The notes under the pieces are model-generated. The model saw only the letters and a program-made list of their open reading frames with translations, was not told where the DNA came from and ran no database searches. The position numbers were made by a program, and so were the translations under genes. Source: Synechococcus sp. A15-28 (lineage in GTDB: Bacteria; Cyanobacteriota; Cyanobacteriia; PCC-6307; Cyanobiaceae). Taken from it: a stretch of DNA of 32,000 nt. Shown here piece by piece: positions 1 through 32,000 of the stretch; within the stretch, counting starts at the first letter, position 1; every line of letters starts with the position of its first letter. The stretch covers positions 1,230,001-1,262,000 of the forward strand of contig NZ_CP047931.1 of NCBI RefSeq assembly GCF_014280175.1. The letters run 5' to 3'.

Positions 1-2
1 GC

Positions 3-782
3 ATGGAGCTTGCACGGCCGACCCTGGATGAAATCCTGGCAATGAGCTTTGACGAGCAGACCAAGGTGATGTGCGACCTGGCTGCCAAAATCAACAGCCC
101 TGTTTCTGTTCGATACGCCTACTGGTCAGTGAACGTGAAGCTCTGCTTCTGGTATGAGCTGGGAGAGTTCATGCGCCAGGGCAAGGTGGCACCCATTCCT
201 CAGGGCTACAGGTTGTCCGCCAACGCCAACTCCGTGCTGGAGGCCGTCAAGAAAGTGGAGCAAGGCCAACAGATCACTCTGTTGCGCAACTTCGTGGTCG
301 ATATGGGCTACGACCCCGATGTGGATGACAGCAAGGTGGTCTCCGAGCCGATCGTGGCACCGACACCGGTTGATCAGCGGGAAGACATTCTGATCCCCGG
401 CGTGCTGAATCAGACCATCCTTAGTTACATGCAGCTGCTTAATGCCAACGACTTTGATCAGCTGATCGATCTGTTTCTCAATGATGGTGCGCTGCAGCCC
501 CCCTTCCAACGTCCCATTGTTGGCCGCGAAGCCATCCTGAAATTCTTCAAGCGCGATTGTCAGAACCTGAAGCTGATGCCCCAGGGCGGTTACGGCGAGC
601 CAACGGAAGGTGGCTTCAACCAGATCAAGGTCACCGGCAAGGTGCAGACCCCTTGGTTCGGTCGGGACGTTGGCATGAACGTGGCCTGGCGTTTCCTGCT
701 GGATGAGAATGACAAGATCTATTTCGTAGCCATCGACTTACTGGCATCTCCAGCCGAGTTGCTCAAGCTGGGTGGCAAATGA
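3..782 (+). CDS. ocp: Orange carotenoid protein (OCP), 5' end cut by the window edge
   Basis: The ORF is open at the window start. The translation matches remembered Synechocystis OCP along its length: MCDLA, SANANxVL and GQQITxLRNxVVDMG in the N-domain; NANDFDxLIxLF, DGALQPPFQRPIVG, QIKVTGKVQTPWFG, AWRFLL and FVAIDLLASP in the NTF2-like C-domain. Confidence 0.93.
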   Translation: MELARPTLDEILAMSFDEQTKVMCDLAAKINSPVSVRYAYWSVNVKLCFWYELGEFMRQGKVAPIPQGYRLSANANSVLEAVKKVEQGQQITLLRNFVVDMGYDPDVDDSKVVSEPIVAPTPVDQREDILIPGVLNQTILSYMQLLNANDFDQLIDLFLNDGALQPPFQRPIVGREAILKFFKRDCQNLKLMPQGGYGEPTEGGFNQIKVTGKVQTPWFGRDVGMNVAWRFLLDENDKIYFVAIDLLASPAELLKLGGK

Positions 783-1503
783 GTTCAGCCCCCAGGCTCG
801 CAAAGGGTTGGTTCTGGCTGGTCTGATTGGATCAGCCTGGCTGCTCACCCTTGGCCTGGGCTTCAGCCTGCCGCTCCATCAGACCTCTTGGCTGCTGATT
901 GGCTGCTTGGTTCTGCTGAGGTCGTTTCTGCATACCGGGCTGTTCATCGTTGCCCACGACGCCATGCACGCCAGTCTCGTTCCGGATCATCCCGGTTTGA
1001 ACCGCTGGATCGGCAGGGTTTGTTTATTGATGTATGCGGGCTTGTCTTATAAGCGATGTTGCCGCAACCACAGGCGTCATCACCAGGCACCAGAAACGGT
1101 TGAGGATCCTGACTACCAACGGTGCACGAACAACAACATCCTGGATTGGTATGTTCACTTCATGAGCAACTATCTGGGCTGGCAACAACTTTTGAATTTA
1201 AGTTGTGTTTGGCTGGCGCTTACCTTCAGAGTATCTGATTACTCTGCGCAGTTCTTCCATCTGTTGTTGTTCAGTGTTCTGCCACTTATTGTCAGTTCTT
1301 GTCAATTGTTCCTGGTGGGAACCTGGTTACCCCATCGACGTGGAGCCACGACACGACCGGGCGTTACAACACGCAGCCTAAATTTACATCCAGCACTCTC
1401 TTTCGCAGCTTGTTACCACTTTGGCTATCATCGCGAGCATCACGAATCGCCTTCCACACCCTGGTTTCAGCTGCCAAAACTTCGAGAAGGATCATTGATT
1501 TGA
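772..1503 (+). CDS. crtW: Beta-carotene ketolase, CrtW type
   Basis: It has the three His boxes (HDAMH, HRRHH, HREHH) and hydrophobic segments typical of CrtW and membrane desaturases. The first codon is GTG at 772 and overlaps the ocp stop (780-782). There is no in-frame ATG before the first His box. Confidence 0.86.
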   Translation: MANEFSPQARKGLVLAGLIGSAWLLTLGLGFSLPLHQTSWLLIGCLVLLRSFLHTGLFIVAHDAMHASLVPDHPGLNRWIGRVCLLMYAGLSYKRCCRNHRRHHQAPETVEDPDYQRCTNNNILDWYVHFMSNYLGWQQLLNLSCVWLALTFRVSDYSAQFFHLLLFSVLPLIVSSCQLFLVGTWLPHRRGATTRPGVTTRSLNLHPALSFAACYHFGYHREHHESPSTPWFQLPKLREGSLI

Positions 1504-1548
1504 TTTTTTCCGATCAAGGCTGATTTCCTTAACACTACTTTTCCTTTC

Positions 1549-1869
1549 ATGTCGGCAACAGACTGGACATCCGAAGAACAGGCTGTTGCCCGCACTGCTT
1601 TCGAGCTCGGCAAACAGCGTTCCATCACTGCTTTGATTACAACTCTGCAGGAGCAGTCCAGAAAGCTTGATACTCCGGAATCGATCTGGAAGCTGCATGA
1701 CCACCTCAGCACTGAGCGCTATTTGTTTGAAGGACGCGCTGAGTTTGACAAAAGCAACGTGTTATTCGTGTTGGCCGACATGATTAAACAACGTCTGATC
1801 ACGATGGACGATCTGCAGGGATTGGATCAAACCAAAGTGAGCAAAGTGAAAGCAATGTCGATGTTCTAG
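1549..1869 (+). CDS. frp: Fluorescence recovery protein (FRP)
   Basis: The 106-aa helical protein matches remembered FRP (W-S/T-x-x-E near the N-terminus, IWKLHDxLS, FVLAxxIK). It sits in the canonical position downstream of ocp. Confidence 0.85.
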   Translation: MSATDWTSEEQAVARTAFELGKQRSITALITTLQEQSRKLDTPESIWKLHDHLSTERYLFEGRAEFDKSNVLFVLADMIKQRLITMDDLQGLDQTKVSKVKAMSMF

Positions 1870-1906
1870 ATGCACCCAAACGTGGTGTCAGAACCGCCGC
1901 GCGATT

Positions 1907-3112
1907 TCAACGCAGTGACCGGCCCTTCCAGGTCCATCCCTGCCCTGTGAGGGTGCGCCAGACGGAAACAGGCCCGATGGCACCGACGATCAATCCCCCA
2001 GCTCCCATCAACCACCAGTAATCGATGGGCAGCTGGAATTGCTGCCGCGTCCAGAGACGAAGAATGAGCTGCTGACCAACAGCCACCAGGGCGGCAGTCA
2101 AGAGCGCCAGCCAACACCCCTGCATCGGCGGAAGAGCCAGCAGCAACCCGATGGCAACGGGCAGCAGCAGCCAGGGGATGCTGAACATCACCACCACAAC
2201 GCCCGCCGCGGCAAGGGCCTTGACTGGATCGCGATCCAGCCCGAGACACCAGTTCTTCGTCCACCCCTCCCACAGCGCCGCCAGATCGGCATACATGCGC
2301 AGATCAACGGCGTCGAGCCCCAGCAGGTAACGCAAGCGATAGCCGCCCGCCTTGATCGTCCGCGCCAGGGCCAGGTCCTCCACCACCTCCGCCGCCAGGG
2401 CACGGTGGCCACCGATGCGCTGGTAGACACTGCGGCGGAAGAGCATGAACGGTCCCGCCGCGAAGGCGACGTCGGAGGCGGGATCATTGGCGGCCTCGAT
2501 CGGAAAACCCAGCCCCAGCAGGCTGGCCATGATCGGTTGCACCATCCATTCGGCCAGGCAACCGCAGGTGAGTCGCGGCGCCAGGCTCAACAGATCCGCC
2601 TGATCCGAGATCGCCTGGGCGAGGGCGCGCTGCAGGGCATCGGCCTGCAGCTGCACATCGGCATCGATGAACAGCACCCAGTCGCTGTGGACCTGCTCCA
2701 TCGCCCTGGTGCAGGCCCAGTTCTTGCCCACCCAGCGTTCCCCCGCCGGACGCGGTCCTGCTGACAGCAGGCTGAACCCTGCCGAGGTGTGGGGGAGATG
2801 GGCCGCACTGGCCGCCGCCAACTCCGCCGTGGCGTCGCTGGACTCGTCATCCACCACCAGCACCTGCCACCCTACACAGGGCGGCGTGGAGCTGAGAACG
2901 CTCTCCAGACAGAGGGCGATGTTCTCCGCTTCGTTGTAGGCCGGAATCACCACCGTGAGGGAGGTCTCGGGCAAGGGCTGCACCTGGGGAGGCTGCAGCT
3001 GCGGCGCCACGGAAAACACCCGCCAGAGGCCGAGCTGGAGGATCAGCAGGCCGATGCAGGAGGCCATCGCAGCGGCCAACAGCCCCAGTGCAACGATCAC
3101 CGGTGGATCCAA
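1907..3112 (-). CDS. Family 2 glycosyltransferase, membrane-anchored
   Basis: It has the GT-A signature VVIPAYNEAENI, VVDDESSD and FIDAD (DxD), an N-terminal TM helix and C-terminal TM helices. The track start at 3112 is TTG; the first in-frame ATG is at 3067. Confidence 0.8.
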   Translation of the reverse strand: MDPPVIVALGLLAAAMASCIGLLILQLGLWRVFSVAPQLQPPQVQPLPETSLTVVIPAYNEAENIALCLESVLSSTPPCVGWQVLVVDDESSDATAELAAASAAHLPHTSAGFSLLSAGPRPAGERWVGKNWACTRAMEQVHSDWVLFIDADVQLQADALQRALAQAISDQADLLSLAPRLTCGCLAEWMVQPIMASLLGLGFPIEAANDPASDVAFAAGPFMLFRRSVYQRIGGHRALAAEVVEDLALARTIKAGGYRLRYLLGLDAVDLRMYADLAALWEGWTKNWCLGLDRDPVKALAAAGVVVVMFSIPWLLLPVAIGLLLALPPMQGCWLALLTAALVAVGQQLILRLWTRQQFQLPIDYWWLMGAGGLIVGAIGPVSVWRTLTGQGWTWKGRSLR

Positions 3113-3548
3113 AGGCTGTCGGCAGGCACGCCATTTCCACCATCGGCGGCTGCAGCTCCAGAGGCAATGCGCCTTAACACCGATTGCCCGATGTGCTCCA
3201 CCGCACCAACAATGTGTTCATCGAGATCGGAGGAGCCCATGACGGCCGACACTCCACCTGAGCACAGCTGAGAAGCAGCCTGACTGACTCGGCCCCTGCT
3301 CCAACAGTTTCCACCCATGCGTAAGGCTCGTCCTTTGGCAGGCATTCCTTGAGCGCCACGTCAATCGACACTCCACTGCACCGCCTTTCAGGTGCCCAGG
3401 AGTCCCCAAGCCTTCACCCCTGGACCCCATGGCCCCAGGCGCCAACCAGCCAGACGCTTCGACCGGTTCTTTCAGTCCCTTTGCTTGAGGTTCCAACTCC
3501 CTGAAGCATCACTGATCAGGTCGATTGCTATGCATAAACGAGCGAGGT

Positions 3549-3580
3549 AGGCCGTCCTTCCCATCCGGGAGGGGCGGCCT
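3549..3580 (+). terminator. GC-rich 14-bp hairpin, possibly a terminator or RNA 3' end on the + strand
   Basis: AGGCCGTCCTTCCC/ATCC/GGGAGGGGCGGCCT pairs continuously. Its two G.U wobbles would be A.C mismatches on the - strand. A weak T tract (TCCCCTTT) follows. No annotated + strand gene lies upstream. Confidence 0.3.
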
Positions 3581-3798
3581 TCCCCTTTGAATGGACTGCT
3601 GCAATTCAGCCGCGGAGCTGATGTTTACCCAACGCAATCTTTGATTTGCCGGATGTCACCTTTCCGCATATGTTATTTCTGTGAAGAGAAGCGCAGAAGG
3701 AAGATTTCCTAACGCGGTGCATCCTCTGGACTGTTTGATGGCACCCCTGATCCCTCCACGGCGTTGACTTCACGCAACCGTGATTCCGGAGCAAAGCG

Positions 3799-3963
3799 AT
3801 GACATCAACCCCAGTGATGACCACCCGTGATGGAGACACTGTGAGCATGTTCAAGGGAGTGGACGGTCCGCTTTTCCGCGCCTGCAACGGCAACCGCTGC
3901 GTGATCTGCCGCGACCTGGTGATCGCCCTCGAACATCTCAAGGTGTGGCGGCAGAAGCTCTGA
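3799..3963 (+). CDS. Small hypothetical protein (54 aa, C-x4-C-x2-C)
   Basis: ATG..TGA ORF below the track threshold: MTSTPVMTTRDGDTVSMFKGVDGPLFRACNGNRCVICRDLVIALEHLKVWRQKL. Third-codon positions are strongly G/C. The listed antisense ORF 3606..4046 is Arg/Ser/Pro-rich and looks like a shadow. Confidence 0.4.
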   Translation: MTSTPVMTTRDGDTVSMFKGVDGPLFRACNGNRCVICRDLVIALEHLKVWRQKL

Positions 3964-3987
3964 TCAACAGAGAACGAGGGCTGCGGT

Positions 3988-4224
3988 CTACCTCTGGCGT
4001 TTGAAGGTGTAGCAACCACCGTGGTAGCCGGTGAAGGGCTGGGCATAGGTGGTGAGTTCCCAGCCCTGCTCCCCCAGCTCGTTCATCAACCCCACCAGAG
4101 TCACATCACGCTGGGGGTGGCTGCGGGAAATGATCTGACGATCATCCAGCCACAACTCCTCGATCTCACCGGTCCACGATTTACCGCGGGGCACAAAGCG
4201 GAGCTGGGTGTATTCCCACTTCAT
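3988..4224 (-). CDS. DUF4177-like small protein
   Basis: MKWEY at the N-terminus and LMNELGEQGWEL match the remembered DUF4177 pattern. It lies 24 nt downstream of the preceding - strand gene. Confidence 0.65.
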   Translation of the reverse strand: MKWEYTQLRFVPRGKSWTGEIEELWLDDRQIISRSHPQRDVTLVGLMNELGEQGWELTTYAQPFTGYHGGCYTFKRQR

Positions 4225-4248
4225 CGCAGACCGGGAAAGGGCAGTGGA

Positions 4249-4500
4249 TCAAAGCACGCCGAGGGGGCCCTTCTTCTTCTTGCAGTAACCAGCGCCGATG
4301 TTCATCCAACCGGCCTTGCAGGCCTGGCCGTTGGTGGGAGCCACCTCGTAATAGACCGGGGAGACGCAGGTGGTGCCGAAGGTATTGACGTAGCCGGCCG
4401 GGCACTGGTCATAACCAGGGGCCTTGGGGATCTCCTTCTGGGCCAGGGCAGCGGAGGGAGCCAGCACTAGGGGCAGCAGGGCGAGAAGAACGGAGCGCAT
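4249..4500 (-). CDS. Small secreted Cys-containing protein
   Basis: The start was moved to the internal ATG at 4500, giving MRSVLLALLPLVLAPSAALA (signal peptide) followed by a mature part with 4 Cys and a KKKKG tail. Confidence 0.6.
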   Translation of the reverse strand: MRSVLLALLPLVLAPSAALAQKEIPKAPGYDQCPAGYVNTFGTTCVSPVYYEVAPTNGQACKAGWMNIGAGYCKKKKGPLGVL

Positions 4501-4619
4501 CAGTCGGAACACTGCAAAAGAACCCACAGTCTTTAGACCAATCGGTCGCCATCGACAGCTGTTCAGGCGACCTGTGTTCCAAGGATCCGACAGAGTGCCG
4601 ACACTGAACATTCACAACC

Positions 4620-4922
4620 ATGACCCCTCCCAGCCGCGATCAGGTGCTGGCGGCCTCCGCCGGCTGGGTGGCCGTGCTGCTCAACGTGGTGCCTGGCCTG
4701 GGGGCCGGCTACCTGTATCAGCGCCGCTGGCGGGCCTACTGGATCACCTCGGCGGTGGCCACCGCCTGGTTCGTGGCCGGTGCCGTGCTGGCCCAGGACG
4801 CCGATGCGGCCGCAGAAGCCCAGAACCAGCTGGTGGGGCTGATCGGCCTGCTGGTGCTGGCGGGGGTGACCGCCACCGAAGCCGGTCTCGAGCTCAAGCG
4901 GGTGCGGCAGACAAACGCCTGA
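4620..4922 (+). CDS. Small membrane protein (2-3 TM)
   Basis: ATG start, hydrophobic helices (WVAVLLNVVPGLGAGYLY; WITSAVATAWFVAGAVLA; LVGLIGLLVLAGV) and good GC3. Confidence 0.6.
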   Translation: MTPPSRDQVLAASAGWVAVLLNVVPGLGAGYLYQRRWRAYWITSAVATAWFVAGAVLAQDADAAAEAQNQLVGLIGLLVLAGVTATEAGLELKRVRQTNA

Positions 4923-5378
4923 TCAGACCTTCAGAGCCACACTCTCGTGGCTCAACAGAGGGGCATGCAGCAGATCGAACACAGCATCGATCCGTTCCGC
5001 CTCCGGTTGTGCAATCGACAGCATCAGTGCGAGCACATCCAGGTGACGACGTTCCTCGGCTGAATAAGGGCCATCCGATCGCATCAACTCAGAGGCCATC
5101 GCATAGGCCGTCAACGCCTGGGCAGGGGTGAGGACTCCAGCCGCCTGAAGCATCAACGCCTTGTTGCCACGCTCCCGGCGCAACGCCAGCACAGCATCCA
5201 TGAGCAGCACCATGTCGTTGTCGCTCATCCGGCAATAGGGCTCTCGGTAATCCAGGGCATGGCGCAGGGATCGAGCCCCGGCCCGCGACAGGGTTCCATC
5301 CCAGGACACGGCCGTCAGACCGACGGCGGCAAACGCGGTGACAAGGTTCATGCCGGCCCCAAACAACTGACCGTTCAA
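4923..5378 (-). CDS. TerB-like (tellurite-resistance TerB fold) protein
   Basis: AYAMASELMRSDGPYSAEERRHLDVLALMLSI resembles the TerB motif A-x-ADG-x-x-x-x-E-E-x-x-L. This is called from memory only. Confidence 0.55.
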   Translation of the reverse strand: MNGQLFGAGMNLVTAFAAVGLTAVSWDGTLSRAGARSLRHALDYREPYCRMSDNDMVLLMDAVLALRRERGNKALMLQAAGVLTPAQALTAYAMASELMRSDGPYSAEERRHLDVLALMLSIAQPEAERIDAVFDLLHAPLLSHESVALKV

Positions 5379-5461
5379 CCTGCAAGATCAGGAGGGGGAC
5401 GTTTTGTCAAAACCACCACGGATTGGGACATCTGAGTGGATTCACTCAGAGCCCAGGGGGG

Positions 5462-5626
5462 TTACTCAGGCAGGCGTTCCACAGCAACGTGCATGAAGCG
5501 TTTGACCATGGCCATCGGCCAGCCCTCACGCTGCAGTTCCTCAGCGATCTGATTGATCTGATTGGCAATCTCCTCAGCCACCAGCTCCTCAAGCAAGTGG
5601 TTGGAGTGCTGGGTGGATGCAGTCAT
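5462..5626 (-). CDS. Small helical hypothetical protein (54 aa)
   Basis: ATG..TAA ORF below the track threshold: MTASTQHSNHLLEELVAEEIANQINQIAEELQREGWPMAMVKRFMHVAVERLPE. It looks more protein-like than the listed + strand ORF 5423..5653. An 8-bp hairpin (5431-5450) lies just downstream on the - strand. Confidence 0.4.
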   Translation of the reverse strand: MTASTQHSNHLLEELVAEEIANQINQIAEELQREGWPMAMVKRFMHVAVERLPE

Positions 5627-5740
5627 GGCATTGGTGATCCTCTACGGGCCTAACCCATCCAGGGCGACGGGCGCCACTGCAACATTCACGACCACCGCCG
5701 ACAGCGTCAAGGCGTACGGTCTCTGCACTCTGGAGACGCC

Positions 5741-6037
5741 ATGAAGAGGATGGTTTGGGGGATGATGCTGGTGCTTCTGCCGACAGCGGTGCTGGCGGAA
5801 TCCAGCTTCGAGTGGACGGAGACCACCAGCAAGGAGTGCAGGAGTTACTTCCAGCAGGCCTACATCGACCAGGCCCGGACGCTGCCGCCGAAAGGCATGG
5901 GACGGGAGTACTGCGGATGCGTGAGAGACGCCCTGATCACCAATCCAGCCGCCGCTGATGTTCCGCGGATGTGTTCACTGGCGGTGAATTCCAGATTTCA
6001 AACAGCATCACAACCGGTTAACACCCCAGATCTGTAA
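5741..6037 (+). CDS. Small secreted protein
   Basis: Signal peptide MKRMVWGMMLVLLPTAVLA followed by a mature part with 4 Cys. Confidence 0.6.
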   Translation: MKRMVWGMMLVLLPTAVLAESSFEWTETTSKECRSYFQQAYIDQARTLPPKGMGREYCGCVRDALITNPAAADVPRMCSLAVNSRFQTASQPVNTPDL

Positions 6038-6257
6038 CGGGCCATCCCCTGGAAAGATCGGGATAACTCAGGCAGCCACTTTGAAGCTGTGTCCGACAGC
6101 GTTCAACACCAGCCGATCCGTCTGCACAGCTCCATTCACGACGACCAACCGTGTGAATGTCTGAGCTGCCGCAATCTCAGGGCCGCAATCCAGAGCGCCA
6201 TGCCAAGGCACAGCCGATGCCGTTGCAGCGACGCTGAGCTGTTGGCAAGGTGAAGGG

Positions 6258-6410
6258 ATGAAACAAGCCTCCTTGCTGCAACGCCTCGGCACCTATCTGC
6301 TGGGCTTGGTGGATGAATACTGGGCCATGCGTCGGCCTTGGCAGTACGGCAACAAGCAGCCCCAATGTGGCCTGCAATGCGACGGCGGCCATTGCCAGCG
6401 CAGCGACTAG
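6258..6410 (+). CDS. Possible small Cys-rich ORF (50 aa)
   Basis: Sub-threshold ORF MKQASLLQRLGTYLLGLVDEYWAMRRPWQYGNKQPQCGLQCDGGHCQRSD with about 80% GC3. An 8-bp hairpin (6437-6466) lies downstream. No family was recognised. Confidence 0.25.
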   Translation: MKQASLLQRLGTYLLGLVDEYWAMRRPWQYGNKQPQCGLQCDGGHCQRSD

Positions 6411-6564
6411 ACCGGCTCAATCCACAAGGAAGGGGTGGCGACCGCTGGGGTGAGAGGACGGTCGCCGGACAGAGCCAACTTCCCGATCAGCTCCACCCTT
6501 GTTTTAACCACGGCTTAAAAAAGCAACTGTTTGAATGGCTACAGAGTTGTTTTGAGCTCCCCCC

Positions 6565-6882
6565 ATGAATCGTTCGGCGCTGGTTCTTGTCTTGTTGGGT
6601 GCCCTGGTTCCTGGGGTAGCCCGGGCCAACACCACCACAAGGGAGCAGCAGTCGGTGATCGCACGCTGGACCGGCGAGAACATCTGCAAGATGGGCACTG
6701 AACGGTTCTATTCATTGCCGGAGGAGGACGTCCGCAGCATGTTTGAACGCCAGACATCCATGCGCTACAACGACATTCCGATCAACCCAAGTGAATCGGA
6801 ACGCAACCGAATCACAGCCCAACTCACCGGGTACATCACCGCCGTCTGCCCGGCGGAACTGGAGAACTACCGGAAGCGCTGA
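6565..6882 (+). CDS. Small secreted protein
   Basis: Signal peptide MNRSALVLVLLGALVPGVARA followed by a mature part with 2 Cys. Confidence 0.6.
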   Translation: MNRSALVLVLLGALVPGVARANTTTREQQSVIARWTGENICKMGTERFYSLPEEDVRSMFERQTSMRYNDIPINPSESERNRITAQLTGYITAVCPAELENYRKR

Positions 6883-6887
6883 ACCGA

Positions 6888-7106
6888 TCAGGAACGATGA
6901 AGTTGCCGCAGCAATTTGGCGGCCAACCCTCTGGACAAGCGCCGATTCACCAGCAGATCGCAGATCCAATCAAACAGTGGTGGCGCATCCTCCAGCTGGG
7001 CCAACCGCTGCTCGAGCTCTTTCAGGTCCTGGACGTTCTGACAGCCCCGCAGTGCATCAATCAGCGTGTCCTCGGATGGCTTACCTGACAATTGGGTCAC
7101 AACCAT
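6888..7106 (-). CDS. Hypothetical helical protein (72 aa)
   Basis: ATG start and a plausible amphipathic helical sequence (LKELEQRLAQLEDAPPLFDWICDLL). No family was recognised. Confidence 0.45.
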   Translation of the reverse strand: MVVTQLSGKPSEDTLIDALRGCQNVQDLKELEQRLAQLEDAPPLFDWICDLLVNRRLSRGLAAKLLRQLHRS

Positions 7107-7423
7107 CTCGCTTCTGTTGCACCTGTATGAGTGCTAAGTGATCCGGGCAGGGTTTGTCAGCAGGAGTTGAGGAGATCAGCGCTCAACGGCGGCGCTTGAT
7201 GATGGCCGGTTTCAAGGGGCAGGCCAGGGCGTGGAAGGGTTGATGCTTGCCTTCCAGGATCATCGTGCCGATGGGATAGGCGTGGGCGAGTTCGAGCTTC
7301 ATGGGATTGGCATCTCGCAGGATCAACCACCTGCTACGGGTTCACGATGCCTCGCGCCGGACGGATCGACTACCCCAGCACCCCAAGATAAGAACATCAA
7401 CTCAGTGCCCTGCGGGGCTGAGA

Positions 7424-8134
7424 TCAGGAGTCCAGCGGATCAATCAATCCATAGAGCAACGCCGTCACCGCCATCTGGGTGCGGTCGCGGGCTCCGAGCT
7501 TGTCCATGGCATTGCCCACGTGGGTCTTCACCGTTTCAAGCGAAATGCCGAGCAGATCGGCGATGGAATTGTTCTTGAGGCCGCGGGACACCGCCGCCGC
7601 CACATCAAGCTCCCGCGGGGTGAGCTCCTCCACCAACGGCGGAAGATCGGGCTGTGGTGCAGACGCCGCCAGCCGGCGGATCTCCGCGGGGTAGTAGACA
7701 CCCCCTTCAGCGATGGTGCGCAGGGCACCGATCAGATCACCACGGCCGGTGCCCAGGCTTGATTTGAAGATCACACCATCGGCAAAGGCATCCAGCGCCT
7801 CCCGCACCAGGGCCTTGGTTTCCCGCTCCAGCACGATCAGCAGCTGGCAGGTGGGCAGCTCCGCCTTGACGCGTTTGAGCAACACCGGGCCGTAACCGGT
7901 TTCCAGGTCCGAACTGCAGATCAGCAGATCCGGCTGGGTGCGCTGCACCAGCTCAAGGCCTTCGTCTTCTGTGGTGGCCGCCCCCACCAGCGACGGCTGG
8001 ATCGGTTCAGCAATCGCCAGGGCGCTGAGGGTGAGCCGATCACCGAACACCAGCACAAGGCGCCGGTGTTCGAGCAGCTCGGCGGCCTGGGCGATCGCAT
8101 CCTGGGTGGTGCGGGAATCGAGCCGGAGTTCCAT
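7424..8134 (-). CDS. LuxR/NarL-type response regulator with an atypical receiver domain
   Basis: The C-terminal HTH is LTPRELDVAAAVSRGLKNNSIADLLGISLETVKTHVGNAMDKLG. In the N-terminal receiver-like domain the usual DD pair reads GD, and the phospho-acceptor region reads LLICSSDLETG. It lies 3 nt downstream of the DUF411 gene. Confidence 0.85.
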   Translation of the reverse strand: MELRLDSRTTQDAIAQAAELLEHRRLVLVFGDRLTLSALAIAEPIQPSLVGAATTEDEGLELVQRTQPDLLICSSDLETGYGPVLLKRVKAELPTCQLLIVLERETKALVREALDAFADGVIFKSSLGTGRGDLIGALRTIAEGGVYYPAEIRRLAASAPQPDLPPLVEELTPRELDVAAAVSRGLKNNSIADLLGISLETVKTHVGNAMDKLGARDRTQMAVTALLYGLIDPLDS

Positions 8135-8137
8135 GGC

Positions 8138-8641
8138 TCAGTAGCGCTCGAACACGGTTGTTGAACCGTCGTGGCCGATGGCCATCACCGCAAACGGATC
8201 CGCCGTCCTCCCCTTCACCTCCATGCCGGGGGAACCGATCGGCATTCCCGGCACGGCCAGGCCACGGATGTCGGGCCGTTCAGCCAGCAGGCGTTGGATC
8301 GATGATGCCGGCACATGGCCTTCGATCACATAGCCCTGAACGATGGCGGTGTGGCAGGAGGCCTGATCCGGCGCGATGCCATTGGCCTGCTTAACACGAT
8401 CCATGTCGTCGCTGACCTGATCGTTGATGCGAAATCCAGCAGCGGCGATGTGCTCGCCCCACTGGGTGCAACAGCCGCAACTGGCTGAGCGGTAGATCGT
8501 CATGGCGGGTCCGCTCGCCTCGGACGTGGTCGGCATCACAGAGGGGCCCTTGGCATCGCCGTGGGCCTGCACCGACACCGGCGCATAAAGCAGCAGGGCC
8601 GCCAACAGAGCGCCACAGGGAGCCAAGACCGTCCACGCCAT
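8138..8641 (-). CDS. DUF411 (CopG-like) periplasmic metal-binding protein
   Basis: Signal peptide, then the CGCC motif (SASCGCCTQW), HVPA and GMPxGSPGME, all remembered as DUF411 signatures. Confidence 0.8.
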   Translation of the reverse strand: MAWTVLAPCGALLAALLLYAPVSVQAHGDAKGPSVMPTTSEASGPAMTIYRSASCGCCTQWGEHIAAAGFRINDQVSDDMDRVKQANGIAPDQASCHTAIVQGYVIEGHVPASSIQRLLAERPDIRGLAVPGMPIGSPGMEVKGRTADPFAVMAIGHDGSTTVFERY

Positions 8642-8713
8642 CCCTGATCAACCGCAGCAACAACACAAGTCTCGCGAACCCTGCACGGGCGACAACAGGG
8701 GATTGGCGGAAAG

Positions 8714-8766
8714 ATCCCTCAACTGAGGGATGGATAGAGACTTCAAGCTCCCTCAATCGAGGGAGC
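8714..8766. promoter_or_regulatory. Two related perfect inverted repeats in a divergent intergenic region
   Basis: ATCCCTCA-AC-TGAGGGAT (8714-8731) and GCTCCCTC-AATC-GAGGGAGC (8747-8766) share the core CCCTCAA..GAGGG, with centres 34 nt apart. They lie between the DUF411 start (8641, - strand) and the DUF429 start (8798 or 8819, + strand). Confidence 0.4.
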
Positions 8767-8818
8767 GAAAGCTCACGGCAGCCTGCAGATTGCTCTCTTG
8801 ACCATCCTCGACACACGA

Positions 8819-9679
8819 ATGCCACGGGAGCCCTTGGCAAGCCAACCCCCACCAGCCCTAGTCCTTGGCATCGACGCCGCCTGGACGGCCCACAACCCCA
8901 GTGGAGTGGCGCTGTTGCAACGGGCCGCTGAAGGTTGGCAGTGCCTGGCCCTGGCCACCAGTTATGAGGCCTTTCTTGCCCTGGCTGCGGGCCAACCCTG
9001 GGACCAGAACAGGAAAGCCCAGGGCAGTGAGCCCGATCCCGCCGCTCTGCTGGAGGCCTGCAAACAACTTGCGGGGCAACCCGTGGACTGCGTGTCGGTC
9101 GACATGCCCCTGGCAACGACTTCCATCACCAGCCGTCGGGCCGCCGACACCGCCATCGCTAGCCGCTTCGGGCCGAAGGGTTGCGCCGTGCATAGCCCAT
9201 CAGCCGAACGCCCCGGTGCCATCGCCGATCAGCTGCGTGAACGCTTCGCCGAACTCGGCGTTGCCCTGCACACCACAACTCCAGCTCGCCAAGGGCCGGC
9301 CCTGATCGAGTGTTACCCCCATGTGGCCCTGCTGGCCTTGCTCAATCGCAACTACCGTGTGCCCTACAAGGTGAGCCGCTCAGCCCTGTACTGGAAGGCG
9401 GAGCGGCCTCCGGTTGCTGAACGGGTCAAGCGTCTGCTCGCTGAATTCACCGCCATCCACCAGGCCCTCAGCCAGCGCATCAGTGCCATCCCGCTCACCC
9501 TGCCCCAACCCCACGAGGTGACCACGCTCTCATCGCTCAAGCCCGTGGAAGACATGCTCGATGCCCTGATCTGCGCCTGGATCGGCATCGAACACCTCGA
9601 AGGCCGAACTGTTGGCCTGGGTGATGCCACTGCTGCCATCTGGGTGCCTCAGGCCCTGACCAACCACTCACCAAGGTGA
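8819..9679 (+). CDS. DUF429-like protein (predicted RNase H-fold)
   Basis: VLGIDAAW near the N-terminus and the overall length fit remembered DUF429. The track ORF starts at TTG 8798; the first ATG is 8819. Confidence 0.65.
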   Translation: MPREPLASQPPPALVLGIDAAWTAHNPSGVALLQRAAEGWQCLALATSYEAFLALAAGQPWDQNRKAQGSEPDPAALLEACKQLAGQPVDCVSVDMPLATTSITSRRAADTAIASRFGPKGCAVHSPSAERPGAIADQLRERFAELGVALHTTTPARQGPALIECYPHVALLALLNRNYRVPYKVSRSALYWKAERPPVAERVKRLLAEFTAIHQALSQRISAIPLTLPQPHEVTTLSSLKPVEDMLDALICAWIGIEHLEGRTVGLGDATAAIWVPQALTNHSPR

Positions 9680-9857
9680 GGCCAATCACAAACCTTAAGC
9701 ACCAACCAGGTGAACGACAAAACCGCCCAACCAGCCGATACTGACTGGAGAAGACAGGCGTTATGACCAGCTCGGCCCCGACAAGTGGACGTGACTGGAG
9801 CAAGCTTTTGATCTAACCCAAAATCGCTCACTCTCCTTTCTCAAACAACTCCCCGCC

Positions 9858-10088
9858 ATGAGCTCTTCCACCACCATGATCACCTGTACTCCGGGTGTGC
9901 GTAGTGGAAAGCCCTGCCTGGCTGGAACACGAATCAGCGTGTCTGATGTACTCGAATATCTCGCCAGTGGGATGAGCCAGGGCGAGATCCTGGCGGATTT
10001 CCCCGATCTGAAGCCAGAACACATTCAAGCCGTGCTGCGCTTCGCAGCAGAACGTGAAAAACGGCTCAGCGAACTCACCGTGGCGTGA
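9858..10088 (+). CDS. DUF433 antitoxin-like protein
   Basis: PGVRSGKPCLAGTRISVSDVLEYLASGMSQGEILADFPDLKPEHIQAVLRFA matches the DUF433 pattern. Confidence 0.8.
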   Translation: MSSSTTMITCTPGVRSGKPCLAGTRISVSDVLEYLASGMSQGEILADFPDLKPEHIQAVLRFAAEREKRLSELTVA

Positions 10089-10093
10089 GCGGC

Positions 10094-10258
10094 ATGAGCC
10101 TGCTGAGAGGTGCACCGCCGAAAGTGATCTGGCTCGTGGTGGGTAACACCAGCACGACAGAACTTCTCAGAATTTTGCTCGCTCACTCCACGGCGATCGA
10201 GACTTTTATCACCGAACCGGACACCTCCCTGCTCACGATCAGCAAGCCCCGTCCATGA
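10094..10258 (+). pseudogene. Truncated DUF5615 (PIN/Mut7-C-like toxin partner of DUF433), C-terminal half only
   Basis: The 54-codon ORF MSLLRGAPPKVIWLVVGNTSTTELLRILLAHSTAIETFITEPDTSLLTISKPRP corresponds to the C-terminal roughly half of DUF5615 proteins (remembered LLRGAPPKVIWLRLGN). The N-terminal acidic catalytic half is absent. Confidence 0.6.
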
Positions 10259-10283
10259 GCCTCTCCGCCACCACCAACAAACC

Positions 10284-10694
10284 ATGATCAGCGCCCTGCT
10301 CAACATCCTCTGGGTTGTGCTCGGAGGTTTCGTGATGGCCCTGGGCTAGTGGCTGGCCGGGCTGCTGTGCGCGATCACGATCATCGGGCTGCCCTGGGCG
10401 CGCTCCTGCTTTGTGATCGGCAGGTTCTCGCTATGGCCGTTCGGGCAGGAAGCCGTGAACCGCGAGGAATTGAGCGGACGCGGTGATCTGAGCACAGGGC
10501 CGCTGGGGCTGATCGGCAACGTGCTCTTGTTTCTGGTGGCGGGCTGGTGGTTGGCGATCGGCCACCTCAGCTCCGCCCTCGCCTGTTTCGTGAGCATCGT
10601 GGCCATTCCCTTCGGAATTCAGCACATCAAGCTGGCTTTGATCGCGTTGAAACCCGTTGGCATGACAGTGGTGCCGGTGCGGTCGGCGGGCTGA
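10284..10694 (+). pseudogene. yccF: yccF (DUF307 inner membrane protein) interrupted by an in-frame TAG
   Basis: The frame from ATG 10284 reads MISALLNILWVVLGGFVMALG*WLAGLLCAITIIGLPWARSC...SLWPFGQEA.... It is collinear with E. coli YccF, and the TAG at 10347-10349 aligns with the conserved Trp of LGW. The track only shows the distal part (10413..10694). Confidence 0.75.
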
Positions 10695-10700
10695 ATGGCC

Positions 10701-11309
10701 TCAATCCAGCGATGGCGGCGTGAAGGTGTCGGCCACCGCCACGATCCAACGGGCAGCAGCAGCCGCCACCTTTTCCTTGGTGACGTTGAACTCCAGGTCG
10801 TGGCCTGCGGAGAGCAGATCGGGAATGATCGTTTGCCAGGCCATGCCGGCGGCACTGGCTTTGAGATCACCGATCAGCACAAAAGCCTTGGCAGCACCGG
10901 CCACCGCAGCGGTGTACTCGGCATTGGCCGACACCTTGCTGCGATACCAGTCGCTCACCTGATCACGCTGGGCCTTGCTCAGAAACGGCGGTGCCCCCAC
11001 CAAATAGGCATCAAGCACCAGCATCGGGCTGGGCACGCTCTGGCCGGGATGCTTGAGCGCAAACCAGGCCTGGCCGATTGAGGCCGCATCGGGCCAATGG
11101 CAGAGGATCGCGGCGTCCTGACTGTCGAGTGAACGCTGCGCCGCCAGCGCATCAATGCGTTCGAGCAATTCCGGACCAGTGACCGGCGGCTCGGTGCGGG
11201 AGTGTTCAGCCCGGGCTTCATTGATCGCCTCAGCCACCGCCGCTTCGTTCTGCCCCAACTGCTGCAGAGCCCGCTTGAGGTTGGCATCGGCATCGGCGGG
11301 ACTGGTCAA
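10701..11309 (-). CDS. Hypothetical protein (202 aa)
   Basis: Long ORF with good GC3. The first codon is TTG. No family was recognised. Confidence 0.55.
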   Translation of the reverse strand: MTSPADADANLKRALQQLGQNEAAVAEAINEARAEHSRTEPPVTGPELLERIDALAAQRSLDSQDAAILCHWPDAASIGQAWFALKHPGQSVPSPMLVLDAYLVGAPPFLSKAQRDQVSDWYRSKVSANAEYTAAVAGAAKAFVLIGDLKASAAGMAWQTIIPDLLSAGHDLEFNVTKEKVAAAAARWIVAVADTFTPPSLD

Positions 11310-11339
11310 GGGTGATCGCGCAGGGGTGAATCCACGATG

Positions 11340-11744
11340 TCATTGATGATCATCTCGTCGTCGCAGGCGAGCCCCATCCCACGACGCTGTCGACAGGATG
11401 TCTCTCAGCTGATCAAGAACAGCTTGCTTTTGATCATTCCAAGCCCCCTGCTTCACAGTGATCAGATACTCATGTTGAACGCCAGTTCCCCTGATGCGTG
11501 AAGCTGCAATCGCCAGGTCGTCGTAACCAAGTGGGAAAGCAGCATCGGGAGTCAACCCGAGAATGCCCTCAGAAACGAACAGAAGAAAATCAAACAGCAC
11601 CGGGCTGAAGTATTCGTCATCCGGATTCAGGTCACCGCACGACACCATCTGGTCTCTGGTCTGCGGCGTATAGGTCACAAACGAGAAGCACAACGGATGG
11701 CCCGTGTTCTGCAGGTACAAACCTCTGAAACGCTGGCGACTCAT
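11340..11744 (-). CDS. Hypothetical protein (134 aa)
   Basis: The ATG overlaps the stop of the upstream ORF (ATGA at 11741-11744). GC is lower than in the neighbours. No family was recognised. Confidence 0.5.
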   Translation of the reverse strand: MSRQRFRGLYLQNTGHPLCFSFVTYTPQTRDQMVSCGDLNPDDEYFSPVLFDFLLFVSEGILGLTPDAAFPLGYDDLAIAASRIRGTGVQHEYLITVKQGAWNDQKQAVLDQLRDILSTASWDGARLRRRDDHQ

Positions 11745-11986
11745 CGGTGGGATTCCGGATTCATGCCAGGCCTTTGAGCCACATCACTGCGGGCGGGCTG
11801 CTTCATCACGTCAGGGCCAAGGTTGAGATCAGGCTTCAGCCGTAGGGCCATCCACAGAAGCATGGCGGCACACTCATCATCTGTGGAGCCGTAGTCGTAT
11901 TGCCAATCCTTCACCATCGCCACGAGCTCCTGCTGGGCATGGCGGATGAATTCATCAGTCCATTCCTGCATCCTCTTGCCCTCCAC
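11741..11986 (-). CDS. Hypothetical protein (76-81 aa)
   Basis: GTG at 11986 or ATG at 11971. It is translationally coupled to 11340..11744. Confidence 0.45.
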   Translation of the reverse strand: MEGKRMQEWTDEFIRHAQQELVAMVKDWQYDYGSTDDECAAMLLWMALRLKPDLNLGPDVMKQPARSDVAQRPGMNPESHR

Positions 11987-12021
11987 TCAGCGCAAGGCAT
12001 CAGCGCAAAGCAGACGCCATC

Positions 12022-12294
12022 TCAATCTTGATCAAGCTCGTCGTCTTGAACGTAGAAGGGTTCATCGATTCCGGGCTCATTGTTCTGCAGAACAAAATCT
12101 TTCAAACAATCATCGCTTTCAAACACAAACAGATCGTCCTGTTCAGGATGCACACCCTGCATCTCGGGATGGCGATTCACAAGACGCGTGATCTTGCGGC
12201 GCTCCCGCACAAATCCCGATCCCTTTTCAACCAGATAAACCAACAAAGCCAGGTCGACCAACACAAGAGTGACCATTTCCAATATCTGCATCAC
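12022..12294 (-). CDS. Hypothetical protein with an N-terminal TM helix and acidic tail
   Basis: MQILEMVTLVLVDLALLVYLV followed by a charged C-terminus (DDELDQD), in a low-GC segment. The ATG is at 12291. Confidence 0.4.
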   Translation of the reverse strand: MMQILEMVTLVLVDLALLVYLVEKGSGFVRERRKITRLVNRHPEMQGVHPEQDDLFVFESDDCLKDFVLQNNEPGIDEPFYVQDDELDQD

Positions 12295-12384
12295 GCGCGA
12301 ACCATCACTGAAATGACCCTAGCGAGAGAGCCATGAATGGCACTCAGCACAAACGCCTGAAACCAACAACAAACAACTACCGGC

Positions 12385-14028
12385 TCAACGTGAACCCGCG
12401 AACCAGGGCCAGCGCAGACCCGCCGCCTCCAGGGGATTCATCACCAGTTTGTTGAGGGCCCGGCCGAGCACCACCTGCGGTTCATCCGGGCGGATTGGAA
12501 TCACACGGTGTTCGTCGGAGCCCGTTCCGCGCACAACCCCTCGCCGCAGCAGCGAATTGGCCGCCTCCAGGCCGCACACATAGGCCCGCTCCTGACAAAG
12601 GCCCTTGGCGCCATGCTCCCGCTCCCCCATGCGCACCCAGTCGCCGGAGCACACCACCGCCTCAAGCGATGTCTCCAGCGGCGGGCGTTGCTGAAAGCTG
12701 CCGGGAGAAAACAACGACACCGATCCCGGATAACGCCGCACCTCCTGATCCACCACCTGCGCATGGCGGAAGGCCGATTGCACCTGCGGCAGCAACTGCT
12801 GCATCAAGGCATCAACGATCTCCTGATCGCTCTGCTCAGCAATGGCACTGGCGTTGTAGAAGTCGCTGGCGATCACTGACCCCTGCACCGGCTGATCCCC
12901 CCACAGGGCCTGCTCGTTGTCGGCCTGCAGTTGATCCAGCATGAAGAAGGTGGCGCCGGCCCCCTTCAAGGCCGCGAAACGGGAGAAGACATTGGCGGGA
13001 TCGTCAACGGCAATGGAGCGATCCAGCCACAGCCGCACCGACACCACATCGATCGCGCCGAGTCCACCGGCCCGCGCCAGCTCCGGTGCCAAGGCAGCGC
13101 ACTCCGCTGATCTGGCCATCAGAGACCCCATGCCTCGGGCCCCCACCGCCAGCACCACGGCATCCACGTCGTCGATCACACCCGTCTCGCCGGTCGCCAG
13201 CGATCGCGTCTCCAGCGAGTCAGTGGCACCGGTGGGGGAGACGTTCAAGCGTGAAGCAAACGTGCCGCCCAGGACCTGCAGCTGATGCGCATCGCAAAGA
13301 CGGCGGCTCAGGGGGGCAAGCAGTTGCTCACCGATGCTCTTGCACTTGATCCAGCGCACATCAAAGGAATCCTGGTGCGCCAGGGCGTAGTAGTAGAGCA
13401 GCTCCATCGTCACCGCCGCCGACAGCTCCTCCGGTGGCTTGAACAGTCCCACCAGCAGGATCGGCCGCAGGAACTCGTTGATCATCCGCTCGCTGATCCG
13501 CAGTTGCCGGAACAGCGTGAGCGCATCAAGGGCGTCGTAGCACTCATACACCGCAGGGCTGCGGTTCAGATCGAGCATCGCCACCAGCAGTCCGGCGATG
13601 CTGAGTCGATCGGCTACCGGCAGGCGCTTGAAATTGTTGATCGTGGCGAAGGCCTGCCCCAACGGACTGGGCAACTGCGGGCCATCACCAAATACCGGTG
13701 CCGTGGCCTCCAACCCCTGGGGCGACCAGAAGGCACTGCTGGTGAACGGGGTGAACACATCGCTCAGCCCAAGTTCTTCGCAGAGCGCATTGATGTTGGG
13801 GTAATCCCGCCAGAACCCGCGGGTGCCGGCTTCAAACGGCTTACCGCTGGCGGTGGTCAGCGGCGTGCTGCCGGTGGGATCCGCCAGGCCATCCACAAGG
13901 GTGACGCGCACCCCGGCTTCACAGAGCGCTTTGGCCGCACCCCATCCCCCCCAGCCGGCACCAACCACCACCACATGCGAAGGGTTGGCCGCCGATTGCT
14001 GCTGCACCGCCATCCCTGACCCCGCCAC
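12385..14028 (-). CDS. FAD-dependent oxidoreductase (amine oxidase / phytoene desaturase-like fold)
   Basis: N-terminal dinucleotide-binding motif VVVVGAGWGGWGAAKAL and a length of 547 aa. The track start is GTG at 14028; an ATG is at 14013. Confidence 0.82.
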   Translation of the reverse strand: MAGSGMAVQQQSAANPSHVVVVGAGWGGWGAAKALCEAGVRVTLVDGLADPTGSTPLTTASGKPFEAGTRGFWRDYPNINALCEELGLSDVFTPFTSSAFWSPQGLEATAPVFGDGPQLPSPLGQAFATINNFKRLPVADRLSIAGLLVAMLDLNRSPAVYECYDALDALTLFRQLRISERMINEFLRPILLVGLFKPPEELSAAVTMELLYYYALAHQDSFDVRWIKCKSIGEQLLAPLSRRLCDAHQLQVLGGTFASRLNVSPTGATDSLETRSLATGETGVIDDVDAVVLAVGARGMGSLMARSAECAALAPELARAGGLGAIDVVSVRLWLDRSIAVDDPANVFSRFAALKGAGATFFMLDQLQADNEQALWGDQPVQGSVIASDFYNASAIAEQSDQEIVDALMQQLLPQVQSAFRHAQVVDQEVRRYPGSVSLFSPGSFQQRPPLETSLEAVVCSGDWVRMGEREHGAKGLCQERAYVCGLEAANSLLRRGVVRGTGSDEHRVIPIRPDEPQVVLGRALNKLVMNPLEAAGLRWPWFAGSR

Positions 14029-14084
14029 CGCTGAAGGCCGACAAGCTAGGCAGGGTTCACCCTGGCCCCGAAGCCGCTGCCCTG

Positions 14085-15839
14085 ATGTTGCGTGCCCTGC
14101 TGCTGATCCTCGGCCTCTGCATCAGCAGCACCAGCGCAGCCGCCGCACCGGTGAGCCGCGACGACCCGGAATCCGCCGATCCCGGCCAAGCCGCCATCTC
14201 CACCGCCGCAGGTGATGCGGTGGTCGTTACCGCCAATCCCCGCGCCAGCCGGGCCGTTGTGGCAGTACTCAAGGCCGGCGGTTCGGCAGTGGATGCCCTG
14301 GTGAGCGCCCAGGCGGTGCTGGCCGTGGTGGAACCGCAGAGTTCCGGCCTGGCCGGTGGTGGTTTTCTGATGCACTGGGATGCCCGGCAGCAACAGCTGC
14401 AGGTGCTCGATGGCCGTGAGGTCGCCCCCCTGAGCAGCCGTCCGGACGATCTGCTGCAGCCCTCCGGCGAACCGCTGCCCTGGCGCGAGGCCACCAGCCG
14501 CCCGGAGGCCATCGGTGTGCCTGGCACCGTGGCTCTGCTCTGGGACGTCCATCAACAGCACGGTCGCCTGCCCTGGGCCACCACGTTGCAGCCGGCCATC
14601 CGTCTTGCCCGTGATGGGTTCCGCCCCAGCCCCCGCCTGCGCCGTTCCATCGGCATCGCCCAACGCATCGGCGTGGACCACAGCCCGGCCTTTCAGGCGC
14701 TGTATCTGCCCGGCGGCCAACCGCCTCCGGCCAACCGGCCCTTCCGCAATCCGGCCCTGGCCCGCACCCTGGAGCTGCTGGCCAAGGACGGCGGCCCGTC
14801 CTTCTACAAAGGCGAACTGGCCCAGCAGATCCTTGCCGGGATGGCTGCCCTGCAGACCGACCAGCCCGACTTCCGCGGCTGGAACCCTGCCGATCTGGCT
14901 GGCTACGCCGTGGTTCAGCGCTCACCGCTCTGCCACCGGCTGCGCAGCTACCGGCTCTGCACGGTGCCGCCACCGAGCAGCGGCGGGCTGGCGGTGTTGC
15001 AGACCCTGGCACTGCTGAACCAGAGCAACGCATTGAGCGACCCTGCCGATCCGCAGACCTGGCGGCTGCTGGCGCGAGCCCAGGCCTGGGCTGATGCCGA
15101 TCGCCTCTACTGGGTGCACGACCCCATGGATGGGGCCATTCCGACAGGCCCCTTGCTGGATCCCGTCTACATCCAGTCCCGCGCCATTGCCCTGCAGACC
15201 TCCCCCGCGGCTCGCCCGACTCCGGGGCTGCCCCCTGGCCTGGCGGCCTACCCCTATGCGCTGCCGGAGCAAAGCCGCGAACAGGGCACCACCCATCTGG
15301 CGATCGTCGATGGCCAGGGAAACCTCGCTGCTTACACCAGCTCGGTGGAAACGGTCTTCGGCAGCCGCCATCTCGTGGCGGGAATGGTGCTGAACAACCA
15401 GCTCACCGACTTTGCCTTCCGCCCCAGCATCAACGGCCAGCCGGTGGCCAACCGCCGCCGGCCCGGTCGTCGGCCGGTGTCGTCGATGGCTCCGATGATC
15501 GTGTTCGAGCGGGGACAACCGCTGCTGTCGGTCGGCAGTCCCGGCGGACGCAGCATCCCCCACGTGCTCAGCCGCGTGCTGCTGGCCTCCCTGATCTGGC
15601 GTGAGCCACCGACACGGGCCGTCGGGCTGCCGCATCTGTCGCGGCGCCGCAATGGATTGGTGCTGGAACAGGATCCGCCCCTCCCCTGGCCCGTTGCCCT
15701 CGACCAACTCACTCCCGGTGATCAACCGATCCGTCGCCAACGCCTAGGCAGCGGCACCGCCCTGCTGCAGAAGATCAACGGCCGCTGGCACGGAGCAGCC
15801 GACCCCCGCCGGGAGGGCACTGCCCTGTCAGCTGACTGA
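14085..15839 (+). CDS. ggt: Gamma-glutamyltranspeptidase
   Basis: Signal peptide, the autoprocessing/catalytic Thr context QGTTHLAIVD, and GSPGGRSI with other family blocks. Confidence 0.92.
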   Translation: MLRALLLILGLCISSTSAAAAPVSRDDPESADPGQAAISTAAGDAVVVTANPRASRAVVAVLKAGGSAVDALVSAQAVLAVVEPQSSGLAGGGFLMHWDARQQQLQVLDGREVAPLSSRPDDLLQPSGEPLPWREATSRPEAIGVPGTVALLWDVHQQHGRLPWATTLQPAIRLARDGFRPSPRLRRSIGIAQRIGVDHSPAFQALYLPGGQPPPANRPFRNPALARTLELLAKDGGPSFYKGELAQQILAGMAALQTDQPDFRGWNPADLAGYAVVQRSPLCHRLRSYRLCTVPPPSSGGLAVLQTLALLNQSNALSDPADPQTWRLLARAQAWADADRLYWVHDPMDGAIPTGPLLDPVYIQSRAIALQTSPAARPTPGLPPGLAAYPYALPEQSREQGTTHLAIVDGQGNLAAYTSSVETVFGSRHLVAGMVLNNQLTDFAFRPSINGQPVANRRRPGRRPVSSMAPMIVFERGQPLLSVGSPGGRSIPHVLSRVLLASLIWREPPTRAVGLPHLSRRRNGLVLEQDPPLPWPVALDQLTPGDQPIRRQRLGSGTALLQKINGRWHGAADPRREGTALSAD

Positions 15840-15878
15840 CGAATCCCAGCAGGATGGTGTTCCAAATGTGCGCTGCTG

Positions 15879-16076
15879 ATGAAGAGCTTCGAGGACACGG
15901 ACCCACGGCCCTACGACCGCCACCGCTATCGGGTGCAGTTCCGCGATGGCTCGTTCAAGGACACCGGCAGCTACGCCGAAGCCACCGATCTCTGGTACTC
16001 AAGTCGGATCAAGCCACGGGTGATTGAGGTGCTGCCCGCCACCAAACCATCCCGCCCGCGTGGCGGCTATGGCTGA
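15879..16076 (+). CDS. Small hypothetical protein (65 aa)
   Basis: ATG start and a plausible sequence (RYRVQFRDGSFKDTGSYAEATDLWY). No family was recognised. Confidence 0.5.
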   Translation: MKSFEDTDPRPYDRHRYRVQFRDGSFKDTGSYAEATDLWYSSRIKPRVIEVLPATKPSRPRGGYG

Positions 16077-16080
16077 GGCT

Positions 16081-16245
16081 TCAGTCAAGCGAAAACTCTC
16101 CGCGAAGAGCTCGCGCATCCTGAATGCGCTGCTCCTTTGCCAAAAGACGCAGCCGCGTGTTGAGCCAGAAGCGCAACCGATCGGACGACACCGACTTGTT
16201 CAGCAGCGCATCCGAAGGTTCAGGTTCACCGAAGGGAATCGTCAC
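16081..16245 (-). CDS. Possible small ORF (54 aa) coupled to the DUF427 gene
   Basis: The GTG start overlaps the DUF427 stop (GTGA at 16242-16245). The translation is VTIPFGEPEPSDALLNKSVSSDRLRFWLNTRLRLLAKEQRIQDARALRGEFSLD. A competing + strand ORF (16069..16272) has similar GC3, so this stays unresolved. Confidence 0.3.
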   Translation of the reverse strand: MTIPFGEPEPSDALLNKSVSSDRLRFWLNTRLRLLAKEQRIQDARALRGEFSLD

Positions 16246-16526
16246 TTCAGCTCCACCCCTTTGCCCCGGTAGAAGGCGAAGCGTTCACGGATTGATTCGG
16301 CGTCTGGCTTGGGGGTGTCGTAGGCCCAAACGGCGTTGCGGATCACCTGATCGCCAACCACCACATCCCAGTAGCGAGCCGTGCCTTTCCATCCACAGAC
16401 CGTGGTGTGATCGGACGCGCGGAAGAACTCCTCTGCCATAGCAGCGCGGGGGAAATAGGGGTTGCCATCCACCATCACGATGTCATCGCTGTCAGCCAGG
16501 ACCGTGCCGTTGAAGATCGCCTGCAT
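16242..16526 (-). CDS. DUF427 protein
   Basis: CGWKGTARYWDV and the overall 94-aa pattern match remembered DUF427. Confidence 0.8.
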   Translation of the reverse strand: MQAIFNGTVLADSDDIVMVDGNPYFPRAAMAEEFFRASDHTTVCGWKGTARYWDVVVGDQVIRNAVWAYDTPKPDAESIRERFAFYRGKGVELK

Positions 16527-16576
16527 GATCTGGCACCGTTCGTCGCTGGGCGCAGGCTAGAAAATCTGTCCCGGAA

Positions 16577-16792
16577 TCAGTTGTATTCACCAGGCGTCTC
16601 CTGCTTGGACACCGTCACCCGCCCCACCTTGTTGCCGGAGAACCGCAGCAATTCATCCCCGCTGAAGGAATAGCCCAGCCCGCCGGCAATCTTGGCGACA
16701 TCATCGGCTGTGGATGCCGCCAGCACTGACTGCTTCAGGGCCTCGTCGTCCTGCAGACGCAGCAGGAAGCCTTTCAGTTGATCGAGAGCCAT
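16577..16792 (-). CDS. Nif11-domain small protein (71 aa)
   Basis: Starting at the internal ATG 16792, MALDQLKGFLLRLQDDEALKQSVLAASTADDVAKIAGGLGYSFSGDELL is the Nif11 N-terminal domain pattern. A short tail follows (RFSGNKVGRVTVSKQETPGEYN). Confidence 0.7.
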   Translation of the reverse strand: MALDQLKGFLLRLQDDEALKQSVLAASTADDVAKIAGGLGYSFSGDELLRFSGNKVGRVTVSKQETPGEYN

Positions 16793-16832
16793 CGCCCGCC
16801 TCAGCGAAGGGCCGTGAACCGTAAACGACGAC

Positions 16833-17009
16833 TCAGGATGCGATCGACAGATCCGAACCGTCATCGATCTGCAAGTGAGTCGTCAGACAAGTGGTGACAC
16901 AGGTCTGGTCATGGATGTCGCAGGCGCTGATGCAGACGAAATACTCATCGTGGGCCTGCCACCGTTCGCCAATGGATTGGTGTTGATGTTCCTGCTTGAG
17001 TGAGTACAT
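16833..17009 (-). CDS. Small Cys-rich ORF (58 aa)
   Basis: Sub-threshold ORF MYSLKQEHQHQSIGERWQAHDEYFVCISACDIHDQTCVTTCLTTHLQIDDGSDLSIAS with 4 Cys. It lies directly upstream of the Nif11-like gene and is preceded by an AT-rich region (17010-17130). Confidence 0.4.
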   Translation of the reverse strand: MYSLKQEHQHQSIGERWQAHDEYFVCISACDIHDQTCVTTCLTTHLQIDDGSDLSIAS

Positions 17010-17187
17010 CTGAATTCTTGCGAGTGCGACACCTTTACGAGCAGCCTTGATGGCTAGTCAATAAAAACATTGCGGAGAATAAAATACTTAGGGAAATAAT
17101 CTCAGGAAGAAATACTTATCCGGATCGTGAACAAGCCTTGCCGCCGGTTGTCATCTGGGCGACAAACCACAAGAGTGAAACCAGCGC

Positions 17188-17361
17188 ATGGACGAGGTCA
17201 TGGAATTCAAAAGCCGCATCTTTGCCAACTCACAAGGTCAAACAATCGACGCCGTTGGCAACGGCCGCTACCTGGTCTGCCATCAGACCAGCTGCGTCAT
17301 GGTGAAAGGCTGGCGCCAGGCCCAGACTGCCTTGAAACGCCAGGAGTCACCGATGGCATGA
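17188..17361 (+). CDS. Possible small ORF (57 aa)
   Basis: MDEVMEFKSRIFANSQGQTIDAVGNGRYLVCHQTSCVMVKGWRQAQTALKRQESPMA. GC3 is high, and it looks more protein-like than the listed 17127..17510 ORF in another frame. Confidence 0.35.
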   Translation: MDEVMEFKSRIFANSQGQTIDAVGNGRYLVCHQTSCVMVKGWRQAQTALKRQESPMA

Positions 17362-17392
17362 AGCAGGGCGAGCCACCTCCGGACGTCTGGCC

Positions 17393-17593
17393 TCAGAGGG
17401 TCTGCCAGGTGCTGGTGAGCCACTGGGGGGCAACGCTCCACCAGACTGCGACAGCCACAAAAATGGCCATCAAGCCAATGAGGCTGGTGATCAGCGTTTC
17501 TTCGCGCTGAGCATCGGACGTGACTTTTCTGACTTTTCCCAAGGATCGATCGGTCTCTGCTGATGGTGTAGGTCGGCAGAAATCGATCGTCAT
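17393..17593 (-). CDS. Small C-terminally anchored membrane protein (66 aa)
   Basis: ATG at 17593, a charged N-terminal half, then the TM helix LITSLIGLMAIFVAVAVWWSVA. Confidence 0.4.
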   Translation of the reverse strand: MTIDFCRPTPSAETDRSLGKVRKVTSDAQREETLITSLIGLMAIFVAVAVWWSVAPQWLTSTWQTL

Positions 17594-17943
17594 CGGTGAA
17601 AACACCGACCGTTCAATAGACGCCGAAGACGTCAGAGGAAGTCGAAGTTGTCCTCATCATCCTCATCTTCATTGGACTGGATCCACAAAGCCGCCACAGG
17701 GAAGATCAAACATCTCGCAAGAAGAATTTCCATCAACCAGAAAAGCTTTGAACACTAAAAACCCAATTAACTGCTTCAAGGATGTCGGTCACAACCAACC
17801 CCTTAATCACTCAACATGGTTGCGGATGATTCAAACCCTTCCGATTAAGCAGATTCACTTAAACGGCCTGCAACGAATCATCCGATACGTTTTTATGATC
17901 GATCAAAACAGATGATTGAAATATTCATTCAACGCTTCAACCG

Positions 17944-18021
17944 ATGGAACTGATTGCACTGGCCATCATCGTTGGCATCAGCGGAGGCCTTGCCGCCCGC
18001 TTGACCCCACGCAAATGCTGA
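17944..18021 (+). CDS. Tiny hydrophobic ORF (25 aa)
   Basis: MELIALAIIVGISGGLAARLTPRKC is a single TM-like helix with a basic tail, at the edge of an AT-rich islet. Confidence 0.25.
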   Translation: MELIALAIIVGISGGLAARLTPRKC

Positions 18022-18024
18022 ACC

Positions 18025-18099
18025 ATGTACACCCTCACCGCTGCCCTTGTGACCGCTGGGTTTATCGGCTTGTTCAGTCCAATCATTGCCCTGTTCTGA
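18025..18099 (+). CDS. Tiny hydrophobic ORF (24 aa)
   Basis: MYTLTAALVTAGFIGLFSPIIALF starts 3 nt after the stop of the preceding tiny ORF. Confidence 0.25.
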   Translation: MYTLTAALVTAGFIGLFSPIIALF

Positions 18100-18124
18100 G
18101 TCATCCACATCCAGCAGAAGAGGC

Positions 18125-18544
18125 TTAGAACCGTCCTTGCACAAGACGAAAGTCCCAATCCGTGAATGGAGCTCGCAGCTTCACCAACTCCTGATACGCG
18201 GGGCTTTTGTAAAAATCGATGCCGTCCTGGAGGGTCTTGCCCTTGCAGGCAGTCACCACCGTCAAGGGACCTCCATCACCTTCCATCAGCAAGGTGTTGC
18301 GCTGGCGAACGAGATACTCACAGCCCCACTCCTCCATCAGGGCATCCACCTTTTCGATGTAGCCCTTCATGGCTGGTTCGGCCTTGGTGGTTCCAGTCAC
18401 AACTGCCATGCCGTAATTCTGCTGAGGCTTCGGGATCAGCACCCCGGCAATCAGCCCAATCGATCCGGCTGCGATGCCGACAACGGCCGTGAGGTTGAAA
18501 CGCATCGGATCAATCAGCAGTGTTCCGTCATCATCGCTGGCCAA
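18125..18544 (-). CDS. Membrane-anchored DUF1330-like protein
   Basis: The C-terminal part (YIEKVDALMEEWGCEYLVRQ...MEGDGG...YKSPAYQELVKLR) fits the remembered DUF1330 pattern. An N-terminal TM helix is AVVGIAAGSIGLIAGVLI. The track start is TTG at 18544, directly after the DoxX stop; an ATG is at 18505. Confidence 0.6.
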   Translation of the reverse strand: MASDDDGTLLIDPMRFNLTAVVGIAAGSIGLIAGVLIPKPQQNYGMAVVTGTTKAEPAMKGYIEKVDALMEEWGCEYLVRQRNTLLMEGDGGPLTVVTACKGKTLQDGIDFYKSPAYQELVKLRAPFTDWDFRLVQGRF

Positions 18545-18934
18545 TCACCGGTGCCGTAGCCAACGAAAGCTGGGCACTGCTCCTGCACTGGACCGAGTGA
18601 GCGCCAACAACAATGCACCAATCAGGGCCACGTTCATGAAGAAGCCGCTATCCACCGGAAACGTGTGAAAAAGCAGCGTGGTGGGCACGAGAAACACCAG
18701 CAGCAGCGACGCCCCGAGCCGGGTGTTCGTTCCAAAAACAAAAACAACCGATCCGAAGATCAAACAGGTGATGGCACTGGCCAGGAGACATCCAGCCAAG
18801 GGTTCGGCGATCCCTTTTGAAGCGATCACATCAACCGTTCCGCTGAAATCCGTCACTTTTCCGGGAACGGCTTTGACAAACAACGCAGCCATTAAAACTC
18901 GCCCGAGCCAATCGAGCAGGAGCTGAGAGGTCAT
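18545..18934 (-). CDS. DoxX-family membrane protein
   Basis: Four hydrophobic helices, about 129 aa and a DoxX-like pattern (GRVLMAALFV..GK). The ATG overlaps the upstream stop (ATGA at 18931-18934). Confidence 0.75.
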   Translation of the reverse strand: MTSQLLLDWLGRVLMAALFVKAVPGKVTDFSGTVDVIASKGIAEPLAGCLLASAITCLIFGSVVFVFGTNTRLGASLLLVFLVPTTLLFHTFPVDSGFFMNVALIGALLLALTRSSAGAVPSFRWLRHR

Positions 18935-19128
18935 GTCCAGTTTTTCCAGATAAAACGCTCATCCCAATCTCCCCTGACGGCCCGGATGAATGCATCCTCC
19001 GACTCATCGGTCATGAAGCAATACGCAATCACCTTGTTGTCGTCGTCTTTGATCGCCAGAACATCATCCGACGGCGGTGACGTGGCTGACGAGAAAATTT
19101 TGCCGTCTCTCAGGATGAAGCGATGCAT
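18931..19128 (-). CDS. Small hypothetical protein (65 aa), first gene of the DoxX operon
   Basis: ATG start, an acidic sequence, and translational coupling to the DoxX gene. Confidence 0.45.
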   Translation of the reverse strand: MHRFILRDGKIFSSATSPPSDDVLAIKDDDNKVIAYCFMTDESEDAFIRAVRGDWDERFIWKNWT

Positions 19129-19277
19129 CGTCTTCAGACGGGGATTTCTTCAACCTAGCCACGCAAATCCAACGTAAATGTGACGACTCAAACCAAAGCA
19201 TTCGTCATGGCGCCCTGTCAGAGCTGGACAACGTGATACTGGGGGACTAAGACAGAAATGTCGTCACCACGACGCAG

Positions 19278-19344
19278 CGTTCACTTCGCTTTCTGCGGAG
19301 CGCAGCTCGACTCAGGCCATGGAACGGGGGTCTGGGCTTGCTTC
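19278..19344 (+). promoter_or_regulatory. Structured leader RNA, copy 1 (glutamine-riboswitch-like, glnA RNA / Downstream-peptide family)
   Basis: CGUUC (19278-19282) pairs with GAACG in GGAACGGGG (19321-19329). The internal hairpin is CUUCGC/UUUCU/GCGGAG. The 44-nt 3' block is 40/44 identical to copy 2. It sits upstream of a short ORF. Confidence 0.6.
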
Positions 19345-19355
19345 CCTTGGATGCG

Positions 19356-19532
19356 ATGACAACAATGGTTTGGAACGGATCAGCTTTTGGCCCTCAGGAT
19401 CGTGAGGCCGCCAAACGTGAGGCGCTGGTACGGCGTCTTGAGTCAGCCTTAGCAGGTCCTGATGGGCAGCACTCGGCCCAGTACTGCGGCACGGCATACC
19501 TGCGCCGAAACGGCTTTTCGGCTCTGCGCTGA
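19356..19532 (+). CDS. Small ORF (58 aa) downstream of leader copy 1
   Basis: MTTMVWNGSAFGPQDREAAKREALVRRLESALAGPDGQHSAQYCGTAYLRRNGFSALR. The ATG is 27 nt after the conserved leader. It ends 14 nt before the selO start. Confidence 0.4.
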   Translation: MTTMVWNGSAFGPQDREAAKREALVRRLESALAGPDGQHSAQYCGTAYLRRNGFSALR

Positions 19533-19546
19533 CCGATCAGGCCGCA

Positions 19547-21268
19547 GTGATGCTTTCAATAGCATCAGCGGATCGCTGGTTCGACCCCATGCCCACCGTC
19601 GCGCACAGTTTTGAGGACTTCAGCCAGCGGATCGACTACTCACTGCTGAAAGCGCTGAAGCCTGATCCTGAAGCCACAGCGGACGGCAATGACCACCGCC
19701 CCAGGCCGGTGTTCTCAGGCCACTGGGTGCCGGTGAAGCCCACACCCATTCCGGATCCGAAATACGTCGCCCACAGCTTCCGTTTGTTCGCGGAACTTGG
19801 TCTCAGCGATGACCTCGCCCACAACGCCGACTTCACCCGGCTCTTCTCCGGTGATGCATCGGTGGCAACCGACCCGATGCACCCGTGGGGGTGGGCCACC
19901 GGCTATGCCCTGTCGATCTACGGCACGGAATACATCCAGCAGTGCCCCTTCGGCACCGGCAACGGCTACGGCGACGGCCGGGCGATGTCGATCGTTGAGG
20001 GGGTTTTTGAGGGCCAGCGCTGGGAGATGCAACTGAAGGGCGGCGGCCCGACCCCCTACTGCCGTGGGGCCGATGGCCGGGCCGTACTCCGCTCCAGCGT
20101 GCGCGAATTTCTGGCCCAGGAGTTCATGCATGCCCTCGGCGTTCCCACCTCCCGTTCACTGGCGCTGTATCGCTCCGAAGCCGAAACGGTGCGACGCCCC
20201 TGGTACTCGGACCAGTCACGCTCCTTTGATCCCGACGTGATGGTCGACAACCAGGCCGCCATCAGCACTCGGGTGGCGCCGTCGTTTCTGCGGGTGGGGC
20301 AGATCGAGCTGTTCGCACGCCGCGCACGCGACAACGCCCATCCCGATGCCCAGGAGGAACTGCGGCTGATAGTGCAGCACCTGATCGACCGCAACTACCG
20401 CACCGAGATTGACGCCGCCCTGCCCTTCCATCAGCAGGTGCTGGAGCTGGCGCGTCTGTTCCGCAGTCGACTCACGGCCCTGGTCGCCAACTGGATGCGC
20501 GTCGGCTACTGCCAGGGCAACTTCAACAGCGACAACTGCGCAGCCGGCGGTTACACCCTCGACTACGGCCCCTTCGGCTTCTGCGAATTGTTCGACCCCC
20601 GCTTCCAACCCTGGACCGGTGGTGGGGCCCACTTCTCCTTCTTCAATCAGCCGACAGCAGCGGAGGCCAACTACCGGATGTTCTGGCGATCCCTGCGCAC
20701 TCTGCTGGAGGGGGATGACGCAGCCCAGCGCGAGCTCGATCTACTCAACGAAGGGTTTGCAGTGGCCATGCAGCAGCAACTGGAGGCGATGTGGGCCAGC
20801 AAGCTGGCACTCCCCGCCTACGACGAAGCCCTGGTGACCGAGCTGTTGCAGCTGTTGGTGGCCGCCAAGGCCGACTACATCAAGGCCTTCCGCCTGCTCT
20901 CGGCCATTCCCGAGCGGGTCGCCGAGTTGCACGCGAGTTTCTACCTGCCCTGTTCCGAAGACCTGGATCAACGCTGGCAGACCTGGCTGCAACGCTGGCG
21001 CGAGCGGATCACCGCCAACGGCAACCTGGAGGAGACGTCTGCGGCCATGCGGCGCGTCAACCCCGCCATCACCTGGCGGGAATGGCTGATCGCCCCCGCC
21101 TATCAACAGGCGGAGCTGGGCGACAACAGCCTGGTGCTGGAACTGCAGACCCTGTTCAGCAACCCCTACAGCGACCCCTCCCCTGAACTGGCGGCCCGCT
21201 ACGACCAACTCAGGCCGCAGCAGTTCTTCAGCGCCGGCGGCATCTCTCACTACAGCTGTTCGTCCTGA
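19547..21268 (+). CDS. selO: Protein adenylyltransferase SelO (YdiU/UPF0061)
   Basis: Collinear with remembered E. coli SelO: GDGRA, LKGGGPTPY..GDGRAVLRSSVREFL..E.MH.LG+PT+R, RVAPS.LR.G, N.DN, LDYGPFGF and the C-terminal SCSS. The start is GTG 19547 or ATG 19550. Confidence 0.92.
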   Translation: MMLSIASADRWFDPMPTVAHSFEDFSQRIDYSLLKALKPDPEATADGNDHRPRPVFSGHWVPVKPTPIPDPKYVAHSFRLFAELGLSDDLAHNADFTRLFSGDASVATDPMHPWGWATGYALSIYGTEYIQQCPFGTGNGYGDGRAMSIVEGVFEGQRWEMQLKGGGPTPYCRGADGRAVLRSSVREFLAQEFMHALGVPTSRSLALYRSEAETVRRPWYSDQSRSFDPDVMVDNQAAISTRVAPSFLRVGQIELFARRARDNAHPDAQEELRLIVQHLIDRNYRTEIDAALPFHQQVLELARLFRSRLTALVANWMRVGYCQGNFNSDNCAAGGYTLDYGPFGFCELFDPRFQPWTGGGAHFSFFNQPTAAEANYRMFWRSLRTLLEGDDAAQRELDLLNEGFAVAMQQQLEAMWASKLALPAYDEALVTELLQLLVAAKADYIKAFRLLSAIPERVAELHASFYLPCSEDLDQRWQTWLQRWRERITANGNLEETSAAMRRVNPAITWREWLIAPAYQQAELGDNSLVLELQTLFSNPYSDPSPELAARYDQLRPQQFFSAGGISHYSCSS

Positions 21269-21309
21269 ACGTGACAGCTTGGGGGCGCCCCACACCACGG
21301 CAACGGCTG

Positions 21310-21762
21310 ATGACCGCCAGCTCGATCCAGCCCCAGCAGACGCACCGGAGCAACCCGGTGCAAGGCGTCTGGAGCCTTATCTCCTACGTGGTGGAGGTGC
21401 AGGGAACCGGTGAAACCTTTGCGCCGATGGGAGAGCAGCCCACGGGTTATGTGATCTTCACGGCCGAAGGTCGGTTGTCCTTCACCCTGTCAGCCCAGGG
21501 GCGCCAGCCCGCGACCACCGCTGAAGAACAATCCCATCTGCTCAACAGCATGATTGCCTACACCGGCAGCTACCGGTTGGAGGGGGATCGCTGGATCACC
21601 CAGGTTGATGTGGCCTGGAATCCCTCCTGGGTCGGCACGGAGCAGACCCGTTTTTACCGGGTGGAGAACGATCAGTTGATCGTCAGCACCCCATGGCGGG
21701 TGATGCCCAACTGGCCGGAGAAGGGAATGACCCGCAGCATCGTGCGCTTTCAGCGCTGTTGA
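21310..21762 (+). CDS. Lipocalin-like domain protein
   Basis: GVWSLISYVV...PTGYVIFTAEGRLSF...IAYTGSYRLEGDRWITQVDVAWNPSWVGTEQTRFYRVENDQLIV fits the remembered lipocalin-like (PF13924-type) pattern. The ATG at 21310 is preferred over GTG at 21271. Confidence 0.6.
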   Translation: MTASSIQPQQTHRSNPVQGVWSLISYVVEVQGTGETFAPMGEQPTGYVIFTAEGRLSFTLSAQGRQPATTAEEQSHLLNSMIAYTGSYRLEGDRWITQVDVAWNPSWVGTEQTRFYRVENDQLIVSTPWRVMPNWPEKGMTRSIVRFQRC

Positions 21763-21779
21763 TCGATCCGAGCTGATCC

Positions 21780-22283
21780 ATGCACGAGGCAATCCTCGAC
21801 TTCTGGTTCGAGCAGTGCCGACCTTGGCAGTGGTTTCGCCGCAGCGAGGCGTTCGATCTGGAGGTTCGCTGGCGGTTCGGTGCGCTGGTGGAACAGGCCC
21901 TGGCTGGCGGCCTGCACAGCTGGGAGGCGGAGCCGTCATCGTGCCTGGCCCTGGTGCTGCTGCTGGATCAGTTCAGCCGCCAGCTCTGGCGGGGCGAGGC
22001 CCGGGCCTTTGTCGGTGATGAACAGGCGCTGCGGTTGAGCCAGCGGGCCCAAGCGCTGGGGTGGATCACCTTGGAACCGCAACGGGCCAGACGCCAGTTC
22101 TGGCTGATGCCGATGCTGCACAGCGAGAACGCTGTCGTGGTGCAGCGGGCGATCCCACTGCTGCAGATCCACGTGGACCAGGCCACGGCGGACCTGGCCC
22201 AGCACAACCTCGATCAGCCGCAACGCTTCGGGCGCTACCCCTGGCGGGACCGGGCCCGGGGAAGTGAGCAGAATCACCCCTGA
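21780..22283 (+). CDS. DUF924 protein
   Basis: ILDFWF, LLLDQFSR, MPxxHSE and RFGRYPxR blocks are typical of DUF924. Confidence 0.8.
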   Translation: MHEAILDFWFEQCRPWQWFRRSEAFDLEVRWRFGALVEQALAGGLHSWEAEPSSCLALVLLLDQFSRQLWRGEARAFVGDEQALRLSQRAQALGWITLEPQRARRQFWLMPMLHSENAVVVQRAIPLLQIHVDQATADLAQHNLDQPQRFGRYPWRDRARGSEQNHP

Positions 22284-22336
22284 CAGGCCACACCACCCTT
22301 GCTAGAACCAGTACACCTGTACCACAAAGGCATGGC

Positions 22337-22636
22337 ATGGCTCTGGCAAGCAAGGAAGCACCGCCGTTCCTCGGCTTCAAGGCTGGAGACCTGGTCCTCG
22401 TTGAGCCGCTCGCAAGCGACACCTGTGCTGGCAGCGAATGGTGGATGGGCTGGATCATCCATGTGGATGGAGGAGCACGAGATCCGCGCGTGCCGACGTT
22501 GTTCCAGGTCGCTGACTGCGATACAGGCCTTGTGCGCTGGATCAGTGCCGACGAAGCGACCCGACTGGTGCTGAGCGGCCTGGAAACCAGCAACGTGGTG
22601 GACTTCACATCGGAGCGCCACAAGCGCGTGTCGTGA
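22337..22636 (+). CDS. DUF3104-like cyanobacterial protein
   Basis: GDLVLV...WWMGWIIHVDGGARDPRVPTLFQVADCDTGLVRWISADE resembles the remembered DUF3104 pattern. Confidence 0.6.
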   Translation: MALASKEAPPFLGFKAGDLVLVEPLASDTCAGSEWWMGWIIHVDGGARDPRVPTLFQVADCDTGLVRWISADEATRLVLSGLETSNVVDFTSERHKRVS

Positions 22637-22700
22637 GCTCTGAACAAACTGCACAAAACCGCGTGCACACATGTTTTGATAACGCCAATTCAGTATTGCG

Positions 22701-22913
22701 ATGGCAAGATATTTACTGCGAGATGGCAACAAGATTTCCGCCAGTATTGACCCTCGCACGTTGGATGCGTACAGCTACAAAGACAAGCAGGGCAATGTTG
22801 TCAATGCCCTGCTATCTGCACGCGCTGAACGTCAACTTCTGAACGCCATCCCCATGCCATCGCTGCCGATTGCCGCACGCATGCAGAGGGCGATGGGTCG
22901 CATCAGCGCCTGA
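22701..22913 (+). CDS. Hypothetical protein (70 aa)
   Basis: ATG start, a lower-GC segment and a plausible sequence. No family was recognised. Confidence 0.4.
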   Translation: MARYLLRDGNKISASIDPRTLDAYSYKDKQGNVVNALLSARAERQLLNAIPMPSLPIAARMQRAMGRISA

Positions 22914-22922
22914 AGGCTGGGT

Positions 22923-23408
22923 TCACTTGATCCACTCCGTGGTCGGCAGACCTTCCACAGACGCCACCATCACCCAAACAACTGTGGGGGTGTCTCCCTT
23001 GTTCTCTACAAAGTGGGGTTCTGAGGCACCTTCAGTGAAGCTCTCGCCGGGCTTGAACACGCTGCTCACCTCGCTGCCATCCGGCTGCACACGGGTGTTG
23101 AGCAGTTCACCGGAATCGGTGGCCTGCATATACACCAGCATAGGGGCAGGGTGGGTGTGCAAGGGGATCTTGCCTCCCGAAGGGAGCTCAACGCGGAACA
23201 GACGCAATTCCGGCTTGCCCTCGGGGTATTGCAGATCGGTCCCGTTCAGGGTCTTGCTGCCGCTGAAGATCGCTTCGATCTTGGCGTCCGTCGATGGGGC
23301 GTCCGTGGAAGCCTGATCAGTGGAGCTTGTTGACCCGCCGGCGCAGCCAACAACACCCAGCATCAACAGGGCTGACGCCGCCATTGATGGAAAAGCTGTC
23401 TTCAGCAT
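22923..23408 (-). CDS. Cupin-domain lipoprotein
   Basis: Lipobox LGVVGC after a signal peptide, and cupin motifs GKIPLHTHPAP and GESFTEGASEPHFVENKG. Confidence 0.72.
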   Translation of the reverse strand: MLKTAFPSMAASALLMLGVVGCAGGSTSSTDQASTDAPSTDAKIEAIFSGSKTLNGTDLQYPEGKPELRLFRVELPSGGKIPLHTHPAPMLVYMQATDSGELLNTRVQPDGSEVSSVFKPGESFTEGASEPHFVENKGDTPTVVWVMVASVEGLPTTEWIK

Positions 23409-23452
23409 GAGCCGGAACGGGGTTGGAGATGCCTGCAGTGTGCCGCGAATTC

Positions 23453-23677
23453 TCAGGCCACCCAGCGGTCCGCATCCATGATCCGCTTGATCAGCAACCC
23501 GAGTCGCTTGACCTCGTCGAAATTCACGTTCTTCACCGCCTGATCCAGACCACTGTCAATCCAGGCCCCATCACGTTTCTCGTAGATCGTGAAGTCCTGA
23601 TCCAGGCGCTCACGCCGGATGCAGTAGGTGACGCCGTCGTCATGGAGAAAATCGGCGGAGTGCAACTGCAGGGCCAT
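23453..23677 (-). CDS. Hypothetical protein (74 aa)
   Basis: ATG start and a plausible globular sequence. No family was recognised. Confidence 0.45.
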   Translation of the reverse strand: MALQLHSADFLHDDGVTYCIRRERLDQDFTIYEKRDGAWIDSGLDQAVKNVNFDEVKRLGLLIKRIMDADRWVA

Positions 23678-23740
23678 CGATCGGTGCCGTCACTCCCGTA
23701 ATCCTGGCAATAGCTTGATCGCAACCACGCACCTGGATCC

Positions 23741-24985
23741 ATGACGGCCGCAGCCTTGCCCAACACAGGTGCGGTGACAGGCCTTGGCGAGACACTGGCC
23801 TTTTTTCGCGATCCATCCTTCAGCCAGCGCCGCTTCAGTGAGCTGGGAGACGTGTTCGAAACCAAGCTGCTGGCCCAGAGCATCGTGTTCATCCGCGGCG
23901 AACGCGCCATCGGAGACCTCCTGAAGCAGGAAGACTCCCTTCAAGGCTGGTGGCCGGACAGCGTGCGGCAGCTGCTGGGGAGCAAGTCTCTCGCCAACCG
24001 CAGCGGTGCGGACCACAAAGCGCGTCGCCGCGTGGTGGGACAGCTGTTCTCCAGTGCTGCCCTCAGCCGTTACACCCCACAGATCGAAGCCCTGGTCGAC
24101 GACCTTGCTGATGAGCTGCAGCACACTGATGGGCCGGTTCCCCTGGCAGCGCGGATGCGCCGCTTCGCCTTCTCGGTGATCGCCACAACGGTGTTGGGGT
24201 TGGACAACGCAAACCGCGACGCCCTGTTCACCGATTTCGAGATCTGGACGCGCGCCCTGTTTTCAATCCCCCTCGCCCTGCCAGGGACGCCCTTCGCCCG
24301 CGCCCTTGCCGCTCGGCAACGCCTCCTGGCACGACTGAAGACCGTGCTGCAGACCAGCAACGTCGAAAGGAAAGGTGGCCTTGATCTGCTCAGCGGCGGA
24401 CTGGATGAAGCGGGACTCCCGCTTGATGACGACGATCTTGTTGAACAACTGCTGCTGCTGCTCTTCGCCGGCTACGAAACCACCGCATCCTCATTGAGCT
24501 GCCTGTTCCGGGCGCTGCTGCTGAACCCGGAGGTGGAGCACTGGCTGATGCAGGATCTGAACAGCCACGAACGTCCGTCAAGGCTGGATGCCACCGTCCT
24601 GGAAGTGATGCGGATGACTCCGCCGGTGGGCGGCTTCTTCCGGAGAAACACCCAGTCGATCGAGCTGGCGGATGTGGCGATTCCCCAGGGACGCGTAATT
24701 CAGGTGGTGCTGAGCTCCTCGAGTGCGACGGACCAGACCGACCTGGAGGCCTTCCGGCCGCAGCGTCATCTGGATGGTTCGTTCCAGCAGACCCTGCTGC
24801 CCTTCGGTGGGGGTGAACGGGTGTGCCTGGGGAAAGCCTTGGCGGAACTGGAGATCCGGCTGATGGCGACGGGGCTGCTGCAACGCGTTCAGTTGCAACT
24901 GGAGCCCGATCAGGATCTCAGCCTTCAGTTGATTCCAAGCCCGACGCCTCGCGATGGACTTCTGGTGACGGCAACAGCCCGTTGA
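23741..24985 (+). CDS. Cytochrome P450
   Basis: Heme-binding loop FGGGERVCLG, I-helix AGYETTA, and ExxR (EVMR). Confidence 0.9.
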   Translation: MTAAALPNTGAVTGLGETLAFFRDPSFSQRRFSELGDVFETKLLAQSIVFIRGERAIGDLLKQEDSLQGWWPDSVRQLLGSKSLANRSGADHKARRRVVGQLFSSAALSRYTPQIEALVDDLADELQHTDGPVPLAARMRRFAFSVIATTVLGLDNANRDALFTDFEIWTRALFSIPLALPGTPFARALAARQRLLARLKTVLQTSNVERKGGLDLLSGGLDEAGLPLDDDDLVEQLLLLLFAGYETTASSLSCLFRALLLNPEVEHWLMQDLNSHERPSRLDATVLEVMRMTPPVGGFFRRNTQSIELADVAIPQGRVIQVVLSSSSATDQTDLEAFRPQRHLDGSFQQTLLPFGGGERVCLGKALAELEIRLMATGLLQRVQLQLEPDQDLSLQLIPSPTPRDGLLVTATAR

Positions 24986-24995
24986 ACCGAAGTGT

Positions 24996-25148
24996 TCACT
25001 CCTTCCTGGACGGCTTGATCCATTCACCGGTCTTCACGGAGACCACAGCGAAACTCCCCACAAACACAAGCGCAAACACCACCAGTACGGCCGCGGTGAG
25101 GTTGCTGATCTCCAGCTCACCGAGCATGAAGGCCAATGGTTCAGGCAT
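24996..25148 (-). CDS. Possible small single-TM protein (50 aa)
   Basis: Sub-threshold ORF MPEPLAFMLGELEISNLTAAVLVVFALVFVGSFAVVSVKTGEWIKPSRKE, convergent with the P450 gene. Confidence 0.35.
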   Translation of the reverse strand: MPEPLAFMLGELEISNLTAAVLVVFALVFVGSFAVVSVKTGEWIKPSRKE

Positions 25149-25172
25149 CGCAACCTCGACGGAAGCGAGAGC

Positions 25173-25424
25173 CTAAAGCTGCGGTGTGATCGCGTCGTTG
25201 GGGAAGAACTCCTCAAACACACAGATGCGATCTGCCCAGCGCATCTCCACTTCAAAACGCATGAGGCGCTGACGGACCCACATCAAGGTGTCGACATCAA
25301 TGGGTTTGTGGACCTTCAGCTTCTGGGCTCTGACCCAGTCGTCCTTGTTCTGAGGGGGGTTCATCTCATCAACCAATCGTTCCCATAACGTAAGGATGTT
25401 GCTCAACGGCGCCGTCAACGTCAT
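25173..25424 (-). CDS. Hypothetical protein (83 aa)
   Basis: ATG start and a plausible sequence. No family was recognised. Confidence 0.45.
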   Translation of the reverse strand: MTLTAPLSNILTLWERLVDEMNPPQNKDDWVRAQKLKVHKPIDVDTLMWVRQRLMRFEVEMRWADRICVFEEFFPNDAITPQL

Positions 25425-25837
25425 CTTCCGTAAGCATCAAGCGACACAGAATTCGGCCAGAAGTGTTCGTCTGATCATCATCTTCAGAGAATCTTTGAGT
25501 CCACAGCCCCGAGCGATGGCCGTCGAAACCTCCATTTCGTCGCCATTGCAGCAGTCCAGGGGGTGCACGGAGGAGGAAATTGTTGAAAACACGCCCTCAC
25601 AACCATGCCGTTAACACCATTAACAGCCATATCGAACGATAAAAAAACAAAACCTGCTCTTCTCCCACGCCCTCTTCGTCCGGATGCAGATCGTCCGACA
25701 GGACAACGCATCGAGACCAGCTGGATGGAACTCCGCCAGGACTATTCAGGGCTTGGTTGAGGCCATTTCCACGCCAAAATCGTGTTGTGTAGCGGCACGA
25801 ACGACACAGCCGAAGACAGAGCCTGTAGAACTGTGAT

Positions 25838-25851
25838 GTAGCAACTGCTAC
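25838..25851. promoter_or_regulatory. Perfect GTA-N8-TAC palindrome (NtcA-type site)
   Basis: GTAGCAACTGCTAC, extended as TGTAGCA-AC-TGCTACA, ends 7 nt before leader copy 2. Confidence 0.45.
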
Positions 25852-25858
25852 AGCATCA

Positions 25859-25925
25859 CGTTCACCTCACCTCCGGTGAGGCGCAGTTCGACTCAGGCCA
25901 TGGAACGGGGACCTGAGCTTGCTTC
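25859..25925 (+). promoter_or_regulatory. Structured leader RNA, copy 2 (glutamine-riboswitch-like)
   Basis: CGUUC (25859-25863) pairs with GAACG in GGAACGGGG (25902-25910). The hairpin is CCUCACC/UCC/GGUGAGG. CUCAGG pairs with CCUGAG around the conserved CCAUGGAACGGGG. It lies directly upstream of a DUF4278-type peptide gene. Confidence 0.65.
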
Positions 25926-25937
25926 GAGGAACCCATC

Positions 25938-26042
25938 ATGACCCTGACCTATCGCGGCCAGAAGTACGTGCAGAACAACGCTGCTGCCCAAAACAGCAAG
26001 CGTTCTGTTTTGGTGTATCGCGGTCACAAAGTGGCTCAGTAA
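25938..26042 (+). CDS. DUF4278-type short peptide (34 aa)
   Basis: MTLTYRGQKYVQNNAAAQNSKRSVLVYRGHKVAQ has two YRGxK(Y/V) repeats, as remembered for DUF4278. It is absent from the ORF track (<60 aa) and is followed by an intrinsic terminator. Confidence 0.7.
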   Translation: MTLTYRGQKYVQNNAAAQNSKRSVLVYRGHKVAQ

Positions 26043-26068
26043 GCCCCATCGTTGATGTGGCTGACTTT

Positions 26069-26093
26069 CCCCGCCTTGGCGGGGCTTTTTTTT
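26069..26093 (+). terminator. Rho-independent terminator
   Basis: CCCCGCC-TT-GGCGGGG stem followed by C and T8, 27 nt after the DUF4278 stop. Confidence 0.7.
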
Positions 26094-26097
26094 GCCC

Positions 26098-26346
26098 TCA
26101 GCCAACGGTTAATTCACCATCAACGCCGTACTGATGTAGACACTGCTTCACCGTGAGCACCGACAGGGTGCTGCCTGTGTCGGCATCGAACAACACGTAG
26201 GGACAGCCCCGAACAACACAGCGACGGCGCGCATCCACGTAGGCATTAAACAGGGTCTGGTGGGAACATTCCTCCACCCAGCCGCTGCTGCTCAAATAGC
26301 GCGTCAGGATCATGCGCCCCTCACAGATGCTTCCGTGATGGCCCAT
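26098..26346 (-). CDS. Hypothetical Cys-containing protein (71-82 aa)
   Basis: ATG at 26346 or 26313. No family was recognised. Confidence 0.4.
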   Translation of the reverse strand: MGHHGSICEGRMILTRYLSSSGWVEECSHQTLFNAYVDARRRCVVRGCPYVLFDADTGSTLSVLTVKQCLHQYGVDGELTVG

Positions 26347-26476
26347 GCATCGGTGAGATCGCCGAAGTTACCTGAACTCTTCGGGATCAGAGCCGCCTGA
26401 TGGGTACCCCCTGTTGTTCAGCACAACCAACCAGCGCTTGAAGATCGCGTTAGGAGGGGGCGTCGACCCAATCGGA

Positions 26477-26662
26477 ATGCCACTGTTCGTCTGTGCCGGC
26501 TGCAGCATGCGCATCGAGCGCTCGATGGCCACTTATCTGCGCATGAAAGGCCGCGTGCTGTGCTCCACCTGTCTGGACCGCATGGAGGCTGAACAGACGG
26601 ATGGCAAAGACAGAAACGAACCAGGCCCCTCGAAGCCGACTCGAACCTCACCGATCAGTTGA
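26477..26662 (+). CDS. Small zinc-ribbon-like protein (61 aa)
   Basis: From the internal ATG 26477: MPLFVCAGCSMRIERSMATYLRMKGRVLCSTCLDRMEAEQ..., with CxxC...CxxC. Confidence 0.45.
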   Translation: MPLFVCAGCSMRIERSMATYLRMKGRVLCSTCLDRMEAEQTDGKDRNEPGPSKPTRTSPIS

Positions 26663-26731
26663 TGGCGACATTTCGTAGCTGATCACACCACATGAGTTGC
26701 CGCTGCAACGGACAGTGGGCTTGCGGAGAAA

Positions 26732-26820
26732 CCTAGGGTTCCGGTTCCGTCAGGGATGACTGGTCCGAGAGGTTTCGGTCGGTTCTGCCGACTGCACGGA
26801 GGGACAAAAGCCCGGGAGAC
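26732..26820 (+). promoter_or_regulatory. Guanidine-I (ykkC) riboswitch aptamer
   Basis: CTAGGGTTCCGG (26733-26744), GGTCCGAGAG (26762-26771) and ACGGAGGGACAAAAGCCCGGGAGA (26796-26819) occur in the order of the remembered ykkC consensus, 25 nt upstream of the hydrolase ATG. Confidence 0.85.
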
Positions 26821-26844
26821 CGCATCCACCCCATCTCCCCTCCG

Positions 26845-28035
26845 ATGTCCTCCCCCTCAGACCCCACTGGGGCCTTCCAGCGATCGCACCCCAGCGAGGG
26901 TTTCGCTGCGCTCGAAAAAGAACGGAAACTCCCGCTCACCGGCTGGCAACAGGAAGTTGATCAGGCCAAGCGTTTTGGCCTCGAAGCAGCCGAGAGCATC
27001 GTGGACCGCAACATCTCCACGTTTTCGCGAGGCGAATTGCCTCACTTTGCAGGAATCAACACTTTCATGAAGGCTCCCTACCTGGAGGATGTCACCCAGG
27101 TGGGGAACTACGACGTCGCCATCATCGGAGTACCCCACGATTGTGGGACGACGTACCGACCAGGCACCCGATTCGGCCCCCAGGGCATCCGCAGGATTTC
27201 TGCGCTGTACACCCCGTACAACTACGAGATGGGAGTGGACCTGCGTGAACAGATCACCCTGTGCGATGTCGGAGACATCTTCACGATTCCAGCCAACAAC
27301 GAGAAGAGTTTCGATCAGATCTCCAAGGGCATCGCCCACGTCTTCGCCAGCGGCGCCTTCCCGATCATTCTCGGCGGCGACCACTCCATCGGCTTCCCCA
27401 CTGTTCGTGGTGTTTGCCGCCATCTCGGTGACAAGAAAGTGGGCATCATCCACTTCGATCGACATGTCGACACCCAGGAGATCGACCTGGATGAACGCAT
27501 GCACACCTGTCCGTGGTTCCACGCCACCAACATGGCGAATGCCCCAGCTGAAAACCTGGTGCAGCTCGGCATCGGTGGTTGGCAAGTTCCCAGGGAAGGG
27601 GTGAAGGTTTGCCGTGAACGCGGCACCAACGTTCTCACAGTCACCGACATCACCGAGATGGGCCTGGAGGCGGCTGCTCAGTACGCCATAGAACGGGCCA
27701 CGGATGGTACTGACTGCGTCTACATCTCCTTTGATATCGACTGCATCGATGCCGGCTTTGTGCCGGGTACCGGTTGGCCCGAACCGGGCGGCCTGCTGCC
27801 GCGAGAAGCCCTCAAGCTGCTCGAGTTGATTGTCCGCAATATCCCGGTCTGTGGGCTCGAGATCGTTGAGGTGTCGCCTCCGTATGACATTAGTGACATG
27901 ACCTCATTGATGGCCACCCGCGTGATCTGCGATGCCATGGCTCACCTCGTGGTCAGCGGCCAGCTGCCCCGAAAGGGCACGCCGGCCTGGATCAGCGATG
28001 TCTGCAACATGAACGTCGATCAGAAGTGGAGGTAA
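26845..28035 (+). CDS. gdmH: Arginase-fold ureohydrolase, GdmH-like guanidine hydrolase (automated labels would say agmatinase/SpeB)
   Basis: Metal-ligand motifs GGDHSI, FDRHVD and SFDIDCIDAGFVPGTG. The length is about 396 aa with an N-terminal extension, as in Sll1077. It follows a guanidine riboswitch and precedes HypA/HypB-like genes. Confidence 0.8.
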   Translation: MSSPSDPTGAFQRSHPSEGFAALEKERKLPLTGWQQEVDQAKRFGLEAAESIVDRNISTFSRGELPHFAGINTFMKAPYLEDVTQVGNYDVAIIGVPHDCGTTYRPGTRFGPQGIRRISALYTPYNYEMGVDLREQITLCDVGDIFTIPANNEKSFDQISKGIAHVFASGAFPIILGGDHSIGFPTVRGVCRHLGDKKVGIIHFDRHVDTQEIDLDERMHTCPWFHATNMANAPAENLVQLGIGGWQVPREGVKVCRERGTNVLTVTDITEMGLEAAAQYAIERATDGTDCVYISFDIDCIDAGFVPGTGWPEPGGLLPREALKLLELIVRNIPVCGLEIVEVSPPYDISDMTSLMATRVICDAMAHLVVSGQLPRKGTPAWISDVCNMNVDQKWR

Positions 28036-28038
28036 GCC

Positions 28039-28437
28039 ATGCACGAAGTCGACATGACCAAATGTCTACAGATCTCCCTCAATGAGTGGCGGGAACGTCG
28101 GGATGATCCCAGCGCAATGGTGGAAGTCATTCATCTCGATGTGGGGCGTTTCACCTGCGTGGAGCCCGATCAGCTGGTGACCACGTACAACGCCGCTGTC
28201 CAGGGCACCTGGCTGGATGGCTCCCGACTCACCATCACAGACATCCCCTTCGTTGGGTGCTGTGTGCTCTGCAAAAGCAGTTATTCCCCAACTCCGGAGA
28301 ACGCCTACCGATCCCCCTGCTGTGATCACCCCCTTGAAGACATTCTCAGCGGCAGGGAACTGAGGATCCGCAGCATCGATTACCGCAGTGATCCAGGTGC
28401 TGCTCTTGAGTCCACCTCAATCCAGCGTTCGCGCTGA
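28039..28437 (+). CDS. ghaA: HypA-like nickel metallochaperone (GhaA-like)
   Basis: N-terminal MHE nickel-binding motif, and Cys cluster CCVLC-x15-CCDH in place of the usual two CxxC pairs. It starts 3 nt after the hydrolase stop. Confidence 0.75.
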
Positions 28438-28456
28438 AACCCATAACGACATAACC

Positions 28457-29176
28457 ATGCACATGCCCCTCGAGGACACCCTCGGTCTCAACCTTCTCGC
28501 CGCCAACCAACACCAGGCGGAGCACAACCAGGAGCACTTTGAGTGTTGGAACCTGCTCTGCCTCAATCTGATGAGCAGTCCTGGAGCCGGTAAGACGGCC
28601 CTGCTGGAACGCTCCCTTCCCGTCCTGACAGCGCAGCACAAGATGGCTGTCTTGGAGGGAGACATGACCACCCAGCTCGACGCTGAGCGGCTTGAGGCCG
28701 TCGGCATTCCGGTGGTGCCCATCACCACCGGTCGGGCGTGCCATCTCGATGCCTCCATGGTGAGCGGTGGGCTCACATTGCTGAAACAGCGACTGGATCC
28801 CGCCCAGCTCGATCTGCTGCTGGTGGAGAACGTCGGAAACCTCGTTTGTCCCGCCGAATTTGATGTTGGCGAACACCACAAGGTGGCCCTGCTCAGCGTC
28901 ACCGAAGGCGACGACAAACCACTTAAATACCCGCTGATGTTCCGTCAGGCCGATGTGGTGCTGATCACCAAGGTCGATCTGCTTCCCCACCTGCCTGTGG
29001 AGCTGGGGGCGATCCGCCGCAACATCCTCAGCATCAATCCCAACGCCACGGTGATCGAGGTCTCCGCCATCAGCGGCGAAGGGCTCGAGACCTGGCACCA
29101 GTGGGTGCGACAGGCCATTGCCGAGCGCACCACTGGAGCTTCAGCCATTCAGTCCCCCGCTCTGGCTACCGCCTGA
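28457..29176 (+). CDS. ghaB: HypB-like nickel GTPase (GhaB-like)
   Basis: P-loop SSPGAGKT, the CH metal motif (GRACHLDA), ENVGNLVCP and TKVDL. The ATG at 28457 is preferred over the track start at 28388, which overlaps the ghaA-like gene. Confidence 0.85.
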
Positions 29177-29214
29177 GCACAGTCCCTCTCCTCCTTCCCC
29201 ATCACGCCAATGCC

Positions 29215-30216
29215 ATGACCAAACAACTCCGCAATCTCCTGATCGCCGGCCTGGCGGTCGTTCTGGCCGTTGCCTGTTCCAAACCCTCAACGCCAGCGGT
29301 GGGCGGGACTCCGATCGTGCTCGGCTACAGCAACTGGGCCGGCTGGTGGCCATGGGCCATCGCCGTGGAAGAGAAGCTGTTCGAAAAGAACGGCGTGAAC
29401 GTTGAAATGAAATGGTTCGACGGCTACGTGCAGTCGATGGAAACCTTTGCTGCCGGCAAGATCGACGGCAATTCCCAAACACTCAACGACACCATCTCCT
29501 TCCTGCCTGGTGAGAACGGTGGCGAGGTTGTAGTGCTGGTCAACGACAATTCCGCCGGCAACGATCAGATCATTGCCGATGCCTCGATCACATCCGTCGC
29601 CGAACTAAAAGGCAAGACGGTGGCTGTGGAAGAAGGAGTCGTCGACGACTATCTGCTCAGCCTTGCCCTGAAGGATGTCGGCCTCAGCCGTGAGGATGTA
29701 GTGATCAAGGGCATGCCCACAGACCAGGCCGCCACGGCTTTCGCAGCCGGTCAGGTGGATGCTGTCGGCGCCTTCCCTCCTTACACCGGCACTGCTATGC
29801 AGCGAGAGGGTGCTCGGGTGATTGCCAGCTCCAAGGAGTATCCAGGCGCCATCCCTGATCTGCTCACTGTCAGTGGTGATTTGATCAAGGAACGGCCCGA
29901 CGACGTTCAAAAGATCGTCAAAACCTGGTGGGATGTGCGCGACTACATGGAGAAGAACCCCGAGAAATCGGAGGCGATCATGGCCAAGAGAGCTGGCATC
30001 CCCACAGAGGAATACGAGCAGTACAAGGACGGAACCCGTTTTTTCTCGATCAAGGAGAACCTGGAAGCTTTCAGCGATGGCGAGGGAATGCAATTCATGC
30101 CTTACGCCTCGGAATCCATGGCTGACTTCATGGTGTCGGTCGGATTCATTCCCGAGAAACCGGACATGAGCAACCTGTTCGATTCCAGCTTCATCAAGAA
30201 GGTCGCTGACTCCTGA
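29215..30216 (+). CDS. ABC transporter substrate-binding lipoprotein (NitT/TauT, NMT1-like)
   Basis: From ATG 29215: MTKQLRNLLIAGLAVVLAVAC (lipobox), then an NMT1/THI5-like SBP pattern (GYSNWAGWWPW). Confidence 0.82.
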   Translation: MTKQLRNLLIAGLAVVLAVACSKPSTPAVGGTPIVLGYSNWAGWWPWAIAVEEKLFEKNGVNVEMKWFDGYVQSMETFAAGKIDGNSQTLNDTISFLPGENGGEVVVLVNDNSAGNDQIIADASITSVAELKGKTVAVEEGVVDDYLLSLALKDVGLSREDVVIKGMPTDQAATAFAAGQVDAVGAFPPYTGTAMQREGARVIASSKEYPGAIPDLLTVSGDLIKERPDDVQKIVKTWWDVRDYMEKNPEKSEAIMAKRAGIPTEEYEQYKDGTRFFSIKENLEAFSDGEGMQFMPYASESMADFMVSVGFIPEKPDMSNLFDSSFIKKVADS

Positions 30217-31043
30217 TGACTGTCACGGCCGCCGCTGCCCACAAGGGGAAGAGCGCAGGGCTCCTCTCTCTGGTCACCCTGGGGGCCACCCCGTCGGGAA
30301 CCGTGCGCGGCGGCCTGCAGGTCGCCTCCCTGCTTCTTCCCCTGCTGGCCTGGGCTGCTATCGCCTCACTTGGGCTGGTGGATGAGAAATTTCTGCCGTC
30401 TCCAGCGGCTGTTTTCAAGTCCCTGGCCTCCATGGCCGAAAGCGGCATCCTGTTTCAGGACATCGTCGCCAGCACCGGACGCGTCTTCGCCGGATTCCTT
30501 CTGGCCACGGTGCTGGCCGTACCGATCGGTATCTGCATGGGGGTTTACCCGGCGATCTGCGCTCTCTGTGAGCCTCTGATCGCCATGCTGCGCTACATGC
30601 CGGCAGCCGCGTTCATCCCCCTGCTGATCATCTACCTCGGCATTGGTGAAGAACCCAAGATCGCGTTGATCTTTCTTGGCACGATCTATTTCAACATCCT
30701 GATGGTGATGGATGCGGTGAAATTCGTTCCCAAGGAACTCATCGAAACCACCCTGACACTCGGCGGCCGCAGCAGTCAGGTTCTGGTGCAGGTTGTGGCG
30801 CGTTACAGCTTGCCGAGCATCATCGACACCCTGCGCATCAACATCGCCACGTCCTGGAATCTCGTGGTGGTGGCTGAGCTTGTGGCAGCCGAAGTGGGTC
30901 TGGGCAAACGCATTCAATTGGCCCAGCGTTTCTTCCGCACGGATCAGATCTTTGCCGAGCTGATCGTGCTTGGGCTGATCGGGTTCGCTATCGACATGGG
31001 CTTCCGACTGTTGCTTCGTCTCAGCTGTCGTTGGGCGGTCTGA
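30216..31043 (+). CDS. ABC transporter permease (NitT/TauT family)
   Basis: About six TM helices and a BPD-type permease pattern. The ATG overlaps the SBP stop (TGATG at 30214-30218). Confidence 0.86.
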   Translation: MTVTAAAAHKGKSAGLLSLVTLGATPSGTVRGGLQVASLLLPLLAWAAIASLGLVDEKFLPSPAAVFKSLASMAESGILFQDIVASTGRVFAGFLLATVLAVPIGICMGVYPAICALCEPLIAMLRYMPAAAFIPLLIIYLGIGEEPKIALIFLGTIYFNILMVMDAVKFVPKELIETTLTLGGRSSQVLVQVVARYSLPSIIDTLRINIATSWNLVVVAELVAAEVGLGKRIQLAQRFFRTDQIFAELIVLGLIGFAIDMGFRLLLRLSCRWAV

Positions 31044-31045
31044 CC

Positions 31046-31801
31046 ATGGAACTGAGCGTCCATAACTTATCCAAGCGCTATGGCGACAAAACGATTCTCC
31101 AGGGCATCAATTTCTCGATGCAGTCCGGTGATTTCGTTACCTTCGTCGGCAGCTCAGGTTGTGGCAAGAGCACCCTGCTACGGCTGATTGCAGGTCTCGA
31201 TCAGCCCAGCAGCGGCAGCATCCATGTGGATGGTTCACCGGTTCAAGCGCCGGGCCCGGACCGTGGCATGGTGTTTCAGAAATACAGCCTCTATCCGTGG
31301 CTGAATGCAGCCGATAACGTCGCCTTCGGCATGCGGCTGCAAGGGTTGAAGCCAGCGGACGTGCGCGAGCGCACCGCCTACTTCCTGGAGGTGGTGGGTC
31401 TGCAGGAAGCCGCCACCAAACTCCCGCGGGAACTCTCCGGTGGCATGCAGCAACGGGTGGCCATCGCCCGAGCCTTGGCCACCAATCCAAGCGTGCTTCT
31501 CCTTGATGAACCCTTTGGTGCTCTGGACCTCCAGATTCGGGAAACCATGCAGGATTTCCTGCTCAAACTCTGGCAACGTACGGGTCTGACCGTGCTTCTG
31601 ATCACCCACGATGTGGAGGAAGCCCTCGTCCTGGCTCAACGGGTTTACGTGCTGGCACCAAACCCCGGCCGCATCATCCGCTCCCTCGACGTGAACCTGA
31701 ACAAAGGCGATCTGGACAAGCTCCGCCTCAGCGGTGAGTTCCTGCAGCTGCGCCGCAGCCTTTCAGGATCGCTGCGTCAGCTGGAATCAACCGTGGGTTG
31801 A
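31046..31801 (+). CDS. ABC transporter ATP-binding protein
   Basis: Walker A GSSGCGKST, signature LSGGMQQR, Walker B LLLDEPF and H-loop ITHD. The ATG at 31046 is preferred over TTG at 31031. Confidence 0.9.
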   Translation: MELSVHNLSKRYGDKTILQGINFSMQSGDFVTFVGSSGCGKSTLLRLIAGLDQPSSGSIHVDGSPVQAPGPDRGMVFQKYSLYPWLNAADNVAFGMRLQGLKPADVRERTAYFLEVVGLQEAATKLPRELSGGMQQRVAIARALATNPSVLLLDEPFGALDLQIRETMQDFLLKLWQRTGLTVLLITHDVEEALVLAQRVYVLAPNPGRIIRSLDVNLNKGDLDKLRLSGEFLQLRRSLSGSLRQLESTVG

Positions 31802-32000
31802 TGGCGCCAAACGAATTTCTGCCTTCGCACATCTACTGCACGGAGACATCACATCGTTGGGATCGAAGCCAATACGCCGGTCACTGGTGGCATCCTGTCG
31901 GCAGCGCCTGGGATCTCCAACCAGGGCACAGCCTGGCGGTCCAGCTGCTGGGGCAACAGCTGCTGCTGACGCGACCAGATGAAGGCCCGCCAATGGCCTT
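31801..32000 (+). CDS. Rieske-type [2Fe-2S] oxygenase, N-terminal fragment (3' end beyond the window)
   Basis: The ATG shares its A with the ATPase stop (TGATG). The frame is open to the window end and is not in the ORF track. HWWHPVGSAWDLQPGHSLAVQLLGQQLLLTRPDEG matches the W-x-PV...DL..G....LLG..L+L.R lead-in of Rieske domains. The CxH/CxxH ligands would lie beyond 32000. Confidence 0.5.
   Translation, partial: MAPNEFLPSHIYCTETSHRWDRSQYAGHWWHPVGSAWDLQPGHSLAVQLLGQQLLLTRPDEGPPMA

Follow-up and report, generated by a model that had tools for sequence, protein, structure and literature searches.

What are the two related segments on the forward strand of Synechococcus sp. A15-28 (contig NZ_CP047931.1), at positions 19278-19344 (copy 1) and 25859-25925 (copy 2) of the 32,000-nucleotide stretch analyzed here (the window), and what do they control? 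From the letters alone, the original prediction took them for two paralogous structured leaders resembling glutamine riboswitches. Taking all of the evidence jointly, we consider it very likely that they are two glutamine-II aptamers in the leaders of IF17-like genes, where they would act as glutamine ON switches combined with repression by NtcA.

Direct alignment of the two 67-nt segments gave 55 identical positions. As had been described in the original prediction, both contain CGTTCAC, a hairpin that differs in sequence while keeping its pairing (6 bp in copy 1, 7 bp in copy 2), and a 44-nt block from CGCAG (19301-19344 and 25882-25925) that is identical at 40 of 44 positions. The likeness of the copies is limited to this element, as the 20-nt windows flanking the two segments upstream and downstream are identical at just 1-6 of 20 positions. 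The four differences within the block (copy 1 given first) are a C/U in the linker (19306/25887), a G/A at the bulged nucleotide of helix P2 (19330/25911), and a U/C (19331/25912) and a G/A (19335/25916) in the 3' strand of P2. The last two convert a G-C and a U-A pair of copy 2 into G.U and U.G wobbles in copy 1, bearing out what had been read from the two sequences by eye.

The check that accompanied the prediction, a cmscan search, was run with the whole 32-kb window against Rfam 15. RF01704 (Glutamine-II) matched both sites over the full model (positions 1-60 of 60), copy 1 at 19275-19336 with 60.4 bits (E 2e-12) and copy 2 at 25856-25917 with 72.2 bits (E 8e-16), compared with a gathering score of 33. 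Given these Infernal E-values for the 32-kb window, the likeness to RF01704 is far above chance, and the guess at the Downstream-peptide family proved correct: the RF01704 motif was first published under the name 'Downstream-peptide' (PMC2864571) and has since been given the name type 2 or glutamine-II riboswitch (PMC6212724; PMC6698751). Three matches in the window exceeded the gathering score, the two to RF01704 and one to a Guanidine-I riboswitch at 26722-26820 that is unrelated to the RF01704 pair; a permissive scan (E <= 1) adds a weak psaA match elsewhere in the window. The other candidate family, glnA (glutamine-I, RF01739), was rejected, since this permissive scan found no RF01739 match in the window and the structure is a two-hairpin pseudoknot. 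At the same threshold no other Rfam family matched at the two aptamer sites. The ACGGAAG element belongs to the E-loop of glnA (type I), and the earlier failure to see such an element is consistent with the missing RF01739 match. Both copies are ordinary members of the glutamine-II riboswitch class, in leaders of small IF17-like genes; the kind of element is already known, and neither site holds anything new in kind.

The two aptamers are built from the following parts, PK being the pseudoknot helix.

19275-19336, forward strand: copy 1 glutamine-II aptamer (RF01704, 60.4 bits; pairing checked)
19278-19282, forward strand: copy 1 PK 5' strand
19284-19300, forward strand: copy 1 P1
19301-19310, forward strand: copy 1 linker, CGCAGCUCGA
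19311-19318, forward strand: copy 1 P2 5' strand
19322-19326, forward strand: copy 1 PK 3' strand GAACG in the P2 loop, with G at 19327
19328-19336, forward strand: copy 1 P2 3' strand, with bulged G at 19330
25856-25917, forward strand: copy 2 glutamine-II aptamer (RF01704, 72.2 bits; full model)
25859-25863, forward strand: copy 2 PK 5' strand
25865-25881, forward strand: copy 2 P1
25882-25891, forward strand: copy 2 linker
25892-25899, forward strand: copy 2 P2 5' strand
25903-25907, forward strand: copy 2 PK 3' strand GAACG, with G at 25908
25909-25917, forward strand: copy 2 P2 3' strand, with bulged A at 25911

P1, which lies between the 5' CGUUCA and the CGCAG linker, is formed by CUUCGC (19284-19289) with GCGGAG (19295-19300) in copy 1, one of the 6 bp being U.G, and by CCUCACC (25865-25871) with GGUGAGG (25875-25881) in copy 2. 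P2 has 8 bp in each copy (two of them G.U in copy 1), one bulged purine in its 3' strand and a 9-nt loop, AUGGAACGG. CGUUC (19278-82 and 25859-63) is complementary to GAACG (19322-26 and 25903-07) in both copies, as had been noticed before; however, rather than closing the fold, as was then supposed, these strands are the class-defining pseudoknot into the P2 loop. A long-range C:G pair reaches from the linker to the G that follows GAACG (19303 with 19327 in copy 1, 25884 with 25908 in copy 2).

In the crystal structure of the class, helix PK consists of C1-G2-U3-U4-C5 paired to G36-A37-A38-C39-G40 in the loop of P2; the long-range pair C19:G41 extends this helix, and A33:G42 flanks it (PMC6698751). 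Glutamine lies in the plane of C1:G40, stacked between G18 and C19 and hydrogen-bonded to C1, G18, C39 and G40, and a metal ion is held via G18, A37 and A38 (PMC6698751). The binding-site nucleotides (C1, G2, G18, C19, A33, A37, A38, C39, G40, G41 and G42) are present in both copies. Their equivalents in copy 1 are 19278-19282 (C1-C5), 19301-19303 (C17-G18-C19), 19319 (A33) and 19322-19327 (G36-G41), and those in copy 2 are 25859-25863, 25882-25884, 25900 and 25903-25908, respectively.

The second check that had been proposed concerned the pairing in homologous leaders. We scanned one genome per species with a pattern made from the conserved core only (CGCAGNTNGANNCANGNCATGGAACGGG) and obtained at least 120 loci which, among the matches listed, lie nearly all in marine Synechococcus, Parasynechococcus, Vulcanococcus or Prochlorococcus. 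This distribution agrees with the marine cyanobacterial context assumed at the outset, as does the stretch 23846-31035 of the window, which a contig of GCA_045559925.1 matches in gene order and at 99.3% identity. Although CGUUC is absent from the search pattern, it was correctly placed upstream in 111 of the 112 usable core matches listed, and the lone match without it is a chance match in a Desulfatibacillum MAG. A phage origin was rejected, as the core pattern had one match only in 2.9 million viral contigs.

We aligned the 90 distinct aptamers from the matches listed and counted pairs against the Rfam structure plus the pseudoknot. Standard pairs filled 96.4% of pair cells, versus 24-57% when the 3' partners were slid by 1-3 columns, and both sides had changed in 166 cells, versus a shuffle mean of 53. 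Compensatory changes occurred at all six P1 pairs and at three P2 pairs; P1 cells were paired in 94.7% and P2 cells in 95% of cases, and in the subset alignment of the copy 2 type P2 was 100% paired, with clear compensatory changes. The binding-site nucleotides are invariant across the 90. The pseudoknot columns also never vary, partly by construction, and covariation is therefore uninformative for that helix. Because the pairing is conserved with compensatory changes, we conclude that the aptamer structure is real and under selection. The covariation that had been claimed from the two copies thus holds for P1 and for the wider family, whereas the P2 differences between the copies are Watson-Crick-to-wobble changes only. 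The ORFs that follow the aptamers include, among the matches listed, 92 loci with DUF4278-like peptides of N-terminal sequence M(T/S)L(T/I)YRGxxY, 10 loci with MNALQLLKERE...KYRGVTYE proteins, and 6 loci, copy 1 included, with a 58-aa protein of the form MT(S/T)xxWNGSAF...Y(R/C)GxxYLR(Q/R)NGF. Judged by sequence, the two copies are paralogues of long standing rather than the product of a recent duplication, and copy 1 belongs to a rarer sub-lineage than copy 2.

Copy 2 is embedded in the following elements.

25826-25831, forward strand: putative -10-like hexamer TAGAAC, matching TAnAAn, 12 nt upstream of the NtcA box
25838-25851, forward strand: putative perfect NtcA box GTAGCAACTGCTAC (GTA-N8-TAC), 7 nt upstream of the aptamer CGUUC
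25926-25929, forward strand: SD (ribosome-binding site) GAGG
25938-26042, forward strand: 34-aa ORF MTLTYRGQKYVQNNAAAQNSKRSVLVYRGHKVAQ, DUF4278, IF17-like (Pfam PF14105)
26069-26093, forward strand: intrinsic terminator, CCCCGCCTTGGCGGGG followed by a T-run (terminator scan)

A short downstream ORF had been part of the original prediction, and the one at copy 2 matches PF14105 (DUF4278) with 31.3 bits (cut-off 25.3). Among the matches listed, dozens of Synechococcus loci encode a nearly identical peptide after the aptamer; copy 2 and its ORF are typical of this common Synechococcus type, including the GCUUGCUUCGAGGAAC spacer, and the same cassette is found in its close relatives. Exact-sequence look-ups of both peptides and of SelO, encoded downstream of copy 1, gave no match, which for the 34-aa peptide is explained by the version of a close relative being different at one residue. 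In exact look-ups, GTG or TTG first codons may go unread as Met. With a -10-like hexamer, a putative NtcA box, the aptamer, GAGG, the 34-aa ORF and a terminator, copy 2 reads as a canonical cassette, and its terminator is predicted to close a monocistronic transcript of roughly 250 nt.

A short, monocistronic transcript with a strong terminator could also be mainly a trans-acting small RNA in which the ORF is incidental, and the homologous Prochlorococcus RNA was in fact first catalogued as the non-coding Yfr6 (PMC2864571, PMC6212724). We give hardly any credence to this reading, as the peptide MTLTYRGQKY...YRG is conserved in dozens of loci despite variation in the DNA, the copy 2 ORF has its Pfam DUF4278 match, and the leader from Prochlorococcus MED4 drives translation of a GFP fusion (PMC6212724). 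We instead read copy 2 as the leader of a small IF17-like gene.

Copy 1 has a comparable set of elements, several of them divergent.

19248-19253, forward strand: putative -10-like hexamer TAAGAC, at the family consensus position 12 nt upstream of the dyad box
19260-19273, forward strand: dyad box GTCGTCACCACGAC, degenerate NtcA-type (GT-N10-AC), at the orthologous offset
19336-19355, forward strand: spacer and translation initiation region, with the GCUUGCUUC tail common to copy 2
19349-19351, forward strand: weak SD-like GGA
19356-19532, forward strand: 58-aa ORF MTTMVWNGSAF...AQYCGTAYLRRNGFSALR, divergent IF17-like small protein (orthologues, substitution pattern)

A Pfam search with the copy 1 ORF gave no match. 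Among the matches listed, the ORF has five orthologues (L022, L054, L085, L095 and L108) of identical length (58 aa) that are 48-55% identical to it, and 34-37 of the nucleotide differences fall at third codon positions versus 17-22 at positions 1 and 2, a concentration that constitutes a coding signature. In a profile-profile comparison of this ORF class with the YRG peptides (hhalign probability 48.5%, E 1.8e-4), LTYRGQKY is the counterpart of LYWNGSAF, and the second YRG repeat that of the C-terminal KYRGxxY. This is suggestive of kinship, and IF17-like proteins under riboswitch control may include an unannotated branch made up of the copy 1 type of ORF (WNGSAF...YRGxxYLRQNGF). In copy 1 itself the motif reads YCG in place of YRG; high-light Prochlorococcus peptides normally have YCG as their second repeat, and it is therefore no sign of decay. 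The linker C (19306) and the bulged G (19330) of copy 1 are common to it and the five orthologues from other genomes, and therefore look like lineage signatures.

Upstream of the aptamers, a perfect NtcA box (GTA-N8-TAC) is present 17-22 nt ahead of CGUUC in 76 of 111 loci among the matches listed, and the family promoter consensus reads TAnAAnnnnTnTGTAGCAAnnGCTACnnAA-CGUUC, with a -10-like TAnAAn 12 nt upstream of the box. The GTAGCAACTGCTAC box of copy 2 is the sole perfect GTA-N8-TAC in the 32-kb window, where 0.28 would be expected. In the five orthologues a perfect GTAGCCACCGCTAC box sits at offset -18 from CGUUC, and the dyad box of copy 1 has exactly this offset; substitutions in two symmetric pairs set it apart from the orthologous boxes and leave the dyad intact. 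Where copy 1 has its hexamer, the orthologues have TAGAAG, TATGAA or TAGGAA. A scan for the sigma-70 consensus found no full promoter at either copy. A -10-like element 12 nt upstream of the box implies that transcription would start at or inside the box, near 19260 for copy 1 and near 25838 for copy 2, in agreement with Prochlorococcus MED4, where the overlap of the NtcA site with the transcription start was interpreted as repression (PMC6212724). The copy 1 dyad probably overlaps the transcription start as well, and may still be a candidate NtcA operator or may be a 5'-terminal RNA hairpin. The data presented to this point support family membership, conservation of the structure, the gene context and the NtcA box.

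As to the mode of action, published class members make a glutamine-activated translational ON switch most likely. It is the literature on other class members that provides glutamine binding, the ON polarity and the link to IF17: members bind L-glutamine selectively and discriminate against analogues (summarized in PMC6698751), a leader-GFP fusion from Prochlorococcus MED4 under a constitutive promoter gave a higher signal after ammonium addition (PMC6212724), and the class is tied to DUF4278 genes (PMC6212724). Affinities reported for glutamine run from micromolar by ITC to millimolar by in-line probing. Huang et al. proposed a competition between the ligand-stabilized PK and a structure in which the ribosome-binding site is occluded (PMC6698751). 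At both copies a terminator scan found no terminator between aptamer and ORF, and the AUGs lie 20-21 nt after P2, making translational control the most likely mode here too.

We folded the leaders as RNAfold ensembles with the pseudoknot strands free or masked, together with 200 shuffles of the downstream sequence. For copy 2, the mean P(unpaired) from SD to AUG rose from 0.26 in the unconstrained ensemble to 0.70 with the PK strands masked, a shift reached by 0 of 200 shuffles, and the ensemble contains the following element.

25912-25929, forward strand: predicted SD-sequestering hairpin of copy 2 (OFF state; RNAfold ensemble)

In this predicted OFF state, CCUGAG (25912-25917) would pair with UUC (25923-25925) and with AGG (25927-25929), the 3' part of the SD, with further pairing of the loop CAUGG and GGG with CCC...UCAUG around the start codon. 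The class mean of the accessibility shift was +0.19 for the 39 Synechococcus loci of the GAGGAAC type and about zero for other classes. Across relatives the hairpin, derived from copy 2, was paired in 83.8% of cells versus 83.5% when shuffled, with 4 double-change cells; this being weak comparative support, we infer the specific OFF-state hairpin from folding and offer it as a model. Where transcription starts and what the peptides do are likewise inferred here. For copy 1, accessibility of the initiation site went from 0.42 to 0.39 with the PK strands masked, and 177 of 200 shuffles do as well. A local hairpin is predicted at 19339-19357, and copy 1 is without the linker-to-SD pairing (CGCAGCUC with GAGCUGUG) predicted for its orthologues. 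We also considered a decoy model in which ligand-free CGUUC pairs with GGAAC at the copy 2 SD (GAGGAAC) or at codons 6-8 of copy 1 (UGGAACGG). It was rejected as a general model, as the 5' strand accounts for 0.05-1.2 paired nt of the SD-AUG window in every class, and in copy 1 UGGAACGG is largely fixed by the conserved W-N-G codons. No one platform model was found for all classes, a clear shift being confined to the Synechococcus GAGGAAC class.

The flat prediction for the copy 1 platform, the comparative result for the copy 2 hairpin and the possibility that the 5'-terminal dyad is a stability element would all suit switches whose target is not translation initiation but mRNA stability or transcription, the latter through attenuation or Rho-dependent termination. 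We regard such action as very unlikely: neither copy has a hairpin and T-run between aptamer and start codon, the 20-21 nt from aptamer to AUG leave no space for a terminator, and the MED4 construct that responded was a translational fusion under a constitutive promoter (PMC6212724).

On the translational model that we prefer, binding of glutamine would lock P1, PK and P2 in a single coaxial stack, in which PK, formed by the 5' CGUUC and the GAACG in the loop of P2, is capped by a pair between the CGCAG linker (its second C) and the G after GAACG. In copy 2 the P2 3' strand CCUGAG would then be held in the aptamer, unavailable to the UUC-G-AGG that contains the ribosome-binding site, and the freed site would allow more translation of the 34-aa DUF4278 peptide, making an ON switch. 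Against this model, in-line probing found P2 to be formed without ligand in aptamer-only RNAs (cited in PMC6698751). The copy 1 aptamer would work like that of copy 2. Transcription probably starts at the NtcA box or within it, so that under nitrogen limitation the gene would be repressed by NtcA, and such repression combined with a glutamine ON switch implies that the peptide would be made only when nitrogen and glutamine are plentiful. By analogy with IF17, the peptide would damp glutamine synthetase; IF17-like peptides of marine picocyanobacteria are without the C-terminal region of IF17 (PMC6212724).

The copy 1 ORF is followed by a larger gene.

19550-21268: SelO gene, following the copy 1 ORF (Pfam SelO)

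The stop codon of the ORF is at 19530-19532, SelO starts near 19550, and a terminator scan detected no terminator between them, for which reason SelO might depend on glutamine and NtcA. In proteobacteria, glutamine-controlled adenylylation of glutamine synthetase is carried out by GlnE, and control of the protein AMPylase SelO by read-through would, if true, be a loose parallel to it. That read-through places SelO under glutamine and NtcA and, jointly, that the copy 1 type of ORF is a new IF17-like branch is in our view a long shot. A conserved link between copy 1 and SelO was rejected: SelO is near 0 of the 5 orthologous cassettes, of the 63 metagenomic SelO loci that extend far enough upstream, only one (93% identity) has the aptamer ahead of SelO, and the sequence upstream of a SelO that is 99% identical is unrelated, homology breaking at ~19556. 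Because of this break we take about 17345-19555 to be an islet that varies between strains. Two contigs have the conserved flanks of copy 2 but not its cassette (about 25447-26111), and together these observations are evidence that riboswitch-plus-peptide cassettes may be gained and lost as small units between close strains.

Location in a strain-variable islet is one of several features that would be expected if copy 1 were a decaying, non-functional paralogue, a relic of aptamer and ORF, and copy 2 the sole working switch. Copy 1 also has the lower Rfam score, two G.U wobbles in P2, an NtcA-type box without the GTA/TAC consensus, YCG in its YRG motif and a predicted fold with no ligand-dependent change in accessibility. 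Yet its binding-site nucleotides are all intact and every P1 and P2 position still pairs; the ORF is intact, has the exact length of its orthologues and diverges from them with a third-position bias; YCG has its normal counterpart in high-light Prochlorococcus; and the symmetry of the changes in the dyad box suggests selection over decay. We consider decay of copy 1 unlikely and favor two glutamine-II switches.

The significance of these results lies mainly in correct annotation, as two instances of a known riboswitch class. That class was described in 2010, its binding of glutamine followed in 2011, its action as an ON switch in 2018 and its structure in 2019, and marine Synechococcus genomes have up to nine copies. 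By-products at the level of annotation are a rarer type of downstream ORF that is missed by Pfam while keeping the YRG motif, an OFF-state model for the common Synechococcus type that casts the P2 3' strand as the anti-ribosome-binding-site sequence, and a symmetric variant of the NtcA box.

The closest known system is glutamine-II itself (RF01704), represented by the Yfr6 / WP_071812974 leader of Prochlorococcus MED4 (Klahn et al. 2018) and the crystallized aptamer (Huang et al. 2019). Both copies have its 5' PK strand, P1, CGCAG linker and P2 with the PK 3' strand in the loop and a bulged purine, its conserved nucleotides and its host group, and both lie ~20 nt ahead of a short YRG-motif ORF, with a putative NtcA-type box at the transcription start (here predicted). 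RF01704 members are located in leaders of ORFs of 17-100 aa, usually DUF4278/IF17-like, and the copies precede ORFs of 58 and 34 aa. Copy 1 departs from the family in having C for U at linker position 6, G for the bulged A and a non-Pfam type of ORF. Glutamine-I (RF01739), found upstream of gifB (IF17) in Synechocystis, has the same ligand and a near-identical binding pocket (PMC6698751), and the two classes are reported to be mutually exclusive between genomes (PMC6212724). It resembles the present elements in its CGUUC...GAACG helix, ON polarity, DUF4278 / IF17 gene class and co-regulation by NtcA, and differs in its three-way junction with an E-loop and no pseudoknot. Among the H-type pseudoknot translational riboswitches (SAM-II/SAM-V, preQ1, guanidine-III), several classes are OFF switches with the ribosome-binding site buried in the pseudoknot. 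With this group glutamine-II has in common a ligand held in a pseudoknot major-groove triplex near the ribosome-binding site (PMC6698751); the ligand and sequence family are different, and here the ribosome-binding site lies outside the aptamer, in what would be an ON switch.

Comparison of related contigs across the gene for the protein AMPylase SelO indicates that ~17345-19555 is a strain-variable islet, and the copy 1 cassette (promoter region, glutamine-II riboswitch aptamer and 58-aa ORF) lies at its right-hand edge. In L129-L131 and L181, contigs whose SelO has 81-82% nucleotide identity, the counterpart of ~16250-17345 is joined almost directly to SelO; in L125 (SelO 99% identity), the gene upstream of SelO is an unrelated one. 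Homology resumes at the same point, ~19556, in all of these contigs. The 58-aa ORF ends with its stop codon at 19530-19532, 15-18 nt before the likely SelO start (ATG 19550, or GTG 19547), and we found no terminator-like site within 19530-19550; the two genes may therefore be co-transcribed in Synechococcus sp. A15-28. Their linkage is not conserved in the contigs that we compared.

Copy 1 is preceded by a dyad, GTCGT-CACC-ACGAC, at 19260-19273. All five orthologous loci (L022, L054, L085, L095 and L108) have a perfect NtcA box, GTAGC-CACC-GCTAC, at -18 from CGUUC, the 5' pseudoknot strand, from which the copy 1 box is set apart by two pairs of substitutions, placed symmetrically so that the palindrome is kept. 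This pattern fits selection on dyad symmetry rather than decay and, if the symmetry is selected, the dyad would be either an altered operator or a 5'-terminal RNA hairpin.

The cassette of copy 2, the second glutamine-II aptamer, is missing as a whole (promoter, riboswitch, 34-aa ORF and terminator; ~25447-26111) from two metagenomic contigs:
L130 and L131 5073-5721, copy 2 cassette absent, flanks conserved
Its absence between conserved flanks suggests gain or loss of riboswitch-plus-peptide units in the form of small modules.

Among the core-pattern matches listed, ten loci form a third cassette type:
L012, L014, L029, L031, L062, L065, L074, L082, L111, L115
Their aptamers lack the bulged A, and in most of them G replaces C at the seventh P2 position. 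They precede 68-69-aa MNALQLLKERE... proteins that end C-terminally in KYRGVTYEAMRANWL; of two members tested, one gave a weak DUF4278 match (E 0.022) and the other none. L028, a match from a MAG labelled Salipiger bermudensis, is probably a mis-binned contig, as it carries a complete Synechococcus-type cassette together with further Synechococcus-like DNA. L003, from a Desulfatibacillum MAG, has neither CGUUC nor hairpins; it matches the core pattern by chance only.

A psaA RNA (RF01752) match at 29075-29146 (-) is most likely due to chance. It is sub-threshold (22.3 bits, gathering score 50; E 0.24), covers part of the model and falls within the HypB-like ORF, on the opposite strand. That ORF is the last of the following features:
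26722-26820 (+), Guanidine-I riboswitch RF00442, 86.6 bits vs a gathering score of 63
26845-28035 (+), arginase-family ORF, directly 3' of the riboswitch
28039-28437 (+), HypA-like gene
28388-29176 (+), HypB/CobW-like gene
Contig L121, which is near-identical, continues with an NMT1-type ABC transporter. The region 26722-29176 looks like guanidine hydrolase GdmH and its nickel-insertion partners under the control of a guanidine riboswitch, an arrangement already described in cyanobacteria (PMC12704784).

Follow-up and report, generated by a model that had tools for sequence, protein, structure and literature searches.

A glutamine-II riboswitch cassette next to the protein adenylyltransferase gene selO in Synechococcus sp. 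A15-28

In Synechococcus sp. A15-28 the gene for the protein adenylyltransferase SelO follows a glutamine-II riboswitch and a small open reading frame (ORF), and an initial annotation had read this gene order as a possible glutamine-gated AMPylase. Analysis of the window, a 32,000-nucleotide stretch of this genome, favors a different explanation, with a probability of roughly 0.75: a self-contained riboswitch cassette lies next to the core gene selO, the adjacency is unselected, and glutamine sensing is not passed on to SelO. The cassette would span positions 19248-19532 and comprise a promoter, an aptamer and the gene for a protein of 55-58 aa. Within the promoter, an NtcA-box-like palindrome would overlie the probable start of transcription. 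The cassette would form the border, on the selO side, of a DNA segment that other marine Synechococcus genomes lack; selO would simply be the next core gene, and its adjacency to the small ORF would not be under selection. By analogy with tested members of the riboswitch class, glutamine binding would stabilize a pseudoknot and turn translation of the small protein on. Copy 1 of the cassette has no terminator, and transcription would probably run on to some extent into selO and the next three genes on its strand (lipocalin-like, DUF924, and DUF3104). Since the switch is probably translational and a 56-nt non-coding spacer follows the small ORF, SelO synthesis would not respond to the glutamine sensed by the aptamer.

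The riboswitch cassette and its small protein

The leader upstream of the small ORF (copy 1), first described only as glutamine-riboswitch-like, was assigned to the Glutamine-II (downstream-peptide) aptamers at 19275..19336 on the + strand, where it matched the full Rfam model RF01704 (1-60) with 60.4 bits (gathering score 33, E = 2e-12). A second RF01704 copy is present in the window at 25856-25917 (72.2 bits). Apart from the copy-1 aptamer, an Rfam E-value scan of 17000-19700 returned only a snoRNA match far under threshold. Stems P1 and P2 were recovered by RNAalifold from 11 cassettes, with 18 pairs of which 5 were compensatory, both sides having changed with pairing kept. In the Rfam alignment the pseudoknot strands are CGTTCAC (19278-19284) and GGAACGGGG in the P2 loop (19321-19329); their pairing matches the model, 5' CGUUC being complementary to GGAACG of the P2 loop, and both strands are nearly invariant among cassettes, with single substitutions in L053 and L001. 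By family match, the copy-1 leader is a genuine glutamine-II riboswitch, and a response to glutamine is expected by analogy with its class.

Glutamine-II riboswitches are ON switches, probably translational, for the ORF directly behind them (PMC6212724, PMC6698751); in a member from Prochlorococcus MED4, L-glutamine binding and activation of translation were demonstrated (PMC6212724), with structural support (PMC6698751). The copy-1 aptamer ends at 19336 and the start codons of the short ORF follow directly 3', at 19356 and 19365. No conserved structure occluding the ribosome-binding site was detected by RNAalifold in the expression platform of the 11 cassettes. The Shine-Dalgarno sequence is AGGAG in distant members of the family versus TGGAT in window copy 1. 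In distant members, 6 nt of the linker (CAGCUC) are also complementary to the Shine-Dalgarno region (GAGCUG), a match that the window copy lacks.

A putative cassette promoter was read from the sequence at 19248..19253 (+), where the -10-like hexamer TAAGAC lies 6 nt upstream of the palindrome GTCGTCACCACGAC (GTC-N8-GAC; 19260..19273, +). Copy 2 has TAGAAC (25826-25831) 6 nt upstream of its NtcA box, and CTAAGA is retained at the copy-1 -10 in most relatives. The palindrome occupies the position of a perfect NtcA box in sister cassettes: the interval from its end to CGTTCAC is 4 nt, equal to that of the perfect GTA-N8-TAC boxes found at three of six distant small-ORF loci (L065, L066, and L067). 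The copy-1 promoter itself keeps only the outer GT...AC of such a box, and these positions are retained in close relatives that still have the stretch, while the sole perfect GTA-N8-TAC within the 32 kb is GTAGCAACTGCTAC at copy 2 (25838-25851). A sigma-70 consensus scan of 18900-21600 and 25700-26300 returned nothing, even where the cassette promoters must be; because these promoters themselves were missed, the scan is uninformative for this organism.

The small ORF of 58 codons plus stop at 19356..19532 (+; alternative start ATG 19365, 55 codons), initially noted as an open frame, is by comparison with its homologues a real gene under purifying selection. Its dN/dS was 0.1-0.25 in divergent pairs, and the values of 0.7-0.8 in two closely related pairs derive from very few substitutions. 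The product is already annotated in A15-28 by RefSeq as a hypothetical protein (WP_186586139.1, 58 aa). Distant members begin MT[ST]L[FY]WNG, in agreement with the first ATG, and several close relatives have the second ATG only. An exhaustive HMM search yielded only 13 relatives, several of them over-called, with upstream extensions that resemble translated aptamer. The family pattern is WNGSAF...K[RK]EA..RLE...PD..S..YRGxxYLR[RQ]NGF, with a length of 55-58 aa.

A resemblance to the DUF4278 peptide encoded behind copy 2 had been suggested from the elements WNGSAF and RNGFSA; these are conserved motifs of the small-ORF family and are not YRG-like. The segment that does correspond is Y-C-G-T-A-Y, the family's single YRGxxY-type motif (residues 43-48; 19482..19499, +), located by hhalign and the family alignment. 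Most relatives have YRGxxY at these residues, and Arg44 is shared by all aligned members except the window strain and the matching contig L055, in which it is Cys. Pfam returned no family at E <= 10 for the window protein and four homologues, while the copy-2 peptide matched DUF4278 (PF14105) in the same run with 31.3 bits (cut-off 25.3). Homology to DUF4278 is not supported: hhalign of the family against two DUF4278 peptides aligned 13 columns covering the YRG stretch only, at a probability of 8-10%, which is insufficient. The YRGxxY motif is usually repeated in DUF4278, from near the N-terminus, whereas the small-ORF family has one, at the C-terminus. An AlphaFold2 model of the small protein contained a single confident helix (pLDDT 62, pTM 0.32). 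A Glutamine-II aptamer immediately precedes the small ORF at all six distant family loci (58-69 bits). The small-ORF family is previously undescribed, lies outside DUF4278, and consistently stands behind Glutamine-II aptamers.

Gene order upstream of selO

Gene order was compared among picocyanobacteria over a search span of 4 kb. Aptamer and small ORF were found upstream of selO in one of the 44 other species-level genomes with selO (L001), and the cassette was absent in the other 43. Furthermore, a 641-aa DUF4114-like gene stands between small ORF and selO in four contigs (L051, L057, L058, and L059), which represent two diverged lineages and independent assemblies. Absence of the synteny in related genomes, named in the initial annotation as evidence against its proposal, was thus observed. 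Window positions 17167-17547 correspond to the sequence that immediately precedes selO in nine marine Synechococcus genomes, which identifies 17.55-19.53 kb as lineage-specific. Counting against the favored explanation, the direct order of small ORF and selO is the most frequent arrangement among the sampled clade III strains (WH 8103, A15-28, and A18-46.1) and in the lineage of L001, L052, and L054; the clade III strains RS9915 and A18-40 also carry the small ORF.

The cassette has decayed repeatedly. The 5' half of the aptamer is missing in L047, L048, and L050 through two independent deletions (one in L047, one in L048 and L050), and the small ORF is pseudogenised in L048 and L061. selO is intact and full length in L048, L050, and L061; the L047 contig covers only its first ~28 codons. 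None of the six distant small-ORF homologues has selO within the 0.05-3 kb of downstream DNA available, two of the six contigs offering only 0.05-0.13 kb. Synteny did not reveal a conserved operon of leader, small ORF and selO, and the sequence comparison indicates that cassette and selO are neighbors through a lineage-specific insertion and do not form a conserved regulatory unit.

SelO, its spacer and its transcription

selO extends over 19589..21268 (+) and encodes 559 aa, identical to QNI42526.1 of Synechococcus sp. A15-28. The protein matched PF02696 in Pfam (E = 1.6e-63) and the YdiU structures 6k20/6iii in the PDB at E ~3e-47 (6k20_A, E = 2.6e-47). The segments LKGxGxTPY, GRAVLRS, NxDN, and DYGPFGF are aligned between the window protein and the YdiU structures; against E. 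coli YdiU (6k20), GNFNSDN and DYGPFGF lie opposite HGVMNTDN and DYGPFGF. According to these alignments, the window SelO is an intact, full-length orthologue in which the ATP-binding and catalytic segments are conserved. Among the papers listed by literature searches, none dealt with SelO/YdiU in cyanobacteria or with a link of SelO to nitrogen control. To our knowledge no riboswitch control of SelO has been described, and the present analysis supports none.

The initial annotation placed a 573-aa SelO 14 nt behind the small ORF on the same strand. Its identification and strand are confirmed here, and both figures are revised: the start is ATG 19589, 56 nt past the small-ORF stop, leaving a non-coding spacer at 19533..19588 (+). 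This start-site comparison draws on the NCBI calls for WH 8103, A18-46.1, and A15-28 (559 aa and 56 nt in each), on an in-frame TAG in the supposed N-terminal extension in WH 8017 (L002), on the missing start codon of that extension in L058, and on changes in its 13 codons that are almost only non-synonymous. The upstream starts GTG 19547, which opens the longest ORF, and ATG 19550 are rejected on the same evidence. Stop and start codons neither overlap nor nearly abut, and translational coupling of small ORF and selO is disfavored by the 56 nt of non-coding, hairpin-containing DNA between them.

Two hairpins were evaluated by folding and by comparison with relatives. The hairpin GCCGAAA-CGGCT-TTTCGGC (19504..19522, +), earlier taken as the only structure between the two genes, proved neither significant nor conserved: a different structure has the minimum free energy in this context (z = -1.2 versus shuffles), a pair is lost in L001, and an arm is mutated in L001, L052, and L054. 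It sits in the RRNGFSA codons, the most conserved of the small ORF. A conserved hairpin or palindrome, TGATGCT-TTCAAT-AGCATCA, is present in the spacer (19548..19567, +); it reaches -18.8 kcal/mol with flanking CCGC/GCGG pairs (z = -1.8), has no U tract, and is identical at all small-ORF-selO loci but L047.

No terminator-like site was detected in a scan between 19337 and 19589, and no recognizable promoter was found between small ORF and selO by a scan that is insensitive here. Copy 1, unlike copy 2, lacks a canonical terminator behind its ORF, so read-through into selO is plausible, as the initial annotation had supposed. Furthermore, insertion of the island replaced the ancestral DNA upstream of selO beyond about -35 to -40, and because of this displacement selO in this lineage may be dependent on transcription from the cassette.

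A tentative alternative, held at somewhat under even odds, is that selO is transcribed from its own minimal promoter in the spacer, with TAGCAT (19560-19565) as a -10-like element and the conserved spacer hairpin as the 3' end of the small-ORF transcript. TAGCAT lies inside a block that always travels with selO. The 3' ~33 nt of the spacer, TCAATAGCATCAGCGGATCGCTGGTTCGACCCC, remain with selO despite insertion of the 641-aa gene (L051 and L058) and are partly alignable in WH 8017, a strain without the small ORF; selO thus keeps its own upstream block in every context examined in the lineage. The stretch TCAATAGCATCAGCGGATCGC...ATG precedes selO whichever neighbor lies further upstream, the 641-aa gene or the small ORF, and its 5' edge coincides exactly with the insertion junctions; a partial match, CATAGCATCGG, occurs in WH 8017, where the upstream neighbor is a divergent gene. 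However, TAGCAT is a weak -10 without a -35, the consensus promoter scan returned nothing, and the hairpin lacks a U tract; its left arm is missing in L051, L058, and L002, indicating that selO does not need the hairpin itself.

It is doubtful that the copy-1 cassette is degenerating in the window strain and has lost its function as a regulated gene. The replacement of Arg44 by Cys, GTC/GAC in place of GTA/TAC in the NtcA box, the departure from the AGGAG Shine-Dalgarno sequence, and the aptamer deletions and small-ORF pseudogenes of sister strains are consistent with such decay, but the aptamer retains an intact conserved core and a score of 60 bits, the small ORF is open, and dN/dS across the clade is 0.1-0.25.

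Improbable is a capture confined to clade III, in which loss of the cassette terminator would have put selO and the next three genes under an NtcA/nitrogen-controlled promoter, such that selO transcripts track nitrogen in this lineage only. If this is true, the nitrogen regulon would recently have taken control of an AMPylase.

Least probable is the initially proposed single glutamine-responsive operon, in which SelO would be made according to nitrogen status and possibly act on nitrogen-assimilation targets: the shared strand, the short spacer, the absent terminator (present at copy 2), the displaced ancestral DNA, and the NtcA-box-like palindrome at the cassette promoter are in its favor, but it is opposed by the synteny missing in 43 of 44 genomes, the intervening 641-aa gene, the decayed cassettes beside intact selO, the distant homologues without selO in the available downstream DNA, a riboswitch class that acts, probably at translation, on the adjacent ORF (PMC6212724, PMC6698751), the hairpin-containing non-coding spacer, and the lack of any paper among those listed in the literature search tying SelO to cyanobacterial nitrogen control. 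An attractive link between glutamine sensing and protein AMPylation is thereby removed as unsupported. The natural variants described above (aptamer deletions, small-ORF pseudogenes, and the 641-aa gene insertion) provide ready controls for read-through and riboswitch function.

Comparison with known systems

The window protein shares its full length and the same conserved segments with SelO/YdiU (PF02696; PDB 6k20, 6iii, and 6eac). The analogy underlying the initial annotation is with GlnE, the enterobacterial adenylyltransferase acting on glutamine synthetase, in which AMPylation is tied to nitrogen status; the GlnE fold is unrelated to that of SelO, and cyanobacteria are without the GlnE system for glutamine synthetase (PMC6212724).

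The closest counterparts of the cassette are the Glutamine-II/DUF4278 (IF17-like) cassettes of marine picocyanobacteria (Klahn et al. 2018, PMC6212724), exemplified in the window by copy 2 (aptamer 25856-25917 and ORF 25938-26042, 34 aa). Both have the same aptamer family directly 5' of a short ORF, a promoter arranged such that an NtcA-type box immediately precedes the aptamer, and a product with a YRGxxY-type motif, and glutamine-dependent translational activation would be expected in both by analogy. Unlike DUF4278, the small-ORF product has no Pfam match and combines an N-terminal WNGSAF, a predicted helix and one C-terminal YRGxxYLRRNGF in 55-58 aa; unlike copy 2, copy 1 has the variant GTC-N8-GAC and no terminator behind the ORF. 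Some aptamers precede ORFs without Pfam matches (Klahn et al., PMC6212724), and the small-ORF family appears to be one of these groups. The family extends the candidate glutamine-induced regulators of picocyanobacteria, peptides whose presumed targets may be glutamine synthetase or other proteins.

The glutamine synthetase inactivating factors of Synechocystis sp. PCC 6803, encoded by gifB (IF17, behind a glutamine-I riboswitch) and gifA (IF7), offer a further comparison. The gifB aptamer belongs to another class, and homology of IF7/IF17 to the small-ORF protein is undetectable beyond the YRG motif. The likeness is one of circuit: gifB encodes a small protein whose synthesis glutamine activates via a 5'-UTR aptamer and NtcA represses. 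By this analogy, gifB/IF17 is a plausible model for the role of the small-ORF protein; a further, improbable possibility is that the protein belongs to a second class of regulators that are induced by glutamine and differ from the IF17-like peptides.

Glutamine-II cassettes of the window

Two Glutamine-II aptamers were detected in the window with Rfam, both as plus-strand, full-model matches to RF01704 (downstream-peptide): copy 1, which adjoins selO, at 19275-19336 (60.4 bits, E = 2e-12) and copy 2 at 25856-25917 (72.2 bits). The glutamine-riboswitch-like leader of the initial annotation was therefore assigned to this class, and five compensatory pairs were observed in helices P1 and P2 among 11 aligned cassettes. 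The class is a demonstrated ON switch thought to control translation initiation, and a ligand-stabilised pseudoknot is proposed to make the ribosome binding site accessible (PMC6212724; PMC6698751); by analogy, copy 1 may act in the same manner. Copy number is high in marine picocyanobacteria, with nine aptamers in WH 8102, and most lie 5' of DUF4278 genes, some 5' of ORFs without a Pfam match (Klahn et al. 2018, PMC6212724).

Copy 2 (25826-26093, plus strand) is a complete canonical cassette, consisting of a -10-like TAGAAC starting at 25826, a perfect GTA-N8-TAC NtcA box (GTAGCAACTGCTAC, 25838-25851) 6 nt further on, which is the sole perfect example within the 32 kb, the aptamer, a 34-aa DUF4278 ORF (25938-26042; 31.3 bits) and an intrinsic terminator of textbook form (CCCCGCC-TT-GGCGGGG with a T8 tract behind it, 26069-26093). 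The spacing of promoter elements is identical in copy 1, where a -10-like TAAGAC (19248-19253) lies 6 nt before a palindrome (19260-19273, 4 nt before CGTTCAC), but this palindrome is GTC-N8-GAC. Furthermore, no terminator was found behind the small ORF of copy 1, in contrast to copy 2, and its Shine-Dalgarno region reads TGGAT as opposed to AGGAG in distant members of the small-ORF family. In four distant loci (L062, L064, L065 and L067), the Shine-Dalgarno region, (G)GAGCUG in the alignment, could pair with the complementary linker CAGCUC of the aptamer and possibly occlude the ribosome binding site; both AGGAG and the CAGCUC complementarity are lost in copy 1 (19337-19355).

Elsewhere in the window, a Guanidine-I riboswitch (RF00442, 26722-26820, plus strand; 86.6 bits) lies directly 5' of a 396-aa arginase-family ORF (26845-28035, plus strand; PF00491, E = 1.3e-78). 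This pair fits the cyanobacterial arrangement of guanidine hydrolase (GdmH) and riboswitch that was recently described (PMC12704784).

The small ORF and its protein family

The 58-codon ORF behind copy 1 (19356-19532, plus strand, with a further in-frame ATG at 19365) is a true gene and belongs to a distinct family linked to riboswitches, based on dN/dS, homologues and annotation (WP_186586139.1, a 58-aa hypothetical protein in RefSeq for A15-28). Among close relatives dN/dS was 0.1-0.25 overall in divergent pairs and 0.05-0.2 over the C-terminal 39 codons. A word-indexed search returned seven clusters of homologues, and when 1.84 billion representatives were searched exhaustively with an HMM, just 13 family proteins were recovered, several of them over-called ORFs whose N-terminal extension resembles translated aptamer (e.g. 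...RGAQLD.GHGTGAW...). Five of the more distant members, on six contigs (L062-L067), had a Glutamine-II aptamer directly 5' of the homologue in all six loci (58-69 bits), and in L065, L066 and L067 a perfect GTA-N8-TAC NtcA box ended 4 nt 5' of CGTTCAC. The family consensus is MT[ST]L[FY]WNGSAF..(8)..K[RK]EA.V.RLE.A...PD...S..YRG..YLR[RQ]NGF.

Pfam matched no family, DUF4278 included, in the window protein or four homologues, whereas the copy-2 peptide matched DUF4278 in the same run. Profile comparison with two DUF4278 peptides aligned the YRGxxY stretch alone, at a probability of 8-10%. The resemblance to DUF4278 noted in the initial annotation lies not in WNGSAF or RNGFSA but in residues 43-48, which read YRGTAY in relatives (or HRG, FRG and YRGS variants) and YCGTAY in the window strain, the only aligned family member without arginine there. 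Codon 44 (19485-19487) is TGC (Cys) in the window versus CGC or CGA (Arg) in all other aligned members; Cys44 recurs only in a metagenome contig (L055) identical to the window in the small ORF and the compared portion of its flanks. The Arg44 to Cys change may impair the small protein in this strain.

The family looks like one of the aptamer-linked ORFs without a Pfam match of Klahn et al. (PMC6212724), and no published description of its product was found in the riboswitch literature examined. The Tara metagenome contig L062 carries two Glutamine-II cassettes (840-1080 and 1523-1780) about 600 nt apart, the first with a 54-aa DUF4278-like ORF (24.5 bits, slightly below the cut-off of 25.3) and the second preceding a homologue of the window small ORF, indicating that the two product families coexist in separate cassettes of one genome.

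Position of selO relative to the cassette

The long ORF that follows was correctly recognised as SelO (PF02696, E = 1.6e-63). Among PDB entries it is closest to E. coli YdiU/SelO (6k20, 6iii; E about 3e-47), and the alignment covers the catalytic segment (NxDN...DYGPFGF) as well as the lysine/arginine nucleotide-binding segment. The 559-aa protein is identical to QNI42526.1/WP_186586140.1, and both the small ORF and selO are already in the public annotation of A15-28, a clade III marine Synechococcus. The 573-aa length and 14-nt gap reported initially derive from a longest-ORF choice (GTG 19547). This extended form was rejected, as NCBI calls in WH 8103, A18-46.1 and A15-28 give 559 aa and place the start 56 nt past the small-ORF stop. 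In most SelO proteins of picocyanobacteria the start corresponds to ATG 19589, the alignable DNA 5' of the selO ATG in WH 8017 carries an in-frame TAG, one locus (L058) lacks a start codon in the supposed extension, and the 13 codons of the extension differ by 1-4 non-synonymous versus 0-2 synonymous changes per comparison. The NCBI calls, the TAG, the missing start and the substitution pattern together indicate a non-coding spacer of 56 nt (19533-19588) before selO (19589-21268, plus strand).

The hairpin at 19504-19522, previously taken as the structure between the genes, is absent from the minimum free energy fold of the surrounding sequence, does not stand out against shuffles (z = -1.2), falls inside the most conserved codons (RRNGFSA) and has a mutated left arm in three loci (L001, L052, L054). 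Better conserved is a previously unreported spacer hairpin (TGATGCT-TTCAAT-AGCATCA, 19548-19567, plus strand; -18.8 kcal/mol with extension, z = -1.8), which lacks a U tract and is identical in all loci with small ORF and selO except one.

A pattern scan with one genome per species yielded 44 loci with SelO relatives of 68-88% identity. Aptamer (42.2 bits) and small ORF preceded selO only in AG-670-A05 (L001); both were absent within approximately 4 kb in the other 43 by Rfam, core-motif regex and tblastn. Lack of this synteny among relatives, which the initial annotation had listed as a refuting outcome, was thus observed. In nine genomes of marine Synechococcus, selO is immediately preceded by ~650 nt that correspond to window 17167-17345 and 17395-17547, and the DNA before that block matches window 4.9-6.4 kb. 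These matches identify window 17.55-19.53 kb, containing DUF1330, DoxX, a 65-aa ORF and the copy-1 cassette, as a lineage-specific insertion beside selO; ~6.4-17.2 kb is likewise lineage-specific. At the corresponding locus, other marine Synechococcus genomes lack both ~6400-17170 and ~17550-19532, and the equivalents of window 4.9-6.4 kb, 17.17-17.55 kb and selO are contiguous there; the two missing stretches resemble genomic-island insertions beside selO. The blocks within 17167-17547 (72-86% identity, directly 5' of selO in at least nine other genomes and 2 kb away here) contain ORFs that translate similarly across genomes in several frames; they gave no Rfam match even at E <= 1, a 70-aa minus-strand ORF (17393-17605) gave no Pfam match, and they could represent an unannotated small gene or non-coding RNA.

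About ten distinct loci of the small-ORF clade share the order small ORF, 56-nt spacer and selO. In four further contigs, a 641-aa gene, whose C terminus matches DUF4114 weakly (25.2 bits; cut-off 27), lies between the small-ORF stop and TCAATAGCATCA...ATG of selO, inserted exactly at that junction (L051, 242-2167; L057, from ~2737; L058, between 1284 and 3339). These contigs form two diverged lineages from independent assemblies (L051/L057 and L058/L059), and the recurring junction suggests that the spacer hairpin may be a recombination hot spot. Approximately 33 nt 5' of the selO ATG accompany selO in both arrangements and can be aligned in part with WH 8017. Two independent deletions removed the aptamer 5' half (L047; L048 and L050), and disruptions of the small ORF occur in L048 (frameshift and 27-nt deletion) and L061 (two in-frame TAG codons), with selO intact in both. 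No selO lies in the available DNA downstream of the six distant loci, which in L063 and L064 ends 53 and 133 nt after the stop codon, respectively; L062 has a convergent gene next. The comparative evidence thus speaks against selO being part of the riboswitch unit.

Possible transcription of selO from the cassette

Three tightly packed co-directional genes (lipocalin-like, DUF924 and DUF3104) follow selO. With no copy-1 terminator and the ancestral upstream region displaced, transcription from the cassette promoter may reach selO and these genes, and selO mRNA could then follow that promoter, possibly NtcA-controlled, in the window lineage. Alternatively, a -10-like TAGCAT (19560-19565) in the conserved block upstream of selO could serve as a minimal selO promoter; a promoter scan gave no guidance on this point, as the cassette promoters too escaped it. 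Read-through, which had been considered plausible, may therefore well occur, but it would amount to transcriptional hitch-hiking of selO and not to glutamine gating by the aptamer. The proposed regulatory link between glutamine and an AMPylase is not supported, its synteny being absent, interrupted or decayed in relatives. Copy 1 is of a known kind, a small protein gene behind a Glutamine-II riboswitch, placed beside an ordinary selO through lineage-specific insertion.

Follow-up and report, generated by a model that had tools for sequence, protein, structure and literature searches.

A close comparison for the locus described here is the gdmH (sll1077) leader of Synechocystis sp. PCC 6803. 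Its riboswitch binds guanidine with a Kd of about 58 uM and raises reporter expression 4-5 fold, the gdmH promoter is activated by NtcA, the GimA protein binds guanidine, and transcriptional control by the riboswitch was assumed (Itzenhauser et al., 2025; PMC12704784). In marine Synechococcus, a ykkC motif upstream of a speB2(gdmH)-hypA-hypB-tauABC-like cluster was described as Syn-eCAG_001 (Dore et al., 2023; PMC10119275). The searched passages of that paper note the presence of the motif, citing RegPrecise, and contain no analysis of the promoter, expression platform or mechanism. Also related are the ykkC subtype 2 riboswitches for PRPP and ppGpp, which have a pyrimidine at the discriminating position where guanidine-I has an adenosine and are associated with purine and amino-acid genes. 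As described by Knappenberger et al. (2018; PMC6031431), the flanking ends of the subtype 2 RNAs can form an additional helix, P0; it is used in the expression platform, its nucleotides contact a ligand larger than guanidine, and guanidine aptamers are said to lack it. Guanidine-II and guanidine-III riboswitches have unrelated folds and are translational ON switches, in which guanidine is proposed to free the initiation region (PMC12186494). They expose a Shine-Dalgarno (SD) sequence, which the leader analyzed here does not have.

The analyzed window is the whole stretch of 32,000 nucleotides from Synechococcus sp. A15-28 (contig NZ_CP047931.1). The window holds essentially the same locus type as Syn-eCAG_001, alike in organism group, gene order and riboswitch position. 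The pairing of riboswitch and operon is already published for marine Synechococcus, and the locus itself adds no new biology. The fresh point is that control is probably exerted on translation and not on transcription termination. Our preferred reading, in which we place somewhat better than even confidence, is that of a guanidine-I riboswitch at the 5' end of an NtcA-dependent guanidine assimilation mRNA, working by the translational ON mechanism proposed in an earlier note on this DNA.

Six genes, gdmH-ghaA-ghaB-gimABC, were found behind the riboswitch:

26845..28035, + strand: gdmH, Ni-dependent guanidine hydrolase orthologue, 396 aa, annotated agmatinase/speB2 (Pfam Arginase, E 1e-78)
28039-28437, + strand: ghaA, HypA-like (NCBIfam, Pfam HypA)
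28388-29176, + strand: open reading frame of ghaB, HypB-like, likely start ATG 28457 (NCBIfam, Pfam HypB)
29215-30216, + strand: binding protein of a gimABC-like ABC importer (NCBIfam SsuA/TauC/TauB-like families)
30216-31043, + strand: permease of the same importer (same families)
31031-31801, + strand: ATPase of the same importer (same families)

The encoded proteins are thus identified as an orthologue of the guanidine hydrolase GdmH, two Ni-chaperones (GhaA, GhaB) and a GimABC-type ABC importer. The window GdmH is 96% identical to a Synechococcus CC9605 protein and matches the Synechocystis Sll1077 structures (PDB 7esr/7oi1) with E 9.5e-229; the structure alignment begins at query residue 15, corresponding to chain residue 11. 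The ghaA start lies 4 nt past the gdmH stop, and its Shine-Dalgarno sequence GGAGG, 7-11 nt upstream, is located within the gdmH 3' end.

The features of the leader are the following:

26675..26688, + strand: NtcA-type box GTAGCTGATCACAC (GTA-N8-CAC; pattern match)
26711..26716, + strand: inferred -10-like hexamer GACAGT, at -12 to -7 from the transcript start predicted by NtcA box spacing
26722..26820, + strand: guanidine-I aptamer with P1, P1a, P1b, P2 and P3 (full-length RF00442 match; RNAalifold helices)
26723..26726, + strand: GCGG, where the transcript is predicted to begin; also the 5' strand of a putative P0-like closing helix (conservation; constrained fold)
26768, + strand: A in GGUCCG-A-GAG, candidate subtype-discriminating adenosine (sequence; residue mapping inferred from the adjoining conserved G)
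26795..26819, + strand: P3 hairpin, C26795:G26815 and GGG26801-03:CCC26811-13, with pocket nucleotides ACGGA and 3' tail GAGA (cmscan structure line)
26820..26823, + strand: CCGC, 3' strand of the putative P0-like helix (conservation; constrained fold)
26824..26844, + strand: C-rich, G-poor, SD-less linker (ribosome landing region), with TCTCCC at 26834-39 (anti-tail) and CCCTCCG at 26838-44 (anti-P3)
26845..26856, + strand: ATG and C-rich codons 2-4 (TCC TCC CCC); position of the ATG relative to the aptamer conserved in relatives
26847-26855, + strand: second predicted pairing register, GUCCUC(C)CC with GGAGGGAC at 26798-26806 (MFE and duplex predictions)

The aptamer was matched over its full length by cmscan (RF00442, Guanidine-I, 26722-26820 on the + strand, model positions 1-107 of 107), with 86.6 bits against a gathering score of 63 bits and E 2.1e-14 in 32 kb. 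No rival Rfam family was found below E 0.79 in a permissive scan of 26600-26950. Judged by this match, the element is a guanidine-I (ykkC subtype 1) aptamer, well past chance, as the earlier note had claimed. The three consensus blocks read there are present in order and letter for letter (CTAGGGTTCCGG, 26733-26744; GGTCCGAGAG, 26762-26771; ACGGAGGGACAAAAGCCCGGGAGA, 26796-26819), and the conserved pocket nucleotides CUAGGGUUCCG, GGUCCGAGAG, ACGGAGGGA and GCCCGGGAG are all intact in the window copy. For 48 picocyanobacterial leaders, RNAalifold recovered helices P1, P1a, P1b, P2 and P3, with compensatory double changes that keep the pair at 15 of the 27 pairs; P3 is unvarying across these leaders and hence uninformative on covariation. 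A26768, as placed from the adjoining conserved G, appears to be the adenosine by which guanidine-I is told apart from subtype 2 (rule from PMC6031431). A PRPP or ppGpp aptamer was ruled out by this adenosine, by the guanidine assimilation operon and by the absence of subtype 2 families among matches up to E = 10 in the Rfam scan of 26600-26950. The genes downstream (for the GdmH orthologue, HypA/HypB-like chaperones and the GimABC-like transporter) are all guanidine-related. Binding of guanidinium by the window aptamer is predicted by analogy with the Synechocystis orthologue, for which it was measured.

The putative promoter was compared with NtcA class II promoters, taken as GTA-N8-TAC centred near -41.5 with a -10 element ~22 nt downstream. 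Measured from G26723, the NtcA-type box of the window has its centre at -41.5. Of 48 picocyanobacterial loci, 45 have a GT(A)-N8/N10-AC box at a set distance of 48 nt (49 nt in 3 of them) upstream of GCGG, and the window has one too. The loose NtcA pattern has 5 matches in the window against 4.5 expected, so the pattern alone is not significant. Similar -10-like hexamers are carried by relatives (gacagt, cacact, catact), and a sigma-70 consensus scan of 26300-27200 gave no promoter. The transcript start is predicted, from the sequence, at G26723, the first G of GCGG. Neither this promoter context nor the possible GCGG:CCGC helix treated below was noticed in the earlier note. An internal promoter precedes gimA in Synechocystis, whereas in the window a pattern search turned up no further NtcA box ahead of gimA.

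The proposed mechanism runs as follows. Without guanidine, the weak four-pair P3 hairpin would open, and its freed G-rich 5' strand CGGAGGG[AC], together with the tail GGGAGA, would pair around the ATG, with the C-rich, SD-less stretch between about -11 and +11. This pairing, possible in several overlapping registers, would raise the cost of 30S binding and turn translation OFF. With guanidine bound, P3 and the pocket would be locked, and the 5'-terminal GCGG would probably pair with the CCGC that directly follows the aptamer. For topological reasons, this P0-like clamp and the OFF pairing could not coexist. Translation would be turned ON because the start codon and its pyrimidine-rich landing pad would be freed. 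NtcA (nitrogen limitation) and the riboswitch (guanidine) would act as an AND gate, and the downstream genes may follow via coupling, given the short gdmH-ghaA spacing, or via mRNA protection. In this model, ribosome access and translation are expected to change with guanidine. Sequestration of an SD was rejected: no GGAG or GAGG is present within 20 nt of the gdmH ATG, and in the revised model an SD-less landing pad and the start codon are sequestered instead.

The linker is strongly skewed in composition. Positions 26820-26844 contain 16 C and 2 G of 25 nt, a skew reached by only 0.016% of all 25-nt windows in the 32 kb, and the mean composition of the linkers in 49 leaders is 55% C and 14% G. 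From the end of the Rfam match to the ATG there are 24 nt, and from the GGGAG tail 26 nt. CCCTCCG (26838-26844) directly adjoins the ATG at 26845. Read as its reverse complement, it matches CGGAGGG (26797-26803) at every position, and the same holds for TCTCCC (26834-26839) and GGGAGA (26814-26819). Both complementarities were correctly described in the earlier note; they cannot both form fully because positions 26838-26839 are common to both.

The proposal that CGGAGGG:CCCUCCG is the switch helix itself did not hold up to the same degree. A perfect complement of at least 7 nt to the aptamer 3' half occurs in 7% of composition-matched linker shuffles (P ~0.07) and in 2% of genome-like linkers, and the exact 7-nt complement was downgraded as strong evidence after these shuffling tests. 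An equally good register, GGAGGGAC:GUCCUC(C)CC plus GGGAGA:UCUCCC, competes with it. Furthermore, the position and identity of the best complement vary between lineages: it is CCUCCGUG at about -18 to -10 in the Cyanobium clade, and several lineages have only 4-nt perfect complements. The OFF helix was not predicted in the MAFFT/RNAalifold consensus of 48 leaders, in which its aptamer strand is unvarying. This particular 7-nt helix is thus not established, also in view of the C-rich gimA leaders considered next.

Among the rival explanations, the one that survives best holds that the complementarity is incidental: the linker would be an ordinary SD-less landing pad and the riboswitch would act otherwise, for example by global compaction, steric occlusion of the nearby start site or effects on mRNA decay. 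Any such C-rich tract would look complementary to the unvarying G-rich pocket strand. The gimA leader of the window (29185-29214) contains 17 C and 2 G of 30 nt with no adjacent aptamer, and gimA leaders in relatives are also C- or pyrimidine-rich and G-poor, those of Prochlorococcus being T-rich. Given these leaders, C-richness was downgraded as a riboswitch-specific signature. Shuffled linkers also come near the observed ones in duplex energy (mean -14.9 kcal/mol in composition-matched shuffles vs -17.0 observed, z ~ -0.9) and in the mean longest complement to the aptamer (4.95 vs 6.0 nt). Against this, 8-nt perfect complements were found in several lineages (P 0.006-0.03), and in L001-type leaders the complementarity extends over the entire P3 hairpin, from -13 to +9 (z ~ -2).

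The order of the linker nucleotides also matters in the folding results. Across the leaders, the mean pairing of the P3 5' strand with the linker is 0.55, compared with 0.33 in composition-matched shuffles and 0.13 with genome-like linkers, and the rest of the aptamer pairs with the linker at ~0.11. In the window ensemble, the P3 5' strand pairs with downstream sequence at a probability of 0.70, and the tail at 0.92. The mean opening energy of the region from -15 to +15 is 15.9 kcal/mol with the aptamer free to compete and 8.2 with the aptamer withdrawn; in the controls it is 12.8 kcal/mol when the aptamer is shuffled and 12.2 when the linker is. In 45 of 49 leaders, this energy is higher than with the shuffled linker. 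For the window, the corresponding values are 13.7 (aptamer free), 4.7 (withdrawn), 13.1 (aptamer shuffled) and 9.3 kcal/mol (linker shuffled); competition by the aptamer thus adds 9 kcal/mol, and shuffling of the aptamer barely lowers the value. An ATG located 22-38 nt from the aptamer could not escape competition with a free G-rich strand. On this evidence, we consider incidental complementarity unlikely.

Folding with and without the aptamer constraint, a check suggested in the earlier note, agreed with it in part. The P3 strand and the tail are predicted to pair with the start region, but the AUG itself is predicted to be unpaired no more and no less than in controls (probability 0.505 vs 0.54 and 0.507). 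The constrained fold is dominated by a trivial 4-bp CAUC:GAUG hairpin, and start-region accessibility was measured by the opening energies in place of this probability. Nearest-neighbour energies favour the OFF fold by ~20 kcal/mol (-64.0 vs -43.6). This difference far exceeds what ligand binding can supply, and the proposed switch therefore needs help from tertiary contacts, from P0 and/or from kinetic control.

The putative P0 strands were traced in the leader sequences. GCGG is kept in 47 of 48 genome loci and in 15 of 15 environmental gdmH-type leaders, and CCGC in all 48 picocyanobacterial leaders; the two are complementary and unvarying in 62 of 63 related leaders, and both are missing from the terminator-type leaders described below. 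In a metagenome sample, CCGC was found in 16 of 122 aptamers sharing the P3 sequence, 15 of these 16 being of the picocyanobacterial gdmH type. The 15 environmental gdmH-type leaders came from a metagenome scan for more diverse copies, and every one has GCGGA and CCGC. In constrained folding, GCGG (26723-26) and CCGC (26820-23) pair spontaneously once the aptamer fold is enforced. P0 shows no covariation because both strands are unvarying, and the MAFFT/RNAalifold consensus of the 48 leaders did not predict the helix. The conservation of GCGG could instead come from promoter or initial-transcript constraints. The putative GCGG:CCGC pairing would give the window a four-way junction like that of subtype 2; in the literature searched, no report of such a clamp was found for guanidine-I.

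The predicted transcript start bears on another explanation, in which mRNA stability is the main output, instead of or besides translation. P0 would bury the 5' end, and/or ribosome loading would protect the message, and the apo state would be exposed to RNase E or RNase J. The predicted start is the first G of the GCGG able to pair with CCGC, one leader must control six genes, and guanidine-III provides a precedent by controlling RNase E access in addition to translation (PMC12186494). However, the start is only predicted, P0 is putative and without covariation, and the leader is C-rich with no obvious AU-rich RNase E site. Primary and secondary effects are not distinguished by the present data. 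We regard stability as the main output as distinctly unlikely.

Ligand-controlled premature termination between the aptamer and the gene, intrinsic or factor-dependent, is very unlikely, although termination is the demonstrated or usual mode of guanidine-I riboswitches (PMC12186494) and the one assumed for Synechocystis. A consensus scan of 26300-27200 found no + strand terminator-like site between the aptamer and the ATG, and no 8-nt window there has more than 5 T (maxima of 2-5 T in 49 picocyanobacterial leaders), in line with the lack of a U tract noticed earlier. Because the long-looped riboswitch terminators of L076 and L072 also escaped this simple scanner, those regions were folded directly and T tracts counted. 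The gap between aptamer and ATG is only 24 nt in the window, and it is short (22-38 nt), conserved and C-rich across the 49 leaders. In contrast, clear terminators were found in six filamentous cyanobacterial gdmH leaders (L072, L074, L076-L079), where hairpins of -32 to -37 kcal/mol built on AAAAGCCCGGGAGG are followed by a T tract, and where the linker is 76-91 nt long with a GGAG SD. Such a transcriptional ON platform, a hairpin formed from the P3 3' strand and tail with a U tract, is not present in the window. The C-rich, G-poor tract resembles a Rho utilisation site; cyanobacteria are not known to have Rho, and Rho-dependent termination on this tract was rejected on that ground.

That the riboswitch is a decaying or non-functional relic is hardly credible: the aptamer of Synechococcus MIT S9452 (L009) is visibly degraded with no Rfam match, and Prochlorococcus orthologous loci lack the aptamer, but the copy in the window, at 86.6 bits, has lost none of the conserved blocks, the helices covary across 48 leaders, and promoter and ATG spacing are conserved.

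The translational ON switch is thus the best supported reading because of the short conserved linkers, the terminators found in the filamentous orthologues instead, and the predicted pairing of P3 and tail with the start region. The locus combines a complementary aptamer segment, a short distance to the start codon and no terminator, with moderate statistical support. Both the window and Synechocystis have RF00442 in the 5' UTR, NtcA-dependent transcription (predicted here), gdmH-ghaA-ghaB followed by gimABC, and a guanidine ON response (likewise predicted here); the window differs in having no terminator, a 24-nt SD-less linker and a possible GCGG:CCGC closing helix. The filamentous terminator-type leaders share with it the aptamer and the use of the P3 3' strand and tail both in the aptamer and in the OFF-state helix. 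They differ by the hairpin, the T tract, 30-50 nt of additional sequence and the GGAG SD, and the OFF partner in the window would be the translation start region.

A wider proposal, tentative and held at somewhat less than even confidence, is that picocyanobacterial guanidine-I riboswitches form a distinct terminator-less subclass. Its transcripts would start at GCGG, 41.5 nt from the NtcA box centre, and GCGG would form P0 with CCGC, a helix described to date only for the PRPP and ppGpp relatives; ligand-driven closure of P0 and P3 would free an SD-less, anti-SD-like C-rich pad otherwise captured by the SD-like pocket strand GGAGGG. If this is true, the transcriptional assumption for cyanobacterial gdmH riboswitches would fail in the most abundant marine cyanobacteria, and nitrogen status AND guanidine would control, at two different levels, how guanidine is used in the ocean.

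The comparative value of the locus is modest: within one orthologous gene family, a filamentous terminator stands beside a picocyanobacterial short SD-less linker with a possible P0 clamp, a clean natural example of expression-platform turnover with the aptamer unchanged. For synthetic-biology parts, this is a caution that guanidine-I switches should not be assumed to be transcriptional. For the organism, the analysis indicates that this marine Synechococcus carries a complete riboswitch-gated guanidine assimilation module, consisting of a hydrolase, Ni chaperones and a high-affinity importer, which fits current work on guanidine as an overlooked oceanic nitrogen source.

The whole length of the Rfam guanidine-I model (RF00442) was matched at 26722-26820 on the forward strand with 86.6 bits (gathering score 63, E 2.1e-14), in agreement with the earlier note, which had recognized a ykkC riboswitch here from consensus strings that are all present at the coordinates it gave. 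No competing family below E 0.79 was found in a permissive local Rfam scan of the aptamer stretch. Helices P1, P1a, P1b, P2, and P3 were recovered by RNAalifold from 48 leaders, and compensatory changes at 15 of the 27 pairs indicate structural selection. The aptamer precedes the following genes:

Genes downstream of the aptamer
ATG at 26845, forward strand: gdmH orthologue, 396 aa, arginase family (Pfam E 1e-78)
28039-28437: HypA-like gene (family match)
ending at 29176: HypB-like gene (family match)
29215-30216: SsuA/TauA-like binding protein (family match)
30216-31043: permease (family match)
31031-31801: ATPase (family match)

Judged from these matches, the gene order corresponds to gdmH-ghaA-ghaB-gimABC. 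The 396-aa protein matched structures 7esr and 7oi1 of Synechocystis Sll1077 (E 9.5e-229), the Ni-dependent guanidine hydrolase GdmH (PMC12704784; PMC8390497). The nearest proteins are from marine Synechococcus, e.g., CC9605 at 96% identity. This type of locus is already known, since Doré et al. (2023; PMC10119275) place a ykkC riboswitch directly upstream of this cluster in Synechococcus reference genomes, and the orthologous Synechocystis riboswitch was validated, and its NtcA control shown, by Itzenhäuser et al. (2025; PMC12704784). The aptamer is thus real, canonical, and previously documented for the gdmH gene cluster.

A GdmH scan with one genome per species yielded 80 loci. Besides the window, the aptamer was found in 48 of them, belonging to Synechococcus, Cyanobium, and relatives. 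Many of these aptamers carry GGUCCAAGAG where others have GGUCCGAGAG, with Rfam scores still above threshold (75-90 bits). In about one-third of the aligned picocyanobacterial aptamers, A replaces a highly conserved G at the 26767 column (GGUCC-G/A-AGAG), which adjoins the subtype-discriminating adenosine; the A-bearing aptamers still pass the Rfam threshold, with 75-90 bits. No aptamer match was found in the Prochlorococcus gdmH loci (L043, L046-L048, L050-L053, L055-L060, L063-L067, L070, and L080) by a regex screen, supplemented by Rfam for L043 and L056 only; the upstream regions of these two are AT-rich. GdmH protein identity in Prochlorococcus is 84%. GimA identity to the protein of the window is about 84% in Prochlorococcus and only 42-55% in Cyanobium, which suggests two transporter lineages. 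In Synechococcus sp. MIT S9452 (L009, 2790-3000), the RF00442 match is absent and the conserved aptamer blocks are gone. The gdmH leader there still keeps ...catcggtggaacaaaagcctgggagaccgc..., with gdmH and gimA intact, and looks like a decayed riboswitch.

The earlier note had also proposed that the aptamer 3' strand sequesters the translation start. The reverse complement of CGGAGGG (26797-26803) in the P3 5' strand, CCCTCCG (26838-26844), occurs without mismatch directly before the ATG, and the tail GGGAGA (26814-26819) has its reverse complement TCTCCC at 26834-26839; these sites share 26838-26839, so both pairings cannot form in full. Unconstrained folding of the window gave two registers: GCACGGAGGG:CCCUCCG-A-UGU, which prolongs the proposed helix over the UG of the AUG, and GG-AGGGAC:GUCCUC-CC (codons 1-4) together with GGGAGA:UCUCCC. 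The choice between them varies with the 3' boundary. Across the 49 leaders (48 relatives and the window), the ensemble probability of downstream pairing was 0.70 in the P3 5' strand, 0.63 in the tail, and 0.11 in the remaining aptamer. Pairing of the P3 strand with the linker alone reached 0.55, versus 0.33 for composition-matched shuffles and 0.13 for genome-like linkers.

Mean opening energy over positions -15 to +15 (kcal/mol)
Aptamer free to compete: 15.9 in all 49 leaders, 13.7 in the window
Aptamer withdrawn: 8.2 in all 49 leaders, 4.7 in the window
Aptamer shuffled: 12.8 in all 49 leaders, 13.1 in the window
Linker shuffled: 12.2 in all 49 leaders, 9.3 in the window

A translational ON switch is the most likely mechanism, which we hold with moderate confidence; the specific helix of the earlier note is one of several registers and statistically weak. 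Without guanidine, the free G-rich P3 5' strand and tail, the shared element, would pair with the C-rich initiation region; guanidine binding would lock them in P3, and the 5'-terminal GCGG could clamp onto CCGC. The position of the best complement varies by lineage. It adjoins the ATG in the window and three relatives (L004, L006, and L162); in Cyanobium it is CCUCCGUG, around -18 to -10, and in L001-type leaders it is an interrupted complement to the entire P3 hairpin (-13 to +9). In several lineages no perfect complement exceeds 4 nt.

Alternatively, the complementarity may be incidental to an ordinary landing pad. An exact 7-nt complement appeared in 7% of shuffled linkers, duplex energies beat shuffles by just 2 kcal/mol on average (z about -0.9), and the AUG triplet was neither more nor less likely to be unpaired than in controls. 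Picocyanobacterial linkers (22-38 nt) are 55% C and 14% G, and only 0.016% of the 25-nt windows of the studied stretch match the skew of its own linker. The other intergenic stretch so skewed is the ghaB-gimA leader (29177-29214), which has no SD and contains 17 C and 2 G in its last 30 nt. Pyrimidines also prevail and G is scarce in the gimA leaders of relatives (T-rich in Prochlorococcus), so C-richness probably reflects the ordinary landing pad, without an SD, in these organisms; ghaA differs in carrying a GGAGG SD. In contrast to Synechocystis, the window showed no NtcA-like box ahead of gimA.

In all picocyanobacterial leaders, the GGGAG(A/G) tail is followed by CCGC, complementary to the 5' GCGG. 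This putative P0 helix is invariant and complementary in 62 of 63 leaders, without covariation. It forms spontaneously when the aptamer fold is enforced, and it crosses the OFF pairing in nested structure, making the two mutually exclusive. In nearest-neighbour energy, the OFF fold is preferred by about 20 kcal/mol, so tertiary contacts, P0, and/or kinetic control must contribute to the switch. A helix of this kind belongs to the expression platform of the PRPP and ppGpp relatives, whereas guanidine aptamers are said to lack P0 (PMC6031431). As a further alternative, the 5' end may govern how stable the mRNA is.

Classical termination is disfavoured: a consensus scan of the region from aptamer to ATG found no forward-strand terminator, no T tract was found in picocyanobacterial linkers, and cyanobacteria are known to lack Rho. 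In contrast, the gdmH linkers of six filamentous cyanobacteria (76-91 nt) contain AAAAGCCCGGGAGG as the 5' arm of a hairpin (-32 to -37 kcal/mol), followed by a T tract and a GGAG Shine-Dalgarno sequence, and their leaders lack GCGG/CCGC. One orthologous aptamer is thus combined with two expression platforms. A metagenome scan using the P3 sequence gave 122 aptamers. The xCCGC tail was found in 16, of which 15 are picocyanobacterial gdmH-type leaders. Among the other aptamers long enough to score, 31 of 104 had no T-rich tract within 65 nt, so terminator-less guanidine-I leaders are not rare. According to reviews, the class usually acts on transcription (PMC12186494), transcriptional control was assumed for Synechocystis (PMC12704784), and no description of the picocyanobacterial expression platform was found in the literature searched. 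The remaining xCCGC aptamer (L117:169-260, Ga0308309_10299120), with a GCGG...GCCGC pair and a GGAG SD, precedes an ORF starting MHLSPSEREKLLLVVA that resembles a urease gamma subunit, a possible riboswitch-urease association outside cyanobacteria. That the element is a relic is excluded by its conservation.

Two Glutamine-II aptamers (RF01704, threshold 33) also lie on the forward strand, at 19275-19336 (60.4 bits) and 25856-25917 (72.2 bits), giving three nitrogen-related riboswitches inside 7.5 kb. Downstream of the second lies a 34-aa ORF (25938-26042; MTLTYRGQKYVQ...VYRGHKVAQ), in which YRG motifs recur. A perfect NtcA palindrome (GTA-N8-TAC on either strand), GTAGCAACTGCTAC at 25838-25851, stops 5 nt short of this aptamer, too close for the activating -41.5 position, which suggests NtcA repression at a promoter there. 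Just upstream of the gdmH promoter is an 82-aa zinc-ribbon-like ORF (26414-26662, forward strand) with two CxxC pairs and no Pfam or NCBIfam matches; weakly conserved copies precede gdmH in L001, L002, L003, and L005. None of the relatives inspected showed the 5-bp inverted repeat (GTTGC/GCAAC) that the window has in GTTGCCGCTGCAAC (26696-26709), after the NtcA-like box and ahead of the -10-like hexamer.

The putative gdmH promoter itself has a GT(A)-N8-xAC box, by pattern match at 26675-26688 in the window; in 45 of 48 picocyanobacterial loci, the distance from the box to the downstream GCGG is exactly 48 nt (49 nt in three loci). Given this spacing, the centre of the box lies 41.5 nt before the first G (26723), as in promoters that NtcA activates, and GACAGT occupies -12 to -7. 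To the known gdmH riboswitch, this analysis adds the exact NtcA-box spacing, the difference from orthologues that bear terminators, and a putative P0 clamp.

Follow-up and report, generated by a model that had tools for sequence, protein, structure and literature searches.

A guanidine-assimilation operon in marine Synechococcus sp. A15-28, probably orthologous to gdmH-ghaA-ghaB-gimABC of Synechocystis

The cluster described here, found in a window of 32,000 nucleotides (the whole stretch of Synechococcus sp. A15-28 DNA that was analysed), is very probably a guanidine-assimilation operon of marine Synechococcus, orthologous to the Synechocystis gdmH-ghaA-ghaB-gimABC genes. Six tightly packed genes lie downstream of a riboswitch aptamer, and a seventh starts at position 31801; all features are on the + strand. 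The identity of all the parts and the conservation of catalytic, diagnostic and ligand-pocket residues are established at the level of sequence. Activity of the enzyme, its need for nickel, guanidine binding by GimA, the working of the riboswitch and control by NtcA have been shown in Synechocystis and would carry over from there by homology. Guanidine assimilation had already been proposed in a sequence-only reading of this DNA. That proposal was correct, and all the features it described are present at the positions given below.

Guanidine import by cyanobacteria and its splitting into urea and ammonium as a nitrogen supply are known biology, since experiments in Synechocystis have characterised the system (Wang 2021; Funck 2022; Itzenhauser 2025) and the cluster was described by Doré et al. 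2023. Synechocystis sp. PCC 6803 carries gdmH-ghaA-ghaB (sll1077-1079) and gimABC (sll1080-1082), six genes in the same order as in the window; its guanidine-I riboswitch has been validated, and its GimA binds guanidine with a Kd of 97 nM (PMC12704784). The likeness to sll1077-sll1082 had been stated correctly in the earlier reading. In marine Synechococcus the same cluster, riboswitch included, has been reported as Syn-eCAG_001 / Pro-eCAG_004 (Doré et al., ISME J 2023, PMC10119275). Its reported content (ykkC riboswitch, speB2, hypA/B homologs, a TauABC-like transporter and, downstream, the Rieske Fe-S protein CK_00002251) differs in nothing essential from ours. That study is comparative and ecological; its passages on the cluster assign the Rieske protein no function and do not mention an NtcA box, a GhaA cysteine variant or an expression platform. 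Synechocystis and Synechococcus sp. PCC 7002 are the only organisms in which growth on guanidine has been shown (PMC12704784), and our search of the literature found no experiment on any marine picocyanobacterium. Gene order and the tight or overlapping junctions are kept in marine Synechococcus and Prochlorococcus. Beyond the earlier reading, which overlooked the first two, we describe an NtcA-type promoter box, the seventh gene, a clade-wide cysteine motif in GhaA and a riboswitch with a C-rich linker in place of a terminator.

Hydrolase, nickel chaperones and importer

The first gene, gdmH (26845..28035), encodes a predicted nickel-dependent guanidine hydrolase of 396 aa with an arginase fold (PF00491, E 1.3e-78). 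The motifs GGDHS, DRHVD and SFDIDCID, cited in the sequence-only reading, occur at residues 177, 205 and 295, and the metal-ligand motifs are intact. Comparison with the Sll1077 structures (7esr/7oi1) gave an E value of 9.5e-229 with 84.6% identity over 382 residues, whereas bona fide agmatinases reached only 1e-35 to 1e-38. Residues T103, H220, W311 and E342 are the counterparts of the diagnostic Thr105, His222, Trp313 and Glu344 of the Nitrospira inopinata guanidinase (PMC11410670); Synechocystis GdmH has the same diagnostic residues, as well as a C-terminal extension that is common to both cyanobacterial proteins. The N. inopinata enzyme (PDB 9FEK; Palatinszky 2024) belongs to the same family, is 66.8% identical and shares the Thr/His/Trp/Glu set and metal ligands, but this comammox protein lacks the extension and, unlike window GdmH, provides a nitrifier with both energy and nitrogen.

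Three nucleotides downstream (TAA GCC ATG), ghaA (28039..28437) encodes a HypA-like nickel metallochaperone of 132 aa with an N-terminal MHE (PF01155, 73.7 bits). A peculiarity of this protein is its variant zinc site, GCCVLC-x15-CCDH (C75xxC78-x15-C94C95), in which SPCC replaces the second CxxC of canonical HypA. All picocyanobacterial GhaA sequences retrieved have the CxxC-x15-SPCC form; in contrast, the canonical CPxC occurs in eight non-picocyanobacterial outgroup loci, a set that excludes Sll1078. The unusual cysteine motif is thus real and clade-wide as far as sequences tell. It had been pointed out as CVLC-x15-CC followed by an Asp-His pair; the cysteine part of that observation stands, whereas inclusion of the His in the altered site is not supported, as only the Cys-Cys pair is conserved among relatives. 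The next gene, ghaB (28457..29176), encodes a HypB-like GTPase of 239 aa (TIGR00073, 278.5 bits; cut-off 121.2) with the motifs GAGKT (G1), GRACH and ENVGNLVCP and a CH...C metal site. Its start is most likely the ATG at 28457 (MHMPLED), in agreement with the corresponding ORF in one related locus (L010) and with 239-aa gene calls in two others (L081 and L082).

The remaining three genes encode an importer of the NitT/TauT type. GimA (29215..30216, 333 aa; TIGR01728 SsuA_fam, 275.5 bits) is a predicted periplasmic or lipoprotein guanidine-binding protein whose signal peptide ends in LAVAC. It is 59% identical to a Synechocystis-type GimA, with identical motif blocks. The residues that line the guanidine pocket of Sll1080 (W59, W62, D135, F205 and D233; PMC12704784) are matched at all five positions, with one constant offset, by W41, W44, D117, F187 and D215. 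The start codon of gimB (30216..31043; ABC permease, 275 aa, PF00528) overlaps the gimA stop (TGATG), and gimC (31046..31801; ABC ATPase, 251 aa, PF00005, 116.6 bits) begins 2 nt after the gimB stop, so that the close junctions noted previously were also borne out. Among NCBIfam models GimB comes nearest to TauC and SaoP, with both scores under cut-off. A 251-aa gimC gene is likewise called in the near-identical contig L085.

Signals upstream of gdmH

Riboswitch control, which the sequence-only reading had named only in its title and which lies outside the interval it covered, was confirmed at the level of family assignment: cmscan places a guanidine-I aptamer (ykkC subtype 1, RF00442) at 26722..26820, with 86.6 bits (gathering score 63), an E value of 2.1e-14 and the full model (1-107) covered. 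The expression platform consists of a 24-nt linker (26821..26844), rich in C and poor in G, which runs directly into the gdmH AUG. This linker contains no Shine-Dalgarno sequence, and no + strand terminator was found at the window riboswitch. A short C-rich linker of this kind is shared by picocyanobacterial loci; eight non-picocyanobacterial loci (Synechocystis excluded) have instead a hairpin plus U-tract terminator. As the aptamer is joined to the AUG by this short linker, with no terminator in between, switching probably takes place at translation initiation. Anti-P3 pairing of the linker was considered, and its complementarity to P3 is no better than that of composition-matched shuffles; the minimum free energy of the leader is not unusual either (z = 0.86).

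Further upstream, a putative NtcA site, GTAGCTGATCACAC (26675..26688), was recognised by its column conservation and position. In an alignment of eight marine loci the G, T and A of the first half and the final A and C are invariant and the flanks are otherwise unconserved. Of 81 loci, 44 contain the pattern GTA-N8-[TC]AC, whose background frequency is 0.057 per 330 nt. The pattern lies upstream of the aptamer core at a distance of 58-62 nt in nearly all aptamer-bearing loci (about 40) and of 93-104 nt in three non-picocyanobacterial ones. A canonical NtcA-activated promoter has GTA-N8-TAC followed after about 22 nt by TAN3T. The window box, GTA-N8-CAC, is an imperfect version of the former, and a -10-like hexamer, GACAGT (26711..26716), follows it after 22 nt, the expected spacing, with columns A153, A155 and T157 of the same alignment conserved; transcription is predicted to start at about 26722. 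The box therefore probably serves to activate the operon promoter, with NtcA the likely ligand. Its fixed distance from the aptamer implies dual control, by nitrogen status and by guanidine.

Synechocystis also has an NtcA-type box upstream of a guanidine-I aptamer in the 5' UTR, the box being placed around -42 (PMC12704784), but there gimABC is transcribed from a separate NtcA promoter. In the window the six genes form one packed unit, with a ghaB-gimA gap of 38 nt in which no convincing second NtcA box was seen. Transcript structure may thus differ between the two organisms.

The seventh gene and competing readings

The window ends within the seventh gene, of which it holds the first 66 codons (31801..32000); the product is a Rieske non-heme-iron oxygenase. 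The start codon overlaps that of the gimC stop in TGATG and, as judged from this overlap, the gene is translationally coupled to gimC. Of the 66 encoded residues, 65 are identical to P0143, a 341-aa protein for which PF00355 and PF00848 are recorded, as they are found in a full-length relative of 356 aa (L002). In L085, 96.7% identical to the window, the full Rieske gene is present and followed by a convergent gene.

We considered the possibility that the operon also handles substituted guanidines: the oxygenase would remove an N-alkyl group, or free guanidine from a guanidino compound, before GdmH acts (for example, methylguanidine would give guanidine and formaldehyde). The position of the gene speaks for this, as it is found 3' of gimC in every locus that has it, homologs at 50-51% identity included, in a small family whose matches with an organism name are all picocyanobacterial. 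No variation is seen in the Rieske and 2-His/carboxylate motifs, and the predicted model, of high confidence (pLDDT 90.8), most resembles CntA (TM 0.84) and stachydrine demethylase, which hydroxylate carbon next to a cationic nitrogen. The model has the two-domain, alpha-only fold of CntA, Stc2 and GbcA, Rieske monooxygenases whose substrates are quaternary ammonium compounds, and the best curated-family match of the protein is GbcA, a glycine-betaine N-demethylase. There is also a parallel in Vreelandella boliviensis, where a guanidine riboswitch controls an operon for guanidine breakdown that also encodes an ABC importer and an oxygenase, unrelated to the Rieske protein, with methylguanidine demethylase activity; that system, however, employs a 2-OG/Fe(II) dioxygenase plus lyase (MgdH/MgdL) and a carboxylase pathway (PMC12508155). 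Against these points, the GbcA match scores 85 bits where 670 are required and identity to characterised enzymes is about 22%, too little for a substrate to be inferred. No reductase or ferredoxin is encoded in the operon, and the GimA pocket is the tight guanidine pocket of Sll1080. The Rieske gene is absent from the cluster in Synechocystis, in several Cyanobium loci and in the non-picocyanobacterial loci, and is thus not needed for the core pathway. Altogether, a role in substituted-guanidine use is possible but doubtful.

Default annotation would make the cluster an agmatinase (SpeB) of polyamine synthesis with hydrogenase/urease HypA/HypB and a sulfonate/taurine transporter. Curated models do lean that way: TIGR01230 passes on the enzyme, if barely (177.1 against 174.3), the hypB and SsuA_fam models pass, and homologs of the binding protein are named 'aliphatic sulfonate ABC transporter substrate-binding protein' in their sources. 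But Sll1077, the 85%-identical ortholog, degrades guanidine and not agmatine (PMC8390497), true agmatinases are far more distant, a guanidine-specific riboswitch lies directly upstream, GimA has the guanidinium pocket and the hypA equivalog model TIGR00100 fails on GhaA (67.4 against 88.1). Moreover, a profile search detected no hydrogenase or urease family among ten large upstream ORFs, drawn from 19 mechanical ORFs that are each 170 aa or longer and in several cases overlap one another. This annotation is most improbable, and the warning that such labels would mislead was well founded. Nor is it likely that detoxification of internally made guanidine is the main task of the cluster. Above millimolar levels guanidine is toxic to cyanobacteria, an effect that GdmH relieves (PMC12704784, PMC8390497), and induction through the riboswitch would be compatible with such a role; yet detoxification alone makes no sense with a high-affinity importer in the same operon bringing guanidine in. 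The conserved NtcA-type box would link expression to nitrogen limitation. In ocean metatranscriptomes tauA (that is, gimA) groups with nitrogen-stress genes and, where nitrogen is scarce, co-varies with amt1 and urtA, and the cluster is reported to be enriched in nitrogen-poor waters (PMC10119275).

In conclusion, these results favour guanidine assimilation. Under nitrogen limitation NtcA would activate the promoter about 47 nt upstream of the guanidine-I riboswitch, and the guanidinium-bound aptamer would turn the downstream genes on, probably at translation initiation. GimABC would import guanidine with high affinity, GhaA and GhaB would load nickel into GdmH, and GdmH would convert guanidine to urea and ammonium.

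Organization of the operon and identity of its products

The operon lies on the forward strand and opens with gdmH (26845..28035), which encodes an arginase-family protein of 396 aa (PF00491, E 1.3e-78) and is followed after 3 nt (TAA GCC ATG) by the HypA-family gene ghaA (28039..28437). Next come ghaB, encoding a HypB-family GTPase of 239 aa (ATG at 28457); gimA, encoding a NitT/TauT-type substrate-binding protein of 333 aa whose signal peptide ends in LAVAC (ATG at 29215); gimB, the permease gene, whose start at 30216 overlaps the gimA stop in TGATG; and gimC, encoding an ABC ATPase of 251 aa (ATG at 31046, 2 nt past the gimB stop). The starts given for ghaB, gimA, gimB and gimC are the most likely ones, chosen by comparison with related loci and gene calls. 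The ORF list and family scans recovered every gene named in the sequence-only reading, from the arginase-fold enzyme with its 3-nt gap to the ATPase, as well as the motifs it quoted for GdmH (GGDHS, DRHVD, SFDIDCID), GhaA (MHE) and GhaB. Its remark that hydrogenase genes are absent also held: no hydrogenase or urease family was found among the ten large upstream ORFs scanned in the window. These comprise an orange carotenoid protein fragment, a CrtW-like desaturase, a glycosyltransferase, a LuxR-type regulator, a DUF429 protein, an amine oxidase-like protein, a gamma-glutamyltranspeptidase, a SelO protein, a P450 and one ORF without a Pfam match. At 3..1503, the orange carotenoid protein gene (Carot_N and NTF2 domains) is cut by the left edge of the window, and the CrtW-like gene, of the fatty-acid-desaturase family, overlaps it on the downstream side.

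GdmH shows the arginase fold with the conserved His/Asp ligands of a binuclear metal site (GGDHS at 177, DRHVD at 205, SFDIDCID at 295). It matches the structures of Synechocystis sp. PCC 6803 GdmH, Sll1077 (7esr/7oi1), over its whole length including the C-terminal extension (E 9.5e-229; 84.6% identity over 382 ungapped positions), and the Nitrospira inopinata guanidinase (9fek) at 66.8% identity (E 2.5e-170). The best of the remaining ureohydrolases, proclavaminate amidinohydrolase and guanidinobutyrase, have E values of 1e-49, and those of true agmatinases range from 1e-35 to 1e-38. By these measures, the ureohydrolases nearest to GdmH are the characterised guanidinases, not agmatinases. 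Residues T103, H220, W311 and E342, identical in Sll1077, correspond to Thr105, His222, Trp313 and Glu344 in N. inopinata numbering, which are used as guanidinase diagnostics (PMC11410670). Sll1077 degrades guanidine, not agmatine (Wang et al. 2021, PMC8390497), yielding urea and ammonium in a Ni2+-dependent reaction (PMC12704784, PMC8390497); nickel dependence and the GhaA/GhaB maturases were described by Funck et al. 2022, as cited in PMC12704784 and PMC12508155. The likeness to Sll1077 supports a predicted role of the window enzyme as a Ni2+-dependent hydrolase of free guanidine. The competing name, agmatinase, was rightly called misleading in the sequence-only reading; it persists in annotation because GdmH just clears the TIGR01230 "agmatinase" equivalog, by no more than 3 bits (177.1, cut-off 174.3).

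The importer genes point in the same direction. GimA scores 275.5 bits with TIGR01728. The residues W59, W62, D135, F205 and D233 that surround docked guanidinium in Sll1080, the Synechocystis GimA (PMC12704784), are all matched (W41, W44, D117, F187 and D215) with a single offset of -18, and no other offset yields three or more matches. GimA is 59% identical to a Synechocystis-type homolog, with the blocks GYSNWAGWWPWAIA, LVNDNSAGND, DAVGAFPP and PGAIPDLL identical in both. Sll1080 binds guanidine with a Kd of 97 nM, and phenotypes of mutants, bearing on growth at low guanidine, are on record (PMC12704784). The pocket residues thus identify the window GimABC, in all appearance, as a guanidine importer with an Sll1080-type guanidinium pocket. 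Freshwater Cyanobium-type GimA (loci L010 and L081) is only 43-47% identical to marine GimA.

A scan of species-representative genomes gave at least 586 confirmed matches to the cluster, in many Synechococcus, Cyanobium and Prochlorococcus genomes. Among the matches listed, the best are marine Synechococcus, whose GdmH is 96% identical at the protein level; across the cluster their DNA is about 81% identical. The metagenomic contig L085 matches the window at 96.7% identity over 3,627 nt without gaps and runs past the window end. Doré et al. 2023 (PMC10119275) describe the same cluster in marine Synechococcus and Prochlorococcus, with a ykkC riboswitch, hypA/B homologs, a TauABC-like transporter and a downstream Rieske protein, and tie it to nitrogen-poor, iron-replete waters. 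Itzenhauser et al. 2025 (PMC12704784) named gimABC and showed NtcA-dependent promoters in Synechocystis. In ocean metatranscriptomes tauA (that is, gimA) falls into a nitrogen-stress cluster together with amt1 and urtA. The proposal of a Ni-dependent GdmH/GhaA/GhaB guanidine module is therefore supported by GdmH identity, by the diagnostic residues and by the GimA pocket; as a guanidine-assimilation system, including in the marine Synechococcus group, it was already known, since Wang, Funck, Itzenhauser, Doré and their coworkers had published it. Cyanobacteria do use guanidine as a source of nitrogen, and the core result confirms published biology. Its practical worth lies in correcting annotation: the labels "agmatinase", "hydrogenase maturation factor" and "sulfonate transporter" are wrong for this cluster. 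The remaining interest attaches to a clade-wide variant of the GhaA zinc site, a riboswitch platform lacking a terminator and an uncharacterised Rieske oxygenase.

Metal sites of GhaA and GhaB

GhaA belongs to the HypA family (PF01155, 73.7 bits against 28.9) and begins with MHEVD, which provides the N-terminal Met-His-Glu nickel site. It falls short of the hydrogenase HypA equivalog TIGR00100 (67.4 bits against a cut-off of 88.1) and does not belong under the name hydrogenase HypA; here too the warning that a hydrogenase maturation label would mislead was borne out. In textbook HypA, a structural zinc site is formed by two CxxC motifs. Only the first, C75VLC78, is present in GhaA; the second reads S-P-C94-C95 instead of C-P-x-C. 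The sequence-only reading had described this arrangement, CVLC-x15-CC(DH), as a local oddity. The motif is as stated, but it is not local: CxxC-x15-S-P-C-C occurs in every picocyanobacterial GhaA retrieved, and CxxC-x13-C-P-x-C in eight outgroup cyanobacteria. With the conserved P-[LM]-E-E-I-x-S-G-R-E-L downstream as the anchor for aligning the second Cys pair, the picocyanobacterial proteins are seen to have Ser in place of its first Cys and a new Cys two positions on, so that four Cys are kept.

We considered a Cys3His site (CxxC...CxxH) using the His of "CCDH". Relatives have CCDL, CCDQ, CCDR or CCNF, and because the position varies this His is unlikely to be a metal ligand; the candidate was rejected. 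Since four Cys are still available, a rearranged zinc site is the likely arrangement in picocyanobacterial GhaA. The missing second CxxC and the failed HypA equivalog are consistent with a specialised GhaA. At 28258..28272 (residues 74-78) the window reads GCCVLC, and all relatives have G/A-R-C-x-x-C; the extra Cys beside the first zinc motif is a lineage-specific Arg-to-Cys change.

GhaB scores 278.5 bits with the HypB model TIGR00073, whose cut-off is 121.2; it has a G1 P-loop (GAGKT at 43), GRACH, ENVGNLVCP at 124 and, in its G domain, the CH...C metal site. Unlike E. coli HypB, it does not have the N-terminal CxxCGC high-affinity site. In the freshwater Cyanobium-type loci L010 (about 12290..13656) and L081 (5011..6390), a glutamine-synthetase-family gene sits between ghaB and gimA; the L081 insert encodes a Gln-synt_C protein of 459 aa.

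Promoter and riboswitch

Alignment of eight marine loci revealed, amid unconserved DNA upstream of gdmH, an island of invariant columns with the pattern GTA-N8-(T/C)AC, represented in the window by the NtcA-type box GTAGCTGATCACAC (GTA-N8-CAC; 26675..26688, forward strand). In NtcA-activated promoters, a -10 element (TAN3T) follows a GTA-N8-TAC box at a distance of about 22 nt. The window box has one mismatch to this consensus, and a conserved -10-like element, GACAGT, lies 22 nt downstream, so that transcription is predicted to start at about the first base of the aptamer. The box was found in 44 of 81 loci, far above the background rate of 0.057 per 330 nt. It is positioned 58-62 nt upstream of the aptamer core in nearly every aptamer-bearing locus (about 40 loci) and 93-104 nt upstream in three non-picocyanobacterial loci. 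We infer that it is a candidate site for NtcA binding, which would fit the dual control by NtcA and riboswitch of Synechocystis. Synechocystis has a second NtcA promoter, which precedes gimA; a search for its like in the window gave only a weak GTG-N8-CAC inside ghaB at 28955. With this result, and with a ghaB-gimA gap of only 38 nt, the separate gimABC promoter of Synechocystis may have no counterpart in the window.

The riboswitch that the sequence-only reading had announced lies just outside the interval it assigned to the module: a full-length Rfam guanidine-I aptamer (RF00442) at 26722..26820, with 86.6 bits against a gathering threshold of 63 (model positions 1-107, E 2.1e-14). By its covariance-model score this element is a guanidine-I riboswitch. 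For the Synechocystis riboswitch, in-line probing showed guanidinium binding with a Kd of about 58 uM, and a GFP reporter was induced (PMC12704784). In the window and its picocyanobacterial relatives, the aptamer is joined to the AUG by a C-rich, G-poor linker of 16-36 nt in which neither a Shine-Dalgarno sequence nor a terminator was found. Non-picocyanobacterial loci (L072-L079) have a hairpin after the aptamer, then CUCCUGGG or CUCGGG, then a U-run, and the 3' strand of the hairpin can pair with CCCGGGAG; by its layout, this is a classic antitermination design. For the picocyanobacterial element, control at the level of translation would be the natural reading. A specific anti-P3 helix (CCCUCCG/CGGAGGG) was considered as the switch. 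Pairing of the C-rich linker with the G-rich P3 and tail is indeed possible, though only at the level of shuffled linkers: RNAduplex scores compared with 300 shuffles per locus gave a median z of -0.24 over 46 distinct loci (window z -1.04, fraction 0.14). Pairing being no better than composition alone provides, this helix is not put forward as the switch. The minimum free energy of the leader is unremarkable (z = 0.86).

The full seven-gene cluster is kept in the Prochlorococcus loci L043, L048, L053 and L056. None of the four has a guanidine-I aptamer reaching the gathering score, and a regular-expression search of the 330 nt before gdmH found no GTA-N8-YAC box in any Prochlorococcus locus; the cluster must be regulated differently in Prochlorococcus.

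Other elements lie further upstream in the window. A small Cys-rich ORF of up to 82 aa (26414..26662, forward strand; CAGC...CSTC) is found just before the operon promoter, and this region is kept at the nucleotide level in the related locus L005. A Glutamine-II riboswitch (25856..25917, 72.2 bits) is directly preceded by a perfect NtcA palindrome, GTAGCAACTGCTAC (25838..25851), and followed by a 34-aa ORF (25938..26042; MTLTYRGQKYVQ...YRGHKVAQ). We take this layout (25838..26042) to resemble that of the NtcA-repressed, glutamine-riboswitch-controlled genes for glutamine synthetase-inactivating factors of cyanobacteria. The window contains a second Glutamine-II riboswitch (19275..19336, 60.4 bits); about 210 nt, occupied by small ORFs only, separate it from the SelO-family ORF downstream (19547..21268).

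The Rieske oxygenase gene

The gimC stop overlaps the start of a seventh gene in TGATG (ATG at 31801, forward strand), which is cut by the window end after 66 codons. The fragment is identical at 65 of 66 residues to P0143, a 341-aa Rieske protein encoded on L085, and since a convergent gene comes next on that contig, the operon ends with the Rieske gene. As the window holds only 66 residues, motifs were sought in full-length orthologs. PF00355 and PF00848 match the full-length relative in L002 and are on record for P0143; of 117 family members, 114 have the Rieske CxH...CxxH motif and 116 the 2-His-1-carboxylate iron motif, with C71, H73, C93, H96, H194, H199 and D298 invariant. These features identify the product, on sequence grounds, as the alpha subunit of a Rieske non-heme-iron oxygenase. 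With 304 clusters at E<=1e-10 the family is small, all organism-named matches are picocyanobacterial, and the gene follows gimC in each locus in which one was found, including those with homologs at 50-51% identity.

In L002 (15947..16816), L083 (5038..5952) and L081 (10062..10958), a convergent ORF of about 290-305 aa on the reverse strand shares about 80-100 nt with the 3' end of the Rieske gene. The product is annotated as AP_endonuc_2 (xylose-isomerase-like) in L083 and L084 and has no Pfam match on record in L081; on L085, which represents the window lineage, the convergent ORF has 243 aa and no Pfam match.

A high-confidence structure model of the Rieske protein (pLDDT 90.8, pTM 0.90) is nearest to the carnitine monooxygenase CntA (TM 0.84/0.81, about 22% identity) and to stachydrine demethylase (Stc2). 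Membership in the curated GbcA, CntA or Stc2 families is not indicated: the best score, with glycine-betaine monooxygenase GbcA, is 85.1 bits against a cut-off of 670. The likeness to CntA and Stc2 is one of fold only. CntA, stachydrine demethylase and GbcA hydroxylate the carbon beside a cationic nitrogen, whereupon the C-N bond is broken. A guanidine-riboswitch operon of Vreelandella encodes an oxygenase that demethylates methylguanidine (PMC12508155), although this enzyme is unrelated to the picocyanobacterial one. On Rieske enzymes in guanidine operons, the literature found contains only the bare mention in PMC10119275. Given the chemistry of the fold relatives and the Vreelandella precedent, we tentatively suggest, as a possibility at low confidence, that the Rieske enzyme might be a dealkylase freeing guanidine from substituted guanidines, for example a methylguanidine N-demethylase. 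Similarly doubtful is the joint reading in which such release of guanidine from N-substituted guanidines would be combined with a rearranged CxxC/SPCC site in GhaA and a terminator-less riboswitch acting on translation.

If true, a Rieske dealkylase would account for the absence of the cluster from low-iron waters. It would also widen the pool of dissolved organic nitrogen usable by marine Synechococcus and Prochlorococcus, and would give organic nitrogen a new point of entry in the oligotrophic ocean.
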